Source: Labedaea sp. (lineage in GTDB: Bacteria; Actinomycetota; Actinomycetes; Mycobacteriales; Pseudonocardiaceae). From it: a stretch of 64,000 bases of DNA. A model generated the notes under the pieces. That model had not been told where the DNA came from. It searched no databases and worked only from the letters and a program-made list of their open reading frames with translations. Below are positions 1-64,000 of the stretch, piece by piece. Where the stretch lies: the NCBI GenBank assembly GCA_045806965.1, contig JBJMIG010000059.1, positions 2,656 to 66,655 of the forward strand, read 5' to 3'. A program made the translations under genes and the position numbers. How positions within the stretch are numbered: position 1 is the first letter of the stretch; every line of letters starts with the position of its first letter.

Positions 1-207
1 GGCCCGGCGAAACTCCCCGTCGGTGGCGGAGCGCAGGCCGACCTCGCGCTGCATGGCGACCACGTCGGAGATCGCCTCGTCCTCGACTTTCTTCAGCGCT
101 TCCGCGGTGATCCGTCCGGCCGCCCGGTCCGCCCGCGCGGCGTGCAGCGCGGCCGGTCGCAGCAGGCTGCCGACGTGGTCGGCACGGAACGGCGGGTTCT
201 CTCGCAT
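1..207 (-). CDS. cobalamin-independent methionine synthase II family protein (short MetE-like), 5' fragment truncated by the window edge
   Basis: Minus-strand ATG at 207, 5 nt after the pobA stop. Translation is MRENPPFRADHVGSLLRPAALHAARADRAAGRITAEALKKVEDEAISDVVAMQREVGLRSATDGEFRR, which fits the conserved N-terminus (PFRADHVGSLLRP ... TDGEFRR) of this family. High GC3. Confidence 0.7.
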   Translation of the reverse strand, partial: MRENPPFRADHVGSLLRPAALHAARADRAAGRITAEALKKVEDEAISDVVAMQREVGLRSATDGEFRRA

Positions 208-211
208 GGGG

Positions 212-1384
212 TCACGCTCCCTTGGGCAGTGGCAGTCCGACGTAGTTCTCGGCGAACGAGGTGGCCGCGGCGGTGGACGAGACCAGGTAGCGCAGCTGGG
301 CGAGCTGCACCCGGCGGGCGAACGGGTCGCCGTCCGGCGGCCGGTGCAGCATCGAGGTCATCCACCAGGAGAAGTGCTGTACTCGCCAGACCCGGCGCAG
401 GCACGTGTCGGAGTAGCCGTCCAGCCCGTCGGTGCGGCCGGTGCGGTACCACTCGTCGATCGCGCGGGCCAGCACCCAGACGTCGGCCACGGCGAGGTTG
501 AGTCCCTTGGCGCCGGTGGCCGGGACGATGTGCGCCGAGTCGCCGGCCAGGAACAGCTTGTCGTGGCGCATCGGCTCGACCACGTGGCTACGCAGCGCGG
601 TGATGCCCTTGTCCAGGATGGGACCGTCGGCCAGTTCGAAGCCGTCGTCGCGGGCCAGCCGGGCGCGCAGCTCCGCCCAGATCCGCTCATCCGGCCAGGC
701 CTCCAGCCGCTCGTCCGGCGCGACCTGTAGGTACAGCCGGGTGATCCGGGGAGTGCGCATGCTGTGCAGCGCGAAGCCGCGGTCGTGGCAGCTGTAGATC
801 AGCTCCTCGGCCGATGGCGGCGCCTCGGCCAGGATCCCGAGCCAGGAGAACGGGTACTCGTGGTCGTACGCGGTGACCGCGCCGGCCGCGACGGTGGTCC
901 GGCCGACCCCGTGGAACCCGTCGCAGCCGGCCACCAGGTCGGCGGCCAGCTCCTCGGTCTGTCCGTCGTGCTGGAACCTGACGGTCGCGGTGGCCGGGTC
1001 GATGGCGCTCGCCGATGCCTCGAACAGCACCGGCCCGCCGGCGGCCAGGCGGGCCGCGACCAGGTCCTTGACCAGTTCGTGCTGCGCGTAGATGGTCAGC
1101 TCGCGGCCGGTGAGGTCGGTCAGCGCGATCCGGTGCCCGACCCCGTCGAAGAGGAGTTCCAGGCCACTGTGGACCAACCGTTCGCGGCGCAACCGGTCGG
1201 CCAGGCCGACCTCGTCGAGCAGGTCGACCGTGCCCTGCTCGAGGACGCCGGCCCGGATGCGCCGCTCGATGTGGTCGCGGGACTGCCGTTCGAGCACCAC
1301 CGAGTCGATCCCGCGCAGGTGCAACAGGTGGGCGAGCAGCAGCCCGGCCGGACCGGCCCCGACGATCGCCACCTGGGTGCGCAT
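212..1384 (-). CDS. pobA: 4-hydroxybenzoate 3-monooxygenase
   Basis: 390 aa. FAD fold MRTQVAIVGAGPAGLLL and the GDSAHIVPATGAKGLNLAVADV motif typical of PHBH. The 516-aa track ORF is an upstream over-extension. ATG at 1384 overlaps the stop of the ABC ATPase (ATGA). Confidence 0.9.
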   Translation of the reverse strand: MRTQVAIVGAGPAGLLLAHLLHLRGIDSVVLERQSRDHIERRIRAGVLEQGTVDLLDEVGLADRLRRERLVHSGLELLFDGVGHRIALTDLTGRELTIYAQHELVKDLVAARLAAGGPVLFEASASAIDPATATVRFQHDGQTEELAADLVAGCDGFHGVGRTTVAAGAVTAYDHEYPFSWLGILAEAPPSAEELIYSCHDRGFALHSMRTPRITRLYLQVAPDERLEAWPDERIWAELRARLARDDGFELADGPILDKGITALRSHVVEPMRHDKLFLAGDSAHIVPATGAKGLNLAVADVWVLARAIDEWYRTGRTDGLDGYSDTCLRRVWRVQHFSWWMTSMLHRPPDGDPFARRVQLAQLRYLVSSTAAATSFAENYVGLPLPKGA

Positions 1385-2157
1385 CAGGTCCGCTCCAACT
1401 TGGCCTTCTGGATCTGGGCGTAGATCTGACCGCGCAGCTCGGTGAACCGCGGGTCGCCGCGGGTGGTCAGCTGGTCGCGCTCGTCCGGCAGGTTGATCTC
1501 CAGGTCGTCGGCGATCCTGGTGGGCGCGTGGGAGAGCACGATCACCCGCTGTCCCAGGTAGACGGACTCGTCGATGTCGTGGGTGACGAACAGGATGGTC
1601 ATCTCGAAGCGCCGCCACACCTGGCGGACCAGATCCTCGAGGTCCGCCCTGGTCTGCGCGTCCACCGCGGCGAACGGCTCGTCCATCAGCAGGACCCTTG
1701 GTTGGTAGGCGATGGCCCTGGCGATCGCCACCCGCTGCTGCATGCCGCCGGAGAGCTGCCACGGGTAGGCGGTGCGCGCGTCGGCCAGCCCGACCGCGGC
1801 CAGCGCCTCGGACACCTGCCGGCTACGTTGCGGCCCTGGCACCCCGGCCGCGCGCAACGGCAGCTCGACGTTCTGCGCCACCCGCAGCCACGGGAACAGG
1901 CTCCGGCCGTACTCCTGGAACACCACGGCGAGGTCCTTCGGCGGCCCCGCAACGGGTACGTCGTCGACCAGCACCGTGCCGGAGGTCGGCGGCAGCAGCC
2001 CGGCGATGCAGCGCAACAGCGTCGTCTTGCCGCAGCCGGACGGGCCGACGACGCAGGCGAACCGGCCGGGCGCCACGTCGAAGGTCAGGTCGCCGACCGC
2101 CTCGACGCGCCTGCCGTGGCCGTCGTAGACCTTGTGCAACCCACGAACCGAGAGCAT
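1384..2157 (-). CDS. ABC transporter ATP-binding protein, NitT/TauT (nitrate/sulfonate/bicarbonate) type
   Basis: Walker A GPSGCGKTT, signature LSGGMQQRV, Walker B LLMDEPF. Confidence 0.9.
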   Translation of the reverse strand: MLSVRGLHKVYDGHGRRVEAVGDLTFDVAPGRFACVVGPSGCGKTTLLRCIAGLLPPTSGTVLVDDVPVAGPPKDLAVVFQEYGRSLFPWLRVAQNVELPLRAAGVPGPQRSRQVSEALAAVGLADARTAYPWQLSGGMQQRVAIARAIAYQPRVLLMDEPFAAVDAQTRADLEDLVRQVWRRFEMTILFVTHDIDESVYLGQRVIVLSHAPTRIADDLEINLPDERDQLTTRGDPRFTELRGQIYAQIQKAKLERT

Positions 2158-2982
2158 CTACCGCTGCCTCTCCTGCCTGCGCACCCCGTGGTACCAGCCG
2201 AGTACCCGATGCTCCACCATCCGGAACAGCAGCGAGAGCAGCACGCCGAGCAGGCCGAGCAGCAGCACCCCGCTCCACATCTCGGGAATCTCGAAGCCGC
2301 GCTGGAACTGCACGACGGTGAAGCCGAGTCCGCTGCTCGCGGCGAACATCTCGCTGATCACCATGAGGATGATCCCGATGGACAGCGCCTGCCGCGCCCC
2401 GGTCATGATCTGCGGGCTCGCCGAACGCAGGATCAGGTGCCACAACCGAAACCGGCCGCCGATCCGGTAGCTGCGGCAGGTGTCGGCCAGCACCGCGTCG
2501 ATCGCCCGCACCCCTTCGACCGTGTTCAGCAGCACCGGCCAGACACAGCCGGAGACGATCACCAGAATCTTCATGCTGTCCCCGATGCCGGCGAACAGCA
2601 TCAGTATGGGTACCAGGACCGGCGGCGGAATGGCCCGGAGGAACTCCAACACCGGTTCGATCACCGCGCGCAGCACCTGACGCCGCCCGATCGCGACGCC
2701 CAGGCCGATCCCGACGGCCACCGCGATCAGGTAGCCGAGCAGCAACCGGACCACGCTCGGCAGCACATCGGTGCCGAGCCGGGGGCCGAACCAGGTGTCG
2801 CCGAACGCGGTCAGGATGTTGCGCAGCGACGGCAGGTAGAAGTTCGTGCTGCCATCGCTGGCGAACCACCAGACCAGCAGCAGCACCGCCGGCAGGCCGA
2901 GCACCAGCGCGCCTCGGTAGGCGACCCGCACCGCGACGGCCGTTCCCGGTGCCCGACCGGCCGGTTCGTTCGCGGCCGTCAT
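2158..2982 (-). CDS. ABC transporter permease (NitT/TauT type)
   Basis: Multi-TM protein with a BPD-transport-like core. Abuts the ATPase gene, and its ATG overlaps the upstream permease stop (ATGA). Confidence 0.85.
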   Translation of the reverse strand: MTAANEPAGRAPGTAVAVRVAYRGALVLGLPAVLLLVWWFASDGSTNFYLPSLRNILTAFGDTWFGPRLGTDVLPSVVRLLLGYLIAVAVGIGLGVAIGRRQVLRAVIEPVLEFLRAIPPPVLVPILMLFAGIGDSMKILVIVSGCVWPVLLNTVEGVRAIDAVLADTCRSYRIGGRFRLWHLILRSASPQIMTGARQALSIGIILMVISEMFAASSGLGFTVVQFQRGFEIPEMWSGVLLLGLLGVLLSLLFRMVEHRVLGWYHGVRRQERQR

Positions 2983-3758
2983 CAGACCGGCACCTCCTGG
3001 CGCACCGACGGATGCCAGGCCATGATCTGCCGCTCGGTGGTCCTGGTCGCCAGGTTCGCCAGCACTCCGATCAAGCCGGTCACCAACACCAGCGCGTACA
3101 TCGCCGGCACCGCGCCGCTGGACTGCGCCACCGCGATCTCCTTGCCAAGCCCGGGCGAGCCGATCACCAGCTCACCCGTGATGGTCAGGATCAGCGCGAC
3201 CGAGGCGGCCAGCCGGAAACCGGTGAGCGCGTAGGGCAACGCGGTCGGCCAGATCAGGTAGCGCACCGTCGGCCAGCGGCCGAGCCGGTAGGCCGCCGCG
3301 GTGTCCCTGGCCACCGGGTCCACGTCGGCGACCCCGTGCAACACCTGCACAAGCACCTGCCAGAACGACGCGTACACCACGAGCAGCAACGTTGACCGGA
3401 TGGTCGAGCCGTAGAGCAACACGGCCAACGGGATCAACGCCACCGACGGGATCGGCCGGAGGAACTCGACGGTCGACGCGGTGAGCGAGCGCAGCACCGG
3501 CACCGAGCCGATCAGCACGCCGAGCACGAGCCCGGCGCCGGCCGCGATCACCAGCCCCAGCGCCCAGGTGCGCAGCGTGTCGAGCAGCGCCGTCCAGAAG
3601 CGGCCGTCGCCAAGCTCCTTGGTGACGGCGACCAGAATCCGGTGCGTCGGTGGGGCGTCGTCCGTCGACACCAGGCCGAGGTAGGGCAGCACCTCCAGCA
3701 GCAGCCCGAAGCCGACCAGCCCGGTGAGGCCGTACAGCGCACGCGAGCCCGGCCTCAC
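2982..3758 (-). CDS. ABC transporter permease (NitT/TauT type)
   Basis: Paralogous multi-TM permease in the same operon. Confidence 0.85.
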   Translation of the reverse strand: MRPGSRALYGLTGLVGFGLLLEVLPYLGLVSTDDAPPTHRILVAVTKELGDGRFWTALLDTLRTWALGLVIAAGAGLVLGVLIGSVPVLRSLTASTVEFLRPIPSVALIPLAVLLYGSTIRSTLLLVVYASFWQVLVQVLHGVADVDPVARDTAAAYRLGRWPTVRYLIWPTALPYALTGFRLAASVALILTITGELVIGSPGLGKEIAVAQSSGAVPAMYALVLVTGLIGVLANLATRTTERQIMAWHPSVRQEVPV

Positions 3759-3795
3759 CGCACCTCCAGGCTCGCCGGGCCGGCTGGTCCGATCA

Positions 3796-4755
3796 TCATG
3801 GCAAGAGGGCGTTGAGATCGGCGGGCTTGCTCAGCAGACCGTCCTTCACCGCGAGATCGGACAGCGTCTGCACGGACGCCTTGTTGATGTCCGCCGGCCA
3901 CTTCGGCAGTGTCACCTTGGCGATCACGTCGGCGGTGATCTGGGTGTAGGTGCCGATGATCTGCCTGGCCTCGTCGGCGTGCGCGTCCGCGTAGGCCAGC
4001 GACTCCTTCATCGCCTCGGTGAACCGCTTGGCCAGGTCCGGGTTCTGGCCGAGCAGCTGGGTCGAGGTGAAGTAGGCGGCGACGGTCAGGTTGTCCGCGG
4101 CGTCCACGTAACTCGAGGCGATCTTGCGGCCGCCCTGGGCGAGCACCTGCTGCTGGAACGGCTCGACCACGAACACCGCGTCCACCTGCCCGGACTGCAA
4201 CGCGGCCGGCTGCTGCGGGAAGCCGAGCTCGACGAACTTCACCGCGGCCGGGTCGCCGCCGTCCTTGCGCACCGAGGCGCGCACGGAGGTGTCCACGATG
4301 TTCTTCAGCGTGTTCGCCGCCACCGTCTTTCCGGCCAGGTCCTTCGGTGTCTTGATTGGACTGTCCGCCTTGACCATCAGCGCGGCGAAGTCGTTGCCGT
4401 CCTGGCCGGTCGAGTTGTTCCCGTTGCACACGACCTTGATCGGCACGTTGCGGGACTGGGCGAGCAGCAGCGAGACCATGTTGCTGAAGCCGAACTGGTA
4501 CTGGCCGCTCACCACGGCCGGCACGATCGCCGCCCCGCCCTGCGCCAGTTCGAGCTTCAGGTTGATGTTGCGCTTGCTGAAGAAGCCCTTCTGGTTGCCA
4601 AGGTAGATCGGGGCCACATCGAGGATCGGGATCACCCCGACCGTCACGTTGTCCGGCTGGCCCGGGTTGGACGGGGCCCCCGCCCGGGTCGAACCGCAGG
4701 CGGAGGTGGCTAACAGGGTCGTCGCGAACAGGAGCGCAGCGAGGTTGCGTCGCAT
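3796..4755 (-). CDS. ABC transporter substrate-binding lipoprotein (NMT1/SsuA-like)
   Basis: Start moved to ATG 4755, which gives the lipoprotein signal MRRNLAALLFATTLLATSAC. The rest resembles sulfonate/nitrate-type binding proteins. Confidence 0.8.
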   Translation of the reverse strand: MRRNLAALLFATTLLATSACGSTRAGAPSNPGQPDNVTVGVIPILDVAPIYLGNQKGFFSKRNINLKLELAQGGAAIVPAVVSGQYQFGFSNMVSLLLAQSRNVPIKVVCNGNNSTGQDGNDFAALMVKADSPIKTPKDLAGKTVAANTLKNIVDTSVRASVRKDGGDPAAVKFVELGFPQQPAALQSGQVDAVFVVEPFQQQVLAQGGRKIASSYVDAADNLTVAAYFTSTQLLGQNPDLAKRFTEAMKESLAYADAHADEARQIIGTYTQITADVIAKVTLPKWPADINKASVQTLSDLAVKDGLLSKPADLNALLP

Positions 4756-4775
4756 CGTCGGGACTCCATCCAATT

Positions 4776-4790
4776 GTTCGCACAGCGCAC
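4776..4790. promoter_or_regulatory. candidate operator box 1, GTTCGCACAGCGCAC
   Basis: Imperfect dyad GTnCGC-N3-GCGnAC, 21 nt upstream of the binding-protein start codon. 14/15 identical to box 2. Confidence 0.5.
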
Positions 4791-4806
4791 GGATGTTCAG
4801 CAAATG

Positions 4807-4835
4807 AACGTAGGACTCCAGGCTGGCACCGTCAA
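4807..4835 (-). promoter_or_regulatory. candidate promoter of the ABC-pobA operon
   Basis: On the minus strand: TTGACG (complement of 4830-4835), 17 nt, TACGTT (complement of 4807-4812). Back-to-back with the pcaI -35 inside the palindrome GTCAACCTTGAC. Confidence 0.55.
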
Positions 4836-4837
4836 CC

Positions 4838-4866
4838 TTGACGCACAAGAATGGTCTCCCTACAGT
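4838..4866 (+). promoter_or_regulatory. candidate housekeeping-type promoter of pcaIJHGDCR
   Basis: TTGACG (4838-4843), exactly 17 nt, TACAGT (4861-4866). 44 nt upstream of the pcaI ATG. Confidence 0.6.
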
Positions 4867-4883
4867 GCGATTGAAGAACTTTC

Positions 4884-4898
4884 GTTCGCATAGCGCAC
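4884..4898. promoter_or_regulatory. candidate operator box 2, GTTCGCATAGCGCAC
   Basis: Same 15-mer with one mismatch, 12 nt upstream of the pcaI ATG and downstream of the predicted -10. Confidence 0.5.
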
Positions 4899-4909
4899 AC
4901 GGAGGGGCG

Positions 4910-5725
4910 ATGGCCGAGCTGGTCGAACTGGCCGACGGCATCGCGTCGCTGGTTCGCGACGGCGACACGGTGGCGCTGGAAGGGTTCACCCACCTGATCC
5001 CGATGCTGGCCGGCCAGGAGATCATCCGCGCCGGCCGGCGCGACCTCACCCTGGTCCGGATGACCCCGGACCTGATCTACGACCAGCTGATCGGAGCCGG
5101 TTGTGCGCGCAAGCTGGTGTTCTCCTGGGGCGGCAACCCCGGCGTCGGCTCGCTGCACCGGTTGCGTGACGCGGTACAGCACGACTGGCCGGCGCCGCTG
5201 GAGATCGAGGAGCACAGCCACGCCGGCATGGCCAACCGGTACGTGGCCGGCGCGTCCGGGCTGCCGTTCGCGGTCCTGCGCGGCTACGCCGGGACGGATC
5301 TGGTGGCGCACACCGACAACCTCGCGACCGTCACCTGCCCGTTCACCGGCGAGGTGTTGACCGCGGTGCCGGCGCTGCGCCCGGACGTCACGGTGATCCA
5401 CGCGCAGCGTGCCGACCGGCAGGGCAACGTCCAGCTCTGGGGTCTCACGGGAGTGCAGAAGGAGGCGGTGCTCGCCGCGCACCGGTCGCTGGTCACCGTT
5501 GAGGAGGTGGTCGACGAGCTCGATCCGCGTCCGAACGCGACCGTGCTGCCGGGTTGGGTGGTGACCGCGGTGGCCGTGGTCCCCGGCGGTGCCCGGCCGT
5601 CCTACGCGCAGGACTACTACGACCGGGACAACGACGCCTACCGCGAGTGGGACGCGATCAGCCGCGACCGCGACACGTTCTCCGCGTGGTTGCGCGCAAG
5701 TGTGCTGGACTCCGCCCGGTCATGA
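4910..5725 (+). CDS. pcaI: 3-oxoadipate:succinyl-CoA transferase subunit A
   Basis: ATG 4910 preceded by GGAGG. CoA-transferase family I alpha subunit (MAELVELADGIASLVRDGDTVALEGF...). Stop overlaps the pcaJ start (ATGA). Confidence 0.85.
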   Translation: MAELVELADGIASLVRDGDTVALEGFTHLIPMLAGQEIIRAGRRDLTLVRMTPDLIYDQLIGAGCARKLVFSWGGNPGVGSLHRLRDAVQHDWPAPLEIEEHSHAGMANRYVAGASGLPFAVLRGYAGTDLVAHTDNLATVTCPFTGEVLTAVPALRPDVTVIHAQRADRQGNVQLWGLTGVQKEAVLAAHRSLVTVEEVVDELDPRPNATVLPGWVVTAVAVVPGGARPSYAQDYYDRDNDAYREWDAISRDRDTFSAWLRASVLDSARS

Positions 5726-6492
5726 GCGAGCGGGCCACTACGCACTCGGCGGAGGAGATGATGACGGTGACGGCCGCCAGGGCCCTCGCCGGGCACACGT
5801 CCTGCTTCGTCGGCATCGGACTGCCGAGCACGGCGGCGAACCTGGCCCGCCGGCTGCACGCGCCGGACCTGGTGCTGATCTACGAGTCCGGCGCGATCGG
5901 CGCCAAACCGACCCGGCTGCCACTGTCCATAGGGGACGGTGAGCTGGCGGAGACCGCCGACGCGGTGATCACCGTGCCCGAGGTGTTCAACTACTGGCTT
6001 CAGCCCGGCCGGATCGACGTCGGCTTTCTGTCCGCCGCGCAGCTCGACCGGTACGGCAACCTGAACACCACCACGATCGGTCCGGACTACCGGCGCCCGG
6101 ACGTGCGGCTGCCCGGCGCGGGCGGTGCGCCGGAGATCGCCGCGTCCTGCCGGGAGGTGTTCCTGATGATCCGGCACAGCCGCAGGGCGTTCGTGGACAA
6201 GGTGGACTTCGTCACCTCGGTCGGTCACGGCAACGGACCTGGCAGCCGGGAGCGGCTCGGCCTCCGCGGCCGCGGACCGGTGCTGCTGGTCACCGACATC
6301 GGTGTGCTGGAACCCGATCCGGACAGCTGCGAGCTCACCCTGACCAAGCTGCACCCGGGCCGCACCCTCGCCGAGGCGCGCGCGGCGACCGGGTGGGACC
6401 TCGCCGTCGTCGACCCGTTGCCCCGGACCGAGCCGCCCACCCGCACTGAGTTGGAAGTGTTGCGGGCACTCGTGAAAGGAAGTTCGCCATGA
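5722..6492 (+). CDS. pcaJ: 3-oxoadipate:succinyl-CoA transferase subunit B
   Basis: CoA-transferase beta subunit (IGLPSTAANLARRLHAPDLVLIYESG). Coupled to pcaI and pcaH by 4-nt overlaps. Confidence 0.85.
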   Translation: MSERATTHSAEEMMTVTAARALAGHTSCFVGIGLPSTAANLARRLHAPDLVLIYESGAIGAKPTRLPLSIGDGELAETADAVITVPEVFNYWLQPGRIDVGFLSAAQLDRYGNLNTTTIGPDYRRPDVRLPGAGGAPEIAASCREVFLMIRHSRRAFVDKVDFVTSVGHGNGPGSRERLGLRGRGPVLLVTDIGVLEPDPDSCELTLTKLHPGRTLAEARAATGWDLAVVDPLPRTEPPTRTELEVLRALVKGSSP

Positions 6493-7196
6493 CCGACCTC
6501 GTGCTGCCCGGCTACCGGCGGCCGGGTGCGGACGTGCATCCGCTACTGCTCAGCCCGGACTACCGCTCGACGGTGCTGCGCGCGCCCGCGATGCCACCGC
6601 TGCCGCTGCCGCACACGCTGACCGAGATCACCGGCCCGGTGTTCGGCGAGGGGCGGGTGACCGCACGCGACGCCGATCTGACCAAGCAGGGCAACGGTGA
6701 CCCGCTCGGCGAGCGGATCATCGTGCACGGACGGGTGCTCGACGGGGACGGCCGGCCGGTGCCGAACACGCTGCTCGAGGTGTGGCAGGCCAACTCGGCC
6801 GGGCGCTACACCCATCAGTCCGACCAGCACCCGGCGCCACTTGACCCGAACTTCCCCGGCGTCGGCCGGTGCCTGACCGACTCCGACGGCTGGTATCGGA
6901 TCGTCACGATCAAGCCGGGCGCCTACCCGTGGCGCAACCACGACAACGCCTGGCGGGCGGCGCACATCCACTTCTCCCTGTTCGGCCGGGCGTTCGCTCA
7001 GCGGCTGGTCACCCAGATGTACTTCCCCGGCGACCCGCTGTTCTACCAGGACCCGATCTTCAACGCCGTGCCCGAGGTGGCCCGGCCGCGGCTGATCTCC
7101 CGGTTCGACCTGACCCGGACGGTTCCGGAATGGGCGCTCGGCTACCGCTTCGACATCGTGCTGCGCGGGCGCGAGTCCACCCCCATGGAGTCCTGA
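6489..7196 (+). CDS. pcaH: protocatechuate 3,4-dioxygenase beta subunit
   Basis: Intradiol dioxygenase motifs (LLEVWQANSAGRY, YPWRNHDNAWRAAHIHFSLF). Confidence 0.92.
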   Translation: MTDLVLPGYRRPGADVHPLLLSPDYRSTVLRAPAMPPLPLPHTLTEITGPVFGEGRVTARDADLTKQGNGDPLGERIIVHGRVLDGDGRPVPNTLLEVWQANSAGRYTHQSDQHPAPLDPNFPGVGRCLTDSDGWYRIVTIKPGAYPWRNHDNAWRAAHIHFSLFGRAFAQRLVTQMYFPGDPLFYQDPIFNAVPEVARPRLISRFDLTRTVPEWALGYRFDIVLRGRESTPMES

Positions 7197-7750
7197 TGAG
7201 CCTCGGGTTGACGCCGTCGCAGACGGTCGGGCCGTTCTTCTCGCATGCCCTGGTCTGGCCGGACGGCCCGTACGTGGTGCCGGAAGGTACGGCCGGTGCG
7301 TTCTGGCTCGGCGGTCTGGTGCTCGACGGCGCGGGCGCGCCGGTGCCGGACGCGATGGTGGAGAGCTGGCAAGCGGATCCGGAGGGGCGCTTCGCGCACC
7401 CGGACGACCCGCGCGGTGCGGGCCTGTCGTTTCGCGGCTTCGGGCGCTGTCCGACGGATGCGGCCGGCCGGTGGGCGATCCTGACCGTCAAGCCGGGTCG
7501 GGTGCCCGACCAGCGCGGGCAGCCGCAGGCGCCGCACCTCGACCTGTCGGTGTTCGCTCGCGGCCTGCTCGATCGGGTGGTGACCAGGGTGTACCTGCCG
7601 GACGAGACGGCCGCGAACGCGACCGATCCCGTCCTGTCCACAGTGGACCAGGCGCGCCGGGCGAGCCTGGTCGCCGTGCCGGACGGGGCCGGGCTGCGGT
7701 TCGACATCCGGTTGCAGGGCGCCGGGGAGACGGTCTTCTTCAACGTCTGA
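7196..7750 (+). CDS. pcaG: protocatechuate 3,4-dioxygenase alpha subunit
   Basis: Starts MSLGLTPSQTVGPFF at an ATG overlapping the pcaH stop (TGATG). The 293-aa track ORF is over-extended. Confidence 0.9.
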   Translation: MSLGLTPSQTVGPFFSHALVWPDGPYVVPEGTAGAFWLGGLVLDGAGAPVPDAMVESWQADPEGRFAHPDDPRGAGLSFRGFGRCPTDAAGRWAILTVKPGRVPDQRGQPQAPHLDLSVFARGLLDRVVTRVYLPDETAANATDPVLSTVDQARRASLVAVPDGAGLRFDIRLQGAGETVFFNV

Positions 7751-7763
7751 GAAGGGCTCGCCG

Positions 7764-8534
7764 ATGACCGTCACGCTCGCCTGCACGATGGACGGACCGC
7801 GGGACGCGCCGGTGCTCGTGCTCGGCAACTCCCTCGGCACCACCACGGCGATGTGGGAGCCGCAGCTGCCGGCCCTGGCGCGGCGGTTCCGGGTGGTGCG
7901 CTACGACCACCGGGGACACGGCCGCTCGCCGGTGCCGGACGGACCGTACCGGCTCGAGTGGCTCGGCGCGGATCTGCTCGCCCTGCTCGATTCCTTGGGG
8001 CAGCGCCGGGTACACCTGGCCGGGCTGTCCCTCGGCGGCATGGTGACCATGTGGCTGGCCGCGCACGCCCCGGAGCGGGTGGACCGGATCGCGCTGCTGT
8101 GCACCTCGGCCCTGCTCGGTCCGCCGCAGATGTGGGAGCAGCGCGCGGAGACCGTGCGCACCCGGGGCGTCGAGGCGATCAGCGACGTCATGGTCGGCCG
8201 CTGGTTCACCCCGGAGTTCGCCGTGACCAAGCCGGATCTCGTTGACTGGGCGCGCAAGCAGCTCACCGCGACCCCGGCGGCCGGGTACGCGGGCTGCTGC
8301 GCGGCGATCCAGACCATGGACCTGATCGCCGACCTCGACAAGATCACCGCGCCGGCGCTGGTGATCGCCGGAGCGCGGGATCCGGCGACGCCGCCGGAAC
8401 ACGCCGAACGGATCGCGACCGGGATCGCGGGCGCCCGGCTGGAGATCGTGCCCGATGCCGCACACCTGGCCAACATCGAGCAGCCGGCGGCGGTAACCCG
8501 CCTGCTGCTCGAGCACTTCGGAGGTGAGCAATGA
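7764..8534 (+). CDS. pcaD: 3-oxoadipate enol-lactonase (alpha/beta hydrolase)
   Basis: Alpha/beta hydrolase with nucleophile elbow GLSLGG. Sits between pcaG and pcaC. Confidence 0.85.
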   Translation: MTVTLACTMDGPRDAPVLVLGNSLGTTTAMWEPQLPALARRFRVVRYDHRGHGRSPVPDGPYRLEWLGADLLALLDSLGQRRVHLAGLSLGGMVTMWLAAHAPERVDRIALLCTSALLGPPQMWEQRAETVRTRGVEAISDVMVGRWFTPEFAVTKPDLVDWARKQLTATPAAGYAGCCAAIQTMDLIADLDKITAPALVIAGARDPATPPEHAERIATGIAGARLEIVPDAAHLANIEQPAAVTRLLLEHFGGEQ

Positions 8535-8911
8535 CCGAGCTGGACCGGGTCGGCGAGAACGTGCGCCGGGCGGTGCTCGGCGACGAGCACGTGGACAACG
8601 CGATCGCCACCGCGACGCCGTTCACCGCGCCGTTCCACGAGTACGTCACGCGCAGCGCCTGGGCGCAGGTATGGTCTCGGTCCGAACTGGACAGACGAAC
8701 CCGCAGCCTGCTCACCCTGGCCCTGCTCACCGCGCTGCGGGCCGAAACCGAGCTGGAGATGCACGTGCGGGTGGCGGTTCGGCTCGGGGTGAGCCCGGTG
8801 GAGATCAGGGAGACGCTGCTGCACACCGCGGTCTACGCCGGCGCGCCGGCGGCCAACGCGGCGTTCGCCGTCGCGGCGAGGGTGCTCGCCGAGCTCGGTG
8901 TGTCCACATGA
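8531..8911 (+). CDS. pcaC: 4-carboxymuconolactone decarboxylase
   Basis: 126-aa carboxymuconolactone decarboxylase fold (RSELDRRTRSLLTLALLTAL ... LLHTAVYAGAP). ATGA overlap with pcaD. Confidence 0.85.
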   Translation: MTELDRVGENVRRAVLGDEHVDNAIATATPFTAPFHEYVTRSAWAQVWSRSELDRRTRSLLTLALLTALRAETELEMHVRVAVRLGVSPVEIRETLLHTAVYAGAPAANAAFAVAARVLAELGVST

Positions 8912-9684
8912 AACCGCGCGGCCCGGACTTCGTGCAGTCGTTGGAACGCGGGCTTGCCGTGATTCGGGCGTTCGACGGCACCCGGCCGGAGCTGACCCTG
9001 AGCGAGGTCGCCGCGGCCACCGGCGTGACCAGGGCGGCGGCCCGGCGGTTCCTGCTGACCCTGGCCGAGCTGGGTTACGTGCGCGCCGACGGCCGGTACT
9101 TCTCGCTCACCGCACGGGTGCTCGAGCTCGGCTACGCGTACCTGTCCAGCCTGTCGCTGCCCGAGGTGGCCGAGCCGCACCTGGAGACACTCGTCGCGGA
9201 GGTCAACGAGTCGTCGTCGATCTCCGTGCTGGACGGCATGGACGTGGTGTACGTGGCCCGCGTGCCGACCAGCCGGATCATGACCGTGGTGATCAGCGTC
9301 GGCACCCGCTTCCCCGCGTATGCCACCTCGATGGGCCGGGTGCTGCTCGCCGGCCTGACCGAACCCGAGCTCGACGCCTATCTGGCCACCGTGAACCTGC
9401 GCCCGCTCACCACCCGCACGGTCTCGTCGGTGGCGGCGCTGCGCGGCGAGATCTCCCGGGTTCGGGCGCAGGGCTTCGCGCTGGTCAACCAGGAGCTCGA
9501 GGACGGCCTGCGGGCGATCGCCACACCGGTCCGCGACCGCACCGGCCGGATCATCGCCGCCCTCAACGTCTCCGCCAACGCCACCCGCACCTCGCTCGAG
9601 GTGATGCGCCGCGATCTGCTGCCACCCCTGCTCAAGACCGCCGCCCGGATCGAGGCCGACTTCTACGGCCGGCAGCGGCGCTGA
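8908..9684 (+). CDS. pcaR: IclR-family transcriptional regulator of the pca genes
   Basis: Starts MKPRGPDFVQSLERGLAVIRAF at an ATG overlapping the pcaC stop. IclR HTH plus effector domain. The track ORF from 8524 is over-extended. Confidence 0.8.
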   Translation: MKPRGPDFVQSLERGLAVIRAFDGTRPELTLSEVAAATGVTRAAARRFLLTLAELGYVRADGRYFSLTARVLELGYAYLSSLSLPEVAEPHLETLVAEVNESSSISVLDGMDVVYVARVPTSRIMTVVISVGTRFPAYATSMGRVLLAGLTEPELDAYLATVNLRPLTTRTVSSVAALRGEISRVRAQGFALVNQELEDGLRAIATPVRDRTGRIIAALNVSANATRTSLEVMRRDLLPPLLKTAARIEADFYGRQRR

Positions 9685-9694
9685 ACGCCGTCCG

Positions 9695-9812
9695 TTCACA
9701 GCGCAAGGTGACATTGCGCTGTTAGAACCGTAGGAAGGTCACCTTCCGCTGTATCGGCGGTCGAGCGCGGCGTCGGCTCGGCGGTACAGCGCAAGGTGAC
9801 ATTGCGCTGTAC
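9695..9812. repeat. composite palindromic repeat, locus R1 (3 hairpin cores)
   Basis: ACAGCGCAAGGTGACATTGCGCTGT at 9698-9722 and again at 9786-9810. Variant GGAAGGTCACCTTCCGCTGT at 9733-9752. Confidence 0.85.
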
Positions 9813-9909
9813 GTCGGCCACCGGCGGGTGGTGTCTTTCGCCCGGCGGTAGCAAGGACGACCTGTCCGGCGATGACATAAGCACAGATGCTGGCGCGCGA
9901 GGGCTGCCG

Positions 9910-12552
9910 ATGAGCACAGTGGAGCACGGTCACACCGCCGTGCTTGATCGACCCTGGCCGTTTGTCGGCCGCGAGCGCGAGCTTGCCCGGGTGGCGGCCG
10001 CCCTGGCCCGGCCGGACGCCGCCGGTCTGCTGTTCGCCGGGCCCGCGGGGGTGGGCAAGACCCGGCTGGCCACCGAGTGCGCCATGATCGCCGAGCGGGT
10101 CGGTTTCCGCACCGCCCGGGTGCTGGCCACCCGCGCCGCCGCCGACGTCCCGCTCGGCGCGCTGGCCCCGCTGCTGCCCGCGGACTCCCGGCGCAGCGGG
10201 CCGCACGGCAACTGGCTGCGGGCCGCCGCGGACGCGATCGCCGGCGGCCCGGACCCGCTGCTGCTCCTGGTCGACGACGCGCACCTGCTGGACAATGCCT
10301 CGGCCACGGTGGTTCAGCAGCTCGCCGCTCCCGACCGGGCGTTCGTGGTGCTCACCACCCGAACCGGGTTTCCGGCACCGGAACCCTTGCTGGCGCTGTG
10401 GAAGGACGCCATCGTCGAGCGTCTCGACCTCGCCCCGCTGACCAGGCGTGATGTCGACCAGGTGCTGGACAAGGTGCTCGGCGGCCCCATTGACGGAGCC
10501 GCCCGGCTCGAGCTGTTCCAGGCCAGCCAGGGCAACGCGCTGTTCCTGCACGAGCTGGTGCTCGGCGGGCTGGACACCGAGATCCTGCACCGCGCGCGGG
10601 GCGTGTGGCGGCTGACCAAGCGACTGGCCAGCTCGCCGCGGCTGATCGAACTGGTGCAGGCCCGGCTGGTCGACCTCTACCGGGCCGAGCGCGAGCTGCT
10701 TGAGCTGCTGGCCGTCGGCGAGCCGCTGCCGTGGGAGATCGTCGCCCGGTTCGCCGAGCCGGACATGGTGGACAAGCTGGAGCGGCAGAGCCTGGTGCAG
10801 ACCACCCAGCAGCGCAGCGGCCTCCAGGTGAGCCTGGCTCATCCGCTCTACGGCGAGGTGCTGCGCGACCAGCTGACCGCGCTTGGCCGGATGGCGACGA
10901 GCCGCCGGCTGGCTGAGGCGGCCGGCGGAGTCGAGCTGGACCGGGTCGGCGCCCTGCAGCTGGCCGTCTGGCAGCTCGACGGCGGCGGCACGATCGATCC
11001 GACGATCATGGTGGACGCGGCGAACGGCGCCCGCCGGGCCGGAAACCTGCCGCTGGCCGAGCGCCTGGCCACGGCCGCGGTCGACGCGGGCGCCGGGGTC
11101 ACGGCGGAGTTGTTGCAGGCCAAGGTGCTCGGTGAACGCGGTTGGCAGGAACGGGCCCAGGAGCTGCTGGCCGAGCTGGCCGGGCGGGCCGGCACCGACG
11201 AGGAGCGGATCGCGGTCACCATCGAGCGGGCCCGCGCGCTGCTCTACTGGCTCGGCCGGGGTGCGGAGGCGGCCCAGACCCTGGACGATGCGGCCGAACC
11301 GCTCACCGGAGCACTTCTCGACCAGCTCAACGCGCACCGCGGCCTGATCGCGTTGATGCGCGGCCGGATCGCCGACGCGCTCAGCACGGCGACCGGCTCG
11401 GCCGGCACGGCTGGCACGACCGCCCCTGGGCGCGGGTACGCCACCAGCGCGGCCACCGCCGCGGTGGCCGCGGCGCTCGCCGGGCAGTCGGCCCGGGCGA
11501 CCGCCTACGTGGAACGAGCCGAGCACGGCCGGGAGCCGGGCCGCGCCCGGCTGGCCCAGATCGTGACGCTGATCGAGTCCGGCCGGCTGGCCGAGGCGGA
11601 CACCGCCGCGACGGTGCTCTACGACCGGTCGCTGCAGGTGCGCAGCCGGACCGGGCAGGCCTGGGTGGCGATGCTGCGCGGCCGGCTCGAGCTGCTCACC
11701 GGTCAGCTCGGCCGGGCCGAGCACGCCTTCGCCGAGGGCGCCGCGATCGCCGCCGAGATCGGCCAGCTCGCGCTGCGCCGGTGGTGCGCGGCCGGAATCG
11801 CGCTGGCCGCGAGCCAACGCGGGGACCTCACCCGGACCAGGTCCGCGATCCAGGAGCTGGACGCGTTGCCGGACACCGACCTGCACCTGCTCGCCGCGGA
11901 CGAGTTCCGGGCCAGGGCGTGGGCCGCCATGCTGACCGGGAAGCTCGCGCGGGCCAAGGAGTTGCTCCGCGAGGGGGCCGAGTCGGCCCGGCGGGGCGGG
12001 ACCGCGGCGCTGGCCGCGGCCGCCTGGCACGACCTGGCCCGGCTCGGCGACCCGGAAGCCGCCAAGCCGCTGGTGGAGCTGGCCACCAGGCTGGACAACC
12101 CGCTGATCGCGGCCCGCGCCACCGCGGTCGGGGCGATGATCGACCACGAGCCGGACCGGCTGGCCGAGGCCGCGGGGCGGTTCGAGGCGATGAGCGCGCT
12201 GCTGCTCGCCGCCGAGTCGAGCGCCGCGGCCGCCGGCGAGTACCGGCGCCGGCAGGACGGCCGGGCGTCGGACCGGATGGCCGACCGGGCGCATCTGCTG
12301 TCCGACCGCTGCGACCGGGCGCACACGCCGGGCCTCACGCTCGCCGGTCCGGTGGCGGAGTTGACCAGCCGGGAGCGGGAGATCGCCGCGCTGGCCGGGA
12401 CCGGCAGCTCGAACCGGGAAATCGCCGACGCGCTCACCGTCTCGGTGCGTACCGTGGAAACACATCTGCAACGTGTGTACACCAAGCTGGGGGTGACCAG
12501 CCGGACCGGACTGGCCAGCGTCCTACGTACCAGGGGGCACAAACCTACGTAG
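9910..12552 (+). CDS. large ATP-binding LuxR-family (LAL/MalT-like) transcriptional regulator
   Basis: ATG 9910 after GAGGG. Walker A GPAGVGKTRLA near the N-terminus. C-terminal LuxR HTH (LTSREREIAALAGTGSSNREIADALTVSVRTVETHL). Confidence 0.8.
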   Translation: MSTVEHGHTAVLDRPWPFVGRERELARVAAALARPDAAGLLFAGPAGVGKTRLATECAMIAERVGFRTARVLATRAAADVPLGALAPLLPADSRRSGPHGNWLRAAADAIAGGPDPLLLLVDDAHLLDNASATVVQQLAAPDRAFVVLTTRTGFPAPEPLLALWKDAIVERLDLAPLTRRDVDQVLDKVLGGPIDGAARLELFQASQGNALFLHELVLGGLDTEILHRARGVWRLTKRLASSPRLIELVQARLVDLYRAERELLELLAVGEPLPWEIVARFAEPDMVDKLERQSLVQTTQQRSGLQVSLAHPLYGEVLRDQLTALGRMATSRRLAEAAGGVELDRVGALQLAVWQLDGGGTIDPTIMVDAANGARRAGNLPLAERLATAAVDAGAGVTAELLQAKVLGERGWQERAQELLAELAGRAGTDEERIAVTIERARALLYWLGRGAEAAQTLDDAAEPLTGALLDQLNAHRGLIALMRGRIADALSTATGSAGTAGTTAPGRGYATSAATAAVAAALAGQSARATAYVERAEHGREPGRARLAQIVTLIESGRLAEADTAATVLYDRSLQVRSRTGQAWVAMLRGRLELLTGQLGRAEHAFAEGAAIAAEIGQLALRRWCAAGIALAASQRGDLTRTRSAIQELDALPDTDLHLLAADEFRARAWAAMLTGKLARAKELLREGAESARRGGTAALAAAAWHDLARLGDPEAAKPLVELATRLDNPLIAARATAVGAMIDHEPDRLAEAAGRFEAMSALLLAAESSAAAAGEYRRRQDGRASDRMADRAHLLSDRCDRAHTPGLTLAGPVAELTSREREIAALAGTGSSNREIADALTVSVRTVETHLQRVYTKLGVTSRTGLASVLRTRGHKPT

Positions 12553-12646
12553 TCCGCGCTGACGACGCCGGTCCCCCCGGATGGTCTGCTATGGACGCCG
12601 GCACCGCACAATTGTTCTTCCGCGAACGAGGGAGCGACTCAGGGGA

Positions 12647-12907
12647 ATGCCAGGGATCGAGGACGCACTGGCGCGGTTGCACGCCGATCCAGCGTTCCGG
12701 GCGCAGCTCGCGACCGACCCACGGTCCGCGCTCGCCGGCTACGAGCTGTCCGCGGACGACCTGAGCGTGCTGGCCAGGAAGGTCGGCGCCAACGGCCGGA
12801 GCGTGGTGGAGCAGCGCACCAGCCGGGCCGGCTTCTTCGGACTGTTCGCCGAGATCACCGAGGACGCCGGCGTCGTCATCCACGGGCCAAGCTCCGCCGA
12901 TGAGTAA
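12647..12907 (+). CDS. small hypothetical helical protein (LigA-like / NHLP-leader-like N-terminal region)
   Basis: 86-aa ORF from ATG 12647 (MPGIEDALARLHADPAFRAQLATDPRSALAGYELSADDLSVLA...). High GC3. Identification is by motif resemblance only. Confidence 0.35.
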   Translation: MPGIEDALARLHADPAFRAQLATDPRSALAGYELSADDLSVLARKVGANGRSVVEQRTSRAGFFGLFAEITEDAGVVIHGPSSADE

Positions 12908-12939
12908 GCACCGCGCTCGCTTCACTTGTTACAGCGCCG

Positions 12940-15228
12940 TCATCCGAACAGGGCCGGGAGGGTGCGCTCCCAGGTGGGGCCCAGCTCGTCGAGCGGCAGC
13001 GTGGTCACGCCCTCGATCTCCAGGGTGCCCCAGGTCGGCTCGACCACACCGATCCGCGCCACCGGCAGGCCGCGCTCGGCGCACAGGTCGGTGAGTCGCG
13101 CCACGGCGGCCGGCGGCACCGCGACCAGTACCCGAGCGGCGGACTCGCTGAACAGCTGCACGAACGGGTCGCCGGCCAGGGTGACCCGGCAGCCCGTGTC
13201 GCCGATCAGGCACGACTCGACCAGCGTTTGCGCCAGCCCACCGTCGGACAGGTCGTGCGCGACGGACACCAGGCCGTCCCCCGCGGCGTCGGCGATCACC
13301 CCGGCGATCACCTTCTCCCGGGCCAGATCCACCCGTGGCGGCCGCCCACCGAGGTGACCGTGTACGACGTGCGCCCACTCCGAGCCGCCGAACTCGTCCC
13401 TGGTCTCGCCGAGCAGCAGCAGCGCGTGGCCGGCGACGTCCGGGCTGAACCCGGTGGGAATCCGGCGCGCCACGTCGTCGATCACCCCGAGCACGCCGAC
13501 CACCGGGGTGGGCAGGATCGCCGTGGACCCGGTCTGGTTGTAGAAGCTGACATTGCCGCCGGTGACCGGGATGCCAAGCGCCGCGCAGCCGTCGGCGAGT
13601 CCGCGCACCGCCTGCTGGAACTGCCACATCACGCCGGGGTCCTCGGGCGAACCGAAGTTGAGGCAGTTGGTCACGGCCACCGGGCGCGCGCCGGACGCGG
13701 CCACGTTGCGGTACGCCTCGGCCAGCGCGAGCTGGGTGCCGGCGTAGGGATCCAGGTGGACGAACCTGGCGTTGCAGTCACAGGACAGCGCCACCCCTCG
13801 GCCGCTCTCCTCGTCGATCCGGATCATGCCGGCGTCGGACGGCTGGGCCAGCACGGTGCCACCGCGCACGTACCGGTCGTACTGCTCGGTGACCCACCGC
13901 CGGGAGCACAGGTTGGCCGAGGAAGTCATGCGCAGCACGGTGAACCGCAGTTCGTCCGATGTGGACGGACGGCGCAGCGCCTCCGGCCCGTTGTCCGCGA
14001 TGGCGTCCTGACCGGCCGGCCGCTCGACCGGCCGCTCGTAGACCGGACCCTCGTGCGCGACGGTGCGCGGCGGCACGTCCACCACGGTCGCGCCGTGCCA
14101 GGTGATCACCAGGCGGTCGTCGTCGGTGACCTCGCCGATCTCGGTGGCGATCACGTCCCACTTCGCGCAGACCGCCATGAAGGCGTCCACATCGGACGGA
14201 CGGACGACCGCGCACATCCGCTCCTGCGACTCGCTGGACAGGATCTCGGCCGGCGTCATTCCGTTGGCGCGCAGCGGAACCCGGTCCAGCTCGACGCGCA
14301 TGCCGCCGTCACCGGCGCTGGCCAGCTCGCTGGTGGCGCAGGACAGCCCGGCACCGCCGAGGTCCTGGATGCCCACCACCAGCCCGAGGGCGAACAGCTC
14401 GAGGCAACACTCGATCAGCACCTTCTCGGTGAACGGGTCGCCGACCTGCACGCTCGGCAGCTTCTTGCGGCCGGCGCCACCCTCGTCGCCCGCGAAGGTG
14501 TCCGAGGCCAGCACCGATACCCCGCCGATGCCGTCCAACCCGGTCCGCGCCCCGAACAGGATCACTGTGTTGCCGGTGCCCGACGCGTGCGCCAGGTGCA
14601 GGTCCTCGACCCGCATCGCGCCCACGCACAGCGCGTTCACCAGCGGGTTTCCCTGGTAGGTCGGGTCGAACACGAGCTCGCCGCCGATGTTGGGCAGGCC
14701 GAGGCAGTTGCCGTAGCCGCCGATCCCGGCCACCACGCCGGGCAGCACCCGACGGGTGTCGTCCGCCTCCGGCGTGCCGAACCGCAACGGGTCCATCACG
14801 GCGAGCGGTCGCGCGCCCATGGCCAGGATGTCCCGCACGATCCCGCCAACCCCGGTGGCCGCGCCCTGGAAGGGCTCCACATAGGACGGGTGGTTGTGGG
14901 ACTCCACCTTGAACGTCACCGCCCAGCCGTCGCCGATGTCCACCACCCCGGCGTTCTCCCCGATGCCGGCCAGCATCGCGGCGCGCATCTCGTCGGTGGT
15001 GGTCTCACCGAAGTAGCGCAGGTGCACCTTGGACGACTTGTAGGAGCAGTGCTCGCTCCACATGACGGAGTACATCGCGAGCTCGGCGTCGGTCGGCCGG
15101 CGGCCGAGGATCTCCCGGATCCGGGCGTACTCGTCGTCCTTCAGGCCGAGCTCGCGGTAGGGCTGCGCGACGTCCGGGGTGGCCGTCGCGCGCTCGACGG
15201 TGTCAACGGAGACGGTGGTGACGGACAC
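12940..15228 (-). CDS. purL: phosphoribosylformylglycinamidine synthase subunit PurL
   Basis: 762 aa, full-length match to the PurL pattern ([19 protein letters not shown]). Confidence 0.95.
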
Positions 15229-15237
15229 GCGGGCAGC

Positions 15238-15918
15238 CTATCCGGCGGGTGCGCCGAGCAGGTCGAGCACCGAGGCGAACATGCCGAGACCGGCGCCGGA
15301 CGGCCCGGTGAGCGGGTCGATGGCGTGCTCCGGGTGCGGCATCAGCCCGACCACCCGGCCGTTCGCCGAGCAGATGCCGGCGATGTCGCGCACCGACCCG
15401 TTCGGGTTGCCCCCGGCGTAGCTGAACACGATGCGCCCGTCCCAGGCGAGCTTGTCCACTGTGGACTTGTCCGCCACGTAGCGGCCCTCGATGTTCTTCA
15501 CCGGGACGAGGAACTCGTCGCCGAACTGATAGCGGCTGGTCCACGCGGTGGTCGGGTTCTCCACCCGGAGCCGCTGGTCGCGGCAGACGAAGTGCAGCCC
15601 GGCGTTGCGCACCAGCGCGCCGGGCAGCAGACCGGCCTCGCAGAGGATCTGGAAGCCGTTGCAGATGCCGAGCACCGGCATGCCCTGCTTGGCGGCGGCC
15701 ACCACCAGGTCCATCACCGGGGCGAACCGGGCGATCGCGCCGGCCCGCAGGTAGTCGCCGTAGGAGAAGCCGCCGGGCACGATCACCGCGTCCACGGTCT
15801 TCAGGTCGGCGTCGCCGTGCCAGAGCGCGACCGGCTCGGCGCCGGCGTAGCGCACCGCCCTTGCCGCGTCCGCGTCGTCAAGCGTGCCGGGAAACGTGAT
15901 CACCCCGACCTTGGTCAC
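15238..15918 (-). CDS. purQ: phosphoribosylformylglycinamidine synthase glutaminase subunit PurQ
   Basis: Class I amidotransferase ([16 protein letters not shown]). Confidence 0.95.
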
Positions 15919-16157
15919 GACGACTCCACCCGGCGCACCACGAAGTTCTCGATCACCGGGTTGGCCAGGAAGCCCTTGGCGATCTTGGCCAGCGCCTCGT
16001 CGTCCACGGACTCGTCCACCTCGAGCTCGAAGTGCTTGCCCTGGCGTACGTCGGAGACGCCCTCGAAGCCGAGCCTCGGCAGCGCGCGGGCCACGGCCTG
16101 GCCCTGCGGGTCGAGGATCTCGGGCTTCGGCATGACGTCGACCACAACTCTTGGCAC
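15915..16157 (-). CDS. purS: phosphoribosylformylglycinamidine synthase subunit PurS
   Basis: 80 aa from GTG 16157 ([21 protein letters not shown]). GTGA overlap with purQ. The track start at 16241 is probably too far upstream. Confidence 0.85.
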
Positions 16158-16239
16158 GACGAACAGCCTACCTGAGCTGCGTGTTCGCTCTTCGCGGATC
16201 ACCCTGGCGCGGCCCGTGGCGCCGGGCCAGGGTGGAGAC

Positions 16240-17238
16240 ATGCGACTTCTCGTGCTTGGTGGGACGGTGTTCGTCAGCTACGCGACGGCGGCCGAGGCGG
16301 TGCGGCGCGGACACGACGTGGTGTGCGCGGCGCGCGGGACGTCGGGCAAGGTGCCGGACGGCGCGAAGCTCGTCGTGGTGGACCGGGACGCACCGGACGG
16401 CCTCGAACCGCTGGCCGGTGAGCGGTTCGACGCGGTGGTGGACGTCGCCAAGATCTCCTACCCGTGGGTGGAACGGGCCCTCGACGTGCTCGGCGACCAC
16501 GCCGGGCACTGGACGTTCGTGTCCAGCGTCAGTGCCTACGCCGACGAGACCACCAAGGGCCAGCGGCCGGATGCCCCGATGCTGGCGCCCAAGCGCGAGC
16601 ACGTCAGCGCCGACGAGGAGATCATCGACCCGAAGCTGTACGGCTCGATCAAGGTGGCCAGCGAGAACGCGGTCCGGGAGCGGCTCGGCGACCGCGCGTT
16701 CGTGGTGCGTCCCGGCCTGATCACCGGCCCCGGCGACGGCACCGACCGGTTCGGTTACTGGCCGGCCCGGATGGCCCGCGGCGGCCGGGTGCTGGTGCCG
16801 GACGCACCCGAGCAGCCCAGCCAGTTCATCGACGTGCGTGACTTCGCCGCCTGGATCGTGACGGCGGCCGAGCAGCGCCTGGCCGGCACGTTCGACGCGA
16901 TCTCCGAGCCGGTGCCGCTGCCGGAGGTGCTCGCCGGGATCGCCGACGCGGTCGGCGCCGGCGACCTTGAGCTGGTGGCGGCCGCGCAGCAGGCCCTCAC
17001 CGAGGCCAAGGTCACCTACTGGAGCGGCCCTCGGTCGTTGCCGCTCTGGCTGCCGCCGAGCTACCACGGCATGGGCGCGCACGACCCGACCCCGTCGATC
17101 GACAACGGGCTGCGCATCCGCCCGGTGGCCGATGCCGCGGTCGGGGCGCTCGAGCACGAGCGCGCGTTGGGTCTCGACCGCGACCGCAGGGCCGGTCTGA
17201 GCCCGGCCGAGGAAGCCGAGGTGCTCGCGGGCTTGTAG
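16240..17238 (+). CDS. NAD-dependent epimerase/dehydratase family (SDR) protein
   Basis: ATG 16240 after [35 protein letters not shown] Rossmann N-terminus. This is only the last third of a spurious 1336-aa track ORF. Confidence 0.7.
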
Positions 17239-17287
17239 CGGCCAGGTGACCAGGGCACGATCAGAGGTTGGTGCCGAGGAGGTCACG

Positions 17288-18862
17288 ATGGCGGATGCGT
17301 ACGACTACGTGGTTGTTGGGGCCGGCAGCGCGGGGTGCGTGCTGGCGAACCGGCTGACCGAGAACCCGTCGGTCTCGGTGCTGCTGCTTGAGGCAGGCGG
17401 TGCGGACGACGCCGACGAGATCCACATCCCGGCCGCGTTCTCGACCCTGTTCAAGACCAAGTGGGACTGGAACTACGAGACCGTCGAGCAGAAGCAGCTC
17501 GGCGGCCGGCCGACGTACTGGCCACGGATGAAGGCGCTCGGCGGCTGCTCGTCGATGAACGCCATGATCTACATCCGGGGCAACCGGGCCGACTACGACG
17601 GCTGGCGCGACCTCGGCGCCACCGGCTGGGGTTACGACGACGTACTGCCGTACTTCATCAAGGCCGAACGCAACAACCGGTTGAACGCGCCCTACCACGG
17701 CACCGACGGGCCGCTGCACGTCGAGGACCGCCGTTACACCCACCCGACCTCGCAGGCCTGGGTGGAGGCGGCCACGGCATGGGGACTCAAGCCGACCGAC
17801 GACTTCAACGGCGCCGAGCAGGAAGGCGCCGGGCTCTATCAGGTGACCTGTCACAAGGGGCGCCGCTGGTCCACCGCGGACGCCTACCTGCGGCCGGCGC
17901 TCGACCGGCCGAACCTGACGGTGCACACGCACGCGCTGGCCACCAGGATCGTGCTGGCCGGCACGCGTGCGGTCGGGGTGTCCTACCTGCGGCACGGCGA
18001 GGAGGTCACCGCACGCACGGACGGTGAGGTGTTGCTCTGCGGTGGCGCGGTCAACTCGCCGCAGTTGCTGTTGTTGTCCGGCATCGGGCCGGCCGAGCAC
18101 CTGCGCGAGCTGGACATCGACGTCGCGGTGAACCTGCCCGGCGTCGGCGAGAACCTGCACGACCACCCGGCGGCCGGGGTGCTGTGGACCACGAAGGACG
18201 GCAAGGATCTGGTGGACCTGGCGACCACCCGGCGGCTGTTGCAGTGGCAGGTGACCGGCAAGGGTCCGTTCGCCTCCAACATCGGTGAGTCCGGCGCGTT
18301 CTTCGCCACGAATGATTCCCTTGCCGCGCCGGACATTCAGGTTCACGTCGCGCCGTCGTTGTTCTACGACAACGGGATGCACGAGCCGACCGAGCGCGGC
18401 TTCACCGCCGGCGCCACCCTGGTCGACGTGGCGAGTCGCGGCCGGCTGCGGTTGCGCTCGGCGGATCCCCGCTGGCGTCCGGAGATCGACCCGGCCTACT
18501 ACGCCGACCCGCGCGACCTGGACGCCATGATCGCCGGTGTGCGCTCGGTCATCGAGATCGGCCGGGAGCACGCCATCGCCCGGTTCCTGGACAAGCCGTT
18601 CATGCCGGCCAAGGTGGAGGGCCTCACGGACGAGGAGCTGGCCGATCACGTGCGCGAGGTGACCCAGACCCTCTACCACCCGGTCGGCACCTGCGCGATG
18701 GGTTCCGACGAACAGTCCGTTGTGGACCCGGAGCTGAGGGTTCGCGGTGCGGAGGGGCTGCGCGTGGTGGATGCCTCGGTCATGCCGGTCGTCCCGCGCG
18801 GCAACACCAACGCTCCGACCATCATGGTCGCGGAGAAGGCCGCGGACCTGATCAGGGGCTAA
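17288..18862 (+). CDS. GMC-family FAD oxidoreductase (choline dehydrogenase-like)
   Basis: ATG 17288 after [29 protein letters not shown] signatures and C-terminal HPVGTCAMG. Confidence 0.9.
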
Positions 18863-18985
18863 AAGCGGAAGGTGACATTCCGCGGTTCGCACCGCGGAAT
18901 GTCACCTTGCGCGGTATGGCCGAGCGATCCGAAGCTGGTGCGACAGCCGCCCGAGCGAGGAACGAGCGAGGGCAGAAGATACCGC
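18863..18985. repeat. composite palindromic repeat, locus R2 (2 inverted cores plus tail)
   Basis: GCGGAAGGTGACATTCCGCGG-ttcgca-CCGCGGAATGTCACCTTGCGC, followed by a tail whose reverse complement is GTATCTTCTGCCCTCGCTCGTTCCTCGCTCGGGCGGCT. Confidence 0.85.
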
Positions 18986-18988
18986 CGG

Positions 18989-19726
18989 TCAGCCGCCGAC
19001 GAGTCCGATGACGAAGGTGGACGCGGCGTTCTGGTAGCGGTTGAGGTACGTCAGGTGCACGTTGACGCTGTTCCCGCTGTCGCAGAAGGTGTCGTTGCTG
19101 TCGCACCAGGCGTGGATCCGGTTGGCGAAGCCGGCGAGCACGCCGAGTTGCGTGTTGCTGCGCGGGAACAGGCCGTTGCGGCGCGAGGTGCCGAGGTCGA
19201 ACGCCTGGTTCACGACGTGCCTCGGGTCACCGAAGGTCGCCACGGCGGTGACATGGCTGGCGACCGCCGAGGAGATCGGTGGGGTGGTGGCGCCGAGGGA
19301 TCCGCCACCACCCCCGCCGAGCACGTCGAGCACGACGTGCGCCCCCTGGGAATACCCGGCCAGCACGATCTTTTGGCTGGGGCAGGCATTCACCTGGTTG
19401 GTCAGCTGGGTCTTCAAGGCTGACACACCCTGTGCGGAGCTGTTGGCGTAGTTGTTCAGGGTGGCCGGGTAGTTCACCGAGGCCCGGCTCACGGTTTGCC
19501 TGCTGTCGTTGACGATCTGGGTGACCAGCGCGCCGGTGACGCCCTCACCCGGCGCCTCGGTCGAGGCCCGCGCGGTGATGACGTGTACCGCCGCGCAACC
19601 GGTGCCCGGCGCGGGAATCGCGCTGGCCGGACTGGTCACGACGGCGGTCAGGGCCAGGCCGGTCGCGCCGGCGGCGAGCAGGGTGGCCAGCCGGCGCCGG
19701 CTCGGGGTGCGAGGTGTGGTTTCCAC
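18989..19726 (-). CDS. secreted cutinase-family hydrolase
   Basis: GTG 19726 after GGAG. Arg-rich signal (SRRRLATLLAAG). Cutinase nucleophile motif GYSQGA and conserved Cys pairs. Confidence 0.8.
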   Translation of the reverse strand: METTPRTPSRRRLATLLAAGATGLALTAVVTSPASAIPAPGTGCAAVHVITARASTEAPGEGVTGALVTQIVNDSRQTVSRASVNYPATLNNYANSSAQGVSALKTQLTNQVNACPSQKIVLAGYSQGAHVVLDVLGGGGGGSLGATTPPISSAVASHVTAVATFGDPRHVVNQAFDLGTSRRNGLFPRSNTQLGVLAGFANRIHAWCDSNDTFCDSGNSVNVHLTYLNRYQNAASTFVIGLVGG

Positions 19727-19845
19727 AGGGGTACTCCGGTGTGTCCGGGCAGCGTGGGCGCGACACCTCCATGCCGGCCAGCTGCGGCCAGTTTCTCGGG
19801 CACCTTCCTGTTTAGTGCAACGATTTCCGCCTGGCATCGGCGAAA

Positions 19846-20328
19846 TTACTGGTCGGTTAACCGAAATTGCAGCTCGGTCTCCCATTTGGACATATCGGGC
19901 TGAATGGCCGGATCGGTCAGATACACCTCAAGCCGGCAGCCCCAATGATTTCCGGACCGGTCCCACACCAGGCCCCGCTCCGCCGCCCAGCCGAGCAGCG
20001 CGGCCGTCGCGTCGCGCAACCCGTCCGGATGCCCGTGGTGCGTGACGGTCACGTACCGCCCGCCCGGCAGCGTCCCGGCGATCAGCTCGCCGGATACCTC
20101 GACCGGCACCTCCACCGGCACCCCGACCTCGAGTTCGAGCTCGGCCGCCATGTCGATCACGTTGTACCGGAAGAACGGCGCGCCGGCCGGTTCGATCCCG
20201 CGCGCCCCCAGCCAGCCGAACACGTCGGGCAGCCGATCGGCGATCCTGCCGATGGTCCGCATGGTGACGGTTCCGGGCAGCGACACGTAGCCCCGGTCGG
20301 GCAACTCCACAATGGTCGGTTCGGTCAT
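19846..20328 (-). CDS. GyrI-like small-molecule-binding domain protein
   Basis: 160 aa with two-lobed GyrI-like/effector-binding pattern (GRYVTVTHHGHPDGL ... EVYLTDP). Confidence 0.7.
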   Translation of the reverse strand: MTEPTIVELPDRGYVSLPGTVTMRTIGRIADRLPDVFGWLGARGIEPAGAPFFRYNVIDMAAELELEVGVPVEVPVEVSGELIAGTLPGGRYVTVTHHGHPDGLRDATAALLGWAAERGLVWDRSGNHWGCRLEVYLTDPAIQPDMSKWETELQFRLTDQ

Positions 20329-20362
20329 GCGTCCAGCTGTAGGGCCGGCCCCTGGGTCAGAG

Positions 20363-21874
20363 TCAAGTTCGCTTGCCGTGCAGCAAGGTGATGAGCTTGG
20401 CCACCCGCGCGTCGGTCTTCGGCGTGCGGGAGAACGTGGTCAGCGTCATCATCGGCTTGAACCGTTGGCGCGCAATGGCTTTCGCGCGGGTGAACTCCTT
20501 GAGCCCCTCCGGGCCGTGGATCCGGCCGAACCCGGACTCGCCGACGCCGCCGAACGGCAGGCTCGGGATGCCCGCGAAGCTGATCACCGAGTTGACCGAG
20601 GTCATGCCGGACCGCAGCCGCCGGGCCAACTCCATCCCGCGCCGCTTGGAGAACACGGTCGCGGCCAGGCCGTACCTGGTGGCGTTGGCCTTGGTGACGG
20701 CCTCCTCCATGTCGGCCACCTTGGCGATGGTCAGCGTGGGCCCGAACGTCTCCTCGGTCACCGCGACGGAGTCCTCCGGCACGTCGACCAGCACGGTCGG
20801 CTGGACGAACCGGTCACCGACCGCGTCCGCGCCGCCGACCAGCGCCCGGCCGCCCCTGGCCAGCGCGTCGGCGATGTGCCGGCGGATCACCTGGAGCTGC
20901 CCAGGCATGGTGATCGGGCCGATCTGCGCGGCCTCGTCGGACCCGGCCCGCACCTGCTTGGAGATCGCCACCACCTTGTCCACGAACGAGTCGTAGACCT
21001 GTTCGTGCACGTAGACCCGCTCGACCCCGACGCAGGTCTGCCCGGCGTTGGACATGCCGCCCCAGACCGCGGCATCCGCCGCCGCGTCGAGATCGGCGTC
21101 CGCGTCCACCAGCAGCGCGTCCTTGCCGCCGGCCTCGATCAGCACCGGTGTCAGCGTCTCCGCGCAGGCCGCCATGATCTTGCGTCCGGTGCCCGGCGAG
21201 CCGGTGAACGCCAGCTTGTCCACACCCGCGCGGCACAGCGCCGCGCCGGTCTCGCCGAAGCCGGTGAGCAGTTGGAACACGGGCTGCTCCGGCACGATGT
21301 CGGCGAAGCTGTCCACCAGCCACCTGCCGACGCCCGGAGTGTATTCGCTCGGCTTGAACACCACGGCGTTGCCGGCGGCCAGCGCGTACACGATCGAGCC
21401 CATCGGGGTGAACACCGGATAGTTCCACGGCCCGATCACGCCGATCACGCCGAGCGGCTGGTACTCGACCGTGGCCGCCTGGTTGGACATCAGCAGGCCG
21501 GCGGAGCGCTTCTGCGGGCCGAGCACCTTGCTCGCGTGCTTGGCGGCCCACGCGGTGTGGTCGATGGCCAGCACGATCTCCAGCATCGCGTCGCCGTGCG
21601 GCTTGCCGGTCTCCGCGTGCACCACCTCGGCCAGCTGGCCGGCCCGGCGGGTGATCATGCCCTTCCACCGGCGCAGCCGCTCGGCCCGGCCGGCGAAGCC
21701 GAGGCCCTGCCACCAGGCAGCGGCCTCGTGGGCCCGCGCGACGGCGGCGGCGACCTCGTCGGCGGTGTTGACCGGGTGGGTGCCGACCACCTCGTCGGTG
21801 GCCGGGTTGAGCGAGTCGAACGTGCTCCGGGCGGCCTCGTCGGCACCCGCGGGCTTGGTCTGCACGCTGGTCAT
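20363..21874 (-). CDS. NAD(P)-dependent aldehyde dehydrogenase
   Basis: Start at ATG 21874 (MTSVQTK...). ALDH motifs FTGSPGTGRKIM, EAGGKD, catalytic Cys in NAGQTCVGVERV. Confidence 0.9.
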   Translation of the reverse strand: MTSVQTKPAGADEAARSTFDSLNPATDEVVGTHPVNTADEVAAAVARAHEAAAWWQGLGFAGRAERLRRWKGMITRRAGQLAEVVHAETGKPHGDAMLEIVLAIDHTAWAAKHASKVLGPQKRSAGLLMSNQAATVEYQPLGVIGVIGPWNYPVFTPMGSIVYALAAGNAVVFKPSEYTPGVGRWLVDSFADIVPEQPVFQLLTGFGETGAALCRAGVDKLAFTGSPGTGRKIMAACAETLTPVLIEAGGKDALLVDADADLDAAADAAVWGGMSNAGQTCVGVERVYVHEQVYDSFVDKVVAISKQVRAGSDEAAQIGPITMPGQLQVIRRHIADALARGGRALVGGADAVGDRFVQPTVLVDVPEDSVAVTEETFGPTLTIAKVADMEEAVTKANATRYGLAATVFSKRRGMELARRLRSGMTSVNSVISFAGIPSLPFGGVGESGFGRIHGPEGLKEFTRAKAIARQRFKPMMTLTTFSRTPKTDARVAKLITLLHGKRT

Positions 21875-21923
21875 GCGCGCCACGTTACTCCGGAGTAGCC
21901 GGTCTAGGCGATAGCCTGACCGC

Positions 21924-22580
21924 GTGACCAACCAGCTACAAGTAGTCCACTATGGACACTCATGCGTACTGATCGACACCGGTTCGGCGCGCCTGCTGTT
22001 CGACCCGGGCACGTTATCGCACGGTTTCGAGGAACTGCGTGACCTGGACGCCATCCTGATCACCCACCAGCACGTCGACCACCTGGACACCGAGCGGCTG
22101 CCCGCGCTGGCCGAGGCCAACCCGGGGGCCACGCTGGTGGCCGACCCCGGCTCGGTCGAGCAGGAGATCGCCAAGCTGTCGCTCACCGTGACCACGGCCC
22201 GGCCCGGTGACGCGCTGGACCTCGGCGGCGCCTCGGTCAATGTGGTCGGCGGCGAGCACGCGGTGATCCACCACGACTATCCGGTGCCGCCGAACGTCGG
22301 CTACGTGGTCGACCACGGCGCGTTCTACCACCCCGGTGACTCGCTGTTCGTGCCCGAGCAGCGGATCGACGTGCTCGGCGTGCCGGCCGCGGCGCCCTGG
22401 CTCAAGACCGGCGAGGCGGTGGACTTCCAGCGGGCGGTCGGGCCTCGGGTCTCCGTGCTGATTCACGACGCGATGCTGTCCGACCTCGGCAAGGAGGGCA
22501 CGGCGGGCTGGCTCACCCGGCTGGCGCCGGAGGGCACCGAGGTGCACCGGCTCACGCCGCGCGAGCCTGTGGCGCTCTGA
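21924..22580 (+). CDS. MBL-fold metallo-hydrolase
   Basis: HxHxDH motif (ITHQHVDHLD), 218 aa. Confidence 0.8.
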   Translation: MTNQLQVVHYGHSCVLIDTGSARLLFDPGTLSHGFEELRDLDAILITHQHVDHLDTERLPALAEANPGATLVADPGSVEQEIAKLSLTVTTARPGDALDLGGASVNVVGGEHAVIHHDYPVPPNVGYVVDHGAFYHPGDSLFVPEQRIDVLGVPAAAPWLKTGEAVDFQRAVGPRVSVLIHDAMLSDLGKEGTAGWLTRLAPEGTEVHRLTPREPVAL

Positions 22581-23250
22581 TCAGGTCGGGATAGGTGGCC
22601 GGGCGGGCGCCGTGGTGCAGTGCGAGGTCCACGGCGTCCAGCACGGCCCGGCGCGGCCCGGACCGGTCCAGGACGGCCGCGTCCACGGCGATCCGGACCA
22701 GCCCGCCGCGGCGGGCCTGCCGGCCGGCGCCGAGCACCAGGGCGTAGCACCACCATGGCTCGGCCAACTCGCCAGGCCCGATGCCCTGCACCCGTCCCTT
22801 GTGGACGGTCCCGGTGCCGAGGTCGCGGACACCGGTGAGGTCGGCGCAGAGCGCGAAGCCGGTGCGCCGCAACGCGGTCAGCCCGCCGGGCGAGATCAGC
22901 CAGCGGGGCGGGGCGAAGGCGTCGGTGACCAGTCCGAGCCGGCCGAGGGCCAGGATCGCGGCGGCCAGGCGCAGGCCCGCCTCGTGCGCGGGGAGGGTGG
23001 CGAACTCGGCGCGCCGGCCGAGCGCGACCGGCCGGGAGCGGGGGCCGGCGGCGTGGTCGAAGCCGTGCAGCAGCAGCGCGTCGCCGGCCGCGCGGCGGGC
23101 CCGGATCCAGGCGAGCGCGCCGGAGCGGCGCGGCGCGAACAGCAGCGAGAGCGGGACGCCGCGCCGGTCCAGCTCGGTGGTCAACTCGGCGCAGCGGTCA
23201 AGGGTCTGGTCGGTGATGCCGTGGAGCGACACCACCAGGCGTGCGGCCAT
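22552..23250 (-). CDS. DUF2334-like polysaccharide-deacetylase-fold protein
   Basis: VVSLHGITDQT...LLLHGFDH pattern resembles DUF2334. Its 3' end overlaps the convergent MBL gene by 29 nt. Confidence 0.55.
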   Translation of the reverse strand: MAARLVVSLHGITDQTLDRCAELTTELDRRGVPLSLLFAPRRSGALAWIRARRAAGDALLLHGFDHAAGPRSRPVALGRRAEFATLPAHEAGLRLAAAILALGRLGLVTDAFAPPRWLISPGGLTALRRTGFALCADLTGVRDLGTGTVHKGRVQGIGPGELAEPWWCYALVLGAGRQARRGGLVRIAVDAAVLDRSGPRRAVLDAVDLALHHGARPATYPDLIRAPQARAA

Positions 23251-23307
23251 GCCCCATTAGCTCAGATTCCGACAAAGGCCCGGTCAACGCGAGGTGACGG
23301 GCCGGAA

Positions 23308-23576
23308 TCAACCCAGCGAAATCAGAAAGGCCCGCCACCCCGAGCGGTCGATGGACAGTTCGCCGACGGTGGGATTCTTCGAGTCCCGAACCCCCACCCG
23401 CTGGGCACCACCCCGGCCCACCTCGACACAGTTGGTGTTCTCGCCGCTGAAACTGCTCTTGTGCCAACCGACTTCGACGCAGTCGGTGTTGCTGTCGCTC
23501 AAACTGCTCTTGTGCCAGGCGATCTCGACACAGTTGGTGTTGCTGTCGCTGAAGCTGCTCTTCCGCCAGGTGGTCA
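23308..23576 (-). CDS. DUF397 domain protein with a triplicated N-terminal motif
   Basis: GTG 23576 after GAAGGAAGGGG. Three tandem copies of W[RH]KSS[FL]S..NT[ND]CVE[IV] followed by VRDSKNPTVGELSIDRSGWRAF. Lies downstream of an XRE gene, as is usual for this family. Confidence 0.75.
23417..23569. repeat. 3 x 51-bp in-frame tandem repeat inside the DUF397 gene
   Basis: Units 23417-23467, 23468-23518 and 23519-23569. Each encodes one W[RH]KSS[FL]S..NT[ND]CVE[IV][AG] motif. Confidence 0.85.
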
Positions 23577-23599
23577 CGGCCGGAACCCCTTCCTTCGGG

Positions 23600-24460
23600 T
23601 CACACCAGGCCGGCCGCGATCGTGCGCAGCACCTCGGCCGAGCGATCCGGAGCGTGTGCGACCGACAGCAGGCCGTCCCAGGCCAGCTTATAGGCCTGGA
23701 CATCCCCTGGGGCGTCCAGATACAGGCTGGCCACCTTGTTCTCCAGATGGACGATGCTCGGCAGCCGGGCATAGTCCATCACCACGAACGGACCGTTCAT
23801 CCCGGAATGTGCGCCGACCTCGCGAGGAATCAGCCGGATCGTGATGCCGCGCCGGCCCGCCGACTCGATCAGATACCCGATCTGCTCCCGCATGACGTCG
23901 GAGCCGCCGACCCGCTGGTGCAGCGCCGCCTCGTGCAACACCACGTCGAGGCGCGGCGACCGGGGCTGCCGCAGCAATGCCTGCCGGCTGATTCGTGCCG
24001 CAACCCGGTCGTCCACGACCTGTTCGGACAGGCTCAGATCGGCGGCCTGGATGACCGCTCTGGCGTAGGGGAAGGTCTGTAGCAGGCCGGGGACCAGCAG
24101 CGGCTCGTAGTTGTAGAGCACGGTGGCGTCCTGCTCGAAGCCGATCCACTTCTCCAGGTCCTCGTGTACCTGCAACTGGCCCCGGTCCAGGAAGCCCGGC
24201 TTCAGCGCCTCCCCGTGCAGTTCCATCATGGCCGCCCGGACCGACCGGGACGCGCCGTAGATGGTCAGCAACGAGGCCAGGTCGTCCCGGCTGATTCCGC
24301 GCTTGCCCGACTCGGCCCGGGAGATCGTGCTCGGCGACACCCCGATCCGCTTCGCCACCTGCGACATGGTCAGCCCGGCGTCCACCCGCAACCGGCTCAG
24401 CACCATGCACAGGCGGCGGGTCCGCACGGTGTGGCTCGTCCTGTCCTTCACCCGTGCCAC
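23600..24460 (-). CDS. XRE-family HTH regulator (WhiJ/AbaA-like, DUF5753 C-terminal domain)
   Basis: HTH LTMSQVAKRIGVSPSTISRAESGKR. Start uncertain (GTG 24460 or 24451). The track start at 24544 is probably over-extended. Confidence 0.8.
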   Translation of the reverse strand: MARVKDRTSHTVRTRRLCMVLSRLRVDAGLTMSQVAKRIGVSPSTISRAESGKRGISRDDLASLLTIYGASRSVRAAMMELHGEALKPGFLDRGQLQVHEDLEKWIGFEQDATVLYNYEPLLVPGLLQTFPYARAVIQAADLSLSEQVVDDRVAARISRQALLRQPRSPRLDVVLHEAALHQRVGGSDVMREQIGYLIESAGRRGITIRLIPREVGAHSGMNGPFVVMDYARLPSIVHLENKVASLYLDAPGDVQAYKLAWDGLLSVAHAPDRSAEVLRTIAAGLV

Positions 24461-24690
24461 CCTGTCCGGCCCGGCCGAACCGCGCCATCGACCGACGGGG
24501 GACGGCCGTGCCACCCCGGCACAGCTCACCGTGCGCGACCACACCCGGCCGGCCGACCCGGCCGGCCGGCTGGCACGCGCTGCCAGCGAACGTCACCCGA
24601 ATGGAGTCACTTTCCGGCGGCGCGTCCCGACCGGCCTCGATCGCCGTCATCCTCAGATACCGAACCACCCTGCGCCCCCGGAGGACACCC

Positions 24691-26076
<1,386 letters not shown>

Positions 26077-26085
26077 TTTCGACGG

Positions 26086-26889
26086 GTGAGCTACGGCTGG
26101 ATCTCGTTCACCACCGACTACGGCCTCGAGGACGGGTTCGTCGGCGCGTGCGTCGGGGTGATCGCCAGGATCGCCCCGGCGGCGCGGCTCATCCAGGTGA
26201 CCCACGCGGTGGCCCCGCACGACATCCGACACGGGGCCACCGTGCTCGCCCAGACCGTGCCGTACCTGCCGCCAGCGGTACACCTCGCGGTGGTCGACCC
26301 GGGCGTCGGCACCAGCCGCCGGCCGGTGGTCGTGGTGGCCCCGGACGCGCTACTGGTCGGGCCGGACAACGGCCTGTTGCTCCCCGCCGCCGAGGCGCTC
26401 GGCGGCGTCCTGTCCGCCTACGAACTGACCGAGCCGCGCTACCGGCTGCCCGCCGTCTCGGCCACCTTCCACGGCCGGGACATCTTCGCCCCGGCGGCCG
26501 CGCACCTGGCCGCCGGAGTGCTCCCGCACCGCCTCGGCCCGCCGGTCCATCCGGGTACGCTTGCCCGGCTCAAACCACCGAAAACCGTTGCGTCGCATGG
26601 GAAGCTGAGTACCGAGGTGCTCGGCGTCGATCGCTTCGGCAACGTCCAGCTCGCCGCGGCCGGGTCCGACCTGGACGGCCTCGCCCACACCAGGGCGGTG
26701 CACGTGCGCGCCGGTTACCGCGACGCCGCGGCCATCCTGGGCCGGACCTTCGCCGACGCCCCGGCCGGGATCATGGTGGTGCTCGTCGACTCCGCCGGGC
26801 ACGTCGCGCTGGCCGTCAACGGCGGCTCGGCCGCGGCCGAACTGCGTTGTGCCGCAGGGGATTCCATCGTGCTCACAACCACTCGTTGA
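26086..26889 (+). CDS. SAM hydroxide adenosyltransferase / SAM hydrolase (DUF62, chlorinase-fluorinase superfamily)
   Basis: ISFTTDYGLEDGFVGACVGV N-terminus and VVDPGVGT, FHGRDIFAPAAA motifs. Confidence 0.8.
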   Translation: MSYGWISFTTDYGLEDGFVGACVGVIARIAPAARLIQVTHAVAPHDIRHGATVLAQTVPYLPPAVHLAVVDPGVGTSRRPVVVVAPDALLVGPDNGLLLPAAEALGGVLSAYELTEPRYRLPAVSATFHGRDIFAPAAAHLAAGVLPHRLGPPVHPGTLARLKPPKTVASHGKLSTEVLGVDRFGNVQLAAAGSDLDGLAHTRAVHVRAGYRDAAAILGRTFADAPAGIMVVLVDSAGHVALAVNGGSAAAELRCAAGDSIVLTTTR

Positions 26890-27688
26890 CGACCACCTGG
26901 TCGCCGACGAAGAGCTGGCCGGTGCCGAGTACGGCGGCCTTCATGCCGAAGCTGACGCCGCCGTCCGGCTCGCGGCGGTAGTCGGCAAGCGTGCGCAGCG
27001 GTTCCGGGCCGGCGCGGTGCCCGGCGAGCTGGTCGACCGTGGTGACCACACAGCGAATGTCCCGCTTGCCGTAAGCGATCCGCGCCGTGCCGATGGTCAT
27101 CGAGCGCACCCGGTCCTCGGTATGCGGCTCCGGCCAGCCGGTGACCACGATGTTCGGCCGGAACCGGTTCATCGGCACCGGATCCGCGCCCTTCTCGAGC
27201 AGCCGTGCGTTCAGTCCGTCTAAAGAGGACAGTGAGGTGACGAGCAGCGCGGTCGAGTCGGAGTACCTGATCTGGCCGGGTTCCGCCCCGCTGCCCTCCC
27301 GGATCAGCCCGTCCGGTGCGCGCATCAGCCGAACCGACATACCGAGCACCTCGGAGATCCAGCCGGCCGCGTCGTCGCCCTGGTCGATCCCGACACCGTC
27401 CCACTTGTGCACGGTCACCGGGCGCTCCGGGCCATCCGGACGGACGTCGAGCACCACGTCCCCCACGCCGGGCGCGGCCAGTGCCAGCTTCGTTCCCTGG
27501 TGCAGCACGTGCGCCCGGATGACGGCCAGCCGGGGCACCCGGCGCTGGCTCAGGAACAGGCCGTCCGGGTGGACCACCAGGAAGCTCCGGTCGTGCGTCA
27601 ATCCCGTCCGGGTGACGTCGGACCGGTCGACGGATACCCCCGCGCATCCCTTGATCGGGTAGTAGGTCAGCGCGGAGACGGTCGCCAT
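26873..27688 (-). CDS. MOSC domain-containing protein
   Basis: MOSC_N plus MOSC pattern (LTYYPIKGCAG ... RFRPNIVV ... CVVTTVDQ). Confidence 0.85.
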   Translation of the reverse strand: MATVSALTYYPIKGCAGVSVDRSDVTRTGLTHDRSFLVVHPDGLFLSQRRVPRLAVIRAHVLHQGTKLALAAPGVGDVVLDVRPDGPERPVTVHKWDGVGIDQGDDAAGWISEVLGMSVRLMRAPDGLIREGSGAEPGQIRYSDSTALLVTSLSSLDGLNARLLEKGADPVPMNRFRPNIVVTGWPEPHTEDRVRSMTIGTARIAYGKRDIRCVVTTVDQLAGHRAGPEPLRTLADYRREPDGGVSFGMKAAVLGTGQLFVGDQVVVNEWL

Positions 27689-27707
27689 ACCGTCAAACTA
27701 CCTGCGA

Positions 27708-29132
27708 CTACAGGATCGGCGCCGGTGAATATCCGGCTTCCTCGCCGAACCGCGCCAGCACGTCGAACACCCGTTTCACCACGGCAGCCACCTGCTCGCC
27801 GGCCACCCCGGTGAAGCGGAGCCGGTCCGCCAGCAGCTCGTCAAGCTGGCCCCGGTCCAGCGGTATCCGCTGGTCAGCGGCCAACCGGTCGAGCAGGTCG
27901 TTGTGCTCGGCGCCCTCCTCGCGCATGGCCAGCGCCACCCCGACGGCGTGCTCCTTGATCGCCTCGTGCGCGCTCTCCCGGCCCACCCCGGCCCGGACCG
28001 CCGCGATCAGCACCTTCGTCGTGGCCAGGAACGGCAGGTAGCGGTCCAGCTCCCGGGCGATGACCGCGGGGTAGGCGCCGAACCCGTCGAGCACCGTGAG
28101 GAAGGTCTCGAACAGACCATCCAACGCGAAGAACGCGTCCGGCAGCGCCACCCGGCGCACCACCGAGCAGGACACGTCGCCCTCGTTCCACTGGTCCCCG
28201 GCCAGCTCGCCGACCATCGACAGATAGCCGCGCAGCACCACGGCCAGGCCGTTGACCCGCTCGCAGGACCGGGAGTTCATCTTGTGCGGCATGGCCGACG
28301 AGCCAACCTGGCCGGGCCGGAACCCCTCGGTGGCCAGCTCGTGCCCGGCCATCAGCCGGATCGTGGTGGCCAGGCTTGCCGGCGCCGCGGCCAACTGGAC
28401 CAGGGCGGAGAGCACGTCGAAGTCGAGCGAGCGCGGGTACACCTGGCCGACGCTGGTGAGCACCCGCTGGAAACCCAAGTGGGCGGCCACCTTCTGCTCC
28501 AACTCGTCTACAGTGGACGAGTCGCCGAGCAGGTCGAGCATGTCCTGCGCGGTGCCGACCGGACCCTTGAGGCCGCGCAGCGGATACCGGTCGATCAGGT
28601 TCTCCAGCCGCTCGAACGCCACCAACAGCTCCTCGGCCGCGCTGGCGAACCGCTTGCCAAGCGTGGTCGCCTGCGCCGGCACGTTGTGCGACCGCCCGGC
28701 CAGCACCAGGTCGGCGTGCTCGGCGGCCAGCCGGGCCAGCCGGGCCAGCGTCGCCGCCACCCGGCCGCGCACCAGCTCAAGCGAGCGGCGCACCTGCAAC
28801 TGCTCGACGTTCTCGGTGAGGTCCCTGGACGTCATGCCCTTGTGGATGTGCTCGTGCCCGGCCAGCGCGTTGAACTCCTCGATCCGCGCCTTCACGTCGT
28901 GCAGGTTCACCCGCTCCCGGGCCGCGATCGACGCCAGGTCAACGGATTCCAGCACCCGCTGGTAGTCGGCGATGACCTCGTCCGGTACGTCCACGCCGAG
29001 CTCGGCCTGGGCGCGGAGCACGGCCAGCCAGAGTTGCCGCTCCAGCACCACCTTGTGCTCCGCCGCCCACAGGCCGGCCAGCTCGGCGGAGGCGTAGCGG
29101 CTGGCCAGAACGTTGTCGATGCGCGCCTTCAC
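27708..29132 (-). CDS. purB: adenylosuccinate lyase
   Basis: 474 aa, fumarate-lyase superfamily signature GSSAMPHKMNSRSCE. N-terminus SRYASAELAGLW is typical of PurB. Confidence 0.9.
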   Translation of the reverse strand: MKARIDNVLASRYASAELAGLWAAEHKVVLERQLWLAVLRAQAELGVDVPDEVIADYQRVLESVDLASIAARERVNLHDVKARIEEFNALAGHEHIHKGMTSRDLTENVEQLQVRRSLELVRGRVAATLARLARLAAEHADLVLAGRSHNVPAQATTLGKRFASAAEELLVAFERLENLIDRYPLRGLKGPVGTAQDMLDLLGDSSTVDELEQKVAAHLGFQRVLTSVGQVYPRSLDFDVLSALVQLAAAPASLATTIRLMAGHELATEGFRPGQVGSSAMPHKMNSRSCERVNGLAVVLRGYLSMVGELAGDQWNEGDVSCSVVRRVALPDAFFALDGLFETFLTVLDGFGAYPAVIARELDRYLPFLATTKVLIAAVRAGVGRESAHEAIKEHAVGVALAMREEGAEHNDLLDRLAADQRIPLDRGQLDELLADRLRFTGVAGEQVAAVVKRVFDVLARFGEEAGYSPAPIL

Positions 29133-29205
29133 TCCGCCGAGCCTAGCCGTCAGAAGGTCGGCCGACCGGCCGTCGCGACCGCGGTCAAGTTCGCCGCAGG
29201 CGAGT

Positions 29206-29805
29206 TCAGGATTGCACCGGGCGGGCGGACAGCGCCTCGCGCAGCATGTCGCGGGCCGCCTGCCGCGGGTCCGGGTCCACCTCGATCAGCGCGTTCACCA
29301 CGGCGCCGTCCACCAGCGAGATCAGCTGCTCGAGCCGGCGGTCGTCCATCTTGTCCCCGGAGCGGATGAAGATCTCCTTGAGCAGCCCGCGCAGCTCGAC
29401 GCCGAGCTTGCGGCTCAGCGGCCGTAGGTAGGGCCGGCGCGGGGTGGCCACCAGCCGCTCGTAGCGACCGAGGATGGACTCCGCGTCGTTGGCCGACTCG
29501 GCGCCGAGCAGCATGTCCAGCACCAGTTCGACCTGGGTGTCCGGGCCGCGCGGTGCGGTGTCCAGCTCGGCCAGCCGCTCCCGGCCCCTGGCCAGCTCGA
29601 TCCGGCCGCGCAGCTCCACCGCGGCGGTCACCAGCTCGTCGAGGGACTCGAAGTAGTAGGTCGTCGAGGCCAGCGGGAGCCCGGCTCGCTCGGCCACCGC
29701 CCGATGCCGCACCGCCTCGAAGCCGCCTTCCATCAGCAGCGCGGCGGCCGCCTCGACCAGCGCCTGCCGGCGTCTCTCGCCCTTCGGCGTACTTCCGCTG
29801 GTCAT
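29206..29805 (-). CDS. TetR-family transcriptional regulator
   Basis: N-terminal TetR HTH (FEAVRHRAVAERAGLPLASTTYYF). ATG overlaps the stop of the upstream gene (ATGA). Confidence 0.85.
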   Translation of the reverse strand: MTSGSTPKGERRRQALVEAAAALLMEGGFEAVRHRAVAERAGLPLASTTYYFESLDELVTAAVELRGRIELARGRERLAELDTAPRGPDTQVELVLDMLLGAESANDAESILGRYERLVATPRRPYLRPLSRKLGVELRGLLKEIFIRSGDKMDDRRLEQLISLVDGAVVNALIEVDPDPRQAARDMLREALSARPVQS

Positions 29806-30542
29806 CTGAGCGAGCTGGCGATCCTGTCCGCGATGCCCTGCAGCTGCGGCTCGAACGGCGCCGCTCCGCCGCCGGCCGGTGGCTCACTGATCAGCACCGC
29901 GTGACGCCCGTCGCGGGCGATCCCGACCCGGATCATCGCGCCCGGGCGGCCGTTGGCCGGGCTGGCGAACTCCGCGTTCGACGGCGCGACGACCACCGAG
30001 ACGGTCCCGCTTGGCAACACGAACGTCACACCACGACCCTCGGGCGGGCAGTAAACGCTGGCGGCCGGAACGGCCGAAGAAGGGGCGGCCCGGAGCTCGC
30101 CCGCGAGGGCAGCAGCGAGCTCCGGGTCCGCCTTGTCGCACCCACGAGGGGTGCTGCCGGGCCCTGCTGGGCCGGCGTTCCCGGTCGGAGTGCCTCCCTG
30201 CTTAGGCGACTCCGCCGAGAAGCTTTCGTCGGCTGTCCCACCGCCAGCAGCAGCGCGCGGAACACCCTCGCTGGGTACCTCGTTCGGAGCGGGCTGTCCG
30301 TTACCACTTGAATCGGCAGCCAACGTCCCGTTCTCGGTCCCAGCTCCTTTCCACAATGCCACGGTCAGGACACCGGCGACGGCCAGAATCGCGACCGCGA
30401 GCACAGAACCACCCGTAAGTGCACGTCGGCGCCGTGCCCGTTGCCGGTACGACTCGGCCGTGATATCGCTGTGACCAAACGACGGCGGCGGCGCGTCCGG
30501 GACCGCCTCGCGGAACATCTCACCCAGTTTGCGCTCGTCCAT
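29802..30542 (-). CDS. single-pass membrane protein downstream of an ECF sigma factor (possible anti-sigma/partner protein)
   Basis: Cytoplasmic N-terminus, one TM (GGSVLAVAILAVAGVLTVALW), Pro/Gly/Ala-rich extracytoplasmic region. Assigned by position, not homology. Confidence 0.55.
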   Translation of the reverse strand: MDERKLGEMFREAVPDAPPPSFGHSDITAESYRQRARRRRALTGGSVLAVAILAVAGVLTVALWKGAGTENGTLAADSSGNGQPAPNEVPSEGVPRAAAGGGTADESFSAESPKQGGTPTGNAGPAGPGSTPRGCDKADPELAAALAGELRAAPSSAVPAASVYCPPEGRGVTFVLPSGTVSVVVAPSNAEFASPANGRPGAMIRVGIARDGRHAVLISEPPAGGGAAPFEPQLQGIADRIASSLR

Positions 30543-30590
30543 CTCGGTGCACCTCCTCCGTCCTCGTCCCCGCGGTCCCGCGCCCGACCC

Positions 30591-31121
30591 TCATGACGCG
30601 GACCGCAGATCGTCCAGCGCGTCGCCGAGCACCTCGCGCAGGGCGGTCAACCCGCGCGCCGTCTGGCTCTTCACCGTGCCCTCCGAGCACTTGAGCGCCT
30701 CGGCCGTGGCCGCCACGTCAAGGCCCTCGAGGAACCTCAGCACGAGCACCGCCCGTTGCCGGGGCGGAACCCGCCGCAGGCCGTCGAGCAGCGCCGACCG
30801 GGTGGCCACCGAGTCCCCGACCGTGGCATCACCCGAACCGTTCGGGTGCGCCACCTCGGGCAGCTCGTCCACCGAACGCTCCCGGCGCCACGGCCGGCGC
30901 GTCTCGTCGATCATCGCCCGCACCAGCGTCCTGCGTACGTAAGCGTCCAGGGCACCTCGGTCCCGGATCTTGCGCCACTTCCGGTGCAGCGCGACGAACG
31001 CGGTCTGCGCCAGGTCGTCCGCCCGGTGCCAGTCGCCACAGAGCATGAACGCGGTGCGCCGCACGGCATCCCGCCTCGCCGCGAAATACTCCGCGAACTC
31101 CTGCTCCTCGCGCTGCTCCAC
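30591..31121 (-). CDS. SigE-family ECF RNA polymerase sigma factor
   Basis: GTG 31121 after GGAGAG. Region 2 (DDLAQTAFVALHRKWRKI) and region 4 (RQRAVLVLRFLEGLDVAATAEALKCSEGTVKSQ). Confidence 0.85.
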   Translation of the reverse strand: MEQREEQEFAEYFAARRDAVRRTAFMLCGDWHRADDLAQTAFVALHRKWRKIRDRGALDAYVRRTLVRAMIDETRRPWRRERSVDELPEVAHPNGSGDATVGDSVATRSALLDGLRRVPPRQRAVLVLRFLEGLDVAATAEALKCSEGTVKSQTARGLTALREVLGDALDDLRSAS

Positions 31122-31237
31122 GCGGACTTCTCTCCGCTCGTCATCCTGCGAACCGGGGACGGACCGTACGGCCTCAACGGTTGCACGGACCGTTGCTGAG
31201 ATTTACGCCACCCCTCCGTAGCCGGGTGGGGTGACAA

Positions 31238-32278
31238 GTGTGGTGTGATCGGATTGTGACCACCGCCACGCCGATCGACCTCCGCTCCGACACCGTCACC
31301 CGGCCCGGCACCCGCATGCGGGAAGCCATGGCGGCCGCCGAGGTGGGTGACGACGTACTCGACCACGACCCGACCATGCGCCGGCTCGAGGAACGGGTGG
31401 CCGACCTGCTCGGCGTCGAAGCCGCGCTCTGGGTACCGAGCGGCTCGATGGGCAACCTGATCGCGCTCACCCTGCATCTGCGGCGCGGCGACCGGTTCCT
31501 GGCCCCGCGCGGCGCGCACGTGCTGGACAACGAGCTGGGCACCGCCGCATGGGTGGCCGGCGGCATGCCCGCCGTGCTCGAGTGGGAGGCCGGGCCCGGG
31601 ATTCCGGCCGCGGACACCGTGCGGGCGCTGGCCGGCGGCGGCGCGGCGCCGTACTACGCACTGCACACGACGTTGCTGTGCCTGGAGAACACGCACAACG
31701 GCGCGGGCGGCGCGGTGACCCCGCCGGACGAGCACGCCCGGCTGGTGGCCGCCGCACGGGACTGCGGGCTGCGGGTACACCTCGACGGCGCCCGGATCTG
31801 GCATGCCGCGGTGGCGCTCGGCGTCCCGCCGGCAGCGCTCACCGTCGGGGTGGACTCGGTGCAGGTCTGCCTGTCCAAGGGCCTCGGCGCGCCGGTCGGC
31901 TCGGTGGTGGCCGGCTCAGCCGCGTTCGTGGCCGAGGCCCGGCGGGTGCGCAAGATGCTCGGCGGCGGGGTGCGGCAGGGCGGCGTGCTGGCCGCGGCCG
32001 GGCTGGTCGCGCTCGAGCACATCGACGACCTGGCCGCGGATCACACCAAGGCGGCCGTACTCGCGGACGGGCTCGCCGAGCTTGGCTGGGCCGTCGATCC
32101 GCCGCAGACCAACATCGTGCTGGCCGGGGTGCCCGACGTGGGTCACACGCTGACCGTGCTGGCGCACGCCGGGGTGCTGGCCGTACCGATGTCCGGCAAG
32201 GTCCGGTTCATCACGCACCGCGACGTGGACGCCACGGACATCGCCGAGGCGTTGCAGCGGATCAAACAGACCGGGTAG
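31238..32278 (+). CDS. low-specificity L-threonine aldolase (PLP-dependent)
   Basis: [11 protein letters not shown] ... [10 protein letters not shown] ... [10 protein letters not shown] (PLP Lys). Start is either GTG 31238 or GTG 31256. Confidence 0.8.
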
Positions 32279-32279
32279 C

Positions 32280-32453
32280 TCAGGGACGGATCTGGCGCCT
32301 CCCGGCCCGGCCCTTGATCGCGCCGTAGGTGACCGCGCCGAGCGTCACCACGACCGCCGCCACCAGCAACGTGCCGAGCACCTTGAACACGAAGCCGAGC
32401 ACCATGAATGCCACCCAGATCAAGATGATCGCACCGATAATCTTCAGCAGCAT
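32280..32453 (-). CDS. small hydrophobic membrane protein (hypothetical)
   Basis: 57 aa from ATG 32453 (MLLKIIGAIILIWVAFMVLGFVFKVLG...), GGGGAGGGG about 9 nt upstream. Two predicted TM helices. Confidence 0.4.
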   Translation of the reverse strand: MLLKIIGAIILIWVAFMVLGFVFKVLGTLLVAAVVVTLGAVTYGAIKGRAGRRQIRP

Positions 32454-32508
32454 GTCTGCCAACCCCTCCCCGACCTGAGCGTTCCGTCAGGTCAACGGCC
32501 GGTGCGGG

Positions 32509-33669
32509 TCACCGGTTCCCGCTGCGCCATTCGCCGAGCCGGCGCAGGCCCTCGGCCACGTCCGCGGTGCTGCCGGCGAAGGAGAACCGCACGAACCGAT
32601 CGCCCTGTGCCGGATCGAAGTCCACTCCGGGCACGATGGCAAGGCCGGTGTCGGCAAGAAGCTTCGCGCAGAAGCTCATCGAGTCGCCGGTCAGGTGTGA
32701 GACGTCGGCGTAGGCGTAGAACGCGCCATCCGCGGGAGCCAGCCTGCTGATGCCCTCCTCGGCAAGTCCCTTGACCAGTCGGTCGCGGTTGACCCGGTAC
32801 CTGGCCACGTGAGCGTCCAACTCGGCGTAGGACTCCGGCTCGAACGCGGCCACCGCCGCGTGCTGGGCCAGTGCCGGCGGGCACAGGGTGAAGTTGCCGG
32901 TCAGGCAGTCGATCGCACGGTGCAGCCGGCGGGGTACCAACAGCCAGCCGAGGCGCCACCCGGTCATCGCGAAGTACTTGGAGAACGAGTTCACCACGAC
33001 GGCCTCGGTCGAGTATCGCCACGCGGTCGCGGTCGGCTGCTCGTAGGCGATGCCGTGGTAGAGCTCGTCGCTGATCAGCCGCACGCCGCGCGCCGCGCAC
33101 CAGCCGGCGATCCGCTCCAGGTCGGCCGGGGCGAGCACGGTGCCGGTCGGGTTGGCCGGGCTGGCGAGCACCAGGCCGTCGATGCGAGGTAGTTCGTCGA
33201 GCATTTCGACGGTCGGCTGGAATCGGGTCTGCTCGCCGCAGGGCAGCTCGACCACCTCCGCGCCGAGGGCGCTGAGAATGTTGCGGTAGGCGGGATAGCC
33301 GGGCCGGACCACCGCCACCCGGTCGCCGGCGTCGAACGCGGCCAGGAACGCGAGCAGGAAGCCGCCAGACGAACCCGTGGTGATCACCACCTGCCGCGGG
33401 TCGACATCGAGGTCACTGGTGCGGCCGTAGTGCGCGGCCACGGCGGCCCGCAGCTCCGGGATGCCGAGCTGCTCGGTGTAACCGAGGCTGTGCGTTGCCA
33501 GCACCTCGGCCGCCCTGGCCAGCACCGGCTTCGGCGCGCCCGCGCTCGGCTGGCCGGCGGCGAGCGAGATCACGTCGCCGTGGGTGCGCTGCCGGGCGTT
33601 GGCCGCGGAGAGCACGTCCATCACGTGGAACGGCGGGATCGCCGCCCGCCCGGCCACCTTCGGCTGCAT
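32509..33669 (-). CDS. class I/II PLP-dependent aminotransferase
   Basis: IPPFHVMDVL ... NPTGT ... SFSKYFAMTGWRLGW (PLP Lys). ATG 33669 is preferred over the track GTG 33711, which would overlap the upstream gene. Confidence 0.85.
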   Translation of the reverse strand: MQPKVAGRAAIPPFHVMDVLSAANARQRTHGDVISLAAGQPSAGAPKPVLARAAEVLATHSLGYTEQLGIPELRAAVAAHYGRTSDLDVDPRQVVITTGSSGGFLLAFLAAFDAGDRVAVVRPGYPAYRNILSALGAEVVELPCGEQTRFQPTVEMLDELPRIDGLVLASPANPTGTVLAPADLERIAGWCAARGVRLISDELYHGIAYEQPTATAWRYSTEAVVVNSFSKYFAMTGWRLGWLLVPRRLHRAIDCLTGNFTLCPPALAQHAAVAAFEPESYAELDAHVARYRVNRDRLVKGLAEEGISRLAPADGAFYAYADVSHLTGDSMSFCAKLLADTGLAIVPGVDFDPAQGDRFVRFSFAGSTADVAEGLRRLGEWRSGNR

Positions 33670-33688
33670 GCGGCCCAGCTTATGAGCG

Positions 33689-34854
33689 TCAGTAGCCGAC
33701 GTAACCGCCACCGCCGTGGATCGCCTTGATGCCCGGCACGTTGCCGAGCGAACCGTAGCGGCTGACCGAGTAGCGGACGCCGGCGATGATGTTGTCCACC
33801 GGGTTCCAGATGTCGTTGTGGCCGGGCAACTTGTGCGCGTTGAACGTGGAGTCGATGCACTGCATCAGGCCCTTGGACGGGTGACCGGCCGCCGCGTTGG
33901 AGTCCCACAGGTTGATCGCCTTGGGGTTGCCGCCGGACTCGTGCTGGATGATCTGCCAGATGTACTGGGCGTCGGCCTCGCTGACGTTGATCCCGTTCTG
34001 ACGCAGGATCTCGATCGCCTGCTTGATCCACTCCTGGACGTTGCCCGGCGGCGGGCCGCCGGTCGGGGGACCGCCGCTCGAGCCGAGGCCGCCACCTCCT
34101 CCGCCGCCGCCACCGGTGGGACCACCGCCACCACCGCCGGTCGGGCCGCCGCCCGCCGCACCGGCGCCGGTGCCGGTGCTGCCGTTGCCGCCGCTGCCCG
34201 GGGGCGGGCTGTCGGTGGTACCGGACGGCGCGGTCTGGCCGGGCGGTGTCGGCGTCCACTCGATCGGTGTGCCGGGTTGCGGGGTGAACGGCTGGGTGTT
34301 CGGGTCGGACATCGAGGAGAACGTGCTGGCCGGGCTGGCCGCGCCGGCCAGTGTCCCGGCCGCGGCGCTCAGCACGGCCTCGGTGCCGTCGAGGTGCTTG
34401 CGGATGTCCCCGGCGGCCTCGCCGCAGATTTCCCTGGTGTACCCGTCGAGCTGGGCCTGGTCGGCGTCCTTGTGGTTGCGGAGCCAGGTGTTGATCTCGG
34501 TGAGCGCCTGGTCGCAGCGGGTCTGGACATAGCTCTTGGCGCTGGTGAGGCCTCCGCCACCTTGTTGAGCGCACCGGCCGCCTGGGTCATCGCGCCGCCG
34601 ACGTCCGTGCCGGCCTTGCCGAATCGGTCCATGTAGGCGACGAACTGGTCCGCCGAGGTGCCCTCCCAGGCGGCGTCGAGGCCGCGGACCGCCTTGCCGA
34701 CCGCACCGGCGTTGGCGCTGGCGTTGGTGGCCGCGGTGGACAACCGGGCAGCCGCCGCCGCGACCGCTCCCGGGTCGGCGTTGTCCACCTTGCTCGCCTG
34801 AGCGGTCACCAGGTCGCCGCCCGCGTACCTGGCCAGGTCACCCGCCGCGCTCAC
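33689..34854 (-). pseudogene. WXG100-like N-terminal domain fused to a Pro/Gly-rich linker and a C-terminal lytic transglycosylase (SLT/GH23), interrupted by a 1-nt frameshift near 34548-34553
   Basis: Frame A runs from GTG 34854 and reads ...LDAAWEGTSADQFVAYMDRFGKAGTDVGGAMTQAAGALNKVAEA. It then degenerates into low-GC3 junk. Frame B becomes GC3-rich and protein-like from the same point (LTSAKSYVQTRCDQALTEINTWLRNHKDADQAQLDGY...) and ends in IIQHESGGNPKAINLWDSNAAAGHPSKGLMQ. Confidence 0.6.
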
Positions 34855-35162
34855 AGCAGCCTCACCTCTGGGGTCATCGAACGGACGTTGTTGTCCTCGG
34901 TGTTCTGCACGCTCCGCACCACCGCGTCCAGCGACCGCGCCACCTGGTCCAACGTGTTCTCCGCGGCGGTGAACTCCTTGTGCATCGCGGAGTTCAGCGC
35001 GTCGACGGCGCGGGCCACCGCGGCCGAACTCGTCAGCTCGCCGTACGCCGCGGCATTCCCGCCGCCCTCCGGGAACGTGTCCGCGATCTCGCCGAACTTC
35101 GGCTTGTAGTCCTGCGCCCGGCGCATGCAGTCGTTGATCGCCTCGATGTTGTAACTGGGCAC
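34851..35162 (-). CDS. EspC/DUF2580-like small helical type VII secretion-associated protein
   Basis: 103 aa from GTG 35162 (GGAGGG 9 nt upstream). Central AAYGEL motif and helical flanks, as in EspC-like proteins. Stop overlaps the start of the next gene (GTGA). Confidence 0.55.
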   Translation of the reverse strand: MPSYNIEAINDCMRRAQDYKPKFGEIADTFPEGGGNAAAYGELTSSAAVARAVDALNSAMHKEFTAAENTLDQVARSLDAVVRSVQNTEDNNVRSMTPEVRLL

Positions 35163-35235
35163 GTTGGCACACCCTCCACGCTCGCTCCGGTTCGGACGCG
35201 ACGGCGCGCCGCGAGGTTCCCGCCACACCGCCTCC

Positions 35236-35345
35236 GCGGTTTCGTTCGCTCCGTTCGCTCGCTCCGGTTACAGCGCAAGGTGACCTTCCTGCGCTTCTAA
35301 CAGCGCAATGTCACCTTGCGCTGTAAACGAACGGCGCTGTATCCC
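35236..35345. repeat. composite palindromic repeat, locus R3 (2 cores)
   Basis: ACAGCGCAAGGTGACCTTCCTGCGC (35270-35294), TTCTA, ACAGCGCAATGTCACCTTGCGCTGT (35300-35324). Preceded by CGTTCGCTCGCTCC-type tail sequence. Confidence 0.85.
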
Positions 35346-35356
35346 GGGCGGGCCGA

Positions 35357-36124
35357 TCACACCTCGTCCAGTAGTTCCCGGACGAAGCCGGCCAGCATGG
35401 CGTTGTCCGCCGGGGTGACGGTGCTCCAGGTCTTCCCCGCGTTGTTGGGCCTGGTCAGGTAGGCGTAGCGGCCTTCGGGGGTGTCGTGGAAGGCGACCAC
35501 CCGGTCGGCCCGGCGGACCTGCTGGTCGCGCGGGCGGCGCTCCACACCGAACTGGCCCCTGGCGGCCATGCCGGCCAACATCGCGGCAAGGCCCTGGGCG
35601 TCCAGTTGGGAGACTCCCTTGTCCCGCAGGAAACTCGCGAGCTGCTGCGGGGTCTCGGCGCGGGCGTCGGCGGCGTGTAGCAGGTCGGTGTCGACACTGA
35701 CCGAGAAGCCGCGGCCGGCCGGAACCACTCCGGCCACCGACACCGCGGCCTCGGCCAGTGCGGTTGGCCTGGCCGGGATCAGCCACACCTCGCGCGGCTC
35801 GACCACGGCGAGCAGGCCCTGGCCGTTGGCGGTGACCGCGAGCGAGGAGATCTCGCGGTCGGTCCAGACCCAGCTGTCGATGCTGAACCCGGGATACGCC
35901 AACAGGTTCAGCCAGTCAGCGAGCTCCGCCTTGGCGCGCTCGCCCTCGGCCAAGCCGCGCCGCTCGAGATCGTCGAACGCGGTACGGCGCAGTTGGGCCC
36001 GCTCGGTGTGGGTCCGGCCGGGACTGACCATGGTGAGCGCGACGTGCCTCGGTGGCAGCCGCTGCGCCTCCCACAGCACGTCGAACTCCAGCGTGGACAG
36101 CACCACGCTGCCGGTTGCCGGCAC
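35357..36124 (-). CDS. espG: ESX secretion-associated chaperone EspG
   Basis: 255 aa. N-terminal LSTLEFDVLWEAQRLPP hallmark of the EspG family. Immediately downstream of the PPE-like gene. Confidence 0.8.
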   Translation of the reverse strand: MPATGSVVLSTLEFDVLWEAQRLPPRHVALTMVSPGRTHTERAQLRRTAFDDLERRGLAEGERAKAELADWLNLLAYPGFSIDSWVWTDREISSLAVTANGQGLLAVVEPREVWLIPARPTALAEAAVSVAGVVPAGRGFSVSVDTDLLHAADARAETPQQLASFLRDKGVSQLDAQGLAAMLAGMAARGQFGVERRPRDQQVRRADRVVAFHDTPEGRYAYLTRPNNAGKTWSTVTPADNAMLAGFVRELLDEV

Positions 36125-36139
36125 GGTCGTCAGCCCTCG

Positions 36140-37405
36140 TCAGCCCTCGTCGTCATCGTCACCGATCAGCGCGGGCGCGATCGGCCGGTAGTCCTCGAAC
36201 ACGTCCGCCGACTCGACCCCGTACTTGCGCACATGCTCGCCGTCCTCCTCGTCCGGGGCGTTGCCGGTGGCCGGCTGGAGGATCGAGCTGGCCGCCGGTT
36301 TGGGTGATCGCGCGCCGAACTTCTCGGCGTTGCGCACGCTGCGGGCCTCCTCGGGCGGCTCCTGGGCGAGCGGTGACTTCGGTGCGCCGCCTCGACCCTC
36401 GCGCTCCGCTTCGGCGACGCCGCCGCCGGGCGCACCACCCGCGCCCGGCCGGCCGCGCACCAGGCGGTCCTTCTCGGTGGTCGCACCAACCGCCGCACCT
36501 TGCGCTCCCGCGCCGGCGATCGCGGCCGCGTCGGCGACCAGGAGGGAGGGAACCGCACGCGGGCCGAATCCCGGTGCACCCTCGACCGGAAGGCCGGTCG
36601 GCAGCGGCAACACCGGTCCGACGCCGGTTCGTGGACCCGGCTGGCCTGGCAGGCCTACCGGGCCGGGCCCGGGCGCCGGGCCGCCGGGCTGACCGCCGAG
36701 CAACGGCGCTGCTCCCGAGCCGCCGGGGGCCGGTGCGGAGCCAGGGGCGCCGGGTGGTTGGCCAGGAGCGCCCGGGGTGAAGCCGGACCCGCCATGGAAG
36801 CCGTCCACCGGGCCGACCTGGGTTCCGGTGGCGGACTGCTGCGTGACCAGCCCGACGCCGGGCGGGACCGGGAGTGTCTGCACCCCGCCGATGGCTGAGG
36901 AGCTGGCCGACTGGTATCCGTTCAGGCCGGCGATCGCCTGGTCCCGCGCGGCACCGGTGGACGCGACATCCTTGGCGTGGTCGGTGGTGTGCCCGAGCAG
37001 GCCGGCGAACCGGTCGAACCCGTCAAGCTGGGTGGGCCCGCGCAAGGTGCCCGAGTCCGGCGCGCTGTTTCGGGTGTGCGCGAACGATCCGCTCTGGTTC
37101 GACACGCCCTTGGCCGACTCCCCGACCGGCGTCACCGCGTCCTCGGCAAAGACGGAAGCCTGCTTGGTGGCCGCGGTTCCGCCGTCCGCCGCCTGGCCCT
37201 GCCAGGACACCCCGATCTGCTGCAACTGCTCGCGCAGCACCCGGTCCGTCTCGGCCAACCCCCCGGCAAGCGCGATGAGTGCGCGCGCGGCGTTGTGCAA
37301 ACTCTCCGACCCGGCCCCGTTGCGCAACCCGTCGACCTGCTCGGCCAAGGCCTGGTTGTCGTATCCCTCGAACCGCAGGTCGTCGAGCCCGTAGTCGCCG
37401 TCCAT
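36140..37405 (-). CDS. PPE-like domain protein with a long Pro/Gly-rich C-terminal region
   Basis: ATG 37405 after GAGGTGAGG. N-terminal helical PPE-like domain (FEGYDNQALAEQVDGL ... IGVSWQGQAADGG, containing WxG) followed by a low-complexity PG-rich tail. Confidence 0.75.
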   Translation of the reverse strand: MDGDYGLDDLRFEGYDNQALAEQVDGLRNGAGSESLHNAARALIALAGGLAETDRVLREQLQQIGVSWQGQAADGGTAATKQASVFAEDAVTPVGESAKGVSNQSGSFAHTRNSAPDSGTLRGPTQLDGFDRFAGLLGHTTDHAKDVASTGAARDQAIAGLNGYQSASSSAIGGVQTLPVPPGVGLVTQQSATGTQVGPVDGFHGGSGFTPGAPGQPPGAPGSAPAPGGSGAAPLLGGQPGGPAPGPGPVGLPGQPGPRTGVGPVLPLPTGLPVEGAPGFGPRAVPSLLVADAAAIAGAGAQGAAVGATTEKDRLVRGRPGAGGAPGGGVAEAEREGRGGAPKSPLAQEPPEEARSVRNAEKFGARSPKPAASSILQPATGNAPDEEDGEHVRKYGVESADVFEDYRPIAPALIGDDDDEG

Positions 37406-37414
37406 TGCCTCACC

Positions 37415-38053
37415 TCACTTCAACGTTCGCAACGTCTGCACGGCCAACCCGGCCGCCTGTTCGGCCCGTTGGCACAATTCATCAAGCGTGAACGTATGGT
37501 TCCCGTCATTGTCGGTGTTGACCATCAACTGCTGCCCTTCGGCCACATCGACCGACGTGCTGCAATCAGGAGTGTTGTGGCCATTCGCGCCGCGAAACCA
37601 ATAGGTGGCAGCCGGATAGGTCTCCACCGAGGCGAGCCTCGCTTCGACATTTCTCTTGCCACCCAACCACGGCCCTATACCTTCGTTGGTTACCAGTGTC
37701 ACGGCGAACTCGTAGTACGGCGGCTGCCGCTGCACGCTGAGGATGCATTCCGGCATGCCGTTGTACTGCTGCGATTTGTTGGTCGAATTTCGGACCCGGT
37801 TCGCCTTCAGCTGATCCCGTTGCGGCTCGGTGAACAGTGCGCACGGGTCGAGCCCGTCCAGCCTCAACTCCTTGGGCCGCGGCGGAATCTGCACCGATGA
37901 TGACGGGCGCCCCGAGGACGAGTTCGGCGACTGACCGGAGGTGCCAACCGATGTCGCACCGGGCGGCGGCGCGGGCTCGCCGGCCTCGCTCCGGGTGCAA
38001 CCAGCCACGGCGAGCAGCCCGGCCAGAGCCAACACCGCCGGGCAGCTACGCAC
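37415..38053 (-). CDS. DUF3558-like secreted lipoprotein
   Basis: GTG 38053 gives MRSCPAVLALAGLLAVAGC (lipobox). LDPCALFTEPQRDQL motif and conserved Cys pairs resemble DUF3558. The start overlaps the upstream stop (GTGCGTAG). Confidence 0.7.
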   Translation of the reverse strand: MRSCPAVLALAGLLAVAGCTRSEAGEPAPPPGATSVGTSGQSPNSSSGRPSSSVQIPPRPKELRLDGLDPCALFTEPQRDQLKANRVRNSTNKSQQYNGMPECILSVQRQPPYYEFAVTLVTNEGIGPWLGGKRNVEARLASVETYPAATYWFRGANGHNTPDCSTSVDVAEGQQLMVNTDNDGNHTFTLDELCQRAEQAAGLAVQTLRTLK

Positions 38054-38444
38054 CCCTTGTACCACCGAACGCGGCCGCCACCTCTTCGTCGGTGTACCCG
38101 TATGCCTTCGCGCTGTCCCCGCATTGCCGCGCCAGCTTGTACAAGCCGTCGATGTACTGCTTGATCCGATTGGCATAGGAGTTCTCGTGCTCCACGAGGA
38201 GGTCATTCCAAGCCGGCGCGATCCGGATGCTGACGTCGTCGTCGCCCGGCGGCACGACCCGCAGGTCGCCATACCCAGTCCGCAGCTTTTCGTGGAGAAC
38301 GTCCGCCTGGGTTTGGATGATTTTGGCGGCGGCCAGGACGTTGTCCTTGCTCACCGCGAAGGTGTTGGTGGTGAGGGTGGTTGCCTGGTCGAGTTGGGCG
38401 AAGGCGGTGCTGAGTCCCTGGCCGATCTCGCCTGGAAGTTCCAT
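38046..38444 (-). CDS. PE-like helical hairpin protein (non-mycobacterial PE domain)
   Basis: 132 aa, GGGGAGG RBS. PGDDDVS motif comparable to the PE AADEVS region. C-terminal YGYTDEE matches the YxxxD/E export motif. Confidence 0.55.
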   Translation of the reverse strand: MELPGEIGQGLSTAFAQLDQATTLTTNTFAVSKDNVLAAAKIIQTQADVLHEKLRTGYGDLRVVPPGDDDVSIRIAPAWNDLLVEHENSYANRIKQYIDGLYKLARQCGDSAKAYGYTDEEVAAAFGGTRGA

Positions 38445-38538
38445 GAGTGCCTCCCCGCCTGGTGCGCTGGCCGCAGGTTATCAAGTCGCGGGTATGAGCC
38501 AGTTTAGGTTGGACGCACTGCCCCGGTCGGGGGTTCCC

Positions 38539-39786
38539 CTAACGGGTGGCGGGGATGGCCCGCAGGGCGATGTCGGTGCGGTGATGGGAACCGGCCAGGT
38601 GGACCCGGGAAACGCGCTGGTAGGCCACGTCACGAGCGGACTCGATGGTCGGCGCCACGCCGACCACCGACAACACCCGCCCGCCCGCGGACACGATCGC
38701 ACCGTCCTCGCGGCGGCGGGTTCCGGCGTGCAGCACCCCCTCGGCATCGGCGCCGGTGATCAGGTCGCCGGTATGCGGGCGGCCCGGATACCCGTCGGCG
38801 GCGACCACCACGGTCACCGCGAAGTCGCCGGACCACTCCAGCGGCGGCTGCTCCGCCAGGGTGCCGGTGGCCACCGCGTGCAACAGCCCGGCCAACGGGG
38901 TGCGCAGCAGCGGCAGGATCACCTGGGTCTCCGGGTCACCGAAGCGGCAGTTGAACTCGATCACCTGCGGGCCGGACGCGGTCAGCACCAGGCCCGCGTA
39001 CAGCAAACCGGCGAACGGCGTACCGCGCCGGGCAAGCTCGGCGGCCACCGGGGCCACAACATCGCGCACCACCTGGTCGGCCAGCCCCGGGTCGGCCCAC
39101 GGCAGCGGGGCGTAGGCGCCCATGCCGCCGGTGTTCGGACCGGCGTCGCCGTCGCCGACCCGCTTGTAGTCCTGTGCCGGCAGCAGTGCGACCACGGTGT
39201 CACCGTCGACCAAGCAGAACAGCGACACCTCCTGACCCTCCAGGAACGACTCGAGCAACACCGGGTGGCCGGCCTCGAGCAGCGCCATCGCGTGCGCCCG
39301 TGCGGCCGCGACATCGGCGGTGACCACGACACCCTTGCCGGCGGCCAGGCCGTCGTCCTTGACCACCCAGGTCGGGCCGAACCGGGCAAGCGCGGCGTCG
39401 AGCCGGGCCGGGTTGTCCACCACTTCGGCGTGCGCCGTCGGCACCCCCGCCGCCGTCATGATCTCCTTGGCGAACGCCTTGGAGCCCTCGATCCTGGCCG
39501 CCTCGGCGGACGGCCCGAAGGCGGCGATGCCGGCCGCGCGCACCGCGTCGGCGACGCCGGCGACCAGCGGAACCTCGGGACCGATCACCACCAGATCGGC
39601 CGACCATCGCGCGGCCAGCGCGGCCACCGCCGCCGGCCCGGCGGCGTCGACGCCGTAGGACTCGGCCAGCGCGGCGGTGCCCGCATTGCCGGGAGCGCAG
39701 GCCAGCGCGGTCACCGCAGGGTCGTGCGACAACGCGAGCACGAGGGCGTGCTCGCGTGCTCCGGACCCGATCACCAGTACCCGCAC
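38539..39786 (-). CDS. purD: phosphoribosylamine-glycine ligase
   Basis: (M)[15 protein letters not shown]-terminus and ATP-grasp body. GTG 39786 is preferred over the track TTG 39792. Confidence 0.92.
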
Positions 39787-39820
39787 GGTCAACGAGCCTA
39801 GGCCATGCCGCGCGGCCCGG

Positions 39821-40822
39821 TCAGCCGGCGGCGAGGGCCTGCCTGGCGCCCGGATGCAGCGGAACCGGGCCGGTCTGACCGGCCTTGCCCCGGTCGAGTT
39901 CCTTGGCCGCCGGGTGCACCTTCACCAGCTCGTCCTTCTTGTCGAAGATCAACTTGGTGATGGCGCAGGCGTTGCCGGCCGGGAAGTCGTCGCGGACCAG
40001 CAACACGTTGGGCACCACGATGGTCGGCACGTCGGCGGCGAGCCCGTAGCTGGCCGCCGGGATGCTGCCCCTGTCGTACACCTGGTTGATCTTCTTCATG
40101 GCGTCCAGCTGCGGGGTGATGTCGATGAACTTCACCCCATCGCGTAGTGACGTGGTCAGGTCGGTGATCTCCGGGGTCGGCAGGCCGCCGGACCAGACCA
40201 ACCCGTCGAGCTGCCCGGCCTTCATGCCGTCCACCGTCTGCCGCAGCGCCAGGCGCACCGCGGAGACGTCCTTGGCCGGATCCAGGCCGGCCGCCTGGAG
40301 CAGCCGGTTCGCGATCACCTCGGTACCGGACTTGGGCGAGCCGGTGGAGATCTTCTTGCCCCGCAGGTCCGCCACGCTGTTGATGCCGCTGCCGGTCCGA
40401 ACCACGACGTGCGTGTAGTTCGAGTAGATCCGGGCCAGCGCGGCGATCCGCTGCGGCTTGGCGAAGCTCTCCTTGCCGTTGACCGCGTCGGCCGCGGTGT
40501 CGGCCAGCGCGAACGCCACGTCGTAGTCGCCCTTGACCAGCTGCTGGATGTTCTGCACGGAGGCGGTGGTCTCCGCCGCGGTCGCCTTCAGCTTCGTGTT
40601 GCCGCTGATCAGCTGGGCCAGCCCGCCGCCGAGGGTGTAGTAGACACCGCCGGTGTTGCCGGTGGCGATGGTGATCCGGCCGTTCGCGGCCTCGCACGGC
40701 ACCGACTGACCCGACGGCGCGCCGGCGCCGGAGGAGGTGTCCGCCCGCTTCCCGCCGCACGCCGTGGCGAGCAGCCCGATGATCAGTGCGCCGGCCAGGA
40801 TCGACGACTTACGCGTTGGCAC
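39821..40822 (-). CDS. TAXI-family TRAP transporter solute-binding lipoprotein
   Basis: Lipobox [24 protein letters not shown] motif typical of TAXI receptors. Confidence 0.85.
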
Positions 40823-42860
40823 GATTCATCTCCTTGTCCGATTCCCCGCCCGGGTTGACGTCGCGCGTCCGGGTCGCCAGGTGCACGACGACCGCGGCTG
40901 CGGCGCAGGCGAGACCGATCCCGATGGAGATCGGCTGCAGGTAGAGCAGGAGCAGCGCGGCCGGCAGGCAGAGCAGCCGTTCCGGCCAAGCGGCCGGGCC
41001 GAGCAGCCAGCCGCCGGTGACCACGGCGAGGGCGGCGACGCCGAGCGCGGACACGGCGGTCACCCAGACCACGTCCAGCGGGCCGCGCCGCAGCAGCAGC
41101 GCCGAGCCGTTGTCGGTGAGCACGAAGGCGATCGGCACCAGGAACGCCGGCAACGTGTACTTCCAGGTTTGCCACATGGTGCGCAGCACCGAGCCGCCGG
41201 TGATCGCGGCCGCGGCCACGGCGGCCAGCGCGGTCGGCGGGGTCACCTCGGAGAGCACCGCGTAGTAGAAGATGAACATCGCCACCTCGGCCGGCGCCGC
41301 ACCGAGGTCGAGCAGTGCCGGGCCGAGCACCACCCAGGCGATGATGAACGAGGCGGTGACCGGCACCGCGAGGCCGAGCACGCCCACCGCGACCGCGGCG
41401 AACACGACCGTGAGCACCAGCACCACGGTCGGGTCGCTGGACAATGCTTTCGCCGCCGCCACAAGGGCGTCCGCCAGTTCCTGGCCGAGCCCGGTCTTGG
41501 TGATCACGGACGTGATCACGCCGGCCGCCGCGCAGACCGCGATCACCGGCAGGGCGCCGCGAATACCCTCGGCCAGCGCGTCGGCCAGCGAACGTAACCA
41601 GCGCGGCACCGCCACGCCCGGCCCGCCCGCGGCCCGCGCCTCGATCAGCCGGGAGACCAGGGCGAACAGCGCGGCCACCCCGGTGGCATAGACCACCGCG
41701 GTGAACGGCGGAATGTCCAGCGCCAGGAACACCACGATGACGGCCAGCGAGGCGAAGTGGTGGATGCCGCGCTTGAGCACCGCCCCGGCGGGCGGCACGT
41801 CCACCTCGACCGCGTTCGCGCCGAACCGCCGGGCGTCGATCTCCACGGCGAGCGCGATGCCCAGGTAGTACAGCAGGGTCGGAATCGTCGCCCAGATCAT
41901 CACCGTGAGGTAGGACGTCTGAAGGTACTCGGCGATGATGAACGCGGCGGCGCCGAGCGTCGGCGGGGACAGGATCGCGCCGATGCCGGAGGCGGCGAGC
42001 AGGCCACCGGCGTTCTCCTTCGGATAGCCCGCTCTACGCAGCACCGGCCAGGTGATCGCGCCGAGCGTGACGGTGGTCGCCGTGCCAGAGCCGGAGACCG
42101 TGCCGAGCAGGAAGCCGGAGAGCGCCGCGGTGCGTCCCGGCGCGGTGCGGGACCTGCGGAACAGCGCGAAGCTGAAGTCCACGAAGAACTTCCCGGCACC
42201 CGAAGAGTTGAGCACCGCGCCGTAGATGGTGAACAGCACGATGTAGCTGGCCGCGACATCGAGCGGAATCCCGAAGAACCCGCTGGCGTCGTTGAACAGC
42301 CCGTTGAGGATCTGGCTGTAGTCGAAGCCGGCGTGCGCGATGCCCCAGTTCTGCGGCAGGTAGCCGCCGTAGTAGGCGTAGGCCAGGAACATCAGGCACA
42401 CCACGGGAAGCACCAGACCGGTGGTCCGCCTGGTCGCGTCGAGGACGAGCAACAGCAGCAGGGTGCCGAACAGGATGTCCATAATGGACAGTTGGCCGCC
42501 GCGGTCGAGGAACGCGTCGTAGCCACCGGACAGCGGCAGCACCGGGTAGAGCCCGGCGAGCAGGGCGAGCACCGCGAGCGCCATGTCGAGGATGCCCGGG
42601 TTGTCCCGGTCGGCCGCACCGCGGCGACGCGCGATCGGCCGGTAGGTGAGGAACACCAGCGGCAGCGTGGTCCCGAGGAAGATCACCAGGTAGAACACGT
42701 TGCCCTTGGCTAACGGCACGAAGACCTGCTTGAGCACCAGCAGCGCGACGGCGATCGAGACCGCCAAGACGAACCGGTCCCAGCGCGGGCCCAGCCGGCG
42801 AGCGGGGCGCTCCTCCTCCTGGGCGCCAACCGACTCCAACACGTCCGGCTCGTGAATCAT
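40809..42860 (-). CDS. TRAP transporter fused permease (TAXI-associated)
   Basis: About 680 aa and highly hydrophobic. Stop overlaps the TAXI gene start by 14 nt. Start is ATG 42860 or 42890. The track start at 43145 is over-extended into the glpQ region. Confidence 0.85.
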   Translation of the reverse strand: MIHEPDVLESVGAQEEERPARRLGPRWDRFVLAVSIAVALLVLKQVFVPLAKGNVFYLVIFLGTTLPLVFLTYRPIARRRGAADRDNPGILDMALAVLALLAGLYPVLPLSGGYDAFLDRGGQLSIMDILFGTLLLLLVLDATRRTTGLVLPVVCLMFLAYAYYGGYLPQNWGIAHAGFDYSQILNGLFNDASGFFGIPLDVAASYIVLFTIYGAVLNSSGAGKFFVDFSFALFRRSRTAPGRTAALSGFLLGTVSGSGTATTVTLGAITWPVLRRAGYPKENAGGLLAASGIGAILSPPTLGAAAFIIAEYLQTSYLTVMIWATIPTLLYYLGIALAVEIDARRFGANAVEVDVPPAGAVLKRGIHHFASLAVIVVFLALDIPPFTAVVYATGVAALFALVSRLIEARAAGGPGVAVPRWLRSLADALAEGIRGALPVIAVCAAAGVITSVITKTGLGQELADALVAAAKALSSDPTVVLVLTVVFAAVAVGVLGLAVPVTASFIIAWVVLGPALLDLGAAPAEVAMFIFYYAVLSEVTPPTALAAVAAAAITGGSVLRTMWQTWKYTLPAFLVPIAFVLTDNGSALLLRRGPLDVVWVTAVSALGVAALAVVTGGWLLGPAAWPERLLCLPAALLLLYLQPISIGIGLACAAAAVVVHLATRTRDVNPGGESDKEMNRANA

Positions 42861-43008
42861 CAACGGCAACCTACCCGCGACCGGTGCCATTCCGACAGTT
42901 TCGTACGTATCGTCAACGGGCGTTACGGCCACGTGACCTCGCCCGTTGCGTGGTGTTCGCCTTGATCGGTAACGATCCGCTGGCTGTTTCGAGCGAAGAG
43001 GAGACCTC

Positions 43009-44124
43009 ATGGGTTCGAAGATCCTGCGCATGTCGGTGCTCGCGGCGGCGATGTTCGCGCTGGTCGGCGGCGCGTCCGCGGTGGTGGCACAACCGTCCGC
43101 GCCGGCCGGTGCGGACGGCGCGCGACACAGCCGGCCACTGATCATCGGCCACCGCGGGGCGTCCGGCTACCGGCCGGAGCACACCCTGGCGTCTTACGAG
43201 CTGGCCGCCAGGATGGGCGCGGACTACGTCGAGCCGGATCTGGTGCCCACAAAGGACGGTGTGCTGGTGGCCAGGCACGAGCCGGAGATCAGCGGCACCA
43301 CCGACGTGTCGCGGCATCCCGAGTTCGCCGCGCGGCGGACCACCAAGTCGCTGGACGGGGTGGCCACCACCGGCTGGTTCACCGAGGACTTCACCCTGGC
43401 CGAGCTGAAGACGCTGCGCGCGGTGGAGCGGCTGCCCGACGTCCGGCAGCACAACACCGTGTTCAACGGCCGCTACCAGGTGCCCACCTTCCAGGAGGTG
43501 ATCGACCTGGTCAAGCGGCTGTCCCACGAGCTGCACCGGGACATCGGCATCTACCCGGAGACCAAGCACCCCACGTTCTTCCGCAAGCAGGGCCTCGCGC
43601 TCGAGCCGAAGCTGGTCGACGCGCTGAACCGCAACGGGCTCAACCACGCCGGCGCCAAGGTGTTCGTGCAGTCCTTCGAGGTGTCCAACCTCAAGGCGCT
43701 CGACCGGCAACTGCGGGTGCCGTTGGTGCAGCTGACCTCGGCAACCGGCGCGCCGTTCGACTTCGTGGACAGCGGCGACCCGCGCACCTATGCCGACCTG
43801 GTCACCCCGGCGGGGCTGCGCGAGGTGGCCGGCTACGCGGCCGGGATCGGGCCGGACAAGCTCCAGGTCATTCCCCGGGACGCGGCCGGCAACCTCGCTG
43901 CGCCGACCAACCTGGTGCGGGACGCGCACCGGGCCGGGCTGACCCTGCACCCGTACACCTTCCGCGCGGAGAACACCTTCCTGCCGGCCAACCTGCGCTC
44001 CTCGGCCAACCCGACCGACTACGGCAACCTGTTCGCCGAGATCCAGGCGTACTTCGCCGCCGGCGTCGACGGCCTGTTCACCGACAACACCGACATCGGC
44101 GTGGCGACCCGAGCCGAGTCCTGA
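43009..44124 (+). CDS. glpQ: secreted glycerophosphodiester phosphodiesterase
   Basis: ATG after GAGGAG. Signal peptide. IIGHRGASGYRPEHT and EPDLVPTKDG motifs. Confidence 0.9.
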   Translation: MGSKILRMSVLAAAMFALVGGASAVVAQPSAPAGADGARHSRPLIIGHRGASGYRPEHTLASYELAARMGADYVEPDLVPTKDGVLVARHEPEISGTTDVSRHPEFAARRTTKSLDGVATTGWFTEDFTLAELKTLRAVERLPDVRQHNTVFNGRYQVPTFQEVIDLVKRLSHELHRDIGIYPETKHPTFFRKQGLALEPKLVDALNRNGLNHAGAKVFVQSFEVSNLKALDRQLRVPLVQLTSATGAPFDFVDSGDPRTYADLVTPAGLREVAGYAAGIGPDKLQVIPRDAAGNLAAPTNLVRDAHRAGLTLHPYTFRAENTFLPANLRSSANPTDYGNLFAEIQAYFAAGVDGLFTDNTDIGVATRAES

Positions 44125-44138
44125 CCGCGGCCACCGGG

Positions 44139-44167
44139 TACGGCGCCGGCAACACACCGGCGCCGTA
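44139..44167 (+). terminator. hairpin downstream of glpQ (candidate intrinsic terminator)
   Basis: 11-bp perfect stem TACGGCGCCGG / CCGGCGCCGTA with loop CAACACA, 15 nt after the glpQ stop. No strong U-tract. The right arm is read from the version implied by the ORF track. Confidence 0.45.
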
Positions 44168-44184
44168 TCTGGCACGATTGGGGA

Positions 44185-47100
44185 GTGGGCTTCGGTGAGG
44201 AGCTGCGGGTTCGGCGAGTCCGGGCCGGGTTGACCCAGCGGGACTTGGCGCAGCGGGCCGGGGTGAGCGTGCGGGCGGTGCGCTACATCGAGCAGGGACG
44301 GGTGGCCCGGCCGCGATCCGAGTCACTGCGGCGGTTGGGCGAGGCGGTCGGGCTCAGCGTCGACGGCGCTGCGCGGGTGTCGATCAGGGTGCTCGGCCGG
44401 CTCGACGCGGACCGGGGCGGGCGGACGTTGGACATCGGCACCTACAAGCCGAGGGCCCTGCTCGGGCTGCTTGCGCTGCGCGCCAACACCATCGTGTCGC
44501 AGGCCGAGATCGTCGACGGGCTGTGGGGCGACGCACCGCCGGAAAGCTGCCAGAACCTGGTGCACACCTACGTCTCGCGACTGCGCCGGGTGATCGGCCC
44601 GGATCTGTTGCGCTCCGCGCGGCTCGGCGGGTACCGGCTTGACGTCGAGCCGGACCAGCTTGACCTGCTTCGGTTTCGCGAGCTGACCGAGCGCGCCGAC
44701 CAGGCGCGGCACCGCGAGCCGCGGCTCGCCGCCGCGCTGTTCGAGCAGGCGCTCGACCTCTGGCGCGGGCCGCTGCTCGACGACCTGCCGGCCGGCATCC
44801 GGACGCACCCGGTGGCCACCGCGATCAGCGCCCGGCGACTGGGGACCGCGCTGCACTACGCCGATCTCGCCGCCCCGGCAGGGCGCGCGGTGACCCGGCT
44901 GCGCGCGCTGACCGGCGAGGAGCCGCTGCACGAGGGGCTGCACGCCCGGCTGATGCTGGCCCTCGCCGGCTCCGGTGAGCAGGCCGCCGCGCTGCGGCTG
45001 TTCACCGAGATCCGGTCGCGGTTGGCCGACGAGCTCGGGGTCGGGCCGGGAGCCGAGATCCGGGCCGCGCACCTGTCCATCCTCCGACGCTCGGAGTCCA
45101 CAGTAGACCGAATGCGTGCCCCGGCGCAGTTGCCCGCCGACGTGGCCGGGTTCGCCGGGCGGGCCGAGCACCTTGGCCGGCTGGACGCACTGCTCGGCGG
45201 CCGGGAGCGAGACACCGCGGTGCGCATCGCGGTGATCACCGGAACCCCCGGCGTCGGGAAGACCGCGGTCGCGGTGCACTGGGCGCACCGGGTGCGCAAG
45301 GAGTTCCCGGACGGCCAGTTGCACGTGGACCTGCGCGGGTACACGGGCGGACCGCCGGTGCGGCCGCTCGAGGCGTTGACCCGGTTCCTGCGCGCGCTCG
45401 GCGTGCCGGCCGAGCGCGTGCCGGTGGACCCGGAGGAGGCGGCCAACCTCTACCGCACCCAGCTCGCCGACCGCAGAGTCCTTGTCCTGCTTGACAACGC
45501 GGCCAGTGCGGACCAGGTCCGCCCGCTGCTGCCCGGCAACCCCGGCTGCCTGGTGGTGGTGACCAGCCGAGACCGGCTGACCGGACTGGTGGCCCGGGAG
45601 GGCGCGCACCGGCTCGGTCTCGACGTGCTCGACGAGGACGACTCGACCGCGCTGCTGGCCCGCATGCTCGGCACCGGCCGGGTGCGCGCCGAACCGCAGG
45701 CGGCCGCCGAGCTGGGCCGGATCTGCGCGCACCTCCCGCTGGCCCTGCGGATCGCCGCGGCCAACCTGGGCACCGCGCCGGGCCGCCGGATCTCCGACCA
45801 CGTCACCGAACTGCGCGCGCACGGCCGGGTGATCTCCACCGACGAGAGCGACCGGGGCGCGGTCCGCGCCGCGTTCGAAACCTCCTACGCCCGGCTGGAG
45901 CCAGGCACCCGCCGGATGTTCCGGTTGCTCGGCCTGGTTCCCGGGCCGGACTTCACCACGGACGCCGCCGCCGCGCTGGCCGGCGGCTCGGTGGACGGCG
46001 CGCGCCGCGCGGTAGGCCAACTCGCCGCCGCGCACCTGGTCGCGGCGCCGGCCGCCGGCCGTTACCAGTTCCACGACCTGCTCCGGGACTACGCCGCCGG
46101 CCTGGCCAGGTTCGAGGACGCCGACGAGTGCGACTCCGCGGTGGACCGGTTGCAGGACTTCTACCTGCACACCGCGGACCGGGCCACCCGGCTGCTCTAC
46201 CCGTCCGCGCTGCGGCTGCCGGCCGGCCCGGGCACCAGCCGGGTCACGCTCGACTCCGAGCGTGCGGCGATCGACTGGCTTGAGGCCGAGCGGGCGAACC
46301 TGGTCGCTGCCACCGGGCCCGGGTTCGGCGTGCCGAGCTACGCCTGGCGCATCGCTGACACCCTGCGCGGCTGGTTCGTCAGCCGGGGACACGGCGCGGA
46401 CGGGCTGGCCGTCTGCCGAACCGCACTGGCCGCCGCCGAGCGGGCCGGGGACCAGGCCGGCCAGGCGTCGGCGTACGACGTGCTCGGGCTGACCCACTAC
46501 AACCTCGGCGAGCTGCGCCGGGCCATCGCCTGCCACGCCGAGGCGCTGGCCATCAGCCGGCGGATCGGGAATCCGGCCGCCGAGGCCAGCGCGCTGCACA
46601 ACGTCGGCCGGGCCTGCGCGCATCTCGGCCAGCCGGCCCGCGCGATCCGTTTTCACCAGGAGGCGCTGGAGATCAACCGGCGGATCGGGAACCGGCACGG
46701 CGAGGCGATGACGCTCAACTACCTCGGCTCGGCGGCGCTGGTGCTCGGCTCCCCTGGCAGGGCCAGGGCCTGCTCCATCGCGGCGTTACGCCTGGCCAGG
46801 GAGATCGGCGACCGGTACGTGCAGGTCCGTGCGCTGAACAGTCTCGGCCTGATCCACTGGGCCGCGATGGGGGGCTATCCGGCCGCCGAGGGCTACTTCA
46901 CCAGGGCGCTGGCGCTCGCCAGGGAGATCGGCTTCTGCTACGGCGAGGCCTCCGTCCTCATCGGACTGTCCAGGGTGTGCCGGTGCACCGGGCGGCCGGC
47001 CGAGGCGATCGGGTACTGCGCCGAGGCACTGGCCGTCATGCGCGACCGCGGCATCCGGCTGTTCGAGGGCCGGGCGCTGACCGAACTCGCCCAGGCGCAC

Positions 47101-47334
47101 CTTCAGCTCGGCGACGTCGGCGCGGCGGCGGCGCACGCCGGGCAGGCGCTGGACGTGGTACGCGACCGCGAGCAGCGGCTGATCGAGGCCCGCGCGCTCC
47201 AGGTGCTGGGGTTGGCCAGGAAGGCCGGCGGCGAGGGCGACGCGGCGCGCGCCCACTGGCGGGCGGCGCTGGCGATCTACACCGACATCGGCGCGCCCGA
47301 GGAGCGAACGGTGCGCACCCTGCTCGCCGCGTAG
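44185..47334 (+). CDS. XRE-HTH / SARP (OmpR-type winged helix + BTAD) / NB-ARC ATPase / TPR multidomain regulator
   Basis: N-terminus LRVRRVRAGLTQRDLAQRAGVSVRAVRYIEQG (XRE HTH). Then the SARP DNA-binding and BTAD region (LLDLLRFRELTERA...), P-loop GTPGVGKTAVA, and multiple C-terminal TPR-like repeats. Confidence 0.85.
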   Translation: MGFGEELRVRRVRAGLTQRDLAQRAGVSVRAVRYIEQGRVARPRSESLRRLGEAVGLSVDGAARVSIRVLGRLDADRGGRTLDIGTYKPRALLGLLALRANTIVSQAEIVDGLWGDAPPESCQNLVHTYVSRLRRVIGPDLLRSARLGGYRLDVEPDQLDLLRFRELTERADQARHREPRLAAALFEQALDLWRGPLLDDLPAGIRTHPVATAISARRLGTALHYADLAAPAGRAVTRLRALTGEEPLHEGLHARLMLALAGSGEQAAALRLFTEIRSRLADELGVGPGAEIRAAHLSILRRSESTVDRMRAPAQLPADVAGFAGRAEHLGRLDALLGGRERDTAVRIAVITGTPGVGKTAVAVHWAHRVRKEFPDGQLHVDLRGYTGGPPVRPLEALTRFLRALGVPAERVPVDPEEAANLYRTQLADRRVLVLLDNAASADQVRPLLPGNPGCLVVVTSRDRLTGLVAREGAHRLGLDVLDEDDSTALLARMLGTGRVRAEPQAAAELGRICAHLPLALRIAAANLGTAPGRRISDHVTELRAHGRVISTDESDRGAVRAAFETSYARLEPGTRRMFRLLGLVPGPDFTTDAAAALAGGSVDGARRAVGQLAAAHLVAAPAAGRYQFHDLLRDYAAGLARFEDADECDSAVDRLQDFYLHTADRATRLLYPSALRLPAGPGTSRVTLDSERAAIDWLEAERANLVAATGPGFGVPSYAWRIADTLRGWFVSRGHGADGLAVCRTALAAAERAGDQAGQASAYDVLGLTHYNLGELRRAIACHAEALAISRRIGNPAAEASALHNVGRACAHLGQPARAIRFHQEALEINRRIGNRHGEAMTLNYLGSAALVLGSPGRARACSIAALRLAREIGDRYVQVRALNSLGLIHWAAMGGYPAAEGYFTRALALAREIGFCYGEASVLIGLSRVCRCTGRPAEAIGYCAEALAVMRDRGIRLFEGRALTELAQAHLQLGDVGAAAAHAGQALDVVRDREQRLIEARALQVLGLARKAGGEGDAARAHWRAALAIYTDIGAPEERTVRTLLAA

Positions 47335-47358
47335 CGCACGCGACGGAGATCGCTCCCA

Positions 47359-48720
47359 CTACTCCGGATTTCTGGCCTGCGGCACCTGACCGTTGACCGG
47401 CACCCCACCGTTGCGCTCCGGCTGGGCCAGACAGGTGCGGTTGCGGCCGGTGCGTTTGGCTTCGTAGAGCGCGGCATCCACCGCCAGCAGCAGGGTGTCG
47501 AGCTGTCTGCCGCCGCCCGGGTAGCTGACCGCGCCGATCGATGCGGTCAGGTTGGCGATCTCCACCCGGCCGCCGTTGCCGGTGGTGTGCACCTTGAGAT
47601 CCTTGATCCGGTCGCGCAGCCGTTCCGCCCTGGTCAGCAGGTTCTCGGTGTTGATGCCCGGCACCAGCAGCACGAACTCCTCGCCGCCGAACCGCCCGGC
47701 CACGTCGTAGTCCCTCGACTCCCGCCGGATCGCGTCGGCCACCGCCTTGAGCACGTCGTCACCGGCGAGATGGCCGTAGGTGTCGTTGACCCGCTTGAAG
47801 TGGTCCAGATCGAGCATGAGGATGCCGACCGGCGTGCTGTCCCGTTCCGCCCGGGACAGTTCCCGGCGGGCCAGGTCGGTCCAGTGCATGGCGTTGGCCA
47901 ACCGGGTCTTCTCGTCCATTCTGGCGGCCAGCTCGTAGTGATGCAGCAGCAGGCTGCGGTGCAGCAACAGCAACGGCGGCATGATCAGCAGGACGAACCA
48001 CGGGTCGAAGGCGGTCACGCCGGCGGTGACCCCGCCGAGGCTCACCCCGGCCAACTCGGTGAGGTAGCCCCCCACGCTGCCGAGCGCGGTCCGGCCGGGC
48101 GTCTGCGGCGAGGACACCAGAATGATCATCACGATCAGACCGTGGTTGACGAACCACCGGCTGAGCATGGCCAGCACCACGACGAACAGACCCTGCCAGC
48201 CGCTTGGCATGCCCGGGTAGCTGCCCGGCGGCAGGCCGACCTGTAACACGACGGCGGCGGCCTCCGTGGCCAGGATGACCGTCGCGGCGCTGTACACCCA
48301 GCGGAAGATCGGGGTGTGCACGACCCGCACCCGCATGTGCGTGTGGGTCAACACGACCAGGGCCACGGCCAGCGGCGGGGGCAGCAGCAGCACGGCGGCG
48401 AAGGTCCACACCGACTTCAGGTCGACGAACGGGGCGTCGGCACGCATGGCCTCGCGCACCCGCTCGATCCCGCGCGCCGCCTCGAGGTGCACGATCGAGC
48501 CGCCGGCCAGCACCGCGAACACGACCCAGTCCGCCGCCCGCACCGGGATCCGGAACGCGGTGGCCACGGTGACCACGACGGTGAGGCCCTCCACCACCAG
48601 CACGGTGAGAATGACGTGGCCGGGTTGGGACCACAGCGATGCCCGCCGAATGGCGGACCATGAGCTGCTCACGGTCGTCTTGATCTGAACGACAGGTCGT
48701 GGAAAATAGGATCGAGTCAT
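47359..48720 (-). CDS. membrane-anchored diguanylate cyclase (GGDEF)
   Basis: ATG 48720. About 6 N-terminal TM helices. GGDEF domain with active site GGEEF and an upstream RDYD (RxxD I-site). Confidence 0.85.
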   Translation of the reverse strand: MTRSYFPRPVVQIKTTVSSSWSAIRRASLWSQPGHVILTVLVVEGLTVVVTVATAFRIPVRAADWVVFAVLAGGSIVHLEAARGIERVREAMRADAPFVDLKSVWTFAAVLLLPPPLAVALVVLTHTHMRVRVVHTPIFRWVYSAATVILATEAAAVVLQVGLPPGSYPGMPSGWQGLFVVVLAMLSRWFVNHGLIVMIILVSSPQTPGRTALGSVGGYLTELAGVSLGGVTAGVTAFDPWFVLLIMPPLLLLHRSLLLHHYELAARMDEKTRLANAMHWTDLARRELSRAERDSTPVGILMLDLDHFKRVNDTYGHLAGDDVLKAVADAIRRESRDYDVAGRFGGEEFVLLVPGINTENLLTRAERLRDRIKDLKVHTTGNGGRVEIANLTASIGAVSYPGGGRQLDTLLLAVDAALYEAKRTGRNRTCLAQPERNGGVPVNGQVPQARNPE

Positions 48721-48842
48721 CGGAGTAACCACGACCGACGGTTCACGGTCCGACAGTAGCCAGAAACACACGGCAGGTCACGCGCTGTGGGAAAGTAGGT
48801 TCTGGTCCGGTGCAAGCAAACCGAACAGCGTCCAGGAGGTTC

Positions 48843-50090
48843 TCAGTGCGTGACTCCAACTGGTGACGTAGTGCCGGCGTAGGCCCGCCCCAACGACCGG
48901 GCCGCCAGCAGTGCCACCACCACCCCCAACGCCCCCGCACACGCGACGACAAGTGACGGCGCCACACCGTCCGCGAACAGACCGGCCACAACGACACCAA
49001 GGCCCTGAGACACCCGAAGGCTGGTGACCGCCAGCCCGAAGGCCTGACCCCGCTGCGCGCCGGGAACGGCCCGAACGAACTCCGCCGAGGCCACCGTGTG
49101 ATAGGCGGCTCCGACCCCGGACAGCGCGAACAGCACGATCGTGACGGCGATACCAGGACCGGCCGCGCAGCCGGTCAGTACCGCGCACGCGCCGACTGCC
49201 AGCGGACCGATGAGCCTGCGCCGCAGCGGCGGCGGCACCAGCCTGGTCAGAATCACCATGCCGACCACGTTTCCGGCCGGTGGTGCGGCGAACAGCAGCC
49301 CGGCGACCAGCGGGCCACCGCCCAGCTCGTCGGCGTACGGCACGGCGAGCCCCTCGGCCACCACGTAGCACCCGGACACGCAGGCGACCAGCACAAGGGC
49401 CCGCAGCATCCGGTTGCCCCAGACCAGACTCGCGCCTTCGCGCAGGGAGGTCAGGGTGGTCTTCTGCCGGCCGGCGGCGCGCTCGTCCGTTGGCGCCGGC
49501 CGGTCCCGCAGGCCGAACCGAACCAGCAGCGCGGAGACCAGGAAGGTCGCCGCGTCGATGCCGAGTGCCGCGCTGGTCCCGGTGAACCTGACGACCACGC
49601 CGCCGCCAACGTAACCGGCCAGCTGGGCGGCCTGATAGCTGATGTTGATCACACCCTGGCCGACCACGAACCGGTCGCCGTCGAGGATGTCGGGGAGCAC
49701 GGCGGCGCGGGCGGCGTTGAACGGAGCGGCCAACAGCTGGACCGCGACCAGCAGGCCGGCCAGCGCCACGAAAGGCATGCCGGGCAGGGCCATCAGTCCG
49801 ACCAGCACGGCACGGGCCAGATCGGTGGCCACCATCAGCTCGCGGCGGCGGAACCGGTCGGCCAGACCGGACAGCAGCGGGCCGCCGACCAGGTCGGGCA
49901 GGAAAGTGAGCGCGTAGGTCAGTGCGGTGAGCGCGGCGCTCTTGGTGCGATCGAACACCAGCAGGGCCAGCGCGACCCTGGCCAGCTGGTCGCCACCGAT
50001 GGAGAGCACCTGGCCGGAGAAGAGGGCGCGGAACTCGCCGACGGCGAACACCTCGCCGAATCTGGCGGGCTGCTCTCCCTCCCGGCTCAA
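48843..50090 (-). CDS. MFS transporter
   Basis: About 12 TM segments and 415 aa. The only in-frame start found is TTG 50090, so the start is uncertain. Confidence 0.75.
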   Translation of the reverse strand: MSREGEQPARFGEVFAVGEFRALFSGQVLSIGGDQLARVALALLVFDRTKSAALTALTYALTFLPDLVGGPLLSGLADRFRRRELMVATDLARAVLVGLMALPGMPFVALAGLLVAVQLLAAPFNAARAAVLPDILDGDRFVVGQGVINISYQAAQLAGYVGGGVVVRFTGTSAALGIDAATFLVSALLVRFGLRDRPAPTDERAAGRQKTTLTSLREGASLVWGNRMLRALVLVACVSGCYVVAEGLAVPYADELGGGPLVAGLLFAAPPAGNVVGMVILTRLVPPPLRRRLIGPLAVGACAVLTGCAAGPGIAVTIVLFALSGVGAAYHTVASAEFVRAVPGAQRGQAFGLAVTSLRVSQGLGVVVAGLFADGVAPSLVVACAGALGVVVALLAARSLGRAYAGTTSPVGVTH

Positions 50091-50255
50091 CCCTCTGACC
50101 CCCCAGCCCAGTTGTCGGCACCGTCAGGTACATGATGGCGCCGCGCGGTAGCCGATGTCACGGGTTCGAGCGCACCACGTCGCAAACCGTAGTCGGATCA
50201 CGGCCACGCCGCGGGTCCGGCGCCGCACCGGCGACCCGTCGACGGGTGGGCTTCG

Positions 50256-51551
<1,296 letters not shown>

Positions 51552-51622
51552 GTGAGACTCCCCGGGTGGACGCGTCCGTTCAGGCGAATTGCCGGAGATC
51601 GAGCGTAGACCAGGAGGCGAAC

Positions 51623-52258
51623 GTGGGCGCACTCGTGTTGGCCTGCGGGGTTGCCGCGAGCCGTCCGAACTGGACGGCGGTGCCCGCGAGGCCAGCCAGG
51701 GCCGATCTCGACCCGCTGCTCGGGACCGGGCCGGAGCGGGTGGTCGTGGTCGGCACCGACGCCGACCTGGCCGCCGTGGTGCTCCGGCTGCTGCGCACCG
51801 AGCGGCTCGAGCTGCCGGTCGGGTTCGTACCGGTGCACCGTGCCGGATCGGCGGTGGCCAGGCTCTGGCGGCTGCCCGCCGGTCGGGACGCGGCGATGGC
51901 GCTCGCCACCGGCGGCCGGCCGCGCGCGCTGCCGCTGGTCCGGGACGACTCCGGCGGGGTGTTGCTCGGCCGGGGTGTGACCGGACCGGTGCGCGGCGAG
52001 GCGTACTGCGACGACCAGTTGGCGCTGCGCGGCCGGGCGCGTCGCATCGAGGTCAGGCCCGGGCCGGCCGGGGTGCACGGACTCGTGGTCCTCGGTGGGC
52101 TGGCGCGCCGGCCGGCGTCGTTCGACGGCAGGGCGTTCCAGCTCGGCTGCGAGCCGGCCCGAGTGACCGTGGACGGCGTCGAGCACCCGCGGCCGGTGCG
52201 GCGTTGGACCTGGTACCGGCACACCGAGGACCTGTGCGCAGTCGCCTTGCCGGACTGA
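51623..52258 (+). CDS. hypothetical protein, degenerate diacylglycerol-kinase-like fold
   Basis: GTG 51623 after [25 protein letters not shown]...LPVGFVPV resembles a DAGK catalytic domain lacking the GGDG motif. Confidence 0.45.
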
Positions 52259-52303
52259 GCAACGCGGCGTGACCCCGGGCCGCGGTTGCGCCCTACTTGG
52301 CCG

Positions 52304-53149
52304 ATGCGAACATCTCTCCGAATCCTGCTTGCCGGTCTCGGCGTGCTCGGCGCCGGCGTCACCCTCACCGCGGCGCCGGTCTCCGCCGCCGGCGCCGACA
52401 CCATCTCAAGCGACCGCGCCACGGTCCGCGAGTATCCGGGCCGGCTGGTGCTGGCCAACGCCACGGCCGGCGACCGGGCGGAGGTGACCGGGTACTGCGG
52501 CTCCTGGGTGCGCGTGCGGATCACCGCGCGGCACCCGATGGCCACCCCGACGGGCTGGGTGCAGCGCGGCCATCTCACCAAGGCGAGCCGCGAGGGCGGG
52601 CTGGACGGCGTGCCGCAGCGCTGCGGGGATGACGCCGACCGGTGGCGGGACTGGGTCGGCGCGATCAACGCCCCGTTCCACTCGCTGCGGAAGGTGGACG
52701 GCGGCTGGCGCCGGATCGTGTTCGGCACCAGGGTGAACCTGGCCGCGACGCCGGACTGCGTGCCGTCGCTGAACTACACCCGGGAGGCGAGCGGGCCGGA
52801 CCGGGTGGACCCGACCCAGCGCGTGAGCGGCCTCGACCTCGGCAACGTCGGCTTCCGCTATGTCACCACCGACGGCTCGGTGGCCCTGGTCAGCTCGCCG
52901 CGCCTTGGCGCGAGCTACGGCGTCTGGGCGTTCGTACCGTCCGCCTGCGTGCAACCGCACAACCGGGCGACGGTGTACTTCGACGAGCCGGTGGTGCAGC
53001 TGACGAACATCGCCGGACTGAAGACCGGCGTCGGCTACCCGGACTCGGTGATCAGGTCACGCGGCTGCTCGGCCGCGGTGCACAGCCCCAGCCACCCGGC
53101 CTTCGGCTACTGGCCGGACCCGGTTCGGCGGCCGGGCTGCCCGGTGTGA
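52304..53149 (+). CDS. secreted hypothetical protein with an SH3b-like N-terminal region
   Basis: ATG 52304 gives signal MRTSLRILLAGLGVLGAGVTLTAAPVSAAG. High GC3. No confident family assignment. Confidence 0.5.
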   Translation: MRTSLRILLAGLGVLGAGVTLTAAPVSAAGADTISSDRATVREYPGRLVLANATAGDRAEVTGYCGSWVRVRITARHPMATPTGWVQRGHLTKASREGGLDGVPQRCGDDADRWRDWVGAINAPFHSLRKVDGGWRRIVFGTRVNLAATPDCVPSLNYTREASGPDRVDPTQRVSGLDLGNVGFRYVTTDGSVALVSSPRLGASYGVWAFVPSACVQPHNRATVYFDEPVVQLTNIAGLKTGVGYPDSVIRSRGCSAAVHSPSHPAFGYWPDPVRRPGCPV

Positions 53150-53232
53150 TCCCGTCACCCGCGTAGTCCAGCTTGGTGACGTTCCACCGTAAGCGTGCAC
53201 ACGCAGGCAACGTGTTCACGTCACCGGCATGC

Positions 53233-53639
53233 TCAACCGCCGCTGATCGCGGCCGCGGCCGCCGGGTCGGAGTCGTCGAGGAACTGCGCGCAGCGCTCGT
53301 GTTCCTCGGCGTCTCCGATCGCCTGCGCGGCGCCGGCCAGCGCGGCCAGCGCCCGAAGGAAGCCCCGGTTGGGGCGGTGCGACCAGGGGATGGGGCCGTG
53401 CCCCTTCCAGCCGGCCCGGCGCAGTTGGTCCAGACCCCGGTGGTAGCCGGTGCGGGCGTAGGCGTACCCGGCTACCGGGTCGCCCGCGGCCAGCGCCCGT
53501 TCGGCCAGCGCCGCCCAGGCCTCGCTGAAGTCCGGCCAGGACTTGACCACCTCGGCCGGGTCGGTGCCGGTCTCGATGGCGGCCTGCGCTTGGGCGCGCT
53601 CCGGCAACAGGGTCGGCTGCGGTCCGAGCAGGTTGGTCA

Positions 53640-53640
<1 letters not shown>
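53233..53640 (-). CDS. DUF3151 domain protein
   Basis: ATG 53640 overlaps the fbaA stop (TGATG). AWAALAERALAAG ... GYAYARTGYHRGLDQLR pattern. Classic fbaA neighbour in Actinobacteria. Confidence 0.75.
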
Positions 53641-54674
<1,034 letters not shown>

Positions 54675-54771
54675 GGGAACGTCCTCCTCGGCAACCGACG
54701 CCTGTCCTGGAGAATCCTATTAGGCACCCTTCATCGTGCCGCCGCCAACCGACCAAGGGCACACTGGAGGC

Positions 54772-55053
54772 ATGGCTACCGCACAGTGGAACGGTGAGAT
54801 CATCGCCGAGAGCGAGCAGACCGAGATCGTCGAAGGCAACCACTACTTCCCGATCGAGTCGGTACGCACCCAGTTCCTGCGCCCCTCCGAGACCCACACC
54901 ACCTGCCCGTGGAAGGGCGAGGCGAGCTACTACACGCTGAGCGTGAACGGCGCGGAGAACCCGGACGCCGCCTGGTACTACCCGGAGCCGAAGGAAGCCG
55001 CGGCCCAGATCAAGGACCACGTCGCCTTCTGGAACGGCGTCGAAGTCAGCTGA
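54772..55053 (+). CDS. DUF427 domain protein
   Basis: ATG 54772 after GGAGG. AQWNGEIIAESEQTEIVEGNHYFP ... CPWKGEASYY pattern. Confidence 0.75.
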   Translation: MATAQWNGEIIAESEQTEIVEGNHYFPIESVRTQFLRPSETHTTCPWKGEASYYTLSVNGAENPDAAWYYPEPKEAAAQIKDHVAFWNGVEVS

Positions 55054-55490
55054 GCTGTATCTTCTGCCCTCGCTCGCAGGCTCACTCGGGCGGCTCGCGG
55101 CCTTCGAGCCGACTCGCACGGCTGCGGATCGCGGCTCGTTGGGGTAGAGCGCAAGGTCACCTTCATGCGCTTCTAAACGCGCAAGGTGACAGGTCTTCTG
55201 CGCTCACTCGCAGGCTCGTTCGCGCGGCTCGCGGCCGCTGAGCCGATGTCTTCCCTCCTGCGCTGCTCACTCGCTCGTTCCTCGCTCGCTGCGCTGCTCG
55301 TCGGTCCAGACACCGGCCGGCCGACTCGCACGGCTCCGGATCACGGCCCGTTGGGGTAGAGCGGAAGGTCACCTTCATGCGGTTCTTGACGCGCAAGGTG
55401 ACATTCCGCTGTATCTCTGCGCTCGCTCACTCGCAGGCTCGTTCGCGCCGCTCGCGGCTTTGGCGCCGGTGCGTGAGTTCTGCGCTTGGC
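55054..55490. repeat. composite palindromic repeat array, locus R4 (4 cores plus about 5 tail modules)
   Basis: 55108-55174 and 55320-55386 are near-identical (CCGACTCGCACGGCTxCGGATCxCGGCxCGTTGGGGTAGAGCGxAAGGTCACCTTCATGCGxTTCT), period about 212 nt. The tail module GTATCTTCTGCCCTCGCTCGCAGGCTC... recurs at about 55056, 55193, 55247 and 55411. Confidence 0.85.
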
Positions 55491-55526
55491 TCTGGTCTAC
55501 CTGGGGCCGGTCCGGCTACATTAATT

Positions 55527-55545
55527 GTTAGGAAGTTTTCCTAAC
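55527..55545. promoter_or_regulatory. perfect 8-bp inverted repeat GTTAGGAA-GTT-TTCCTAAC, CsnR(ROK)-operator-like
   Basis: Lies in a conspicuously AT-rich patch 40 nt upstream of the GH2 start codon. The inner 13-mer AGGAAGTTTTCCT differs at one position from the CsnR box AGGAAANTTTCCT as I recall it. Confidence 0.5.
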
Positions 55546-55584
55546 CAATGTTCCGGTAACCGGTGCACGATCCAGGAGGGCGCC

Positions 55585-58500
55585 GTGGAGTTCCCTGCCA
55601 TCCCGAAGAGGTTTCCCTCGATCCTGGCCGCGACGATGCTCGTGGCGGCCGGCCTGGCCGTGCCGCCGGCCGCGGCGGCCGCACCAAGCGCCACGGTCAC
55701 GGTGACCGCCGCACCCGGCGAGTCCACCGCCATCCCCGGCTTCCTGCTCCGCTCGTCGGCTGCCACCCCGGACGACGGCGCGACGATCTCCACCCCGGGC
55801 TACCGTACCGCCGGCTGGCTGCCGGTCCCGGCCCGATCCACGGTGTTCGCCGGCCAACTGGCGAACGGCCAGTTTCCCAACCCGTACTTCTCCACCAACA
55901 TGCGCAACGTCCCGACCGCGGACTACACCGTGCCGTGGTGGTACCGCGCGGACCTCACCCTCGGCAGCGAGACCGGCCTGCGCACCTACCTGAACCTGAC
56001 CGGCGTCCTGGCCAGGGCCGACGTGTTCGTCAACGGCAGCCAGATCGCCGGCAACGCCGAGGTGGCCGGCGCCTACACCACCCACGAGTTCGACGTGACC
56101 GCCCTGGTGCGCGCCGGAACGAACAGCCTCGCGGTGAAGGTCTACCCCAACGATCCCAACCGGGACCTGACCATGGGCTGGATCGACTGGCTACAGACCC
56201 CGCCGGACCGGAACATGGGGATCGTCCGCGACGTGCTGGTGCACCGCGGCGGCGGCGTGGCGCTGCGCGACACGCACGTGGTCACCGTACTCAACGCGGC
56301 CAGGGACCGGGCCAGCCTCACGGTGAAGACCCAGGTGCGCAACGACACCAGCGGATCGTTGTCCGCCATGCTCACCGGAACCGTTGCGGGACAAACACTC
56401 GCTCAGACCGTCAGCCTGGCCGCGCACGAGACCCGGACGGTCAGCTTCCCCGTGGTCACGGTGCCGAACCCGGCGCTGTGGTGGCCGGCCGGGATGGGTG
56501 CGCAGTCGAGGTACGACCTCGACCTGTCCGCCTCGGTGTCCGGCGGCGTCTCGGACACCGCGCACGAACGGTTCGGTGTTCGTGAGGTCAAGGCGGTGCT
56601 GGACGGCAGCGGGCACCGGCGCTACAGCGTCAACGGCCGGCCGCTCCTGATCAAAGGCGGTGGCTGGTCGCCGGACCTGTTGCTGCGCTGGGATTCCCGC
56701 TATGTCGAGGACAAGCTGCGCGCCGTGCTCGACCTGGGGCTCAACACCGTCCGGCTGGAGGGGCACATCGAGTCCAGTGACTTCTTCGACCTCACCGACC
56801 AACTCGGCATCCTCACCATGCCCGGTTGGGAATGCTGCGACAAGTGGGAAGGCGAGGTGAACGGCAGCGAGCCGGGTGAGCGCTGGACCTCGGCCGACTT
56901 CGTCACCGCTAAGGACTCCATGGCCGCCGAGGCGCGGCTGCTGCGCGACCACCCGTCGGTGATCTCGTTCCTGATCGGCAGCGACTTCGCGCCCAACGCC
57001 ACCCAGGAACGCAACTACCTCGACGCGCTCACCGCCGCCGACTGGCCGAACCCGGTCATCGCCTCGGCCGCAGACCGGTCCGCGCCGGTCAGCGGCAACT
57101 CCGGGATGAAGATGAACGGCCCGTACGACTGGATTCCGCCGAACTACTGGTACGACAAGGCGCACTCGGACGGCGGCGGCGCATGGGGCTTCGCCTCGGA
57201 GATCAGCGCCGGGCCGGACGTGCCGACCATGGACACGCTGCGCCGGATGATGACCACCAGCGAGCTGAACACGTTGTGGCAGAACTTCAACGCCACCCAG
57301 TACCACCGCTCGCAGTCCAGCACGTTCAACACCTTGAAGATCTTCGACAACGCACTGGTTGGCCGCTACGGCACGGTTTCCAGCCTGGACGACTACGTGC
57401 GCAAGGCCCAACTCGCCCAGTACGAGAACGTGCGCGCGCAGTTCGAGGCCTACGGTCGCAACTTCACCGACTCCAGCAACCCGGCCGACGGGGTCATCTA
57501 CTGGATGCTCAACAGCGGCTGGACCTCGCTGCACTGGCAGTTGTTCGACTACTACCTCGACCAGAACGGCGCCTACTACGGCGCGAAGAAGGCCGGCGAG
57601 CCGCTGCACGTGCAGTACTCCTACGACAACCGCGGCGTCGTGGTGGTGAACTCCAGGCACGGCGCGGCATCCGGGCTCACCGCGCGGGTCGATCTGTTCA
57701 ATGTGGACGGCACGAGCAAGTTCTCCCAGACGGCCAGCGGGCTGACCGCGCCCGGCGACGGCGGACGGGTGACCGCGTTGACCATCCCGGCTTCGGTCAG
57801 CGGGCTCTCCACCACCTACCTGGCCCGGCTACTGCTGATCGACTCGTCCGGCGCCGAGGTCAGCCGAAACGTCTATTGGCTCTCCACCAAGGCCGACGTG
57901 ATCGACTGGGCGAACAACGACTGGTTCTTCGCGCCCACCACCGCGTTCGCCGATCTCAAGGGCCTCGCCGGCATGGCGGCCGCGCCGATCTCGGCGACCG
58001 CGTCCACGGCCACCTCGGGCGAGGTCACCACGACCCGGGTCACGCTGCGCAACACCGGAACCGGCCGCACACCCGCGCTCTACCTGGACGCGCACGTGCT
58101 GGCCGGGGGCACCCCGGTGTTGCCGATCTCGTGGAACGACAACGCGGTCAGCCTGTGGCCCGGCGAGTCAACCACGCTCACCGCCAGCTACCGCACCACC
58201 GACCTGCACGGTGCGGCACCGTCGGTGCGCATCGCCGGCTGGAACACCGCGCCGTTGACCATTCCCGGCGACGGCGGCACCCCGCCATCGGTGCATCGCC
58301 ACGAGGCCGAGGACGCACAGCTCTCCCAAGGGGTGGCCGAGGCGAACCACACCGGCTTCTCCGGCACCGGCTTCGTCAACTACGACAACGTCGCCGGCGG
58401 CTTCGTCCAGTTCACCATCACCCCGGCGACCGCCGGTCCGGCCACGCTGACCCTGCGCTACAGCAACGGAACCGCCACCAACCGGCCGATGGACGTCACG

Positions 58501-58671
58501 GTGAACGGCACCACGGTGGCCACCGCGGTGTCCTTCCCGAGCACGACGACCTGGGACAGCTGGGCGAGCGTGACCGTGCCGGCGACGCTCACCGCGGGCT
58601 CGAACACCGTCCGCGCCACGGCCACCACGGCCACCGGTGGTCCCAACCTCGATTACCTGGAAGCCCCCTGA
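55585..58671 (+). CDS. secreted GH2 exo-beta-D-glucosaminidase-like enzyme (CsxA-like) with a C-terminal CBM35/CBM6-type module
   Basis: GTG 55585 after CAGGAGG. Signal peptide. Resembles GH2 exo-chitosanases along its length (YTVPWWYRADL, GWIDWLQTPPDRNMGI). C-terminus HEAEDAQLSQG...NLDYLE is a carbohydrate-binding module. Confidence 0.85.
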   Translation: MEFPAIPKRFPSILAATMLVAAGLAVPPAAAAAPSATVTVTAAPGESTAIPGFLLRSSAATPDDGATISTPGYRTAGWLPVPARSTVFAGQLANGQFPNPYFSTNMRNVPTADYTVPWWYRADLTLGSETGLRTYLNLTGVLARADVFVNGSQIAGNAEVAGAYTTHEFDVTALVRAGTNSLAVKVYPNDPNRDLTMGWIDWLQTPPDRNMGIVRDVLVHRGGGVALRDTHVVTVLNAARDRASLTVKTQVRNDTSGSLSAMLTGTVAGQTLAQTVSLAAHETRTVSFPVVTVPNPALWWPAGMGAQSRYDLDLSASVSGGVSDTAHERFGVREVKAVLDGSGHRRYSVNGRPLLIKGGGWSPDLLLRWDSRYVEDKLRAVLDLGLNTVRLEGHIESSDFFDLTDQLGILTMPGWECCDKWEGEVNGSEPGERWTSADFVTAKDSMAAEARLLRDHPSVISFLIGSDFAPNATQERNYLDALTAADWPNPVIASAADRSAPVSGNSGMKMNGPYDWIPPNYWYDKAHSDGGGAWGFASEISAGPDVPTMDTLRRMMTTSELNTLWQNFNATQYHRSQSSTFNTLKIFDNALVGRYGTVSSLDDYVRKAQLAQYENVRAQFEAYGRNFTDSSNPADGVIYWMLNSGWTSLHWQLFDYYLDQNGAYYGAKKAGEPLHVQYSYDNRGVVVVNSRHGAASGLTARVDLFNVDGTSKFSQTASGLTAPGDGGRVTALTIPASVSGLSTTYLARLLLIDSSGAEVSRNVYWLSTKADVIDWANNDWFFAPTTAFADLKGLAGMAAAPISATASTATSGEVTTTRVTLRNTGTGRTPALYLDAHVLAGGTPVLPISWNDNAVSLWPGESTTLTASYRTTDLHGAAPSVRIAGWNTAPLTIPGDGGTPPSVHRHEAEDAQLSQGVAEANHTGFSGTGFVNYDNVAGGFVQFTITPATAGPATLTLRYSNGTATNRPMDVTVNGTTVATAVSFPSTTTWDSWASVTVPATLTAGSNTVRATATTATGGPNLDYLEAP

Positions 58672-58688
58672 CCAAGCGTTCCGGCACC

Positions 58689-58726
58689 AACCCGGCGGCC
58701 GCGCTCCGGCGCGGTCGCCGGGTTGC
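58689..58726 (+). terminator. long GC-rich hairpin downstream of the GH2 gene
   Basis: CAACCCGGCG ... CGCCGGGTTG outer 10-bp stem with further internal pairing (GCCGCGC/GCGCGGT), 18 nt after the stop. Confidence 0.45.
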
Positions 58727-58740
58727 GATATAACGACGGC

Positions 58741-59205
58741 ATGTCACGCCGGAAAGAGATCACCATGACGGCCGGGGAGATCGAGGCGTTCCTCGCCGAG
58801 GAGCTGACCGCTCAGGTCGCGACGATCGGACCGAACGGACGGCCGCATCTGGTGCCGGTGTTCTACGTCCCGCGCGGCACCGGCATCGCCACGTGGACCT
58901 ACGCGAAGTCGCAGAAGGTGGCCAACCTGCGCCGGCTGCCGCAGGCGACGGTCCTGGTCGAGGCCGGCACGGAGTACGCCCGACTACGCGGTGTCTCCAT
59001 GGAGTGCGACGTCGAGATCCTCGAGGATGTGGAGCAGGTCGCGGCGATCGGGCTGGAGCTGACCGGCCGGATGCTCGACAACGCGGACGTCGCCACCTCG
59101 GCCGGGCAGTTCGTCCGGGCGCAGGCGCAGAAGCGGGTCGGGCTGGTGTTCACCCCGACCAAGGTGGTCAGCTGGGACCACGCCAAGCTGGCCGGCGCCT
59201 ACTGA
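58741..59205 (+). CDS. pyridoxamine 5'-phosphate oxidase family (split-barrel, probably F420/FMN-binding) protein
   Basis: MSRRKEITMTAGEIEAFLAEELTAQVATIGPNGRPHLVPV is a typical PPOX-class N-terminus. Confidence 0.75.
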   Translation: MSRRKEITMTAGEIEAFLAEELTAQVATIGPNGRPHLVPVFYVPRGTGIATWTYAKSQKVANLRRLPQATVLVEAGTEYARLRGVSMECDVEILEDVEQVAAIGLELTGRMLDNADVATSAGQFVRAQAQKRVGLVFTPTKVVSWDHAKLAGAY

Positions 59206-59486
59206 GGCTTGACCCACGAGCCCAGCGTGATGATCCACTCGCGGACGATGCGCTCCTCGGCGATCTCCTCGGTGGTGTACGGGTCGGCGGCCAGTAGCAG
59301 GTTGAGCTCGTCGATGTCGACGACCTCGTAGACGGCGAAGCCCGCGCGATCGTCGGCGAACGGGCCGCCGGCCACGACCTTGCCCTTGTCTGCGAGGTCA
59401 CGCAGGTAGTCCCGGTGCCGGGGGCGCGCGGCGAGTAACCGGTCGCGATCAGTGACGTACCGCGTCTCGACGGTGAACCAGGCCAT
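59199..59486 (-). CDS. YciI-family protein
   Basis: ATG 59486 with AGGAGG 7 nt upstream. 95 aa. AGGPFADD motif. Confidence 0.75.
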   Translation of the reverse strand: MAWFTVETRYVTDRDRLLAARPRHRDYLRDLADKGKVVAGGPFADDRAGFAVYEVVDIDELNLLLAADPYTTEEIAEERIVREWIITLGSWVKPQ

Positions 59487-59520
59487 GGGCAAGCCTCCTG
59501 CTCCCCGGTAGGGTCCTCAC

Positions 59521-60120
59521 GTGACAGGGGATGGTATAGACCGGACCGAGGGCAGCGCCGAGCGCAGTGTGGAACGCACGCTGTCCCGGTTGCACGCGAT
59601 CGACACCAAGAGCGTGGCCCCTCAGGTTCCACAGACGCCGCTGACGCTCGAGGATCTCTACCGCACACACCGCATGCGCCTGATCCGGCTGGCCCTGCTG
59701 CTGGTCGACGAGCCGGCCACGGCCGAGGACGTGGTCCAGGAGGCGTTCACCGGCCTGCACCGCAACTGGGGAAACCTGCGCGATGCCGCCGCGGCGGTCG
59801 GCTACCTGCGCACCGCGGTCGTGAACGGGTCACGCAGCGTGCTGCGCCGGCGCAAGACCGCGCGCGAGTACACCCCGCCGCATTCGGTCAACGCCAGGTC
59901 CGCCGAGAGCCTCGCGATGCTGACCGCCGAGCACCAGTCGGTTGTTCGCGCACTGTCGCATCTCCCGCCACGACAACGAGAAGTGCTCGTGCTGCGGTAC
60001 TACGGCAACCTGTCGGAGTCCGAGATCGCCGAGGCGGCCGGCATCTCGAAAGGCACCGTCAAGTCCACCGCGTCGCGTGCTCTCGAGGCACTCCAGAAGA
60101 TCATGAACCAGCCGCACTGA
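59521..60120 (+). CDS. SigE-family ECF RNA polymerase sigma factor
   Basis: Region 2 (AEDVVQEAFTGLHRNWGNL) and region 4 (RQREVLVLRYYGNLSESEIAEAAGISKGTVKST). The track GTG 59521 lies only 34 nt from the divergent yciI start, so the real start may be further downstream, for example GTG near 59613. Confidence 0.8.
   Translation: MTGDGIDRTEGSAERSVERTLSRLHAIDTKSVAPQVPQTPLTLEDLYRTHRMRLIRLALLLVDEPATAEDVVQEAFTGLHRNWGNLRDAAAAVGYLRTAVVNGSRSVLRRRKTAREYTPPHSVNARSAESLAMLTAEHQSVVRALSHLPPRQREVLVLRYYGNLSESEIAEAAGISKGTVKSTASRALEALQKIMNQPH
59531..59542. promoter_or_regulatory. dre-like (DasR/GntR-type) box, copy 1, ATGGTATAGACC
   Basis: Identical 12-mer to copy 2. TGGTATAGACC resembles the dre core TGGTCTAGACCA. 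Lies between the divergent yciI and ECF sigma genes. Confidence 0.4.
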
Positions 60121-60128
60121 CCCGAGCT

Positions 60129-60141
60129 ATGGTATAGACCA
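60129..60141. promoter_or_regulatory. dre-like (DasR/GntR-type) box, copy 2, ATGGTATAGACCA
   Basis: TGGTATAGACCA matches 11/12 of the dre core TGGTCTAGACCA. 43 nt upstream of the nagA ATG. Confidence 0.55.
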
Positions 60142-60183
60142 ATAGAGCGTTTGTTGGTCGTCACCGTGGAGGGTGGGTGCGGC

Positions 60184-61344
60184 ATGGCGGAACAGCTGAT
60201 TGCCGGTGGCAAAGTGGTGGCCCCCGAGGGTGTGTTCGACCCCGGGTGGGTTCTGGTGTCGGACGGCGTCATCGCGGCGGTCGGGACCGGCTCGGCACCA
60301 ACGGCCGGGACCGACGGTGCCCCGCCCGAGGTGCGCGACGCGACCGGCCACTGGGTGATGCCCGGCTTCGTCGACATCCACTGTCACGGCGGCGGCGGCG
60401 ACTCGTTCACCGACACCGACCCGGAGCACGTCCGCCGGGCCGTCGCCGCGCACCGCCGGCACGGCACCACCACCATCCTGGGCAGCCTGGTCTCCCGGCC
60501 GGTCCCCGAGCTGGCCAACCAGGTCGCCGCGCTGGCCGAGCTGACCGCCGACGGGCTGATCGCCGGCATCCACCTGGAGGGTCCGTTCCTGGCGGCGGCC
60601 CGGTGCGGCGCGCACGACCCGGCCATACTCCGCCCGCCGGACGACGAGTCGGTGCGGACCCTGCTCGCCGCCGGCAAGGGCGCGGTGCGGATGGTCACCA
60701 TCGCGCCCGAGCTGGACGGTGCGCTGCACGCGGTGAAACGACTGGTCGGCACCGGCGTGCTGGCCGCCGTCGGGCATACCGACGGTACCGGGGCGCAGGT
60801 CCTGTCCGCGGTCGACGCGGGCGCCACCGTTGCCACCCACCTGTTCAACGGCATGCGCCCGCTGCACCACCGCGAGCCCGGCCCGATCGGCATCCTGCTC
60901 GACGACGAGCGGGTCACCGTCGAGCTGATCTGCGATCTGGTGCACGTACACCCAAGCGTCATCCGGCTGGCCGCCCGGCACGCCGGAGCGCAGCGCACCG
61001 TGCTGGTCACCGACGCGATCGCCGCGGCGGGCGTCGGCGACGGGGTCTACGACGTCGGCGGGCTGGCCGTCACGGTGACCGACGGGGTGCCGACGCTGGC
61101 CGGCGGAGCGTCGCTGGCCGGCAGCACGCTGACCATGGACGCGGCGTTCCGCAACCTGGTCCGCGGCTGCGGGCTGAGCGTGCGCGAGGCGGTCGCGGCC
61201 ACCTCCACCCAGCCGGCCGAGATCCTCGGCGTGGCCAAGGTCACCGGGTCGCTGACCGCCGGGCTCGCCGCCGACGTGGTGATCATGGACGAAAGCCTGC
61301 GGGCGGCGGCGGTCATGCACCAGGGCACCTGGGTCACAGACTAA
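60184..61344 (+). CDS. nagA: N-acetylglucosamine-6-phosphate deacetylase
   Basis: ATG 60184. GFVDIHCHGGGG metal site, HLEGPF, GHTD, HLFNGM motifs. Confidence 0.9.
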   Translation: MAEQLIAGGKVVAPEGVFDPGWVLVSDGVIAAVGTGSAPTAGTDGAPPEVRDATGHWVMPGFVDIHCHGGGGDSFTDTDPEHVRRAVAAHRRHGTTTILGSLVSRPVPELANQVAALAELTADGLIAGIHLEGPFLAAARCGAHDPAILRPPDDESVRTLLAAGKGAVRMVTIAPELDGALHAVKRLVGTGVLAAVGHTDGTGAQVLSAVDAGATVATHLFNGMRPLHHREPGPIGILLDDERVTVELICDLVHVHPSVIRLAARHAGAQRTVLVTDAIAAAGVGDGVYDVGGLAVTVTDGVPTLAGGASLAGSTLTMDAAFRNLVRGCGLSVREAVAATSTQPAEILGVAKVTGSLTAGLAADVVIMDESLRAAAVMHQGTWVTD

Positions 61345-61354
61345 CGTCGAGAGA

Positions 61355-61672
61355 GTGACGGACGACGCGGAGCGGTTGATCGCCGAGGCGCTGCGCGCGC
61401 AGGCGGCCCGCACGCCGCTGCCGTCGACCGAGTCCACCAGGGTGAACGCCGCGCCGGGCCTGGACGCGGGCAGCGGTTACGGCCTGCTCTCCGGCTCCGA
61501 CCGGCCGCTGTCGCTGCCGCTGCGACCGCCCGGCACGGTCCGGCTCGACGACGGTGTCGGGACCGAGCGGATCGAGCCGGTGCCACGCACCGCGGCGCTG
61601 GCGATTCTGCTGCTCGCCGTGCTGCTCGGCCTGGCCGCCGGTGCCGTGGTCGGACTGCTCACCCTGTTGTGA
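61355..61672 (+). CDS. hypothetical C-terminally membrane-anchored protein
   Basis: GTG 61355. N-terminus MTDDAERLIAEALRAQAARTP resembles partner proteins usually encoded after SigE-family sigma genes. C-terminal TM ALAILLLAVLLGLAAGAVVGLL. Confidence 0.4.
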   Translation: MTDDAERLIAEALRAQAARTPLPSTESTRVNAAPGLDAGSGYGLLSGSDRPLSLPLRPPGTVRLDDGVGTERIEPVPRTAALAILLLAVLLGLAAGAVVGLLTLL

Positions 61673-61697
61673 ACCGAGCCCAGGTAACGTTTCGGGT

Positions 61698-62339
61698 ATG
61701 CCCGTGAACACCATGTCGATCCTGCCGTCGTGGCTAGATCCGGACGCCATCCTCAGCGGTCTCGGCGCGTTCGTCGTGATCGGCGTCTGCCTGATCATCT
61801 TCGCCGAGTGCGGGCTACTGGTCGGCTTCTTCCTGCCGGGTGACTCGCTGCTGTTCACGGCCGGCCTGTACATCGAGCGCGGCTCGATCAGCACGCCGCT
61901 CTGGCTGATGTGCGTGCTGGTCGCGGTGTGCGCGTTCCTCGGCAACGTGTCCGGGTACTGGATCGGGGCGAAGGCCGGCCCGACGCTGTTCAACCGGCCG
62001 AACTCGCGGCTGTTCAAGCGCGAGCACGTGGACCGCACGCACGAGTTCTTCGAACGCTACGGCAACCGGGCGATCGTGCTCGGCCGGTTCGTGCCGATCG
62101 TGCGCACGTTCATCACGGCGATGGCCGGCGTCGGCCGGATGGACCCGAAGCGCTACTTCACCTACTCCGCGATCGGCGGCGTGCTCTGGGCGAGCGGCGT
62201 CACCGTGCTCGGCTACTACCTCGGCAAGATCGACTTCGTGCACGAGCACATCGAGCTGATCCTGATCCTGGTCGTGCTGGTCTCGCTGATCCCGATCGCG
62301 ATCGAGCTGGTCAGGGCGCGCCGGTCGAAGGTCGCTTAG
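61698..62339 (+). CDS. DedA/VTT-domain membrane protein
   Basis: FAECGLLVGFFLPGDSLLF and GRFVPIVRTF motifs. ATG 61698; ATG 61713 is also possible. Confidence 0.85.
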   Translation: MPVNTMSILPSWLDPDAILSGLGAFVVIGVCLIIFAECGLLVGFFLPGDSLLFTAGLYIERGSISTPLWLMCVLVAVCAFLGNVSGYWIGAKAGPTLFNRPNSRLFKREHVDRTHEFFERYGNRAIVLGRFVPIVRTFITAMAGVGRMDPKRYFTYSAIGGVLWASGVTVLGYYLGKIDFVHEHIELILILVVLVSLIPIAIELVRARRSKVA

Positions 62340-62367
62340 TCAGGGCTCCGAGCACCCGATACAGCTG

Positions 62368-62395
62368 GAGCGGACGCACAGTGTGCGCACCGCTC
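62368..62395. terminator. hairpin between the convergent DedA and FAD-oxidase genes (candidate bidirectional terminator)
   Basis: GAGCGGACGCACA-G-TGTGCGCACCGCTC, two 6-bp stem segments separated by a small bulge. Confidence 0.45.
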
Positions 62396-62396
62396 G

Positions 62397-63788
62397 TTAC
62401 ATCGCGAACATCGAGCCGGGGTTGAACAGGTTGTTCGGGTCGAGCGCGGCCTTGATGGCCTGATGCACCCGGATGCCGGTCGGGCCGATCTCGCGGGCCA
62501 GCCAGTCGCGCTTGATCTTGCCGACGCCGTGCTCGCCGGTGACCGTGCCGCCAAGACTCAGACCTACCGCGAGGATGTCGTCGAAGGCTTGGCGGGCGCG
62601 GGCGAACTCCGACTCCGACGTGGGGTCGTAGACGATCGTCGGGTGCATGTTGCCGTCCCCGGCGTGGCCGACGACCGCGATCCGCAGGCCCACCTCGGCG
62701 CTGATCCGCTCGCAGCCGGCGATCAGTTCGGCGATCCGGGTGCGCGGCACGCACACGTCGTCGGTCAGCCAGGCCCCATAGACCTCGAGCGCCATCAGCA
62801 CCGCCCGGCGGGCCTTGAGCAGCAGTGCGCCCTCGGCCAGGTCGTAGGTGGTGTGTACCAGCTCGGCACCGGTGTCCGAGCAGACCTGCTCGATCGCGGT
62901 GAGCTCGCGCCTGGCCGCCTCGCCGCCCGAGTCGGACTGGCAGATCAGCAGCGCCGCGCAGCCCTTGCCGGCGCCGAGCTCGGTCTTGAGGTACTCCTCG
63001 ACGGCGGCGATCGACGAGGCGTCCATGATCTCCATCAGGGATGGCACGATGCCCTCCCGCACCACCCGGCTGACCGCGGCACCCGCGGCGCCGACCGAGC
63101 CGAACGCGGCCACCAGGGTGCCCGGCGCCTGGGGTAACGGACGCAGCGCCAGGGTGGCCTTGGTGATCACGCCGAGGGTGCCCTCGCTGCCGATGAACAG
63201 CTTGGTCAGGTCGTAGCCGGCGACCCCCTTGACGGTGCGCCTGCCCGTGCGCAGCAGCTCGCCGTCGGCGAGCACGACCTCGAGACCGAGCACCGAGTCC
63301 GTGGTCACGCCGTACTTCACGCAGCACAGCCCACCGGCATTGGTGGACAGGTTGCCGCCGATCGTGCACCAGTCGTAGCTGGACGGGTCCGGCGGATAGA
63401 ACAGGCCGTGCTTCTCCACCGCGCCGCGCAGGTCCAGGTTGATCACGCCGGGCTGCACCACGGCCAGCCGGTTGTCCGCGTCCACCTCGAGGATCTCGTT
63501 CATCCGAGTCGTCACCAGCACCACGCAGCCGTCGATGGCGTTGGCCGCGCCGGACAACCCGCTGCCCGCGCCGCGCGGCACGATCGGCACGCCGGCCGAC
63601 GCACAGGCCCGGACCACCTCCTGCACCTGTGCCGCGTCGCCGGGCAGCACCACGGACAGGGGGCTGCCGAACGGCGCGAGCGGCATCATGTCCCGCTGAT
63701 AAGAGGAAGTGACATCCGGGTCGACGAGCACCGCGTCGGCCCCCACCGCGGCTCGCAGCCGGCCCAACAGATCGTTGTTGGCGCCCAT
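62397..63788 (-). CDS. FAD-binding oxidase (GlcD / D-lactate dehydrogenase-like)
   Basis: FAD-PCMH domain (VPIVPRGAGSGLSGAA) and C-terminal GGTVTGEHGVGKIK. Confidence 0.9.
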   Translation of the reverse strand: MGANNDLLGRLRAAVGADAVLVDPDVTSSYQRDMMPLAPFGSPLSVVLPGDAAQVQEVVRACASAGVPIVPRGAGSGLSGAANAIDGCVVLVTTRMNEILEVDADNRLAVVQPGVINLDLRGAVEKHGLFYPPDPSSYDWCTIGGNLSTNAGGLCCVKYGVTTDSVLGLEVVLADGELLRTGRRTVKGVAGYDLTKLFIGSEGTLGVITKATLALRPLPQAPGTLVAAFGSVGAAGAAVSRVVREGIVPSLMEIMDASSIAAVEEYLKTELGAGKGCAALLICQSDSGGEAARRELTAIEQVCSDTGAELVHTTYDLAEGALLLKARRAVLMALEVYGAWLTDDVCVPRTRIAELIAGCERISAEVGLRIAVVGHAGDGNMHPTIVYDPTSESEFARARQAFDDILAVGLSLGGTVTGEHGVGKIKRDWLAREIGPTGIRVHQAIKAALDPNNLFNPGSMFAM

Positions 63789-64000
63789 CTCCGCACCGTA
63801 GCGCTTTTCTCGAGTGGAAGTTGAGTCCCCTCATACAGATTTGCGAGCGGACGATATGCCGGGCAGGACGGTGGCAGCCGGGGTCGCCGAATCGACTCCT
63901 CGGCGCCCACGGTGTTGGCAATCCGTCAACGAGGACGGCGCCGGAAGGCGGTGGCGTTATGACGGCGGCACAGGTGACCGCGCTGCTGCGCGGCGCGGTC

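Follow-up and report, generated by a model that had tools for sequence, protein, structure and literature searches.

The window (the whole 64,000-nt stretch of DNA analysed) belongs to the 5.97-Mb assembly of an actinomycete with a G+C content of 70%; the assembly comprises 106 contigs and is 85% complete. Genomes and MAGs of Actinophytocola (Pseudonocardiaceae) are the nearest named relatives of its pca locus. Two divergent operons are found at this locus (Table 1). The minus-strand operon contains genes for a NitT/TauT-type ABC importer and pobA, and the plus-strand operon contains pcaIJHGDC and ends with pcaR, which encodes an IclR-family regulator. The operons are separated by an intergenic region of 154 nt (4756-4909), lying between the start codons of the binding-protein gene (ATG at 4755, minus strand) and pcaI (ATG at 4910). 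An earlier note on this DNA had described the region as a mirror-symmetric divergent promoter with duplicated operator boxes; the limits of the region and the positions of all the listed motifs were confirmed.

Table 1. Features of the divergent importer/pobA and pca operons, in window coordinates
Feature	Position	Strand	Remarks
Importer/pobA operon	212-4755	-	Predicted target: binding protein, two permeases, ATPase, pobA
pobA, 4-hydroxybenzoate 3-monooxygenase	212-1384	-	578 bits
ATPase	1384-2157	-	
Two permeases	2982-3758 and 2158-2982	-	
SsuA-like binding lipoprotein	3796-4755	-	
Composite operator, importer/pobA promoter	4776-4809	-	15 + 4 + 15 = 34 bp; 42.9 bits
Box B, minus-side operator	4776-4790	-	GTGCGCTGTGCGAAC on the minus strand; about +12 to +26; invariant alignment columns
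Box A, minus-side operator	4795-4809	-	GTTCATTTGCTGAAC on the minus strand; overlaps the -10 and the predicted start
Predicted -10, importer/pobA promoter	4807-4812	-	TACGTT; 17-nt spacer; TA invariant in 10 aligned relatives
Predicted -35, importer/pobA promoter	4830-4835	-	TTGACG; GTCAA invariant in the alignment
Predicted -35, pca promoter	4838-4843	+	TTGACG; conserved in the alignment
Predicted -10, pca promoter	4861-4866	+	TACAGT; 17-nt spacer; 9/12 match; TA invariant
Composite operator, pca promoter	4865-4898	+	34 bp; 44.9 bits
Box A, plus-side operator	4865-4879	+	GTGCGATTGAAGAAC; overlaps the -10 and the predicted start
Box B, plus-side operator	4884-4898	+	GTTCGCATAGCGCAC; about +11 to +25
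pca operon (pcaI-pcaJ-pcaH-pcaG-pcaD-pcaC)	4910-8911	+	Predicted target
pcaI	4910-5725	+	
pcaJ	5722-6492	+	
pcaH	6489-7196	+	
pcaG	7196-7750	+	
pcaD	7764-8534	+	
pcaC	8531-8911	+	
pcaR, last gene of the pca operon	8905-9684	+	IclR family; predicted binder; TIGR02431
LAL/LuxR-type regulator gene	9796-12552	+	Directly 3' of pcaR

The gene content around the operons varies among relatives. The LAL/LuxR-type gene next to pcaR recalls Corynebacterium glutamicum PcaO, the activator of pcaHG. This adjacency was observed, among relatives, only in the two closest, the Actinophytocola MAGs L030 and L031, whose PcaR proteins are 86-88% identical. No separate pcaHG promoter was found at the locus studied here, and the LAL gene has no evident separate target. 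The gap between pcaG and pcaD measures 13 nt in the window (7750-7764) and approximately 1.1 kb in both of these MAGs. In L030, a pcaB-like ORF of the lyase family, recognised solely from its similarity to an ORF of L084, occupies the gap (7649-8860); the pcaB-like ORF between pcaG and pcaD of the closest relatives is absent from the window. In other Actinophytocola loci, pcaIJHG is followed directly by pcaR, and the content of the operon is thus variable within the genus.

The sequence of the intergenic region is best read as two predicted promoters of the sigma-70 type standing back to back, with their -35 hexamers 2 bp apart, a layout that is highly probable as part of the PcaR-operator explanation as a whole. 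On each side, TTGACG is followed by 17 nt, a TAnnGT element fused to a 15-bp box (box A), 4 nt and another 15-bp box (box B). The hexamer pairs of the earlier note were thus recovered on both strands. The plus-strand promoter was the sole promoter-like site detected in a scan of 4400-5300, where 0.1 was expected. The minus-strand -10, TACGTT, is weak relative to the E. coli consensus; it fits TAnnnT, but was rejected by the scanner, failing its 4/6 rule for the second hexamer. Transcription is predicted to start near 4873 on the plus strand and near 4801 on the minus strand.

The centre of the region, GTCAACCTTGAC, had been called a palindrome. It does contain the back-to-back -35 hexamers, as an inverted repeat CGTCAA-CC-TTGACG (4830-4843) with 6-nt arms, but the palindrome is imperfect because the CC at its centre is non-symmetric. 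The gap between the two hexamers is CC, CCG, CCCA/CCCG or GCG among relatives, and because this spacer varies, the element is interpreted as two independent -35 hexamers rather than a dyad operator. A recent inverted duplication was rejected as the source of the symmetry, since the two halves agree in their functional elements only and not in the spacers.

The earlier note took as its operator unit a single 15-mer present in two copies, GTTCGCACAGCGCAC (plus-strand reading of 4776-4790) and GTTCGCATAGCGCAC. These copies are identical at 14 of 15 positions; when the 154-nt region was shuffled 20,000 times, such a direct repeat arose in only 4 of the shuffles. The unit, however, proved to be a pair of boxes spanning 34 bp, and the fourth box, GTGCGATTGAAGAAC at 4865-4879, had been overlooked. 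A dyad GTTCA-N5-TGAAC (GTTCAGCAAATGAAC in plus-strand letters) had been noticed at 4795-4809; its position and its overlap with the minus-strand -10 stand, but rather than an additional element it represents box A of the minus-side operator. This operator consists of the box at 4776-4790, GGAT and the box at 4795-4809, and with the fourth box included the two halves of the region are functionally symmetric. Each operator covers approximately -9 to +26 relative to its predicted start.

In type, each operator consists of two 15-bp GTKCG-N5-CGMAC-type boxes with 4 nt between them. Operators of IclR group 1 are defined by a 15-17-bp dyad GTNCG-N5-6-CGNAC (TGTYCRY-W3-RYGRACA), the former being the IclR consensus (PMC8222616). 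The boxes at 4776-4790 and 4884-4898 fit this consensus in the form GTTCGC-N3-GCGCAC. The box A copies keep GTKC...GAAC and have lost part of the CG core.

The pair of operators stands out in the genome. A composite weight matrix of 34 columns was built from relatives only, with this genome left out; as it includes same-genus sequences, the scores of the window (44.9 and 42.9 bits) are not fully independent, and the next best site among 11.9 million positions scored 17.3 bits. The exact 15-mer, with C or T at position 8, has no other copy in the whole 5.97-Mb assembly, where base composition gives an estimated expectation of approximately 0.04. Further exact copies, for which the earlier note had suggested a search, for example upstream of pcaB and pcaF, were not found in the whole assembly. 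The four matches with one mismatch and the top single-box matches were set aside as mostly coding (with high third-position GC) or as belonging to other IclR systems. A third site at 9714-9728, in the gap between pcaR and the LAL gene (three mismatches), was rejected as part of a repeated hairpin element, and a GTTC-N6-GAAC near 12610 was rejected for its wrong spacing and lack of a composite score. One single box, GTTCGATATTCGAAC (contig C44, 70552-70566), lies immediately 5' of a gene starting MPYYRRVGELPRKRHTQF, which by eye resembles homogentisate 1,2-dioxygenase and has an IclR-like gene approximately 2 kb away; from this context, the box is probably an HmgR-type operator.

The genes pcaB and pcaF were sought by tblastn in the organism's own assembly, and no convincing example of either was found in this 85%-complete sequence. 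The only pcaB candidate (contig C4, 136055-137407) was rejected: its highest score, 603.8 bits (cutoff 650), was obtained for nitrosuccinate lyase, it reached 354.3 against the pcaB cutoff of 355.75, and it stands alone, with no PcaR box upstream. For pcaF, the best thiolases are approximately 43% identical to true PcaF. A thiolase on contig C95 scored 361 against a cutoff of 597, and no thiolase in the assembly reached the pcaF cutoff. Neither a composite nor a convincing single site was found before the candidate pcaB and pcaF genes.

The composite arrangement is conserved at pcaR loci. When the sequences upstream of pcaI were compared among 20 relatives, the box adjacent to the ribosome-binding site was always accompanied by a second 15-bp box 4 nt upstream, which completes the -10. 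The module TTGAC-17/18-TAnnGT, fused to box A and followed after 4 nt by box B, occurs upstream of pcaI in approximately 18 of 21 relatives. In a wider survey of 80 loci retrieved with PcaR, a composite site scoring 25 bits or more was found no further than 300 nt upstream of pcaI in 43 of the 52 pcaI-bearing loci (29 of these with two sites), and a site was found within the same distance of the start of the leftward binding-protein gene in 29 of 34. Among 71 distinct sites, 48 show a TA in the place of a -10 joined to box A; in 40 of these 48, a -35-like hexamer precedes it at 17-19 nt (17-18 nt in all but one case). An alignment of 10 sequences showed the four boxes, the TA of both -10 elements and both -35 hexamers as invariant columns among drifting spacers. 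Looping between the two operators was rejected, since in relatives they lie anywhere from 84 to 191 bp apart and keep no common phase.

These conservation data also bear on chance similarity within an AT-richer intergenic region. The frequency of the 15-mer with three mismatches in the window (10, against 7.75 expected from shuffles, hence no enrichment) would suit this explanation. However, no exact copy exists elsewhere in the genome, the repeat is rare in shuffles, and the deep conservation across relatives is held to refute it, so that its likelihood is negligible.

The same sites allow a role in RNA to be judged. The boxes could act as leader hairpins by the ribosome-binding sites and influence translation or stability, each box being an imperfect dyad within a predicted 5' untranslated region and the plus-strand leader folding to -12.6 kcal/mol. 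The box hairpins themselves, however, reach only -1.4 and -1.7 kcal/mol, the z-scores of the leaders (-1.56 and +1.24) are unremarkable, an Rfam search gave no match, and box A lies partly upstream of the predicted start. Within box B, complementarity was kept in 29 of 69 sites at positions 3/13 and in 24 of 69 at positions 6/10; positions 1, 2, 4 and 5 and their partners are fixed letters, indicating that sequence and not pairing is conserved. An RNA role is accordingly given hardly any credence.

Two further groups of loci were noted in the survey. In seven Actinoplanes/Paractinoplanes loci (L075, L077, L082, L086, L100, L101 and L107), pcaR itself is the divergent neighbour of the same ABC importer, and the importer-pcaR gap contains one strong, importer-oriented composite operator of 35-46 bits. 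PcaR loci with 68-77% PcaR identity also occur in MAGs labelled Limnocylindrales/Chloroflexota and Solirubrobacterales (L040, L052-L054, L085, L103 and L106). Composite operators of at least 25 bits are present in L040, L052, L103 and L106, and no composite site reaching 22 bits was found in L053, L054 and L085. The presence of these loci in such MAGs suggests horizontal spread or mis-binning.

Which protein binds the operators? The product of pcaR scored 336.4 bits against TIGR02431, the curated PcaR/PcaU/PobR model (cutoff 284.75), with residues 7-252 aligned to profile positions 2-247 of 248. Full-length matches were obtained to 2IA2 (E = 1e-88), to Pseudomonas putida PcaR (8EJU, E = 1e-60) and to IclR (1MKM, E = 2e-25), and these solved homologues show an N-terminal winged helix-turn-helix and a C-terminal IclR effector domain in the protein. 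Its recognition helix, TRAAARRFLLTL, shares 11 of 12 residues with the helix of 2IA2, the homologue from Rhodococcus RHA1. The PcaR encoded in cis is very probably the binder of both operators. The proposal of the earlier note that one IclR-type PcaR serves both operons is thus very probably right, given the TIGR02431 assignment, the fit of the motif, the co-occurrence with pcaR and the precedent of R. opacus.

Another IclR-family protein might bind the boxes instead, either a PobR or a PcaR/PobR-like paralogue that is encoded on contig C95 and is 46% identical to PcaR (274 bits, against the TIGR02431 cutoff of 285). Boxes of the GTTCG-N5-CGAAC type are generic for IclR group 1, and single boxes occur elsewhere, for example before the homogentisate dioxygenase gene. 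Against this, the composite accompanies pcaR in many families, also at loci where pcaR is its immediate neighbour, and Rhodococcus genetics assign both promoters to PcaR. The paralogue belongs to a different catabolic cluster, in the first 9 kb of which no composite site was found. A different IclR-type binder is therefore very unlikely. In the C95 cluster (76-5700), an HpaB-like monooxygenase (assigned by eye from the tail of its sequence) lies upstream of the PcaR/PobR-like gene, which is followed by the thiolase and then, as judged by eye, by an apparent maleylacetate reductase and an apparent intradiol dioxygenase. The cluster may encode a hydroxyquinol pathway and could also supply the thiolase step that is missing.

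In all likelihood, PcaR represses both operons from the two composite operators, by occlusion of the -10 and start combined with a downstream block; binding, oligomeric state, start sites, the sign of regulation and the effector are predictions within this scheme. Box A would supply the last bases of the -10 and cover the start, with box B at approximately +11 to +26. Each operator is predicted to hold a dimer of dimers (one tetramer) of PcaR, which would block RNA polymerase either at open-complex formation or at the exit from that complex. In the absence of substrate, the importer/pobA operon and pcaIJHGDC-pcaR would both be off, until a pathway metabolite frees PcaR from the operators. By analogy, this metabolite may be beta-ketoadipate or an earlier intermediate. 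As pcaR lies inside the operon that it would regulate, negative feedback on its own expression follows. PcaR, PcaU and PobR of Proteobacteria are activators, and the sign of repression is therefore drawn from the position of the operator and from actinobacterial precedents: an operator lying over the predicted -10, the predicted start and the first 25 transcribed bases could not activate.

The earlier note favoured a pure roadblock, in which PcaR binds only the two downstream 15-mers and halts the elongating polymerase while the dyads overlapping the -10 elements remain idle. The box B copies are indeed the best conserved and most similar elements, and they lie at approximately +11 to +26 of the predicted starts. 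However, box A is equally conserved and always 4 nt from box B, it overlaps the -10 in 48 of the 71 distinct sites, and the composite scores far exceed every single-box match in the genome. Moreover, IclR repressors have been described as occluding polymerase or blocking the progression of the open complex (bioRxiv 10.1101/2023.07.27.550818). A pure roadblock is thus considered unlikely. Since the first box lies over the predicted -10 and start, promoter occlusion describes the proposed mechanism better, and the downstream box would add an obstacle to escape.

The type of switch is already known and well conserved, and it is not a new kind of regulation. What actinobacterial PcaR gains is a precise operator model, 15 + 4 + 15 bp fused to the -10; previously, knowledge of this regulator came from genetics in Rhodococcus and from a 15-bp motif in Corynebacterium. 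There is about an even chance that the paired operators mark a conserved actinobacterial PcaR regulon in which a NitT/TauT importer with an SsuA-like protein, and not a PcaK-type MFS permease, is dedicated to the uptake of 4-hydroxybenzoate or protocatechuate. The back-to-back layout, with 2-4 bp between the -35 hexamers, might couple uptake to catabolism, the promoters either competing or firing together. On this evidence, a sulfonate/nitrate-type ABC importer would be firmly linked to the hydroxybenzoate/protocatechuate regulon in many soil Actinomycetota, a link that aids annotation and may be of use in lignin-valorisation chassis or biosensor design.

Among the closest known systems is PcaR of Rhodococcus opacus PD630, in which deletion of pcaR derepresses both divergent promoters, PpcaI and PpcaH (PMC9582017). 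The two systems share a regulator gene inside the pca operon, divergent promoters, a single repressor and negative autoregulation. The control described in that paper is genetic, and binding sites were left undefined. The R. opacus, R. jostii and related loci were fetched via the homologue 2IA2, and the R. opacus/R. jostii pca intergenic region was found to contain two 15 + 4 + 15 composite sites, scoring 28.6 and 21.0 bits with the same matrix. Rhodococcus PcaR is approximately 62% identical to that of the window. Unlike at the locus described here, where the importer/pobA operon faces pcaIJHGDC-R, the divergent partners in Rhodococcus are pcaIJ and pcaHGBDCRF, and the orientation of the sites suggests a different promoter layout.

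In C. glutamicum, as tabulated in PMC8222616 (after Brinkrolf 2006), PcaR has the motif GTTCGC-N3-GCGAAC, which the window boxes match at 11 of 12 specified positions. It is likewise an IclR-type repressor, acting on pcaIJ and pcaFDO through a 15-bp box with the same core. However, pcaHG is there under the separate LAL activator PcaO, whereas pcaHG and pcaIJ form one operon here.

P. putida PcaR and Acinetobacter baylyi PcaU and PobR belong to the same subfamily (TIGR02431) and share the box type (KTCGATWATCGSAY) and multi-box sites. P. putida PcaR binds DNA as a dimer of dimers (bioRxiv 10.1101/2023.07.27.550818), placed over the -35 and -10, and at its own promoter it acts as a repressor at -20 to +4. 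In contrast to the repression proposed here, these proteins are mainly activators at pathway promoters, and their sites consist of three boxes (an inverted and a direct repeat) instead of two full dyads 4 nt apart. The IclR repressors of the TtgV type resemble the predicted mechanism in that a tetramer on an operator of approximately 40 bp overlapping the promoter excludes polymerase and is released by an effector, but they control another regulon (an efflux pump), respond to a different range of effectors and bind operators of different sequence.

What the first reader, a model, noticed from the sequence alone, without database searches (positions are those of the whole stretch)
33689..38444. 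Orphan ESX/type VII substrate island without secretion-machinery genes, wedged between purD and an aminotransferase
Six co-directional, tightly packed or overlapping genes sit here. They are a PE-like protein (C-terminal YGYTDEE, that is YxxxD/E), a DUF3558 lipoprotein, a PPE-like protein (VSWQGQ, that is WxG), EspG, an EspC-like protein, and a WXG100-domain protein fused to a cell-wall hydrolase. In mycobacteria, PE/PPE pairs need a cognate EspG and an EccB-E/MycP apparatus. No ecc or mycP gene is present anywhere in this 64-kb window. The island interrupts a housekeeping purine/central-metabolism neighbourhood. The PE-like and lipoprotein genes look visibly richer in A/T at third codon positions than their neighbours, by eye and not computed. 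This suggests a horizontally acquired or fast-evolving substrate cassette serviced in trans.
Basis: partly seen in the sequence, partly recalled or inferred. Interest (0 to 1): 0.75.

Follow-up and report, generated by a model that had tools for sequence, protein, structure and literature searches.

The report
Conserved orphan type VII substrate cassette
This is a real but vertically inherited, family-wide gene cassette of a soil actinomycete (Labedaea, Pseudonocardiaceae) that encodes cargo proteins for a type VII secretion machine located elsewhere; it is not a recently acquired island, and one of its six genes is broken by a one-base frameshift in this sequence.

Summary
The six co-directional minus-strand genes between purD and an aminotransferase are real. 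PE-like, DUF3558 lipoprotein, PPE-like, EspG, WXG100 and SLT assignments hold. The "EspC-like" label does not: no family match in 23 orthologues. The WXG100–SLT gene is one ORF in relatives but is split here by a 1-nt deletion near 34549/34550. No ecc/mycP gene lies in the window. The horizontal-transfer reading fails. The same purD–cassette–aminotransferase order occurs in about 33 genomes of Actinophytocola, Actinokineospora, Amycolatopsis, Haloechinothrix and unnamed Pseudonocardiaceae. The source is a Labedaea MAG. The lower GC3 of the PE and lipoprotein genes is real but mild and is shared by orthologues. New here: two positionally conserved ECF-sigma promoters (GGAACC-N16-CGTC). One follows the purD stop; the other lies between espG and the small gene. 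They split the cassette into two operons. The closest described parallel is the Mycobacterium abscessus SigM/ESX-4 regulon, with orphan PE–DUF3558–PPE(–WXG100–wall hydrolase) operons. Best reading: trans-serviced substrates of an ESX-4-type system, including an exported lytic transglycosylase. A new member of a known kind, of moderate interest.

The parts
38512..38537 (-). P1: ECF-sigma-type promoter GGAACC-N16-CGTC(CAAC), starting 1-2 nt after the purD stop and upstream of the PE-like gene
   Evidence: Exact motif in the window. The same motif at the same place in 20 of 32 loci that include this spacer.
38475..38484 (-). Extended -10-like element TTGATAACCT (TTGGTAGCCT in most relatives), a possible housekeeping promoter of operon 1
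   Evidence: Conserved sequence in nearly all loci and upstream of the paralogous quartets in L038 and L039. Its function is inferred.
38046..38444 (-). PE-like protein, 132 aa, with a C-terminal YxxxD/E secretion motif (YGYTD)
   Evidence: Pfam PE 22.7 bits against a cut-off of 22; 11 of 16 orthologues hit PE, best 9e-8. Profile against PDB PE25, E=1e-4, aligning the P-x-x-D-x-V-S motif. AF2 model pLDDT 79; the five best Foldseek hits are all PE25, TM 0.80-0.83. Y115 and the D/E at +4 are conserved in every orthologue. 100% identical to a 'hypothetical protein' of a Labedaea sp. MAG.
37415..38053 (-). DUF3558 lipoprotein, 212 aa (signal peptide with lipobox LAVAG|C, disordered linker, then a folded domain with four invariant Cys)
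   Evidence: Pfam DUF3558 82.5 bits. Invariant C19 and C71/C103/C164/C194. AF2 pLDDT above 95 for residues 60-212: a beta-sheet plus a C-terminal helix. No significant PDB fold match. The start overlaps the PE stop by 8 nt, as in L001 and L002.
36140..37405 (-). PPE-like protein, 421 aa: N-terminal PPE domain (about 1-190, WQG at 68-70), Pro/Gly-rich linker, conserved acidic C-terminal motif EHVRKYGV..D.F.D.R
   Evidence: Pfam PPE 22.5-24.7 bits, below the cut-off of 26; 15 of 15 orthologues hit PPE, best 1.2e-11. Profile against PDB PPE4 (6UUJ), E=2e-6 over the whole domain. C-terminal motif.
35357..36124 (-). EspG-family chaperone, 255 aa
   Evidence: Pfam EspG 213.5 bits, full length. Orthologue profile against EspG3 (4L4W), E=7e-5, and EspG5, 1e-3. 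490 homologues; the named hits among the best 120 are Pseudonocardiaceae or unclassified Actinomycetota.
35195..35220 (-). P2: second ECF-sigma-type promoter GGAACC-N16-CGTC(CGAA), in the espG/small-gene spacer
   Evidence: Exact motif in the window. The same motif directly upstream of the small gene in 30 of 36 loci, including loci where the small gene has been displaced by insertions.
34851..35162 (-). Small (103 aa) two-helix protein with a conserved (F/Y)G loop; putative partner of the WXG100-SLT protein; not EspC
   Evidence: GGAGGG ribosome-binding site followed by a GTG start. Orthologues precede the WXG gene in about 30 loci. No Pfam, NCBIfam or EspC hit. Only weak similarity to PE25 (E=0.14) and to WXG100. 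hhalign against the PE-like family, E=0.2.
34550..34854 (-). 5' part of the WXG100-SLT gene (WXG100 domain, WEG at 63-65). As written, this reading frame continues to a stop at 34369.
   Evidence: Pfam WXG100 33.9 bits. W-x-G invariant in 20 of 20 orthologues. GTGA start overlap with the small gene.
34549..34550 (-). Frameshift site: one base missing (GAGGC-CTCACC against GAGGCGCTCACC in relatives)
   Evidence: The GC3 frame switches here. Translations in the two frames. DNA alignment with L004 (intact 387-aa gene; EspG 91% identical) and L001.
33689..34549 (-). 3' part of the WXG100-SLT gene in the other frame: helical extension, Pro/Gly-rich linker, SLT lytic transglycosylase domain (HES...GLMQ motifs intact)
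   Evidence: Pfam SLT 47.6 bits. GC3 0.92. The repaired 388-aa protein aligns end to end with orthologues.

Best explanation
The region is a chromosomal cassette of two operons, conserved across the Pseudonocardiaceae. It encodes cargo and a chaperone for a type VII (ESX-4-like) secretion machine that is encoded elsewhere in the genome.

Operon 1 is driven by ECF-type promoter P1, probably together with a housekeeping extended -10 promoter. It encodes four proteins. A PE-like protein carries the YxxxD/E export signal. A PPE-like protein carries WxG. The two are expected to form the usual helical heterodimer. An EspG chaperone is expected to hold the PPE tip and deliver the dimer to the EccC ATPase. 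A DUF3558 lipoprotein is translationally coupled between the PE and PPE genes. It is exported by the Sec/lipoprotein route and sits on the outer face of the membrane, so it most likely acts on or with the PE/PPE pair after export.

Operon 2 is driven by ECF-type promoter P2. It encodes a small two-helix partner and a WXG100-domain protein that carries a C-terminal SLT lytic transglycosylase. This is a peptidoglycan-cutting enzyme delivered by the T7SS, either to open the producer's own wall or to attack neighbouring cells. In this particular sequence the gene is interrupted by a 1-nt deletion, which is either an assembly error in the MAG or a recent inactivation.

Shown: gene content, family assignments, motif conservation, synteny, promoter conservation, and absence of core genes in the window. 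Inferred: heterodimer formation, EspG binding, secretion in trans, which sigma factor acts, and the roles of the lipoprotein and the transglycosylase.
For: - Gene calls and families.
- PE.
- PPE.
- EspG.
- YxxxD/E conserved in every orthologue, and W-x-G invariant in the WXG100-SLT protein.
- Same gene order in about 33 genomes of at least four genera, never with ecc genes within 10 kb.
- P1 and P2: 50 of the 63 GGAAC-N15-18-CGTC occurrences in 646 kb of loci fall at these two spots.
- T7SS cores exist in the order. ESX-4 clusters are reported in Pseudonocardiales (Saccharopolyspora erythraea has two; PMC4791881). Amycolatopsis MEP2-6 has an eccB-eccC-eccD-mycP cluster (PMC11004387). Amycolatopsis genomes carry this cassette.
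- Direct precedent. The M. abscessus SigM regulon comprises ESX-4 esxUT plus orphan operons: PE-DUF3558-PPE, PE-DUF3558-PPE-WXG100-NlpC/P60, and PE-PPE-EspG. The SigM -35 element is GGAACCG (PMC13491425).
- PE-DUF3558-PPE-EspG quartets recur at other housekeeping loci in Saccharopolyspora and Herbihabitans.
Against: - No T7SS core gene could be shown for this MAG or for its nearest relatives; the support is from the literature on other genera.
- The window's PPE score is just under the Pfam cut-off, and the PE score is only just over it.
- The small protein has no recognisable family and no YxxxD/E motif, so how the WXG100-SLT protein is targeted is unclear.
- The motif GGAAC-N16-18-CGTC alone is not enriched in the window (3 found, 3.2 expected). 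Its significance rests only on positional conservation.
- The adjacent ECF sigma has a different conserved promoter (GCAACC...CCGTC) and is SigE-family rather than SigM. The cognate sigma factor is therefore unidentified.
- The paralogous quartets lack the ECF motif.
- The DUF3558 fold gave no informative structural match.
Confidence: 0.7

Rival explanations
1. One reading: a horizontally acquired, AT3-rich island that was inserted into a purine and central-metabolism neighbourhood.
For: GC3 of the PE gene (0.83) and the lipoprotein gene (0.78) is below the window mean of 0.908. Overall GC dips to 0.62-0.65 at 37250-38500. The cassette genes diverge faster than their flanks.
Against: The location and gene order are identical in about 33 genomes of Actinophytocola, Actinokineospora, Amycolatopsis, Haloechinothrix and unnamed Pseudonocardiaceae. 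Orthologues elsewhere show the same, milder GC3 ranking: lipoprotein 0.868, below PE and PPE at 0.89, below EspG at 0.916. The neighbouring anti-sigma gene is as low, at 0.76. There is no plasmid homologue of EspG. No tRNA gene or other annotated RNA lies in the window. The tight junctions leave no room for mobility genes: the P1 promoter starts 1-2 nt after the purD stop.
Confidence: 0.05
2. Interbacterial weapon with immunity: the WXG100-SLT protein is a T7SS-delivered antibacterial wall-degrading toxin, and the DUF3558 lipoprotein is its immunity protein.
For: T7SS toxins typically have an N-terminal WXG/LXG-type helical domain, a small helical partner encoded upstream and a C-terminal enzyme, which is the architecture seen here. 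Immunity proteins to wall hydrolases are usually extracytoplasmic, and this lipoprotein is. Haloechinothrix lacks both the lipoprotein and the SLT gene. The region downstream of espG is variable.
Against: The lipoprotein gene sits in the other operon, translationally coupled to the PE gene. PE-DUF3558-PPE-EspG quartets occur with no SLT gene nearby. In M. abscessus, DUF3558 accompanies PE/PPE pairs whose downstream enzymes differ. The SLT domain itself is conserved rather than polymorphic: 68-82% identity across genera over residues about 264-388. The only Foldseek hit to an immunity protein, Tsi3, is weak (E 0.16, probability 0.41, TM below 0.4).
Confidence: 0.12
3. The split WXG100/SLT gene is a genuine pseudogene in this organism. 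Operon 2 has been functionally lost and only the PE/PPE/EspG/lipoprotein module remains active.
For: A one-base deletion relative to two relatives. Natural losses of this module occur: L007 and L035 lack it and L021 keeps only a fragment.
Against: The downstream frame keeps GC3 0.92, has no stop codon and retains the HES and GLMQ motifs, so any inactivation is very recent. The source is a metagenome-assembled genome, in which single-base indel errors occur.
Confidence: 0.4

Closest known systems
Mycobacterium abscessus SigM/ESX-4 regulon orphan operons (Mab_0012c-0010c; Mab_1828-1834; Mab_1896c-1894c; Mab_0149c-0147c). Canestrari et al. 2026, PMC13491425.
   Same: Operons away from the esx locus with the order PE - DUF3558 - PPE. 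One is followed by a WXG100 gene and a cell-wall hydrolase gene (NlpC/P60). Another is a PE-PPE-EspG triplet. They are driven by an ECF sigma whose -35 element is GGAACCG; here both P1 and P2 have the consensus GGAACCg. The proposed secretion route is the ancestral ESX-4 system.
   Different: The host here has no mycolic-acid outer membrane. All elements are combined in one cassette at a fixed chromosomal site. EspG is in the same operon as DUF3558. The hydrolase is an SLT transglycosylase fused to the WXG100 domain, not a separate NlpC/P60 gene. The sigma factor is unidentified. Sequence similarity to the mycobacterial proteins is only at family level.
M. tuberculosis PE25-PPE41-EspG5 and PE5-PPE4-EspG3 ternary complexes
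   Same: The PE-like model superposes on PE25 (TM 0.8). The PPE-like profile matches PPE4 over the whole five-helix domain. The EspG profile matches EspG3 and EspG5. YxxxD/E is on the PE protein and WxG on the PPE protein.
   Different: There are no literal Pro-Glu or Pro-Pro-Glu N-terminal motifs. A lipoprotein gene is inserted between the pe and ppe genes. No adjacent ecc genes are present. EspG is too divergent for single-sequence detection against PDB. The PPE protein has a distinctive conserved acidic C-terminal motif.
Specialised lytic transglycosylases of secretion systems (VirB1, EtgA and IpgF type) and the T7SSb wall hydrolase EssH (from my own knowledge)
   Same: A peptidoglycan-cleaving enzyme is genetically tied to a secretion system, plausibly to let machinery or cargo through the wall.
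   Different: Here the enzyme carries a T7SS substrate domain (WXG100) rather than a Sec signal, so it would itself be T7SS cargo.
LXG toxin / Lap partner modules of Firmicutes and EsxEF-CpnT of M. tuberculosis (from my own knowledge)
   Same: A small helical protein is encoded immediately upstream of a large effector that has an N-terminal WXG-type helical domain and a C-terminal enzyme.
   Different: There is no sequence match to the LXG or Lap families. The C-terminal domain is conserved rather than polymorphic. No adjacent immunity gene is evident.

Membership tests
PE family (Pfam PF00934) | Profile score at or above the curated cut-off | tested here: met
   22.7 bits against a cut-off of 22, which is marginal. 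11 of 16 orthologues match at E<=0.01, best 9.2e-8. Orthologue profile against PE25, E=1e-4.
PE family (Pfam PF00934) | Helix-turn-helix hairpin of about 100 aa with YxxxD/E at the end of helix 2 | tested here: met
   AF2 model; the five best Foldseek PDB hits are all PE25, TM 0.80-0.83, rmsd 2.2-2.4 A. YxxxD/E is conserved in every orthologue extracted.
PE family (Pfam PF00934) | Pro-Glu at about residues 8-9 | tested here: not met
   The N-terminus MELPGEIGQG has no conserved PE dipeptide, and N-termini vary among orthologues.
PPE family (Pfam PF00823) | Profile score at or above the curated cut-off | tested here: inconclusive
   The window protein scores 22.5-24.7 bits against a cut-off of 26. 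All 15 orthologues match at E<=0.01, best 1.2e-11. Profile against PPE4 (6UUJ), E=2e-6 over residues 27-183.
PPE family (Pfam PF00823) | Pro-Pro-Glu near the N-terminus; WxG between helices 2 and 3 | tested here: inconclusive
   There is no PPE tripeptide. WQG is present in the window. The W is invariant, but the G is replaced by S in many Amycolatopsis sequences.
EspG (Pfam PF14011) | Full-length profile match | tested here: met
   213.5 bits, profile positions 1-245 of 245. Orthologue profile against EspG3, E=7e-5.
EspG (Pfam PF14011) | Binds the tip of a cognate PPE protein | not testable with these tools
   No multimer prediction was available.
DUF3558 (Pfam PF12079) | Profile match; lipoprotein signal | tested here: met
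   82.5 bits against a cut-off of 34.1. Lipobox LAVAG|C with an invariant Cys.
EspC / DUF2580 (Pfam PF10824), claimed for the small gene | Profile match | tested here: not met
   No hit for the window protein at E<=0.1, none in NCBIfam, and no EspC hit at E<=1 in any of 23 orthologues. EspC-model hits do occur for 8 of 16 orthologues of the PE-like gene.
WXG100 (Pfam PF06013) | Profile match with a central W-x-G | tested here: met
   33.9 bits against a cut-off of 27.3. W63-x-G65 is invariant in 20 of 20 orthologues.
WXG100 (Pfam PF06013) | Stand-alone protein of about 100 residues | tested here: not met
   It is the N-terminal domain of a 370-390-aa protein (700 aa or more where an intein is present).
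SLT lytic transglycosylase (Pfam PF01464) | Profile match; catalytic E-S and GLMQ motifs | tested here: met
   47.6 bits against a cut-off of 21.3. QHESGGNP and SKGLMQ are visible in the translation. In this window the domain is out of frame with the gene's start.
ESX / type VII secretion locus | [quoted passage not shown] | tested here: not met
   None among the coding-type ORFs of 400 aa or more in the 64 kb. None within 10 kb in the 33 related loci, judged from the conserved flanking genes.
ESX / type VII secretion locus | Core genes present elsewhere in the same genome | not testable with these tools
   Only literature for other Pseudonocardiales is available: PMC4791881 and PMC11004387.
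SigM-type regulon | Promoter with the -35 element GGAACCG and an ECF-type -10 element | tested here: met
   P1 and P2 have the consensus GGAACCg-N15-CGTC. The M. abscessus SigM -35 element is GGAACCG.
SigM-type regulon | A SigM orthologue that drives these promoters | not testable with these tools
   The adjacent ECF sigma is SigE-family: TIGR02983 scores 157 bits, while the SigM model scores 69 bits against a cut-off of 190. It also has a different conserved promoter.

The most novel reading that the evidence does not exclude
The PE - DUF3558 - PPE - EspG module, together with a WXG100-tethered wall hydrolase and control by a SigM-like ECF sigma, is an ancient ESX-4 effector regulon. It would be shared by Pseudonocardiales and Mycobacteriales and would predate the mycomembrane and the mycobacterial ESX duplications. 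This is contrary to the model in which espG, pe and ppe were first recruited on plasmids in the Mycolata (PMC4791881). Pseudonocardiaceae would then offer a simple, non-pathogenic, single-membrane model for how ESX-4 exports PE/PPE cargo and what DUF3558 does.
Probability: 0.35. Interest if true: 0.6.

Novelty: new member of a known kind. Interest (0 to 1): 0.38.

Why it matters
Substrate genes encoded away from the secretion machine are normal for mycobacterial type VII systems, so the 'orphan' aspect is not surprising in itself. What is useful is the evolutionary and regulatory picture.

- A complete PE/PPE/EspG set, plus the enigmatic DUF3558 lipoprotein and a T7SS-tagged lytic transglycosylase, is fixed at one chromosomal site across a family of non-mycolate actinomycetes. 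According to the literature, this order has only ESX-4-type machines.
- The cassette sits behind two conserved ECF promoters that resemble the mycobacterial SigM site.
- This supports the recently proposed link between DUF3558, PE/PPE pairs, wall-active enzymes and ESX-4. It also suggests tractable model organisms, such as Amycolatopsis and Actinokineospora, for testing it.

Tried and rejected
- Exact-sequence look-ups of window proteins, and of the identical NCBI proteins P0121 and P0204, found no contig on record. The source contig's own annotation could therefore not be read.
- I could not locate ecc, mycP or sigM genes in any relative's genome.
- The small protein was tested against Pfam, NCBIfam, PDB sequences and the PE-like profile. 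Nothing was significant, so the EspC label is rejected and only 'EsxAB-clan-like hairpin' remains.
- hhalign of the WXG N-terminal domain against the PPE domain gave only generic helix-WxG similarity (E=0.0027, probability 11%). The idea that operon 2 is a second PE/PPE pair is not supported.
- The DUF3558 AF2 model against PDB gave no hit with E<0.01. The weak TiME/PsbP-like and Tsi3 similarities are not used.
- The adjacent ECF sigma was tested as regulator of the cassette. Its own conserved promoter has GCAACC and a different spacing, and the protein is SigE-family, so this is judged unlikely.
- The ECF motif is absent upstream of the paralogous quartets in Saccharopolyspora and Herbihabitans.
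- Rfam found nothing in the window. The sigma-70 and terminator scans found nothing beyond chance.
- The papers giving the M. tuberculosis and M. smegmatis SigM consensus are not held. My recollection is that the mycobacterial SigM -10 element resembles CGTC/GTCCGA. That is memory only.

Full report
**What is in the sequence**

The window has 71% G+C. Between 33689 and 38444, third-position GC follows a single reading frame per gene on the minus strand. Six genes result:

- PE-like, 38046-38444.
- DUF3558 lipoprotein, 37415-38053. Its GTG start overlaps the PE stop by 8 nt, and its lipobox is LAVAG|C.
- PPE-like, 36140-37405.
- EspG, 35357-36124.
- A 103-aa gene, 34851-35162, with a GGAGGG ribosome-binding site and a GTG start.
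- A WXG100/SLT gene that starts at 34854 in a GTGA overlap with the small gene.

purD (38539-39792) and a class I/II aminotransferase (32509-33711) flank them.

The WXG100 domain and the SLT domain are in different frames, and the GC3 signal switches frame at about 34550. Two relatives have an intact single gene: a metagenome contig whose EspG is 91% identical (L004, 387 aa) and an Actinophytocola MAG (L001, 370 aa). Alignment with them shows that the window lacks one base: GAGGC-CTCACC against GAGGCGCTCACC. Inserting one base restores a 388-aa protein that is collinear with the orthologues. The downstream part keeps GC3 0.92 and the HES and GLMQ catalytic motifs. The source is a metagenome-assembled Labedaea genome: the lipoprotein (over the 206 residues NCBI calls) and the PE-like protein are 100% identical to NCBI proteins from a 69.6-kb contig of that MAG. 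I therefore cannot tell an assembly error from a very recent inactivation.

**Family assignments**

- EspG is unambiguous: 213 bits over the full length. The orthologue profile matches EspG3 and EspG5 structures.
- DUF3558 (82 bits), WXG100 (34 bits; W-x-G invariant in 20 of 20 orthologues) and SLT (48 bits) all pass their cut-offs.
- The PE-like protein only just passes (22.7 against 22). Other evidence supports it:
  - 11 of 16 orthologues hit PE, and the profile finds PE25 at E=1e-4.
  - The canonical P-x-x-D-x-V-S segment aligns with PE25.
  - An AF2 model (pLDDT 79) has PE25 as its five best structural matches, at TM 0.8.
  - YxxxD/E is conserved in all 32 orthologues extracted.
- The PPE-like protein scores just under the cut-off. 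All 15 orthologues hit PPE, best 1e-11. The profile matches PPE4 across the whole domain at 2e-6.
- The 'EspC-like' gene has no family. There is no Pfam or NCBIfam hit, no EspC hit in 23 orthologues, and only weak PE25 and WXG100 echoes. It is a two-helix hairpin with a conserved (F/Y)G loop. It always sits immediately upstream of the WXG100-SLT gene.

**No machinery in the window**

Every coding-type ORF of 400 aa or more is accounted for. They are purL, purB, purD, purA, a LuxR/AAA regulator, a TPR/BTAD regulator, a GGDEF protein, an MFS transporter, a GMC oxidoreductase, an aldehyde dehydrogenase, a GH2 glucosaminidase, a TRAP DctM permease (identified through the Pfam annotation of its orthologue in L002) and others. 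None is EccB, EccC, EccD, EccE or MycP.

**Not a horizontally acquired island**

EspG homologues led to 33 genome loci in Actinophytocola, Actinokineospora, Amycolatopsis, Haloechinothrix and unnamed Pseudonocardiaceae. In essentially all of them the order is the same: purD - PE - DUF3558 - PPE - EspG - (small) - WXG/SLT - aminotransferase - 60-aa membrane protein - threonine-aldolase-like gene (opposite strand) - ECF sigma. This is true on both sides of the cassette.

Variation is confined to a few points:

- Loss of the lipoprotein and SLT genes in Haloechinothrix.
- Loss or decay of operon 2 in a few genomes.
- Insertions of up to 6-8 kb after espG or after the SLT gene in some Amycolatopsis.

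However, orthologues show the same ranking, and the unrelated anti-sigma gene next door is equally low. No plasmid carries a homologue of this EspG. The cassette proteins do evolve faster than the flanks: against the genome-scan loci, 29-62% identity for the PE-like and lipoprotein genes and 51-76% for EspG, against 73-80% for purD.

**Regulation, which is new here**

Directly after the purD stop lies GGAACC-N16-CGTCCAAC (P1, 38512-38537). In the 194-nt espG/small-gene spacer lies GGAACC-N16-CGTCCGAA (P2, 35195-35220).

Within the window alone the motif is not more frequent than chance: 3 found, 3.2 expected. Across the related loci, however, 50 of 63 occurrences on the coding strand in 646 kb fall at exactly these two positions. 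P1 is present in 20 of 32 loci. P2 is present in 30 of 36, and it travels with the small gene where insertions have displaced it. The consensus sequences are GGAACCg...TgCGTCnAAc for P1 and GGAACCg...gcGCGTCtgA for P2. These are typical ECF-sigma promoters.

A conserved TTGGTAGCCT (TGnTAnnnT, extended -10-like) lies downstream of P1 in nearly all loci and upstream of the paralogous quartets. It suggests an additional housekeeping promoter.

The syntenic ECF sigma gene three genes away is SigE-family, not SigM. It carries its own invariant promoter, TGCAACCGT-N13-CCGTC, with a different -35 element and spacing. It is probably not the regulator.

**Comparison with known systems**

A 2026 study of M. 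abscessus (PMC13491425) shows that SigM directly induces esxUT of ESX-4 plus 14 orphan loci. The SigM -35 element is GGAACCG. The orphan loci include PE-DUF3558-PPE, PE-DUF3558-PPE-WXG100-NlpC/P60 and PE-PPE-EspG. That study singles out DUF3558 and wall-active enzymes as recurrent themes. The cassette here combines all of these elements.

Newton-Foot et al. (PMC4791881) found only ESX-4-type clusters in Pseudonocardiales, and proposed that espG, pe and ppe were added later on plasmids in the Mycolata. An Amycolatopsis genome paper reports an eccB-eccC-eccD-mycP cluster (PMC11004387).

A full HMMER search with the PPE domain against 1.84 billion representatives found only 170 relatives. Those that carry an organism name are all Pseudonocardiaceae: Solihabitans, Saccharopolyspora, Herbihabitans and Pseudonocardia. 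PE-DUF3558-PPE-EspG quartets occur at other housekeeping sites in Saccharopolyspora and Herbihabitans, again without ecc genes nearby.

**DUF3558**

The AF2 model is confident for residues 60-212: a seven-stranded sheet packed on a long C-terminal helix. Four invariant cysteines, a lipidated Cys and a disordered tether fit an extracytoplasmic, disulfide-bonded domain. No PDB fold match was significant, so its function remains inferred from context only.

**Verdict**

This is a conserved, vertically inherited, two-operon T7SS substrate cassette of the Pseudonocardiaceae, most likely serviced in trans by an ESX-4-type machine. It is plausibly controlled by a SigM-like ECF sigma. It is a new member of a known kind. 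The modest added value lies in the conserved promoters, the WXG100-tethered lytic transglycosylase and the evolutionary implication for PE/PPE/EspG origins.

Noticed in passing
L002:11118-13313 (Actinokineospora alba); also L008, L009, L011, L014, L015, L019: In several genera the WXG100-SLT orthologue is about 700-740 aa long. An insertion of about 350 aa splits the SLT domain after NNWD, at residue 318 of the window protein, and SNAAKGTPSKGLMQ resumes after it. It looks like an intein with a homing-endonuclease-like middle (it starts CLTTD... and ends ...FLTGN|S).
   Followed up: partly
window 31157-31185 (-), upstream of the ECF sigma gene 30591-31121: The syntenic SigE-family ECF sigma gene has an invariant promoter-like element, TGCAACCGT-N13-CCGTC, in all 25 loci examined. 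This is presumably autoregulation. A 246-aa putative anti-sigma gene with no family match (29802-30542, GC3 0.76) and a TetR gene follow it.
   Followed up: partly
window 36140-36330 (C-terminus of the PPE-like protein): A strongly conserved acidic C-terminal motif, ...LPEEE...(L/M)(Q/E)PAA...E(E/D)D.EHVR(K/R)YG(I/V)D..D(L/V)F.D.R.V.P..IGD, follows the Pro/Gly-rich linker in all genera. It has no known family. In Amycolatopsis it contains a second YxxxD (YGVDD).
   Followed up: partly
Loci L012, L026, L028, L029 (between espG and P2) and L009, L024, L026-L033 (between the SLT gene and the aminotransferase gene): There are variable insertions of 2-8 kb at the two junctions of operon 2 in Amycolatopsis. 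They include a GntR-like regulator directly upstream of the aminotransferase gene. P2 stays attached to the small gene.
   Followed up: no
L038:5611-8380 (Saccharopolyspora sp.), divergent from a paralogous PE-DUF3558-PPE-EspG quartet: Genes for an SseB-domain protein, a 114-aa protein, a 498-aa protein with the Pfam 'T7SS_signal' domain and a 147-aa protein sit back to back with the quartet. This suggests a further T7SS effector module.
   Followed up: no
P0382 (1873 aa) and P0411 (1164 aa): Two very long proteins match residues about 114-157 of the PPE-like domain (the segment around FGHTTDHAK) in 10 and 8 separate stretches. A short piece of this domain therefore also exists as a tandem repeat elsewhere.
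   Followed up: no
window 12943-15237, 27711-29285, 38539-39792, 50259-52052: Four purine-pathway genes (purL, purB, purD, purA) are scattered over the 64 kb and interleaved with regulators and transporters. In the Actinophytocola relative L001, two extra ECF sigma/anti-sigma pairs lie between the TetR gene and purB; they are absent here.
   Followed up: no
Amycolatopsis loci, for example L010:7420-7470 and L008:7230-7290 (5' leader of the PE gene): In Amycolatopsis the conserved GGTAGCC of the extended -10-like element is followed 10-14 nt later by its complement GGCTACC. The two could form a hairpin in the P1 transcript leader. This is absent from the window.
   Followed up: no

Follow-up and report, generated by a model that had tools for sequence, protein, structure and literature searches.

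A one-base deletion splits a conserved gene for a WXG100-domain/SLT-domain fusion protein in a draft Labedaea genome

Described systems and the gene cassette in Labedaea

In M. abscessus, the SigM regulon includes orphan ESX-4 substrate operons such as Mab_1828-1832 and Mab_3663-3664 (PMC13491425). The former is SigM induced and encodes a PE protein, a DUF3558 protein, a PPE protein, and a WXG100 protein, followed by a WXG-bearing NlpC/P60 hydrolase (PMC13491425). [quoted passage not shown] Peptidoglycan hydrolases dedicated to secretion include EssH of the S. aureus T7SSb, EtgA, and the VirB1-type lytic transglycosylases of T3SS and T4SS (PMC13059805). Our literature search for papers on WXG100-SLT fusions found no experimental study.

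The window, i.e., the whole 64,000-nucleotide stretch of DNA that was analyzed, harbors a six-gene cassette whose last gene is broken. On its two sides lie purD and an aminotransferase gene, and its first five genes are as follows.

38046..38444, minus strand: PE-like protein, first gene of the cassette (PF00934, E = 1.2e-4, 22.7 bits against a cutoff of 22)
37415..38053, minus strand: DUF3558 lipoprotein-like protein (PF12079, E = 1.5e-23, 84 bits)
36140..37405, minus strand: PPE-like protein of 421 aa (PF00823, E = 1.3e-4, 22.5 bits, under the cutoff of 26); its C-terminal part is conserved in relatives
35357..36124, minus strand: EspG-family chaperone (PF14011, E = 4.5e-63), syntenic in relatives
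34851..35162, minus strand: small helical partner of 103 aa, conserved beside the hydrolase gene

Like Mab_1828-1832, the cassette brings together genes for PE-like, DUF3558, and PPE-like proteins, a small helical partner, and a WXG-bearing wall hydrolase, and it lies apart from the ESX core. It differs in that the hydrolase belongs to the SLT/GH23 type, the espG gene is inside the cassette, and the host is a member of the Pseudonocardiaceae. Its gene order is that of an orphan ESX substrate cassette, and the six genes form a conserved set that probably encodes type VII secretion cargo. The 103-aa partner matches no Pfam or NCBIfam family; in tblastn searches, a protein encoded at the same position is 63 to 82% identical in the loci of four genomes of the same genus (L006 to L009) and of the closest metagenome relative (L017), and 28 to 37% identical in family-level loci.

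Elsewhere in the assembly, eccB and eccE are present on another contig (C39:41656-47094) beside truA-rplQ-rpoA-rpsD, a position that resembles that of ESX-4 in mycobacteria; a subtilisin-like ORF is found there too. A motif scan for an EccC-like ORF (at least 1,000 aa with two Walker A motifs) gave only ABC transporters, and EccC may be absent from the 85%-complete bin.

A one-nucleotide break inside a single gene

The broken gene occupies 1,166 nt of the minus strand (34854..33689). Adding one base gives 388 codons and a stop, in accordance with the single ORF of about 388 aa that a preliminary description of this DNA had anticipated. The features of the gene are as follows.

34552..34854, minus strand: 5' part of the gene, codons 1 to 101, in the original frame (PF06013 match, GC3 of 0.86 to 0.97, tblastn match to residues 1 to 102 of the orthologue P0001)
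34546..34551, minus strand: frameshift site, with one base absent at the junction of the Ala102 and Leu103 codons (DNA alignment, Viterbi model, tblastn)
33689..34548, minus strand: remaining 3' part, shifted to the -1 frame (PF01464 match, GC3 of 0.97, tblastn match to P0001 residues 103 to 379)
34373..34375, minus strand: GTG, first possible start codon in the downstream frame (ORF 33689..34375)
34369..34371, minus strand: premature TGA at which the original frame ends (ORF list, three-frame translation)
33689-33691, minus strand: stop codon of the gene

Several signals place the break. When GC3 on the minus strand was calculated in 90-nt windows, frame 1 had values of 0.86 to 0.97 upstream of ~34600 and frame 0 a value of 0.97 downstream of ~34540. 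A seven-state Viterbi frame model, consisting of six frames and a noncoding state, with long ORFs of this genome as the training set, put the frame change at 34548/34549. When P0001 was searched against the whole assembly with tblastn, residues 1 to 102 matched in frame -3 and residues 103 to 379 in frame -2 (the latter with 83% identity), and the boundary between these matches falls on a single nucleotide, C59:37204, corresponding to position 34549 of the window. No second copy or paralogue was found by this search of the 85%-complete assembly. Together with the DNA alignment described below, these results agree with the frame switch at 34540-34560 proposed in the preliminary description, and the GC3 profile and the Pfam matches to both parts bear out its view of a WXG100-like frame upstream followed by a -1 frame that runs through the SLT domain. 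The site is the only same-strand junction in the 64-kb window at which the upstream frame stays open for more than 45 nt beyond the switch.

We also observed that the Gly/Pro linker region (34087-34356), with its GGN and CCN codon runs, shows a higher GC3 in a wrong frame and on the opposite strand. This anomaly misleads frame-based gene models; it is a local artifact and not a second frameshift.

The orthologues are uninterrupted. A protein search with the downstream piece retrieved over 100 homologues from the Pseudonocardiaceae, in each case one uninterrupted protein of 370 to 400 aa with PF06013 and PF01464; the source names include Actinophytocola, Kibdelosporangium, Lentzea, Saccharothrix, and Actinokineospora. 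The shorter homologues listed (~300 aa) all come from short or partial contigs, and none shows a natural split. The best match, P0001, has 387 aa, is 86% identical, and reads ...ALDKVAEA-LTSAKSYVQTRCDQ... across the point of the frame change. We aligned the DNA of the window with that of five orthologues, namely, those in L017 (the P0001 contig and closest metagenome relative, with 89% nucleotide identity to the window) and in L006 to L009. One open frame of ~370 to 390 aa is present in three of the four same-genus genomes and in the closest metagenome contig; in the fourth same-genus genome, the gene is likewise a single open frame but carries an in-frame intein. The order PPE-like gene, EspG gene, gene for a ~100-aa protein, broken gene, and aminotransferase gene is kept in the loci of the relatives, and this shared neighborhood identifies the compared genes as orthologues. 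The comparison with orthologues that had been suggested as a check therefore yielded uninterrupted genes, and separate-gene orthologues with a start near 34.5 kb were not found. With the gene single in every relative examined, the earlier reading of one WXG100/SLT fusion gene split by one nucleotide is upheld.

In the DNA alignment, the window displays one 1-nt gap, which falls on the last base of the Ala102 codon (GAGGC-CTCACC in the window, GAGGCGCTCACC in the orthologues). The codons at the site are GCC-TCA in the window and GCG-CTC or GCG-ATC in the relatives. As the relatives have GCG at Ala102, the lost base need not come from the C run and probably lies outside a homopolymer. The previous proposal that one extra C in the GGCC run would restore the ORF thus holds with respect to the single base, although the lost base need not have been a C.

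Our results confirm that a single conserved gene is disrupted by a one-base deletion, an ordinary feature of a kind already known. It corresponds to the frameshifted pseudogenes and assembly indels of draft bacterial genomes in its single-base indel, in a stop ~60 codons farther on, in an intact downstream frame, and in intact orthologues. Nothing distinguishes it from ordinary frameshifted genes; the affected gene happens to encode a secretion-tagged muralytic enzyme. For annotation, 33689-34854 should be treated as one frameshifted gene and not as two ORFs.

The break separates parts of one helical domain. The 5' part extends from helix 1 through the WxG turn (AAWEGTS) into helix 2, of which it encodes the first half, and the N-terminal piece matches the WXG100 family PF06013 (E = 3.9e-9, 37.1 bits against a cutoff of 27.3). 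The 3' part encodes the remainder of helix 2, followed by helix 3, a linker rich in Gly, Pro, and Thr (~34060-34330), and an SLT domain with the sequence QHESGGNP (PF01464, E = 2.2e-12, 47 bits against a cutoff of 21.3). In an alignment of 42 homologues, W63 and G65 are invariant, as are E305 and S306 of the catalytic E-S motif (QHESGGNP), which is present in the window. The AlphaFold model of P0001 contains helices at residues 28 to 62, 66 to 127, and 133 to 172, with a turn at 63 to 65, a disordered Gly/Pro linker at 204 to 270, and an SLT domain at 272 to 379. In this model, the break at residue 102/103 falls in the middle of the second helix (62 residues), at a pLDDT of 92 to 97 and away from any domain boundary. 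The protein thus has the helix-turn-helix with W-x-G of the WXG100 superfamily, and the profile match with a catalytic Glu in an E-S motif identifies the C-terminal domain as SLT/GH23. Canonical Esx proteins stand alone, have ~100 residues, and are paired; the intact form here, with ~388 aa including a linker and an enzyme, is instead a WXG100-domain fusion.

The helical domain may also be PPE-like. The N-terminal ~170 residues of the intact-orthologue model superpose best on PPE41, PPE15, and PPE4 (~165 columns), with target-normalized TM values of 0.63 to 0.69 at weak Foldseek E values of ~0.03. As with the PE/PPE-EspG complexes (PE25-PPE41-EspG5, 4w4k/4kxr; PE8-PPE15-EspG5, 5xfs), genes for EspG and a ~100-aa partner are situated just upstream. 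Unlike PPE proteins, the fusion has a C-terminal enzyme; identity is 13 to 16%, and an N-terminal PPE motif was not seen. The Pfam PPE match in the orthologue P0104 reaches 21.5 bits, under the threshold of 26, and a sequence search against PDB chains found no meaningful relative.

Past the break, the original frame continues for ~60 codons that are rich in Pro, Arg, Ser, and Thr, have a low GC3 (0.45 to 0.69), and display no homology. The ORF list and the three-frame translation agree with the preliminary description that this run ends at the TGA at 34369. They likewise support its statement that the downstream frame has no start codon until GTG 34375; neither ATG, GTG, nor TTG occurs before it. 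A start at this GTG would yield a protein of 228 aa without the secretion domain.

The premature TGA and the first downstream GTG overlap (GTGCTGA, 34369-34375), and a GAGG lies just upstream of the GTG. These elements would suit two genuine genes, one for a stand-alone WXG100-like protein and one for an SLT enzyme starting at GTG 34375, coupled by GTGCTGA. However, the downstream frame shows coding signal from ~175 nt before GTG 34375 onward, in a region that matches orthologue residues 103 to 160, and the tail of the supposed upstream gene is the low-GC3 stretch without homology. Furthermore, the break lies inside a continuous helix, no homologue is naturally split, and the SLT product would have no export domain. 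We therefore regard a two-gene arrangement as highly improbable and the overlap of TGA and GTG as a coincidence. A different overlap is found at the start of the gene, where the GTG start codon (34854-34852) overlaps the TGA of the upstream 103-aa gene (GTGA, 34851-34854), which suggests translational coupling between the partner and hydrolase genes.

Recoding had also been named as an option for this site. With a programmed -1 shift, whether on the ribosome or by transcriptional slippage, the full-length fusion would be made from the shifted DNA, perhaps in a regulatory manner, and the only point in favor of this reading is that a -1 shift at this exact site would give the conserved protein again. 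Neither an X XXY YYZ heptamer nor a long homopolymer is present at the site, G GAG GCC TCA. For the 116 nt downstream, the minimum free energy is -33.4, close to the mean of -32.3 for shuffled sequences (z = -0.35), and the shift is shared by none of the >100 homologues and by none of the five aligned orthologous DNAs. As slippery site, stimulatory structure, and conservation are all absent, programmed frameshifting was rejected, and recoding is very unlikely. Even when recoding and two genes are taken together, we find them improbable explanations of the locus. We likewise give very little credence to a reversible or bypassable switch, in which a phase-variable indel or low-level recoding would keep cargo export off in most cells and restore it in few.

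Mutation or assembly error

Two explanations for the missing base then have to be weighed: a deletion present in the sequenced population and an error of the assembly or its consensus. The assembly comprises 106 contigs and 5.97 Mb, has a G+C content of 70%, and is 85% complete. Universal 16S motifs (515F and 1492R sites) and a 23S motif, three motifs in all, gave no match in the 5.97 Mb, and the bin seems to lack rRNA operons. The lack of rRNA motif matches and the number of contigs make a short-read metagenome bin likely. In short-read (Illumina) data, random read indels seldom reach the consensus.

We also examined how frequently such frame switches occur in the genome as a whole, defining a candidate as a same-strand junction with an upstream frame that remains open well beyond the switch. 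Candidates number 4.5 to 11 per Mb, against 7.5 to 12.5 per Mb in a finished single-contig relative, from which 400 kb were sampled and whose candidates are defined by frame signal alone, without homology. The 27 strong candidates are divided almost evenly between deletion type (13) and insertion type (14), and this split shows no technology-like bias. With an ordinary frame-switch rate, no deletion bias, and no rRNA motifs, an indel-riddled long-read assembly was rejected.

Frameshift-like junctions in or beside conserved Pfam domains were observed elsewhere in the assembly at C22:31275, C32:15783, C77:42234, C93:41031, C93:219438, C7:22605, and C61:13116. Pfam matches uphold five of the strong candidates as true breaks; three of these fall within a conserved domain and the other two at the edge of one. 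The genes concerned encode an MFS transporter, an ABC transporter (broken at Walker A), a MASE1 sensor, an alternative sigma factor (sigma-70), and a Trp halogenase, and junctions in two integrase genes may plausibly be added to them. The other frameshifts are all in accessory genes, as would be expected of natural pseudogenes.

In the broken gene itself, the downstream frame has 285 codons without a stop, and dN/dS is 0.27 relative to L017. A downstream frame that is undamaged in this way indicates that the change is either very young or artifactual. Exact-pattern scans of metagenome and genome contig collections found neither the shifted allele nor the allele with one base added, and exact-protein look-ups of the window ORFs and EspG returned no record.

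We lean toward a real and very recent deletion, that is, a young pseudogene in the sequenced population. The frame-switch load does not exceed that of the finished relative, the bin is of a short-read type in which consensus indels are rare, deletions and insertions are balanced, and the site is probably outside a homopolymer. Against this stand the conservation and synteny of the gene across the family and the lack of a paralogue in the 85%-complete genome, which make a fixed null allele less expected. The absence of secondary decay fits an artifact equally well, and a G+C content of 70% and the strain mixtures of metagenomes can give rise to rare consensus indels.

It is appreciably possible, although in our judgment not probable, that the gene is intact in the organism and that the base was lost in sequencing, assembly, or polishing of a high-G+C metagenome. 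The perfectly kept downstream frame (no stops, GC3 of 0.97, and the low dN/dS), the conservation and synteny of the gene in every relative examined, the draft state of the assembly, and the several further frameshift-like junctions within conserved domains would all be accounted for in this way. What speaks against an artifact is the same evidence on frame-switch load, deletion bias, and short-read appearance, along with a site outside any long homopolymer.

Predicted consequences and the intact family

If the deletion is real, an ancestral single gene for a T7SS (ESX) cargo protein would have lost one base in codon 102/103. In the sequence as assembled, translation from the native GTG (34854) gives 102 native residues and ~60 out-of-frame residues and ends at 34369. 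This truncated product retains only half of helix 2 and has neither helix 3 nor the linker nor the enzyme. Production of the SLT part would be possible solely from the internal GTG at 34375, without the export domain. With a truncated product and an SLT domain deprived of its export domain, the gene is a null allele in this assembly.

In the intact form, a flexible Gly/Pro linker joins a WXG100/PPE-like N-terminal domain to a C-terminal lytic transglycosylase of the SLT (GH23) type, which would cut the glycan strands of peptidoglycan. We infer from the sequences that this protein is muralytic and is exported through the T7SS with the help of the partner and EspG: it would pair with the 103-aa protein encoded upstream, be kept export competent by EspG, and leave the cell via the T7SS. 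Inspection by eye of the window product, P0001, and the 103-aa partner revealed no clear instance of a YxxxD/E export motif.

Once exported, the SLT domain might open the wall of the producer for secretion. As with EssH, EtgA, and the VirB1-type enzymes, a muralytic enzyme is here genetically tied to a secretion system and could open the wall locally for export. EssH differs in being a CHAP/NlpC-type nonlytic hydrolase with a Sec signal, whereas the SLT domain here is fused to a T7SS-type export domain. The fusion may equally be an antibacterial effector. Like EatA, it joins a helical N-terminal domain of the T7SS type to a glycoside hydrolase of the cell envelope; the enzyme families and substrates are different, and an EatI-like partner is not evident here; no immunity gene for the SLT fusion was identified.

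A real deletion would mean that this lineage has just lost a conserved lytic transglycosylase, presumably exported by the T7SS, of which no paralogue was detected in the 85%-complete assembly. Such a loss, if true, might indicate that cells can do without the enzyme in some conditions. The intact family, with its WXG100/PPE-like and SLT domains, EspG, and small partner, is widespread in the Pseudonocardiaceae. The frameshift alone matters little, and the intact family and its intein are of more interest than the broken copy.

The intein was observed in the orthologue of one same-genus genome, G001 (L009:2442-3537; G001:C383), a single ORF with a 365-aa in-frame insert in the SLT domain. The insert lies between ...AINNWD and SNAAAGHPSKG, and the orthologous position in the window is ~33890. 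Its first residue is Cys, its last is an Asn that precedes Ser, and a LAGLIDADG_3 domain is present within it, features that identify it as an intein. A search with the insert revealed the same arrangement in over 60 WXG100-SLT members of the Pseudonocardiaceae, with lengths of 690 to 770 aa and source names that include Amycolatopsis and Actinokineospora. Other SLT proteins and phage tape-measure-like proteins also carry related inteins.

Follow-up and report, generated by a model that had tools for sequence, protein, structure and literature searches.

A composite palindromic repeat family of REP/MITE-like class at gene 3′ ends in an uncultured Pseudonocardiaceae actinobacterium

What kind of element lies between an EspG gene and the small WXG-like gene next to it in a soil actinobacterium, and why does much the same sequence recur at other places nearby? 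The question concerns a 64-kb stretch of DNA, here called the window, taken from a MAG labelled Labedaea sp. (Pseudonocardiaceae). The host is uncultured, and the window has a G+C content of 71% and is about 93% coding. A first-pass annotation, made from the letters of the window, had described the gap as holding the type copy of a REP/BIME-like family of composite palindromic repeats. Stem-loop repeat families are common and are often species-specific (PMC2267715). Families of short palindromes influence where transcripts end, how stable mRNAs are and how genomes rearrange; Proteobacteria have supplied most of what is known of them, and descriptions from high-G+C actinomycetes are few.

The gap measures 194 nt as described, from the EspG stop codon (35357) to the GTG start codon of the WXG-like gene (35162). 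The type-copy sequence was found in place, and its core proper can be delimited as the 57 nt running from TA to TA; 32 nt separate it from the EspG stop codon and 107 nt from the start of the WXG-like gene. The other features of the family in the window are collected with it in Table 1.

The annotation had counted 11 copies of the degenerate 19-mer GCGSAAKGTSACMTTSCGC at four intergenic loci. Only six matches in the window are exact, against 0 in 100 dinucleotide shuffles, and ten are found with up to three mismatches, against 0.44 expected. The figure of 11 is correct for units when these are recognized by their 11-nt centre AAKGTSACMTT, which occurs ten times exactly in the window and not once in 100 dinucleotide shuffles; the eleventh unit is truncated (55183–55191). 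The shorter 7-mer KGTSACM occurs 99 times in the window, and only five of these occurrences have 6–8 of 8 complementary flanking bases, all five of them at the reported loci. The 11 units are arranged as five inverted doublets and one singlet, and the four intergenic loci stand as first listed. All four complete doublets are exactly 57 nt long with unit centres 29–30 nt apart, a spacing also present in four independent metagenomic or MAG loci. The copy at 9.7 kb, said to lie in the opposite orientation, shows 93% complementarity with the type copy across 68 nt. A covariance model (R1) built from the doublets was searched against the window and about 143 kb of relatives, 207 kb in total. It brought up no further copies, with nothing else below E = 0.1, and no match inside genes.

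Table 1. Positions of the repeat units, T modules and related sequences at the four loci of the window (CM, covariance-model score).
Locus (flanking genes)	Feature	Position	Strand	Remarks
9.7 kb (IclR-family regulator; LAL/LuxR regulator)	57-nt doublet	9697..9753	-	Opposite in orientation to the type copy; 12 nt beyond the IclR-family stop codon; CA replaces TA at left end; CM 80.7 bits
9.7 kb	Singlet unit TACAGCGCAAGGTGACATTGCGCTGTA	9785..9811	.	Upstream of the LAL/LuxR regulator gene (probable ATG 9910); fold -12.7 kcal/mol; CM 25 bits
18.9 kb (GMC oxidoreductase; cutinase)	57-nt doublet	18860..18916	+	Flanking genes convergent; left TA is bases 1-2 of a TAA stop codon; ssDNA -29 kcal/mol; RNA -41.8 and -40.6 on the two strands
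18.9 kb	Inverted T ("tail") module	18917..18979	-	Between the TA of the core and another TA; reverse complement begins TCTTCTGCCCTCGCTCG; 86% identity to T1 over 36 nt
35.2 kb (EspG; small WXG-like gene)	Type copy, 57-nt inverted doublet	35269..35325	+	TA-CAGCGCAAGGTGACCTT-[19 nt]-AATGTCACCTTGCGCTG-TA; ssDNA fold -26.7 kcal/mol, z -9.0; RNA fold -40.4; CM 86 bits
35.2 kb	Extra partial right end GCGCTGTA	35334..35341	+	8 nt beyond the type doublet
55 kb (DUF427; GH2 exo-glucosaminidase; about 500 nt of repeats)	GCTGTA directly 3′ of the DUF427 stop codon	55054..55059	+	Junction as at core right end/T module, compare 55408-55420
55 kb	T module copy 1	55060..55144	+	
55 kb	Doublet, second unit truncated after AAGGTGACA	55145..55191	+	CM 52.6 bits; T module copy 2 abuts
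55 kb	T module copy 2 head (55193-55246), then variant/expanded T segment (55247-55356)	55193..55356	+	
55 kb	57-nt doublet	55357..55413	+	ssDNA -20.2 kcal/mol; CM 69.6 bits
55 kb	T module copy 3	55414..55500	+	

Whether the family reaches beyond the window was examined in its nearest relatives, a set of metagenome contigs and Actinophytocola-labelled MAGs, with identities of 77–91% for EspG and 81–86% for the GMC oxidoreductase. In the closest of them (JGI sample 3300049002), two orthologous gaps are occupied by diverged doublets or clusters. In its EspG gap (contig L095) a diverged doublet, orthologous to the type copy, sits where the window has that copy. Its DUF427 gap (contig L099) contains five units with a period of 30 nt, four pointing one way and the last inverted, which are spaced 29–31 nt, the three units in direct orientation included; a 21-nt tandem repeat of five copies follows, and there the contig ends. 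The Actinophytocola MAG GCA_035942955.1 (L104/L105, identical Logan contig), with 85% identity in the GMC oxidoreductase, has a strongly diverged doublet that begins within the GMC stop codon. In that doublet the spacing of 29–30 nt and the inter-unit pairing are kept and the centre is TGTCACA/TGTGACA, with different arms; its left end is the TA of a TAG stop codon. The orthologous gaps are short, empty or absent in five relatives, namely GCA_035762905.1 (33 kb read), GCA_036002505.1, GCA_035712165.1 and two metagenome contigs. Synteny differs at or beside three of the four loci: the GH2 gene stands where contig L100 has two genes, and each relative has other genes downstream of GMC.

A search of metagenome contigs with the exact 23-mer of the main unit, CAGCGCAAGGTGACATTGCGCTG, a strict pattern that under-samples the family, found it in only two contigs, L097 and L098. 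Both come from the same sample, and each carries a complete doublet between convergent genes. The degenerate 19-mer gave at least 94 single, chance-level matches in genome contigs of all phyla, and none of the matches listed had a second unit nearby. The viral contig search gave no match, nor did the plasmid blastn search, in which an 18-nt repeat could not reach significance. Judged from the sequences compared, the family does not extend beyond a narrow lineage, and it is denser in the source genome, with 4 loci in 64 kb. By the same comparison its copy number and arrangement change from relative to relative, while some of its sites are old.

Catalogues were also consulted, as the annotation had proposed. 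Rfam 15 gave no match at gathering for the whole window and none at E ≤ 5 for the 55-kb locus; on the type copy it brought up only miRNA-precursor models, at 14–22 bits against gathering thresholds of 45–168. In our literature search on REPs, RAYTs and MITEs of Actinobacteria or Pseudonocardiaceae, nothing like this element was described. The repeat family is uncatalogued, yet of a familiar class (REP or mini-transposon).

The position of the copies relative to genes is uniform. A Pfam scan of the window ORFs places genes with strong hits on both sides of all four loci, and the copies are strictly intergenic, none lying in a confident CDS of the window, as had been stated; the covariance model adds none there. 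At each locus the repeats begin 0–90 nt past a stop codon, and a gene 3′ end is present at every locus. Convergent gene pairs flank the repeat at three independent loci, the 18.86-kb copy and the two contigs L097 and L098. Measured against its upstream gene, the element has the same orientation at 55 kb but is reversed at 35.2 kb and 9.7 kb. Because this orientation varies between loci, a strand-specific RNA gene is unlikely, and that candidate was rejected.

Since the copies start so soon after stop codons, they are presumably transcribed as 3′-UTR hairpins. Folded as RNA they reach −19 to −42 kcal/mol. A consensus scan of 54900–55700 found neither a U-tract terminator nor a promoter, and a run of U (UUUU) follows only the 18.86-kb copy, in the minus-strand reading. 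A hairpin without a U-tract would serve mainly as an exonuclease barrier or a weak terminator, and the missing U-tract leaves any 3′-end role tentative. A role of this sort has been proposed for the mycobacterial TRITs (PMC3152330) and is known for REPs. One may ask whether the copies are simply ordinary intrinsic terminators or 3′ stabiliser hairpins, alike through shared constraints, with neither a repeat family nor mobility behind them. Their location right after stop codons and the great stability of the RNA hairpins would suit such a reading, as would the retention of the GMC-stop copy in a species with 85% protein identity. However, identical 25-mers and the 93% match over 68 nt occur at unlinked loci, the U-tract is absent and the scan of the 55-kb locus was empty, and the 9.79-kb singlet and the clustered units at 55 kb go beyond what termination needs. 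We find this explanation hardly credible.

The folding of the copies bears on what is being conserved. Each unit is a hairpin of 25–27 nt, with a stem of about 9–11 bp around the nearly invariant centre KGTSACM. In the singlet, TACAGCGCAA-GGTGACA-TTGCGCTGTA, the stem has 11 bp (with the flanking G and C) and the loop 7 nt. The two units of each doublet are mutually inverted, and most copies fold as one hairpin with an 18–19-bp stem and a 19-nt loop. As single-stranded DNA the doublets reach −11.6 to −29 kcal/mol, with z-scores from −3.3 to −9. Two structures drawn in the first-pass annotation, the 9-bp stem with a 7-nt loop in unit 2 and the alternative pairing of units 1 and 2, were both borne out.

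Pairing was tested in an alignment of ten doublets taken from the window and from five other loci. Of the cells in the long helix 80.5% are paired, against 34–45% when the 3′ partner is slid; for the own helix of unit 2 the figure is 82.6%. The suggested check for compensatory changes gave a positive answer: at the unit centres G-C has changed to C-G in three sequences and A-T to C-G in three sequences. One compensatory swap distinguishes the orthologous copies of the window and L095. The fold z-scores and the compensatory changes show that the hairpin is real and maintained.

The centre AAKGTSACMTT is much better conserved than the arms, both in the window and across lineages, and GTSAC is kept in L099 and L104 while the arms are replaced. 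Within each arm the most conserved part is AAGGTSAC, which lies inside the inverted repeat. Such a pattern can be read differently, with the units as duplex sites (AAKGT-S-ACMTT) for a dimeric DNA-binding protein, nucleoid-associated or regulatory, set about three helical turns (30 bp) apart, and with the similarity of the flanks being secondary. The exactness of the centre in 10 of 10 cases in the window and its persistence across lineages would agree with this, and so would the constant spacing of 29–31 nt, which extends even to the three direct-orientation units in L099. Against it, the units are located after stop codons or between convergent genes and not in promoter regions, and their copy number and arrangement vary between close relatives at the same gap and are nil in others. 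The compensatory changes keep the arms complementary, for which a duplex operator has no need, and a binding site would not call for identity over 25 nt from one locus to another. Among known operators, PHO box, MtrA, CRP-like and matS-like sites fit neither the motif nor its spacing nor its 3′ location. Protein-binding sites of this kind are, in our estimation, highly improbable.

The ends of the element give hints of how it may have moved. They are mostly TA-CAG...CTG-TA, and about 15 of 20 scored ends are TA. Several copies had been said to be headed by GTAG or GTAC, as is expected of REPs processed by a RAYT. GTAG is indeed present at 55144 and 55356, at the two doublets of the 55-kb locus, and at an internal unit (9730), and the singlet has GTAC; elsewhere the ends are TTAC, TCAC or TAAA. 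What recurs consistently is TA with a C or G after it. GTAG is thus a weak pointer to a RAYT, and an IS630/Tc1-type MITE would account for the TA-CAG ends just as well.

Members of the IS630/Tc1 superfamily begin with CAG and duplicate TA. The 57-nt doublet could accordingly be viewed as a minimal MITE of the IS630/Tc1-mariner type, with 18–19-nt terminal inverted repeats starting with CAG, a TA duplication and a DDE transposase elsewhere, and the singlet and the arrays would then be deletion or slippage derivatives. The uniform 57 nt of the four complete copies and the TA at most ends, in DNA of such high G+C content, speak for this. The arms have the dimensions of terminal inverted repeats, AAGGTSAC lies where a transposase-binding site would be, and the left end uses the TA of the TAA stop codon at 18.86 kb, where the diverged counterpart uses the TA of TAG. 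On the other hand, TA...TA merely extends the palindrome and need not be a target duplication; this applies to most ends in the window, and the empty gaps (L096, L101, L102, L106 and L107) are too diverged to define an insertion junction. Variation is greater in the outermost bases (CAG, GAG, AAG, CGG) than further in, the reverse of most DDE elements, and 57 nt is unusually small. No parent insertion sequence with matching terminal repeats was found in the 207 kb of window and relatives, and the Pfam scan of the 64-kb window found no Y1/RAYT protein or other transposase among its approximately 56 ORFs. Taking these points together, we regard a DDE-driven MITE as rather unlikely.

The copies are not always alone. 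A second module, T, begins TCTTCTGCSCTC and is present in three copies plus an expanded variant at 55 kb, and inverted in one copy beside the 18.86-kb core. The region 55054–55500 is a mosaic with the order T-core-T-T′-core-T. Its 55357–55413 doublet, together with the 35 nt upstream, is a 92% copy of the segment 55108–55191, and nt 55247–55341 of the T variant match intergenic DNA from another species (L102:4057–4128) at 80% identity. On sequence grounds, the GCTGTA at 55054–55059 is probably the remnant of a core. A tail module had been proposed to travel with the cores. It does so at 55 kb and, inverted, at 18.9 kb, but not beside the type copy. The CTCGCTCG-rich stretch at 35182–35268, taken as the tail of the element, aligns with the leader of the orthologous downstream gene in L095 and was rejected in that role. 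On the other side of the type copy, GCGCTGTA at 35334–35341 belongs to a 21-nt segment that is missing from the orthologous locus; it could represent a footprint or what is left of a third unit.

The original reading of the family as a REP/BIME-like composite palindromic intergenic repeat is supported at the level of class by its non-random occurrence, its inverted doublets and the mosaic at 55 kb. More specifically, the family is probably a lineage-restricted, non-autonomous palindromic repeat of the REP/REPIN/BIME-MITE class that has been spread in trans. The homogeneity within the genome and the replacement of arms between lineages, with the hairpin kept, suggest that its members have been copied repeatedly or have undergone gene conversion. 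Several observations weigh against this assignment. The window holds no RAYT or other transposase, and the 5′ tetranucleotide GTAG, which RAYT-associated REPs typically carry (GT[AG]G), is not consistent. The GMC-stop copy seems old and kept in place, and a purely functional element would show likewise. No closely related pair of filled and empty sites was obtained; transposition, as opposed to ancient presence followed by loss, is therefore what we infer.

A path can be proposed for the family. A transposase acting in trans, either a Y1 enzyme of the RAYT type or a DDE enzyme that targets TA, would have spread copies to new intergenic sites. The sequence within the genome would then have been homogenised or selected such that the hairpin stays. 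Doublets may decay to singlets, or they may expand and interleave with the T module into BIME-like mosaics. Transcription of the upstream gene would run into the element and produce a very stable 3′-UTR hairpin, which would most likely act as an exonuclease barrier or as a U-tract-poor, weak, possibly factor-aided terminator. Between convergent genes the hairpin would work both ways.

The strong conservation of AAKGTSACMTT allows one further proposal, that this centre is the recognition site of a dedicated protein, which might be a RAYT-like enzyme of actinobacteria or else a factor that binds the hairpin and defines 3′ ends. We consider this unlikely. With a RAYT-like enzyme, the family would be a vertically inherited replicator of the REPIN type, in a group other than those from which such replicators have mostly been reported. 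A hairpin-binding 3′-end factor would represent the machinery that was proposed but never found for the mycobacterial TRITs, the gene-end motifs compared below. If a cognate enzyme is found, the element would offer a small and tractable substrate for transposition.

The family is one more lineage-specific REP/MITE-like family and as such of specialist interest. Classic U-tract terminators are scarce in high-G+C actinomycetes, and the present repeats are candidate 3′-end hairpins. They may also mark rearrangement junctions, seeing that gene content differs at or next to most of the loci. Repeats of this kind break metagenome assemblies, as in contig L099, which ends inside the cluster.

How does the family compare with known systems? 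A REPIN is defined as two inverted REPs with a spacer and is non-autonomous (PMC3337134). The REPs and REPINs of Proteobacteria (Bertels and Rainey, PMC3116915, PMC3337134) share with the present family a short, imperfect palindromic unit, which also occurs as singlets, and the inverted pair with a fixed short spacer that forms one long hairpin. In both cases the location is extragenic and mostly at gene 3′ ends, the sequence is lineage-specific, and positions are partly conserved between relatives. The present family differs in its actinobacterial host (Pseudonocardiaceae) and in having no consistent GTAG head. It differs as well in that the centre, the loop, is best conserved here and not the stem.

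The BIMEs of E. coli are reportedly mosaics of REP/PU units with other short motifs, as worked out by Gilson, Bachellier and colleagues. The 55-kb locus resembles them in alternating palindromic units with the T module three to four times, and the orthologous locus of the relative, with its five units and the 21-nt tandem array after them, is similar in kind. The sequences of the modules are unrelated.

With small TA-targeting MITEs, such as the Correia elements of Neisseria and those derived from IS630/Tc1, the family shares terminal inverted repeats, TA at both ends, uniform length and intergenic insertion, with probable effects on transcripts. Unlike them, it has no known parent IS, and its length is 57 nt instead of about 100–160 nt or more.

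An actinobacterial counterpart is TRIT, a conserved palindromic motif at Mycobacterium gene ends (Gardner et al. 2011, PMC3152330), for which the authors proposed the need for an extra factor (PMC3152330). Like TRIT, the present family is an actinobacterial, sequence-conserved hairpin that is tied to gene termini, would act in both directions and lacks the classic U-tract logic. TRIT is reported to be restricted to Mycobacterium and is centred about 8 nt inside the coding sequence (PMC3152330), whereas the present family, set against that published description, starts at or after the stop codon and takes the form of 57-nt doublets.

Three of the four core repeat loci coincide with gene-content differences among the relatives. 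At the 55 kb locus, the GH2 exo-β-D-glucosaminidase gene occupies the place held in L100, a contig of a relative, by luciferase-like and short-chain dehydrogenase genes. Downstream of the GMC oxidoreductase, no relative that was compared (L101, L102, L104 and L106) has the genes of the window.

The source MAG, labelled Labedaea sp., may carry a loose genus label: its GMC oxidoreductase is nearer to proteins of MAGs labelled Actinophytocola (85–86% identity) than to that of Labedaea rhizosphaerae (73%).

The T module, the stretch that alternates with the cores at 55 kb, has an expanded variant that displays 80% identity over 76 nt to the relatives' contigs L102 and L103. The matching stretch is intergenic and lies between purL and purQ of another species (GCA_036002505.1), so that the CT/CG-rich T module may represent a second and wider-spread repeat family independent of the palindromic cores. 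In L099, the DUF427-gap contig of the closest relative, five copies of a 21-nt tandem repeat, GAGCGCAGAACTCGCGGGTCT, follow the five-unit core cluster, and the metagenome contig stops shortly past the array. The GAGCGCAGAA within this repeat, when reverse-complemented, reads as the beginning of the window's T module.

The DUF427 stop codon may lie inside the remnant of an old core copy, since the final codons together with GCTGTA (GTCAGCTGAGCTGTA) resemble the core right arm (GTCACCTTGCGCTGTA).

The genes of the "ESX island" make up a small cluster amid purine-biosynthesis and housekeeping genes. One of its genes probably encodes a WXG100/SLT hydrolase, as indicated by synteny with L095, L096 and L107. 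No Ecc core components were seen among the approximately 56 window ORFs scanned with Pfam.

Features of the window and of compared contigs
Feature	Contig	Position
51-nt tandem repeats, three	window	23413–23568
Minus-strand ORF containing them	window	23308–23772
ESX island (DUF3558, PPE-like protein, EspG, small WXG-like protein, probable WXG100/SLT hydrolase)	window	33716–38272
110-nt copies, three, spaced 120 nt	window	46504–46853
BTAD/NB-ARC/TPR regulator gene containing them	window	44185–47331
DUF427 end with GCTGTA	window	55036–55059
Expanded T variant	window	55247–55341
Its match	L102, L103	4057–4128
AT-rich palindrome	window	55528–55544
GH2 difference	window	55563–58671
Its counterpart	L100	10275–12121
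Variable genes after GMC oxidoreductase	window	18989–20365
21-nt array	L099	5480–5585

Two other sets of repeats in the window lie inside ORFs. The 51-nt repeats translate into a motif in triplicate, W-x-K-S-S-x-S-x-x-N-T-x-C-V-E, which we take to be DUF397-like, and their ORF adjoins an HTH_31/DUF5753 regulator gene. Pfam detected tetratricopeptide (TPR) repeats in the BTAD/NB-ARC/TPR regulator; the 110-nt copies probably code for these and are unrelated to the palindromic core family.

Just upstream of the GH2 gene lies a near-perfect palindrome, TTAGGAAGTTTTCCTAA. CsnR-type operators are found before chitosanase and glucosaminidase genes in actinomycetes, and the palindrome resembles an operator of this type.

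Follow-up and report, generated by a model that had tools for sequence, protein, structure and literature searches.

Studies of REPINs and RAYTs have concentrated on Proteobacteria. REPs and BIMEs are defined, and a GTAG/CGTC tag is attributed to most described REPs, in two papers (PMC2817692, PMC3733652); a third describes a REPIN as a pair of REPs, inverted relative to each other and no more than 130 bp apart, with nested imperfect palindromes at conserved ends (10.1101/2022.05.22.493013). The REP/REPIN/RAYT papers that we examined by keyword make no mention of Actinobacteria. Literature searches that combined REP/REPIN/RAYT with Actinobacteria or Labedaea returned only a generic stem-loop family and REP counts, for Mycobacterium and Corynebacterium, and no description of the sequence family treated here. 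One locus of this family is R4, a repeat array between a DUF427 gene and a GH2 gene in a 64,000-nt stretch of DNA (the window; 71% G+C) from a Pseudonocardiaceae actinomycete. R4 is probably a mosaic cluster of dispersed, noncoding, extragenic palindromic repeats that are REP/REPIN-like, with a BIME-like arrangement.

The gap holding R4 extends from the DUF427 stop codon (TGA, 55051 to 55053) to the GH2 start codon (GTG, 55585); at 531 nt, it exceeds every other intergenic gap of the window in length. An earlier note on this DNA had proposed that reused modules make up the gap, and this was borne out for positions 55054 to 55470; the remainder (55471 to 55584) consists of unique sequence and the GH2 promoter/operator. 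In R4, a composite unit is present twice in tandem, at 55054 to 55246 (193 nt) and 55247 to 55470 (224 nt), each copy with the module order T (tail)–B (linker)–H1–H2–T (Table 1). Hairpin cores had been placed at about 55149, 55178, 55360, and 55390, and all four were recovered. In a global alignment, 190 bases of the two units were aligned at 85% identity, and 11 gaps were introduced (2, 3, 7, 3, 1, 1, 8, 6, 1, 4, and 1 nt); the claim that such indels are not multiples of three holds for most of these but fails for a few (3, 3, and 6 nt). The long direct repeat with a period of about 212 nt was likewise found by repeat search, which aligned 55108 to 55191 with 55320 to 55403 (84 nt, 92% identical, spacing of 212). 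Gapped blastn self-alignment lengthened it to ~190 nt at 76% identity (55068 to 55248 versus 55280 to 55471; E = 1e-31).

Repeat search recovered three copies of a 53-nt tail, and an nhmmer profile of the tail placed four T modules in R4, one of them degenerate, rather than the "about five" counted before. The same profile detected a further tail at 18985 to 18928 on the minus strand. For a 33-nt tail pattern, 0 matches are expected by chance (shuffles). T1 is 86% identical over 42 nt to the distant tail (18985 to 18945; blastn), and the T3 region, which includes a (CGCT)n-like run (TRF period of 4 at 55261 to 55300), matches 18970 to 18952 at 19 of 19 nt (blastn). Alignment of the first hairpin pair indicated that the 3' half of H2 is gone where H2 meets T2.

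Table 1. Modules of R4 and the other REP loci of the window
Feature	Position	Strand	Evidence
Tail module T1; begins GCTGTATC right after the DUF427 stop codon	55054-55112	+	nhmmer, E 2.8e-14
Linker module B1 (GACTCGCACGGCTGCGGATCGCGGCTCGTTGGGGTAG); homologous linker in R2	55111-55147	+	Pattern match and alignment
REP hairpin H1a (AGCGCAAGGTCACCTTCATGCGCT)	55148-55171	+	Covariance model (55142-55177), E 8e-4; fold
REP hairpin H2a, 3'-shortened at the T2 junction	55179-55191	+	Covariance model (55172-55208), E 1.7e-3; alignment
Tail module T2, closes unit 1	55190-55247	+	nhmmer, E 1e-13
Degenerate tail T3 plus filler, opens unit 2	55248-55319	+	nhmmer, E 1.6e-5 for 55248-55297
Linker module B2	55323-55359	+	Repeat search and alignment
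Inverted REP pair H1b + H2b	55360-55412 (cores 55360-55383 and 55391-55412)	+	Covariance model (55384-55416), E 2.4e-9
Tail module T4, right end of R4	55409-55469	+	nhmmer, E 7.3e-10
Locus R1, three single REPs, two with an identical 25-mer	9694-9814	+	Covariance model, E 4.5e-12, 7.4e-11, and 0.04
Locus R2, tail, linker, and near-perfect inverted REP pair	18858-18988	-	Covariance model, E 3e-11 and 1.5e-9; tail, E 4.9e-10
Locus R3, inverted REP pair	35229-35356	+	Covariance model, E 1.3e-12 and 0.012; alignment with L095

The REP hairpins have the consensus TACAGCGCAAGGTGACATTGCGCTGTA, a palindrome of ~27 nt with a 9- to 10-bp stem. Their 7-nt center, GGTGACA, is almost invariant, and all 17 aligned copies share AA.GT.AC. 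Thirteen copies were used to build a covariance model, which, scored at every position of the window, returned 11 REP units in only four intergenic gaps (9694 to 9814, 18858 to 18919, 35274 to 35328, and 55142 to 55416). Ten of these units had E ≤ 0.05, and the 11th, H1b (55354 to 55389), with E = 1, rests on its 92% identity to H1a; the best match outside the 11 had E = 0.29. The stems also carry compensatory changes (13 doubly changed cells versus 7.1 expected, reached in 3 of 500 shuffles). Noncoding DNA makes up ~5.5% of the window, yet all 11 units are extragenic. Together with the tail near 18.9 kb, this distribution agrees with the earlier suggestion that the R4 modules are part of a dispersed element family. 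High copy number (tens to hundreds per genome) and a single-copy RAYT gene (Y1 HUH transposase) with the same REPs on its flanks are expected of REP/REPIN systems. If the density of ~1 locus per 16 kb (11 units at 4 loci, counted in 64 kb) held genome-wide, the genome would carry hundreds of REP copies.

REP loci start 0 to 13 nt past a stop codon, with most units within ~15 nt of one, and the end of R2 is also 3 nt short of the stop of the convergent cutinase gene. R1 is flanked by an IclR regulator gene and a LuxR/AAA regulator gene, R2 sits between convergent GMC oxidoreductase and cutinase genes in the orientation opposite to that of R4, and R3 is flanked by espG and a WXG100-type gene. 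These neighbors are functionally unrelated: regulators, oxidoreductase/cutinase, type VII secretion, glucosaminidase, and, in the related contig L090, proteasome genes. The T-B-pair composite is present at both R4 and the unlinked R2, in opposite orientations. In most copies the REP flank reads TACAG, and GTAG occurs only in R4 H1a, R4 H1b, and R1b; the GTAG/CGTC tag of most described REPs is not conserved among the aligned copies. No transposase domain was found among the ~60 proteins of the window, a result of little weight for a single-copy gene.

Several other features of the window were recorded alongside the repeats. R3 lies inside a type VII (ESX-like) neighborhood (34369 to 38444) with the WXG100-type gene, espG, a PPE-like gene, and DUF3558, and elsewhere the window carries core metabolism, including purL/purQ/purS, purB, purD, and purA families as well as fructose-bisphosphate aldolase and protocatechuate dioxygenase genes. 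Only one other GATACAGC octamer occurs in the window. It lies in a gap between two convergent genes (62340 to 62396), ahead of a different hairpin (GAGCGGACGCACAGTGTGCGCACCGCTC) that is not detected with the REP model. This hairpin may descend from the REP family in degenerate form or represent a distinct relative.

Stable folds are confined to the individual hairpins and their pairs. A single REP unit folds at -12.7 kcal/mol (z = -5.0), and inverted pairs form one long hairpin at R2 (-29.0 kcal/mol, z = -10.6), at R3 (-28.5 kcal/mol, z = -9.3), and at R4 H1b+H2b (55352 to 55416, folded as DNA; -20.2 kcal/mol, z = -6.6). Pairs in two related contigs, L090 (-22.8 kcal/mol) and L093 (-20.7 kcal/mol), also each form one long hairpin, and z for all five pairs falls between -6.6 and -10.6; the minimum-energy fold of the pair in L091 contains only the second unit's own hairpin. 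For the array as a whole, RNA folding beyond the individual hairpins was not significant (z = -1.8 and -1.15), and we rejected a large structured RNA because the whole-array fold was no better than those of shuffles.

The small ORFs in R4 (MKVT...) are by-products of the repeat, as had been supposed. Their GC3 is 0.61 to 0.76, versus 0.91 to 0.93 for DUF427 and GH2; of the four differences between the two MKVT... copies, three are amino acid changing, and the peptides are alike for the first 19 residues only and diverge completely beyond them. The further suggestion of a structured noncoding RNA locus was not sustained. A search of the whole window against Rfam gave 0 matches at gathering thresholds (at E ≤ 10, only a plant miRNA at E = 8.3), ARAGORN found no tRNA or tmRNA, and a consensus scan of 54600 to 55800 found no sigma-70-like promoter. 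In the same interval, 0 terminator sites (hairpin plus T-run) were found, the hairpins being followed by GTA/GTT and not T-runs, and the array is absent at this junction in every relative compared.

Other candidate readings were also set aside. A CRISPR array does not fit the irregular spacing, the two to four units per locus, or "spacers" that themselves belong to the repeated modules. Readings as MIRU or integron attC elements were ruled out by spacing, unit size, and gene context. The segment GCTCGTTGGGGTAGAGC in linker B (55134 to 55150) resembles a tRNA D-arm, with a 4-bp stem and a 9-nt loop, and as an exact 17-mer it occurs in the window only in the first B copy. We treat this likeness as a coincidence, because the R2 linker does not conserve the motif and the ARAGORN search was negative. 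Whole R4 and the R3 pair had no blastn match in a plasmid collection. A search of a genome collection for GCGSAAGGTGACMTTSCGC gave 87 stretches, all single chance matches to a pattern too short and degenerate and mostly in coding-looking DNA of unrelated phyla.

The nearest nonself protein matches were at 91% for aldolase, 82% for GH2, and 91% for EspG. At the DUF427-GH2 junction, contig L088 has a plain 319-nt spacer, L089 and L092 have a HemolysinCabind gene, L093 has a glyoxalase gene, L098 has a luciferase-like (monooxygenase) gene, and L097 has another gene. No REP or T module was found at the junction in any of these six contigs, and no T module was found in ~100 kb of relatives' DNA. 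A comparison across relatives, proposed in the earlier note, thus finds the array absent at every junction examined and hence lineage specific. Since relatives carry a plain spacer or other genes at this position, R4 is a lineage-specific filling of a variable spacer, with the GH2 promoter/operator left intact. The junction is a hot spot of gene-content change, with synteny kept on both sides.

Approximately 70 nt upstream of the GH2 start is conserved in all junction relatives, including a palindrome, TTGTTAGGAAG-N4-CCTAAC-N-AATGT. In the window, the palindrome TTGTTAGGAAGTTTTCCTAACCAA occupies 55525 to 55548, ~35 nt upstream of the start of GH2 (exo-beta-D-glucosaminidase), and six related contigs show little or no variation in its core, GTTAGGAAG-N4-CTAAC-N-AATGT. 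It looks like a putative operator of the CsnR (ROK-family) type, by analogy with the operator described for actinomycete chitosanase genes (PMC3048496). At the other side of the gap (55045 to 55061), the DUF427 C terminus reads VEVS-stop here versus V(E/D/V)(V/I)T(A/D)-stop in L088, L092, L093, L094, and L098, one residue shorter. The DUF427 stop codon lies inside TGAGCTGTATC, which resembles the REP 3' half TGCGCTGTATC. An R4 element appears, from this junction sequence, to have clipped the end of DUF427 and to supply its stop codon.

L095 (EspG, 91% identical) carries the R3 pair at the corresponding site downstream of espG, whereas L096 (EspG, 77%) lacks it there and has a gap of 75 nt. Divergence at fourfold sites of espG between the window and L095 is 13.5%, and the R4 units differ by 15%. 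Because these two values are similar, the R4 elements are old; assuming roughly neutral drift, the R4 duplication would be about as old as the split from L095, with no recent burst. The earlier description of an active or recently active element is not supported by this divergence. Comparison of the R3 site (35264 to 35328) with L095 (1219 to 1280) also showed that the orientation-giving centers are swapped, GGTGACA then GGTCACC here and GGTCACC then GGTGACA in L095, with the orientation of the inter-unit spacer kept. The swap could be due to loop flipping or gene conversion between copies.

An exact scan of JGI metagenome contigs for a 23-mer marker string of the REP family (CAGCGCAAGGTGACATTGCGCTG) matched only L090 and L091, in each case at one unit of a REP pair just past the stop codon of a core gene; the pair in L090 adjoins proteasome genes. 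L093 carries a diverged REP pair (GCAATGTCACGTTGC) after DUF3151. Given that the 23-mer was found only in L090 and L091, with a diverged pair in L093, the REP family is restricted to a narrow clade, with vertical inheritance and occasional gain or loss. The site in the window matching the L093 pair (53150 to 53232, between the convergent gene at 52286 to 53149 and the DUF3151 gene) holds GGTGACGTT ... AACGTGTTCACGTCACC; alignment and fold (z = -2.0) were unconvincing for a decayed relic of that pair.

Considering these results, we propose that the inverted REP pair often travels here with the nonpalindromic T (~55 nt) and B (~37 nt) modules, and that one T-B-pair-T composite entered the variable spacer where the DUF427 gene ends. 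Its insertion would have clipped the last one or two DUF427 codons, so that the composite now supplies the stop codon. The composite would then have been tandemly duplicated, probably through slippage or unequal exchange between repeat modules, and both copies would have drifted apart by 15% afterwards. Tandem duplication is the favored origin of the doubling, and two adjacent insertions are also compatible with it. As for REPINs, which are copied by tyrosine transposases of the RAYT/IS200-IS605 type, the family may spread through copying of the hairpin in single-stranded form by an enzyme that acts in trans and is sequence specific. The invariant center argues for recognition by a protein over selection for the stem alone. 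A RAYT partner for this REP family would be an extrapolation, because the REP/RAYT papers examined make no mention of Actinobacteria. The present effect of R4 is likely to be mostly passive: it would place strong hairpins in the DUF427 3' untranslated region and add spacing or insulation ahead of the intact GH2 promoter.

It is possible, and rather unlikely, that the hairpins are instead host-selected terminators (factor independent or bidirectional) or 3'-end stabilizers, with R4 insulating the GH2 promoter from DUF427 read-through. The position of most REP units just past stop codons would suit such a role, as would the location of R2 and of the L090 and L093 pairs between convergent genes, the very stable stems, and the fact that two lineages retain the R3 pair at a shared position. 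However, no hairpin is followed by a T-run and the terminator scan was empty, relatives lack the elements at the same junctions, and R3 sits in a 5' region, ahead of the start of the WXG100-type gene. Selection on stems would also leave the invariant 7-nt center, the shared flanks, and the co-travelling T and B modules unexplained. A terminator or stabilizer role is compatible with a selfish origin of the repeats.

We consider it improbable that the REP pairs are MITEs derived from a DDE insertion sequence, with the arms serving as terminal inverted repeats for a cut-and-paste transposase. Inverted arms of 15 to 22 bp around a short interior and presence/absence differences between relatives are consistent with such elements, but no target-site duplication was seen by eye at R1 to R4, L090, or L091, and no insertion sequence or transposase gene lies within the window. 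The pairs are only 50 to 60 nt long, and single units with a nested palindrome stand alone at R1.

Escherichia coli BIMEs bind IHF and gyrase. By analogy, the core AAGGTGACATT might be a predicted binding site of a chromosomal protein (nucleoid associated, gyrase-like, or a global regulator), making R4 an array of sites upstream of GH2. That the core is conserved in sequence as well as in structure, with the divergent L093 family included, would be expected under that proposal. We regard it as very doubtful, since the flanking genes are functionally unrelated, the sites are at 3' ends and not at promoters, and GH2 has its own conserved putative operator downstream of R4. Least credible of all is a multicopy small RNA (a T-B body with the hairpin pair as terminator) or a set of small MKVT... 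proteins: the T-B-hairpin order is fixed and recurs at R2, but there is no Rfam family or promoter-like site in 54600 to 55800, the T-B fold is not significant, T is of low complexity and missing from the ~100 kb of relatives' DNA, and the ORFs have noncoding GC3 and mostly amino acid-changing differences.

Taken alone, R4 as a mosaic of REP-like repeats is a neutral-looking cluster that leaves the reading of the neighboring genes unchanged. As a marker, it points to an uncultured Pseudonocardiaceae lineage with a dense REP/REPIN-like family that has an unusual conserved center and co-travelling modules. For annotation, the MKVT... ORFs should not be called, and the DUF427 stop codon should be recorded at the repeat junction. 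A more ambitious reading, which we put forward as tentative and doubtful, is that this is a REPIN-type replicator population in Actinomycetota, maintained by a single-copy domesticated HUH/Y1 enzyme or by a different one that reads GGTGACA and not GTAG, with T and B as hitchhiking cargo. If a complete genome held hundreds of copies and a transposase gene flanked by them, the REPIN system would extend to a new phylum, and the repeats would also serve as a strain-typing and assembly-break marker for soil actinomycetes.

MIRUs are units of 40 to 100 bp without a hairpin core, whose short ORFs are coupled to flanking genes. Like mycobacterial MIRU/VNTR loci, the family described here is actinobacterial, intergenic, dispersed, and locally tandem; unlike them, R4 has a unit of ~200 nt, most of its indels are not multiples of three, and its ORFs look noncoding. 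It shares with pneumococcal BOX, Neisseria Correia, and enterobacterial ERIC/RU elements a small, modular, dispersed, noncoding, and intergenic character and the possibility of spurious small ORFs. In contrast to those elements, it is without the signature of terminal inverted repeats and target duplication, and its palindromic module also occurs alone.

The arrangement of R4 is closer to that of E. coli BIMEs, which likewise combine palindromic units with conserved nonpalindromic motifs in tandem within one gap, often past a stop codon. The accessory modules of R4 are much longer than theirs (T, ~55 nt; B, ~37 nt) and unrelated in sequence, and its tandem unit is ~200 nt. From REPs and REPINs of Enterobacteria and Pseudomonas it differs in having no conserved GTAG/CGTC tag, in a palindrome whose center is the most conserved part, and in an actinomycete host with 71% G+C, where copies were counted in 64 kb. 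Because the tag is not conserved and a RAYT partner is hypothetical, we withhold the label of a proven RAYT-associated REPIN. By analogy, R4 would nevertheless work like a REP/BIME locus: as in REPs and REPINs, its unit is an imperfect palindrome of 25 to 30 nt that is strictly extragenic and dispersed, occurring as singles and as inverted pairs within 130 bp. Each such pair folds into a single long hairpin whose arms both contain a nested palindrome, the ends are conserved and the interior is variable, and copies persist at the same site across lineages.
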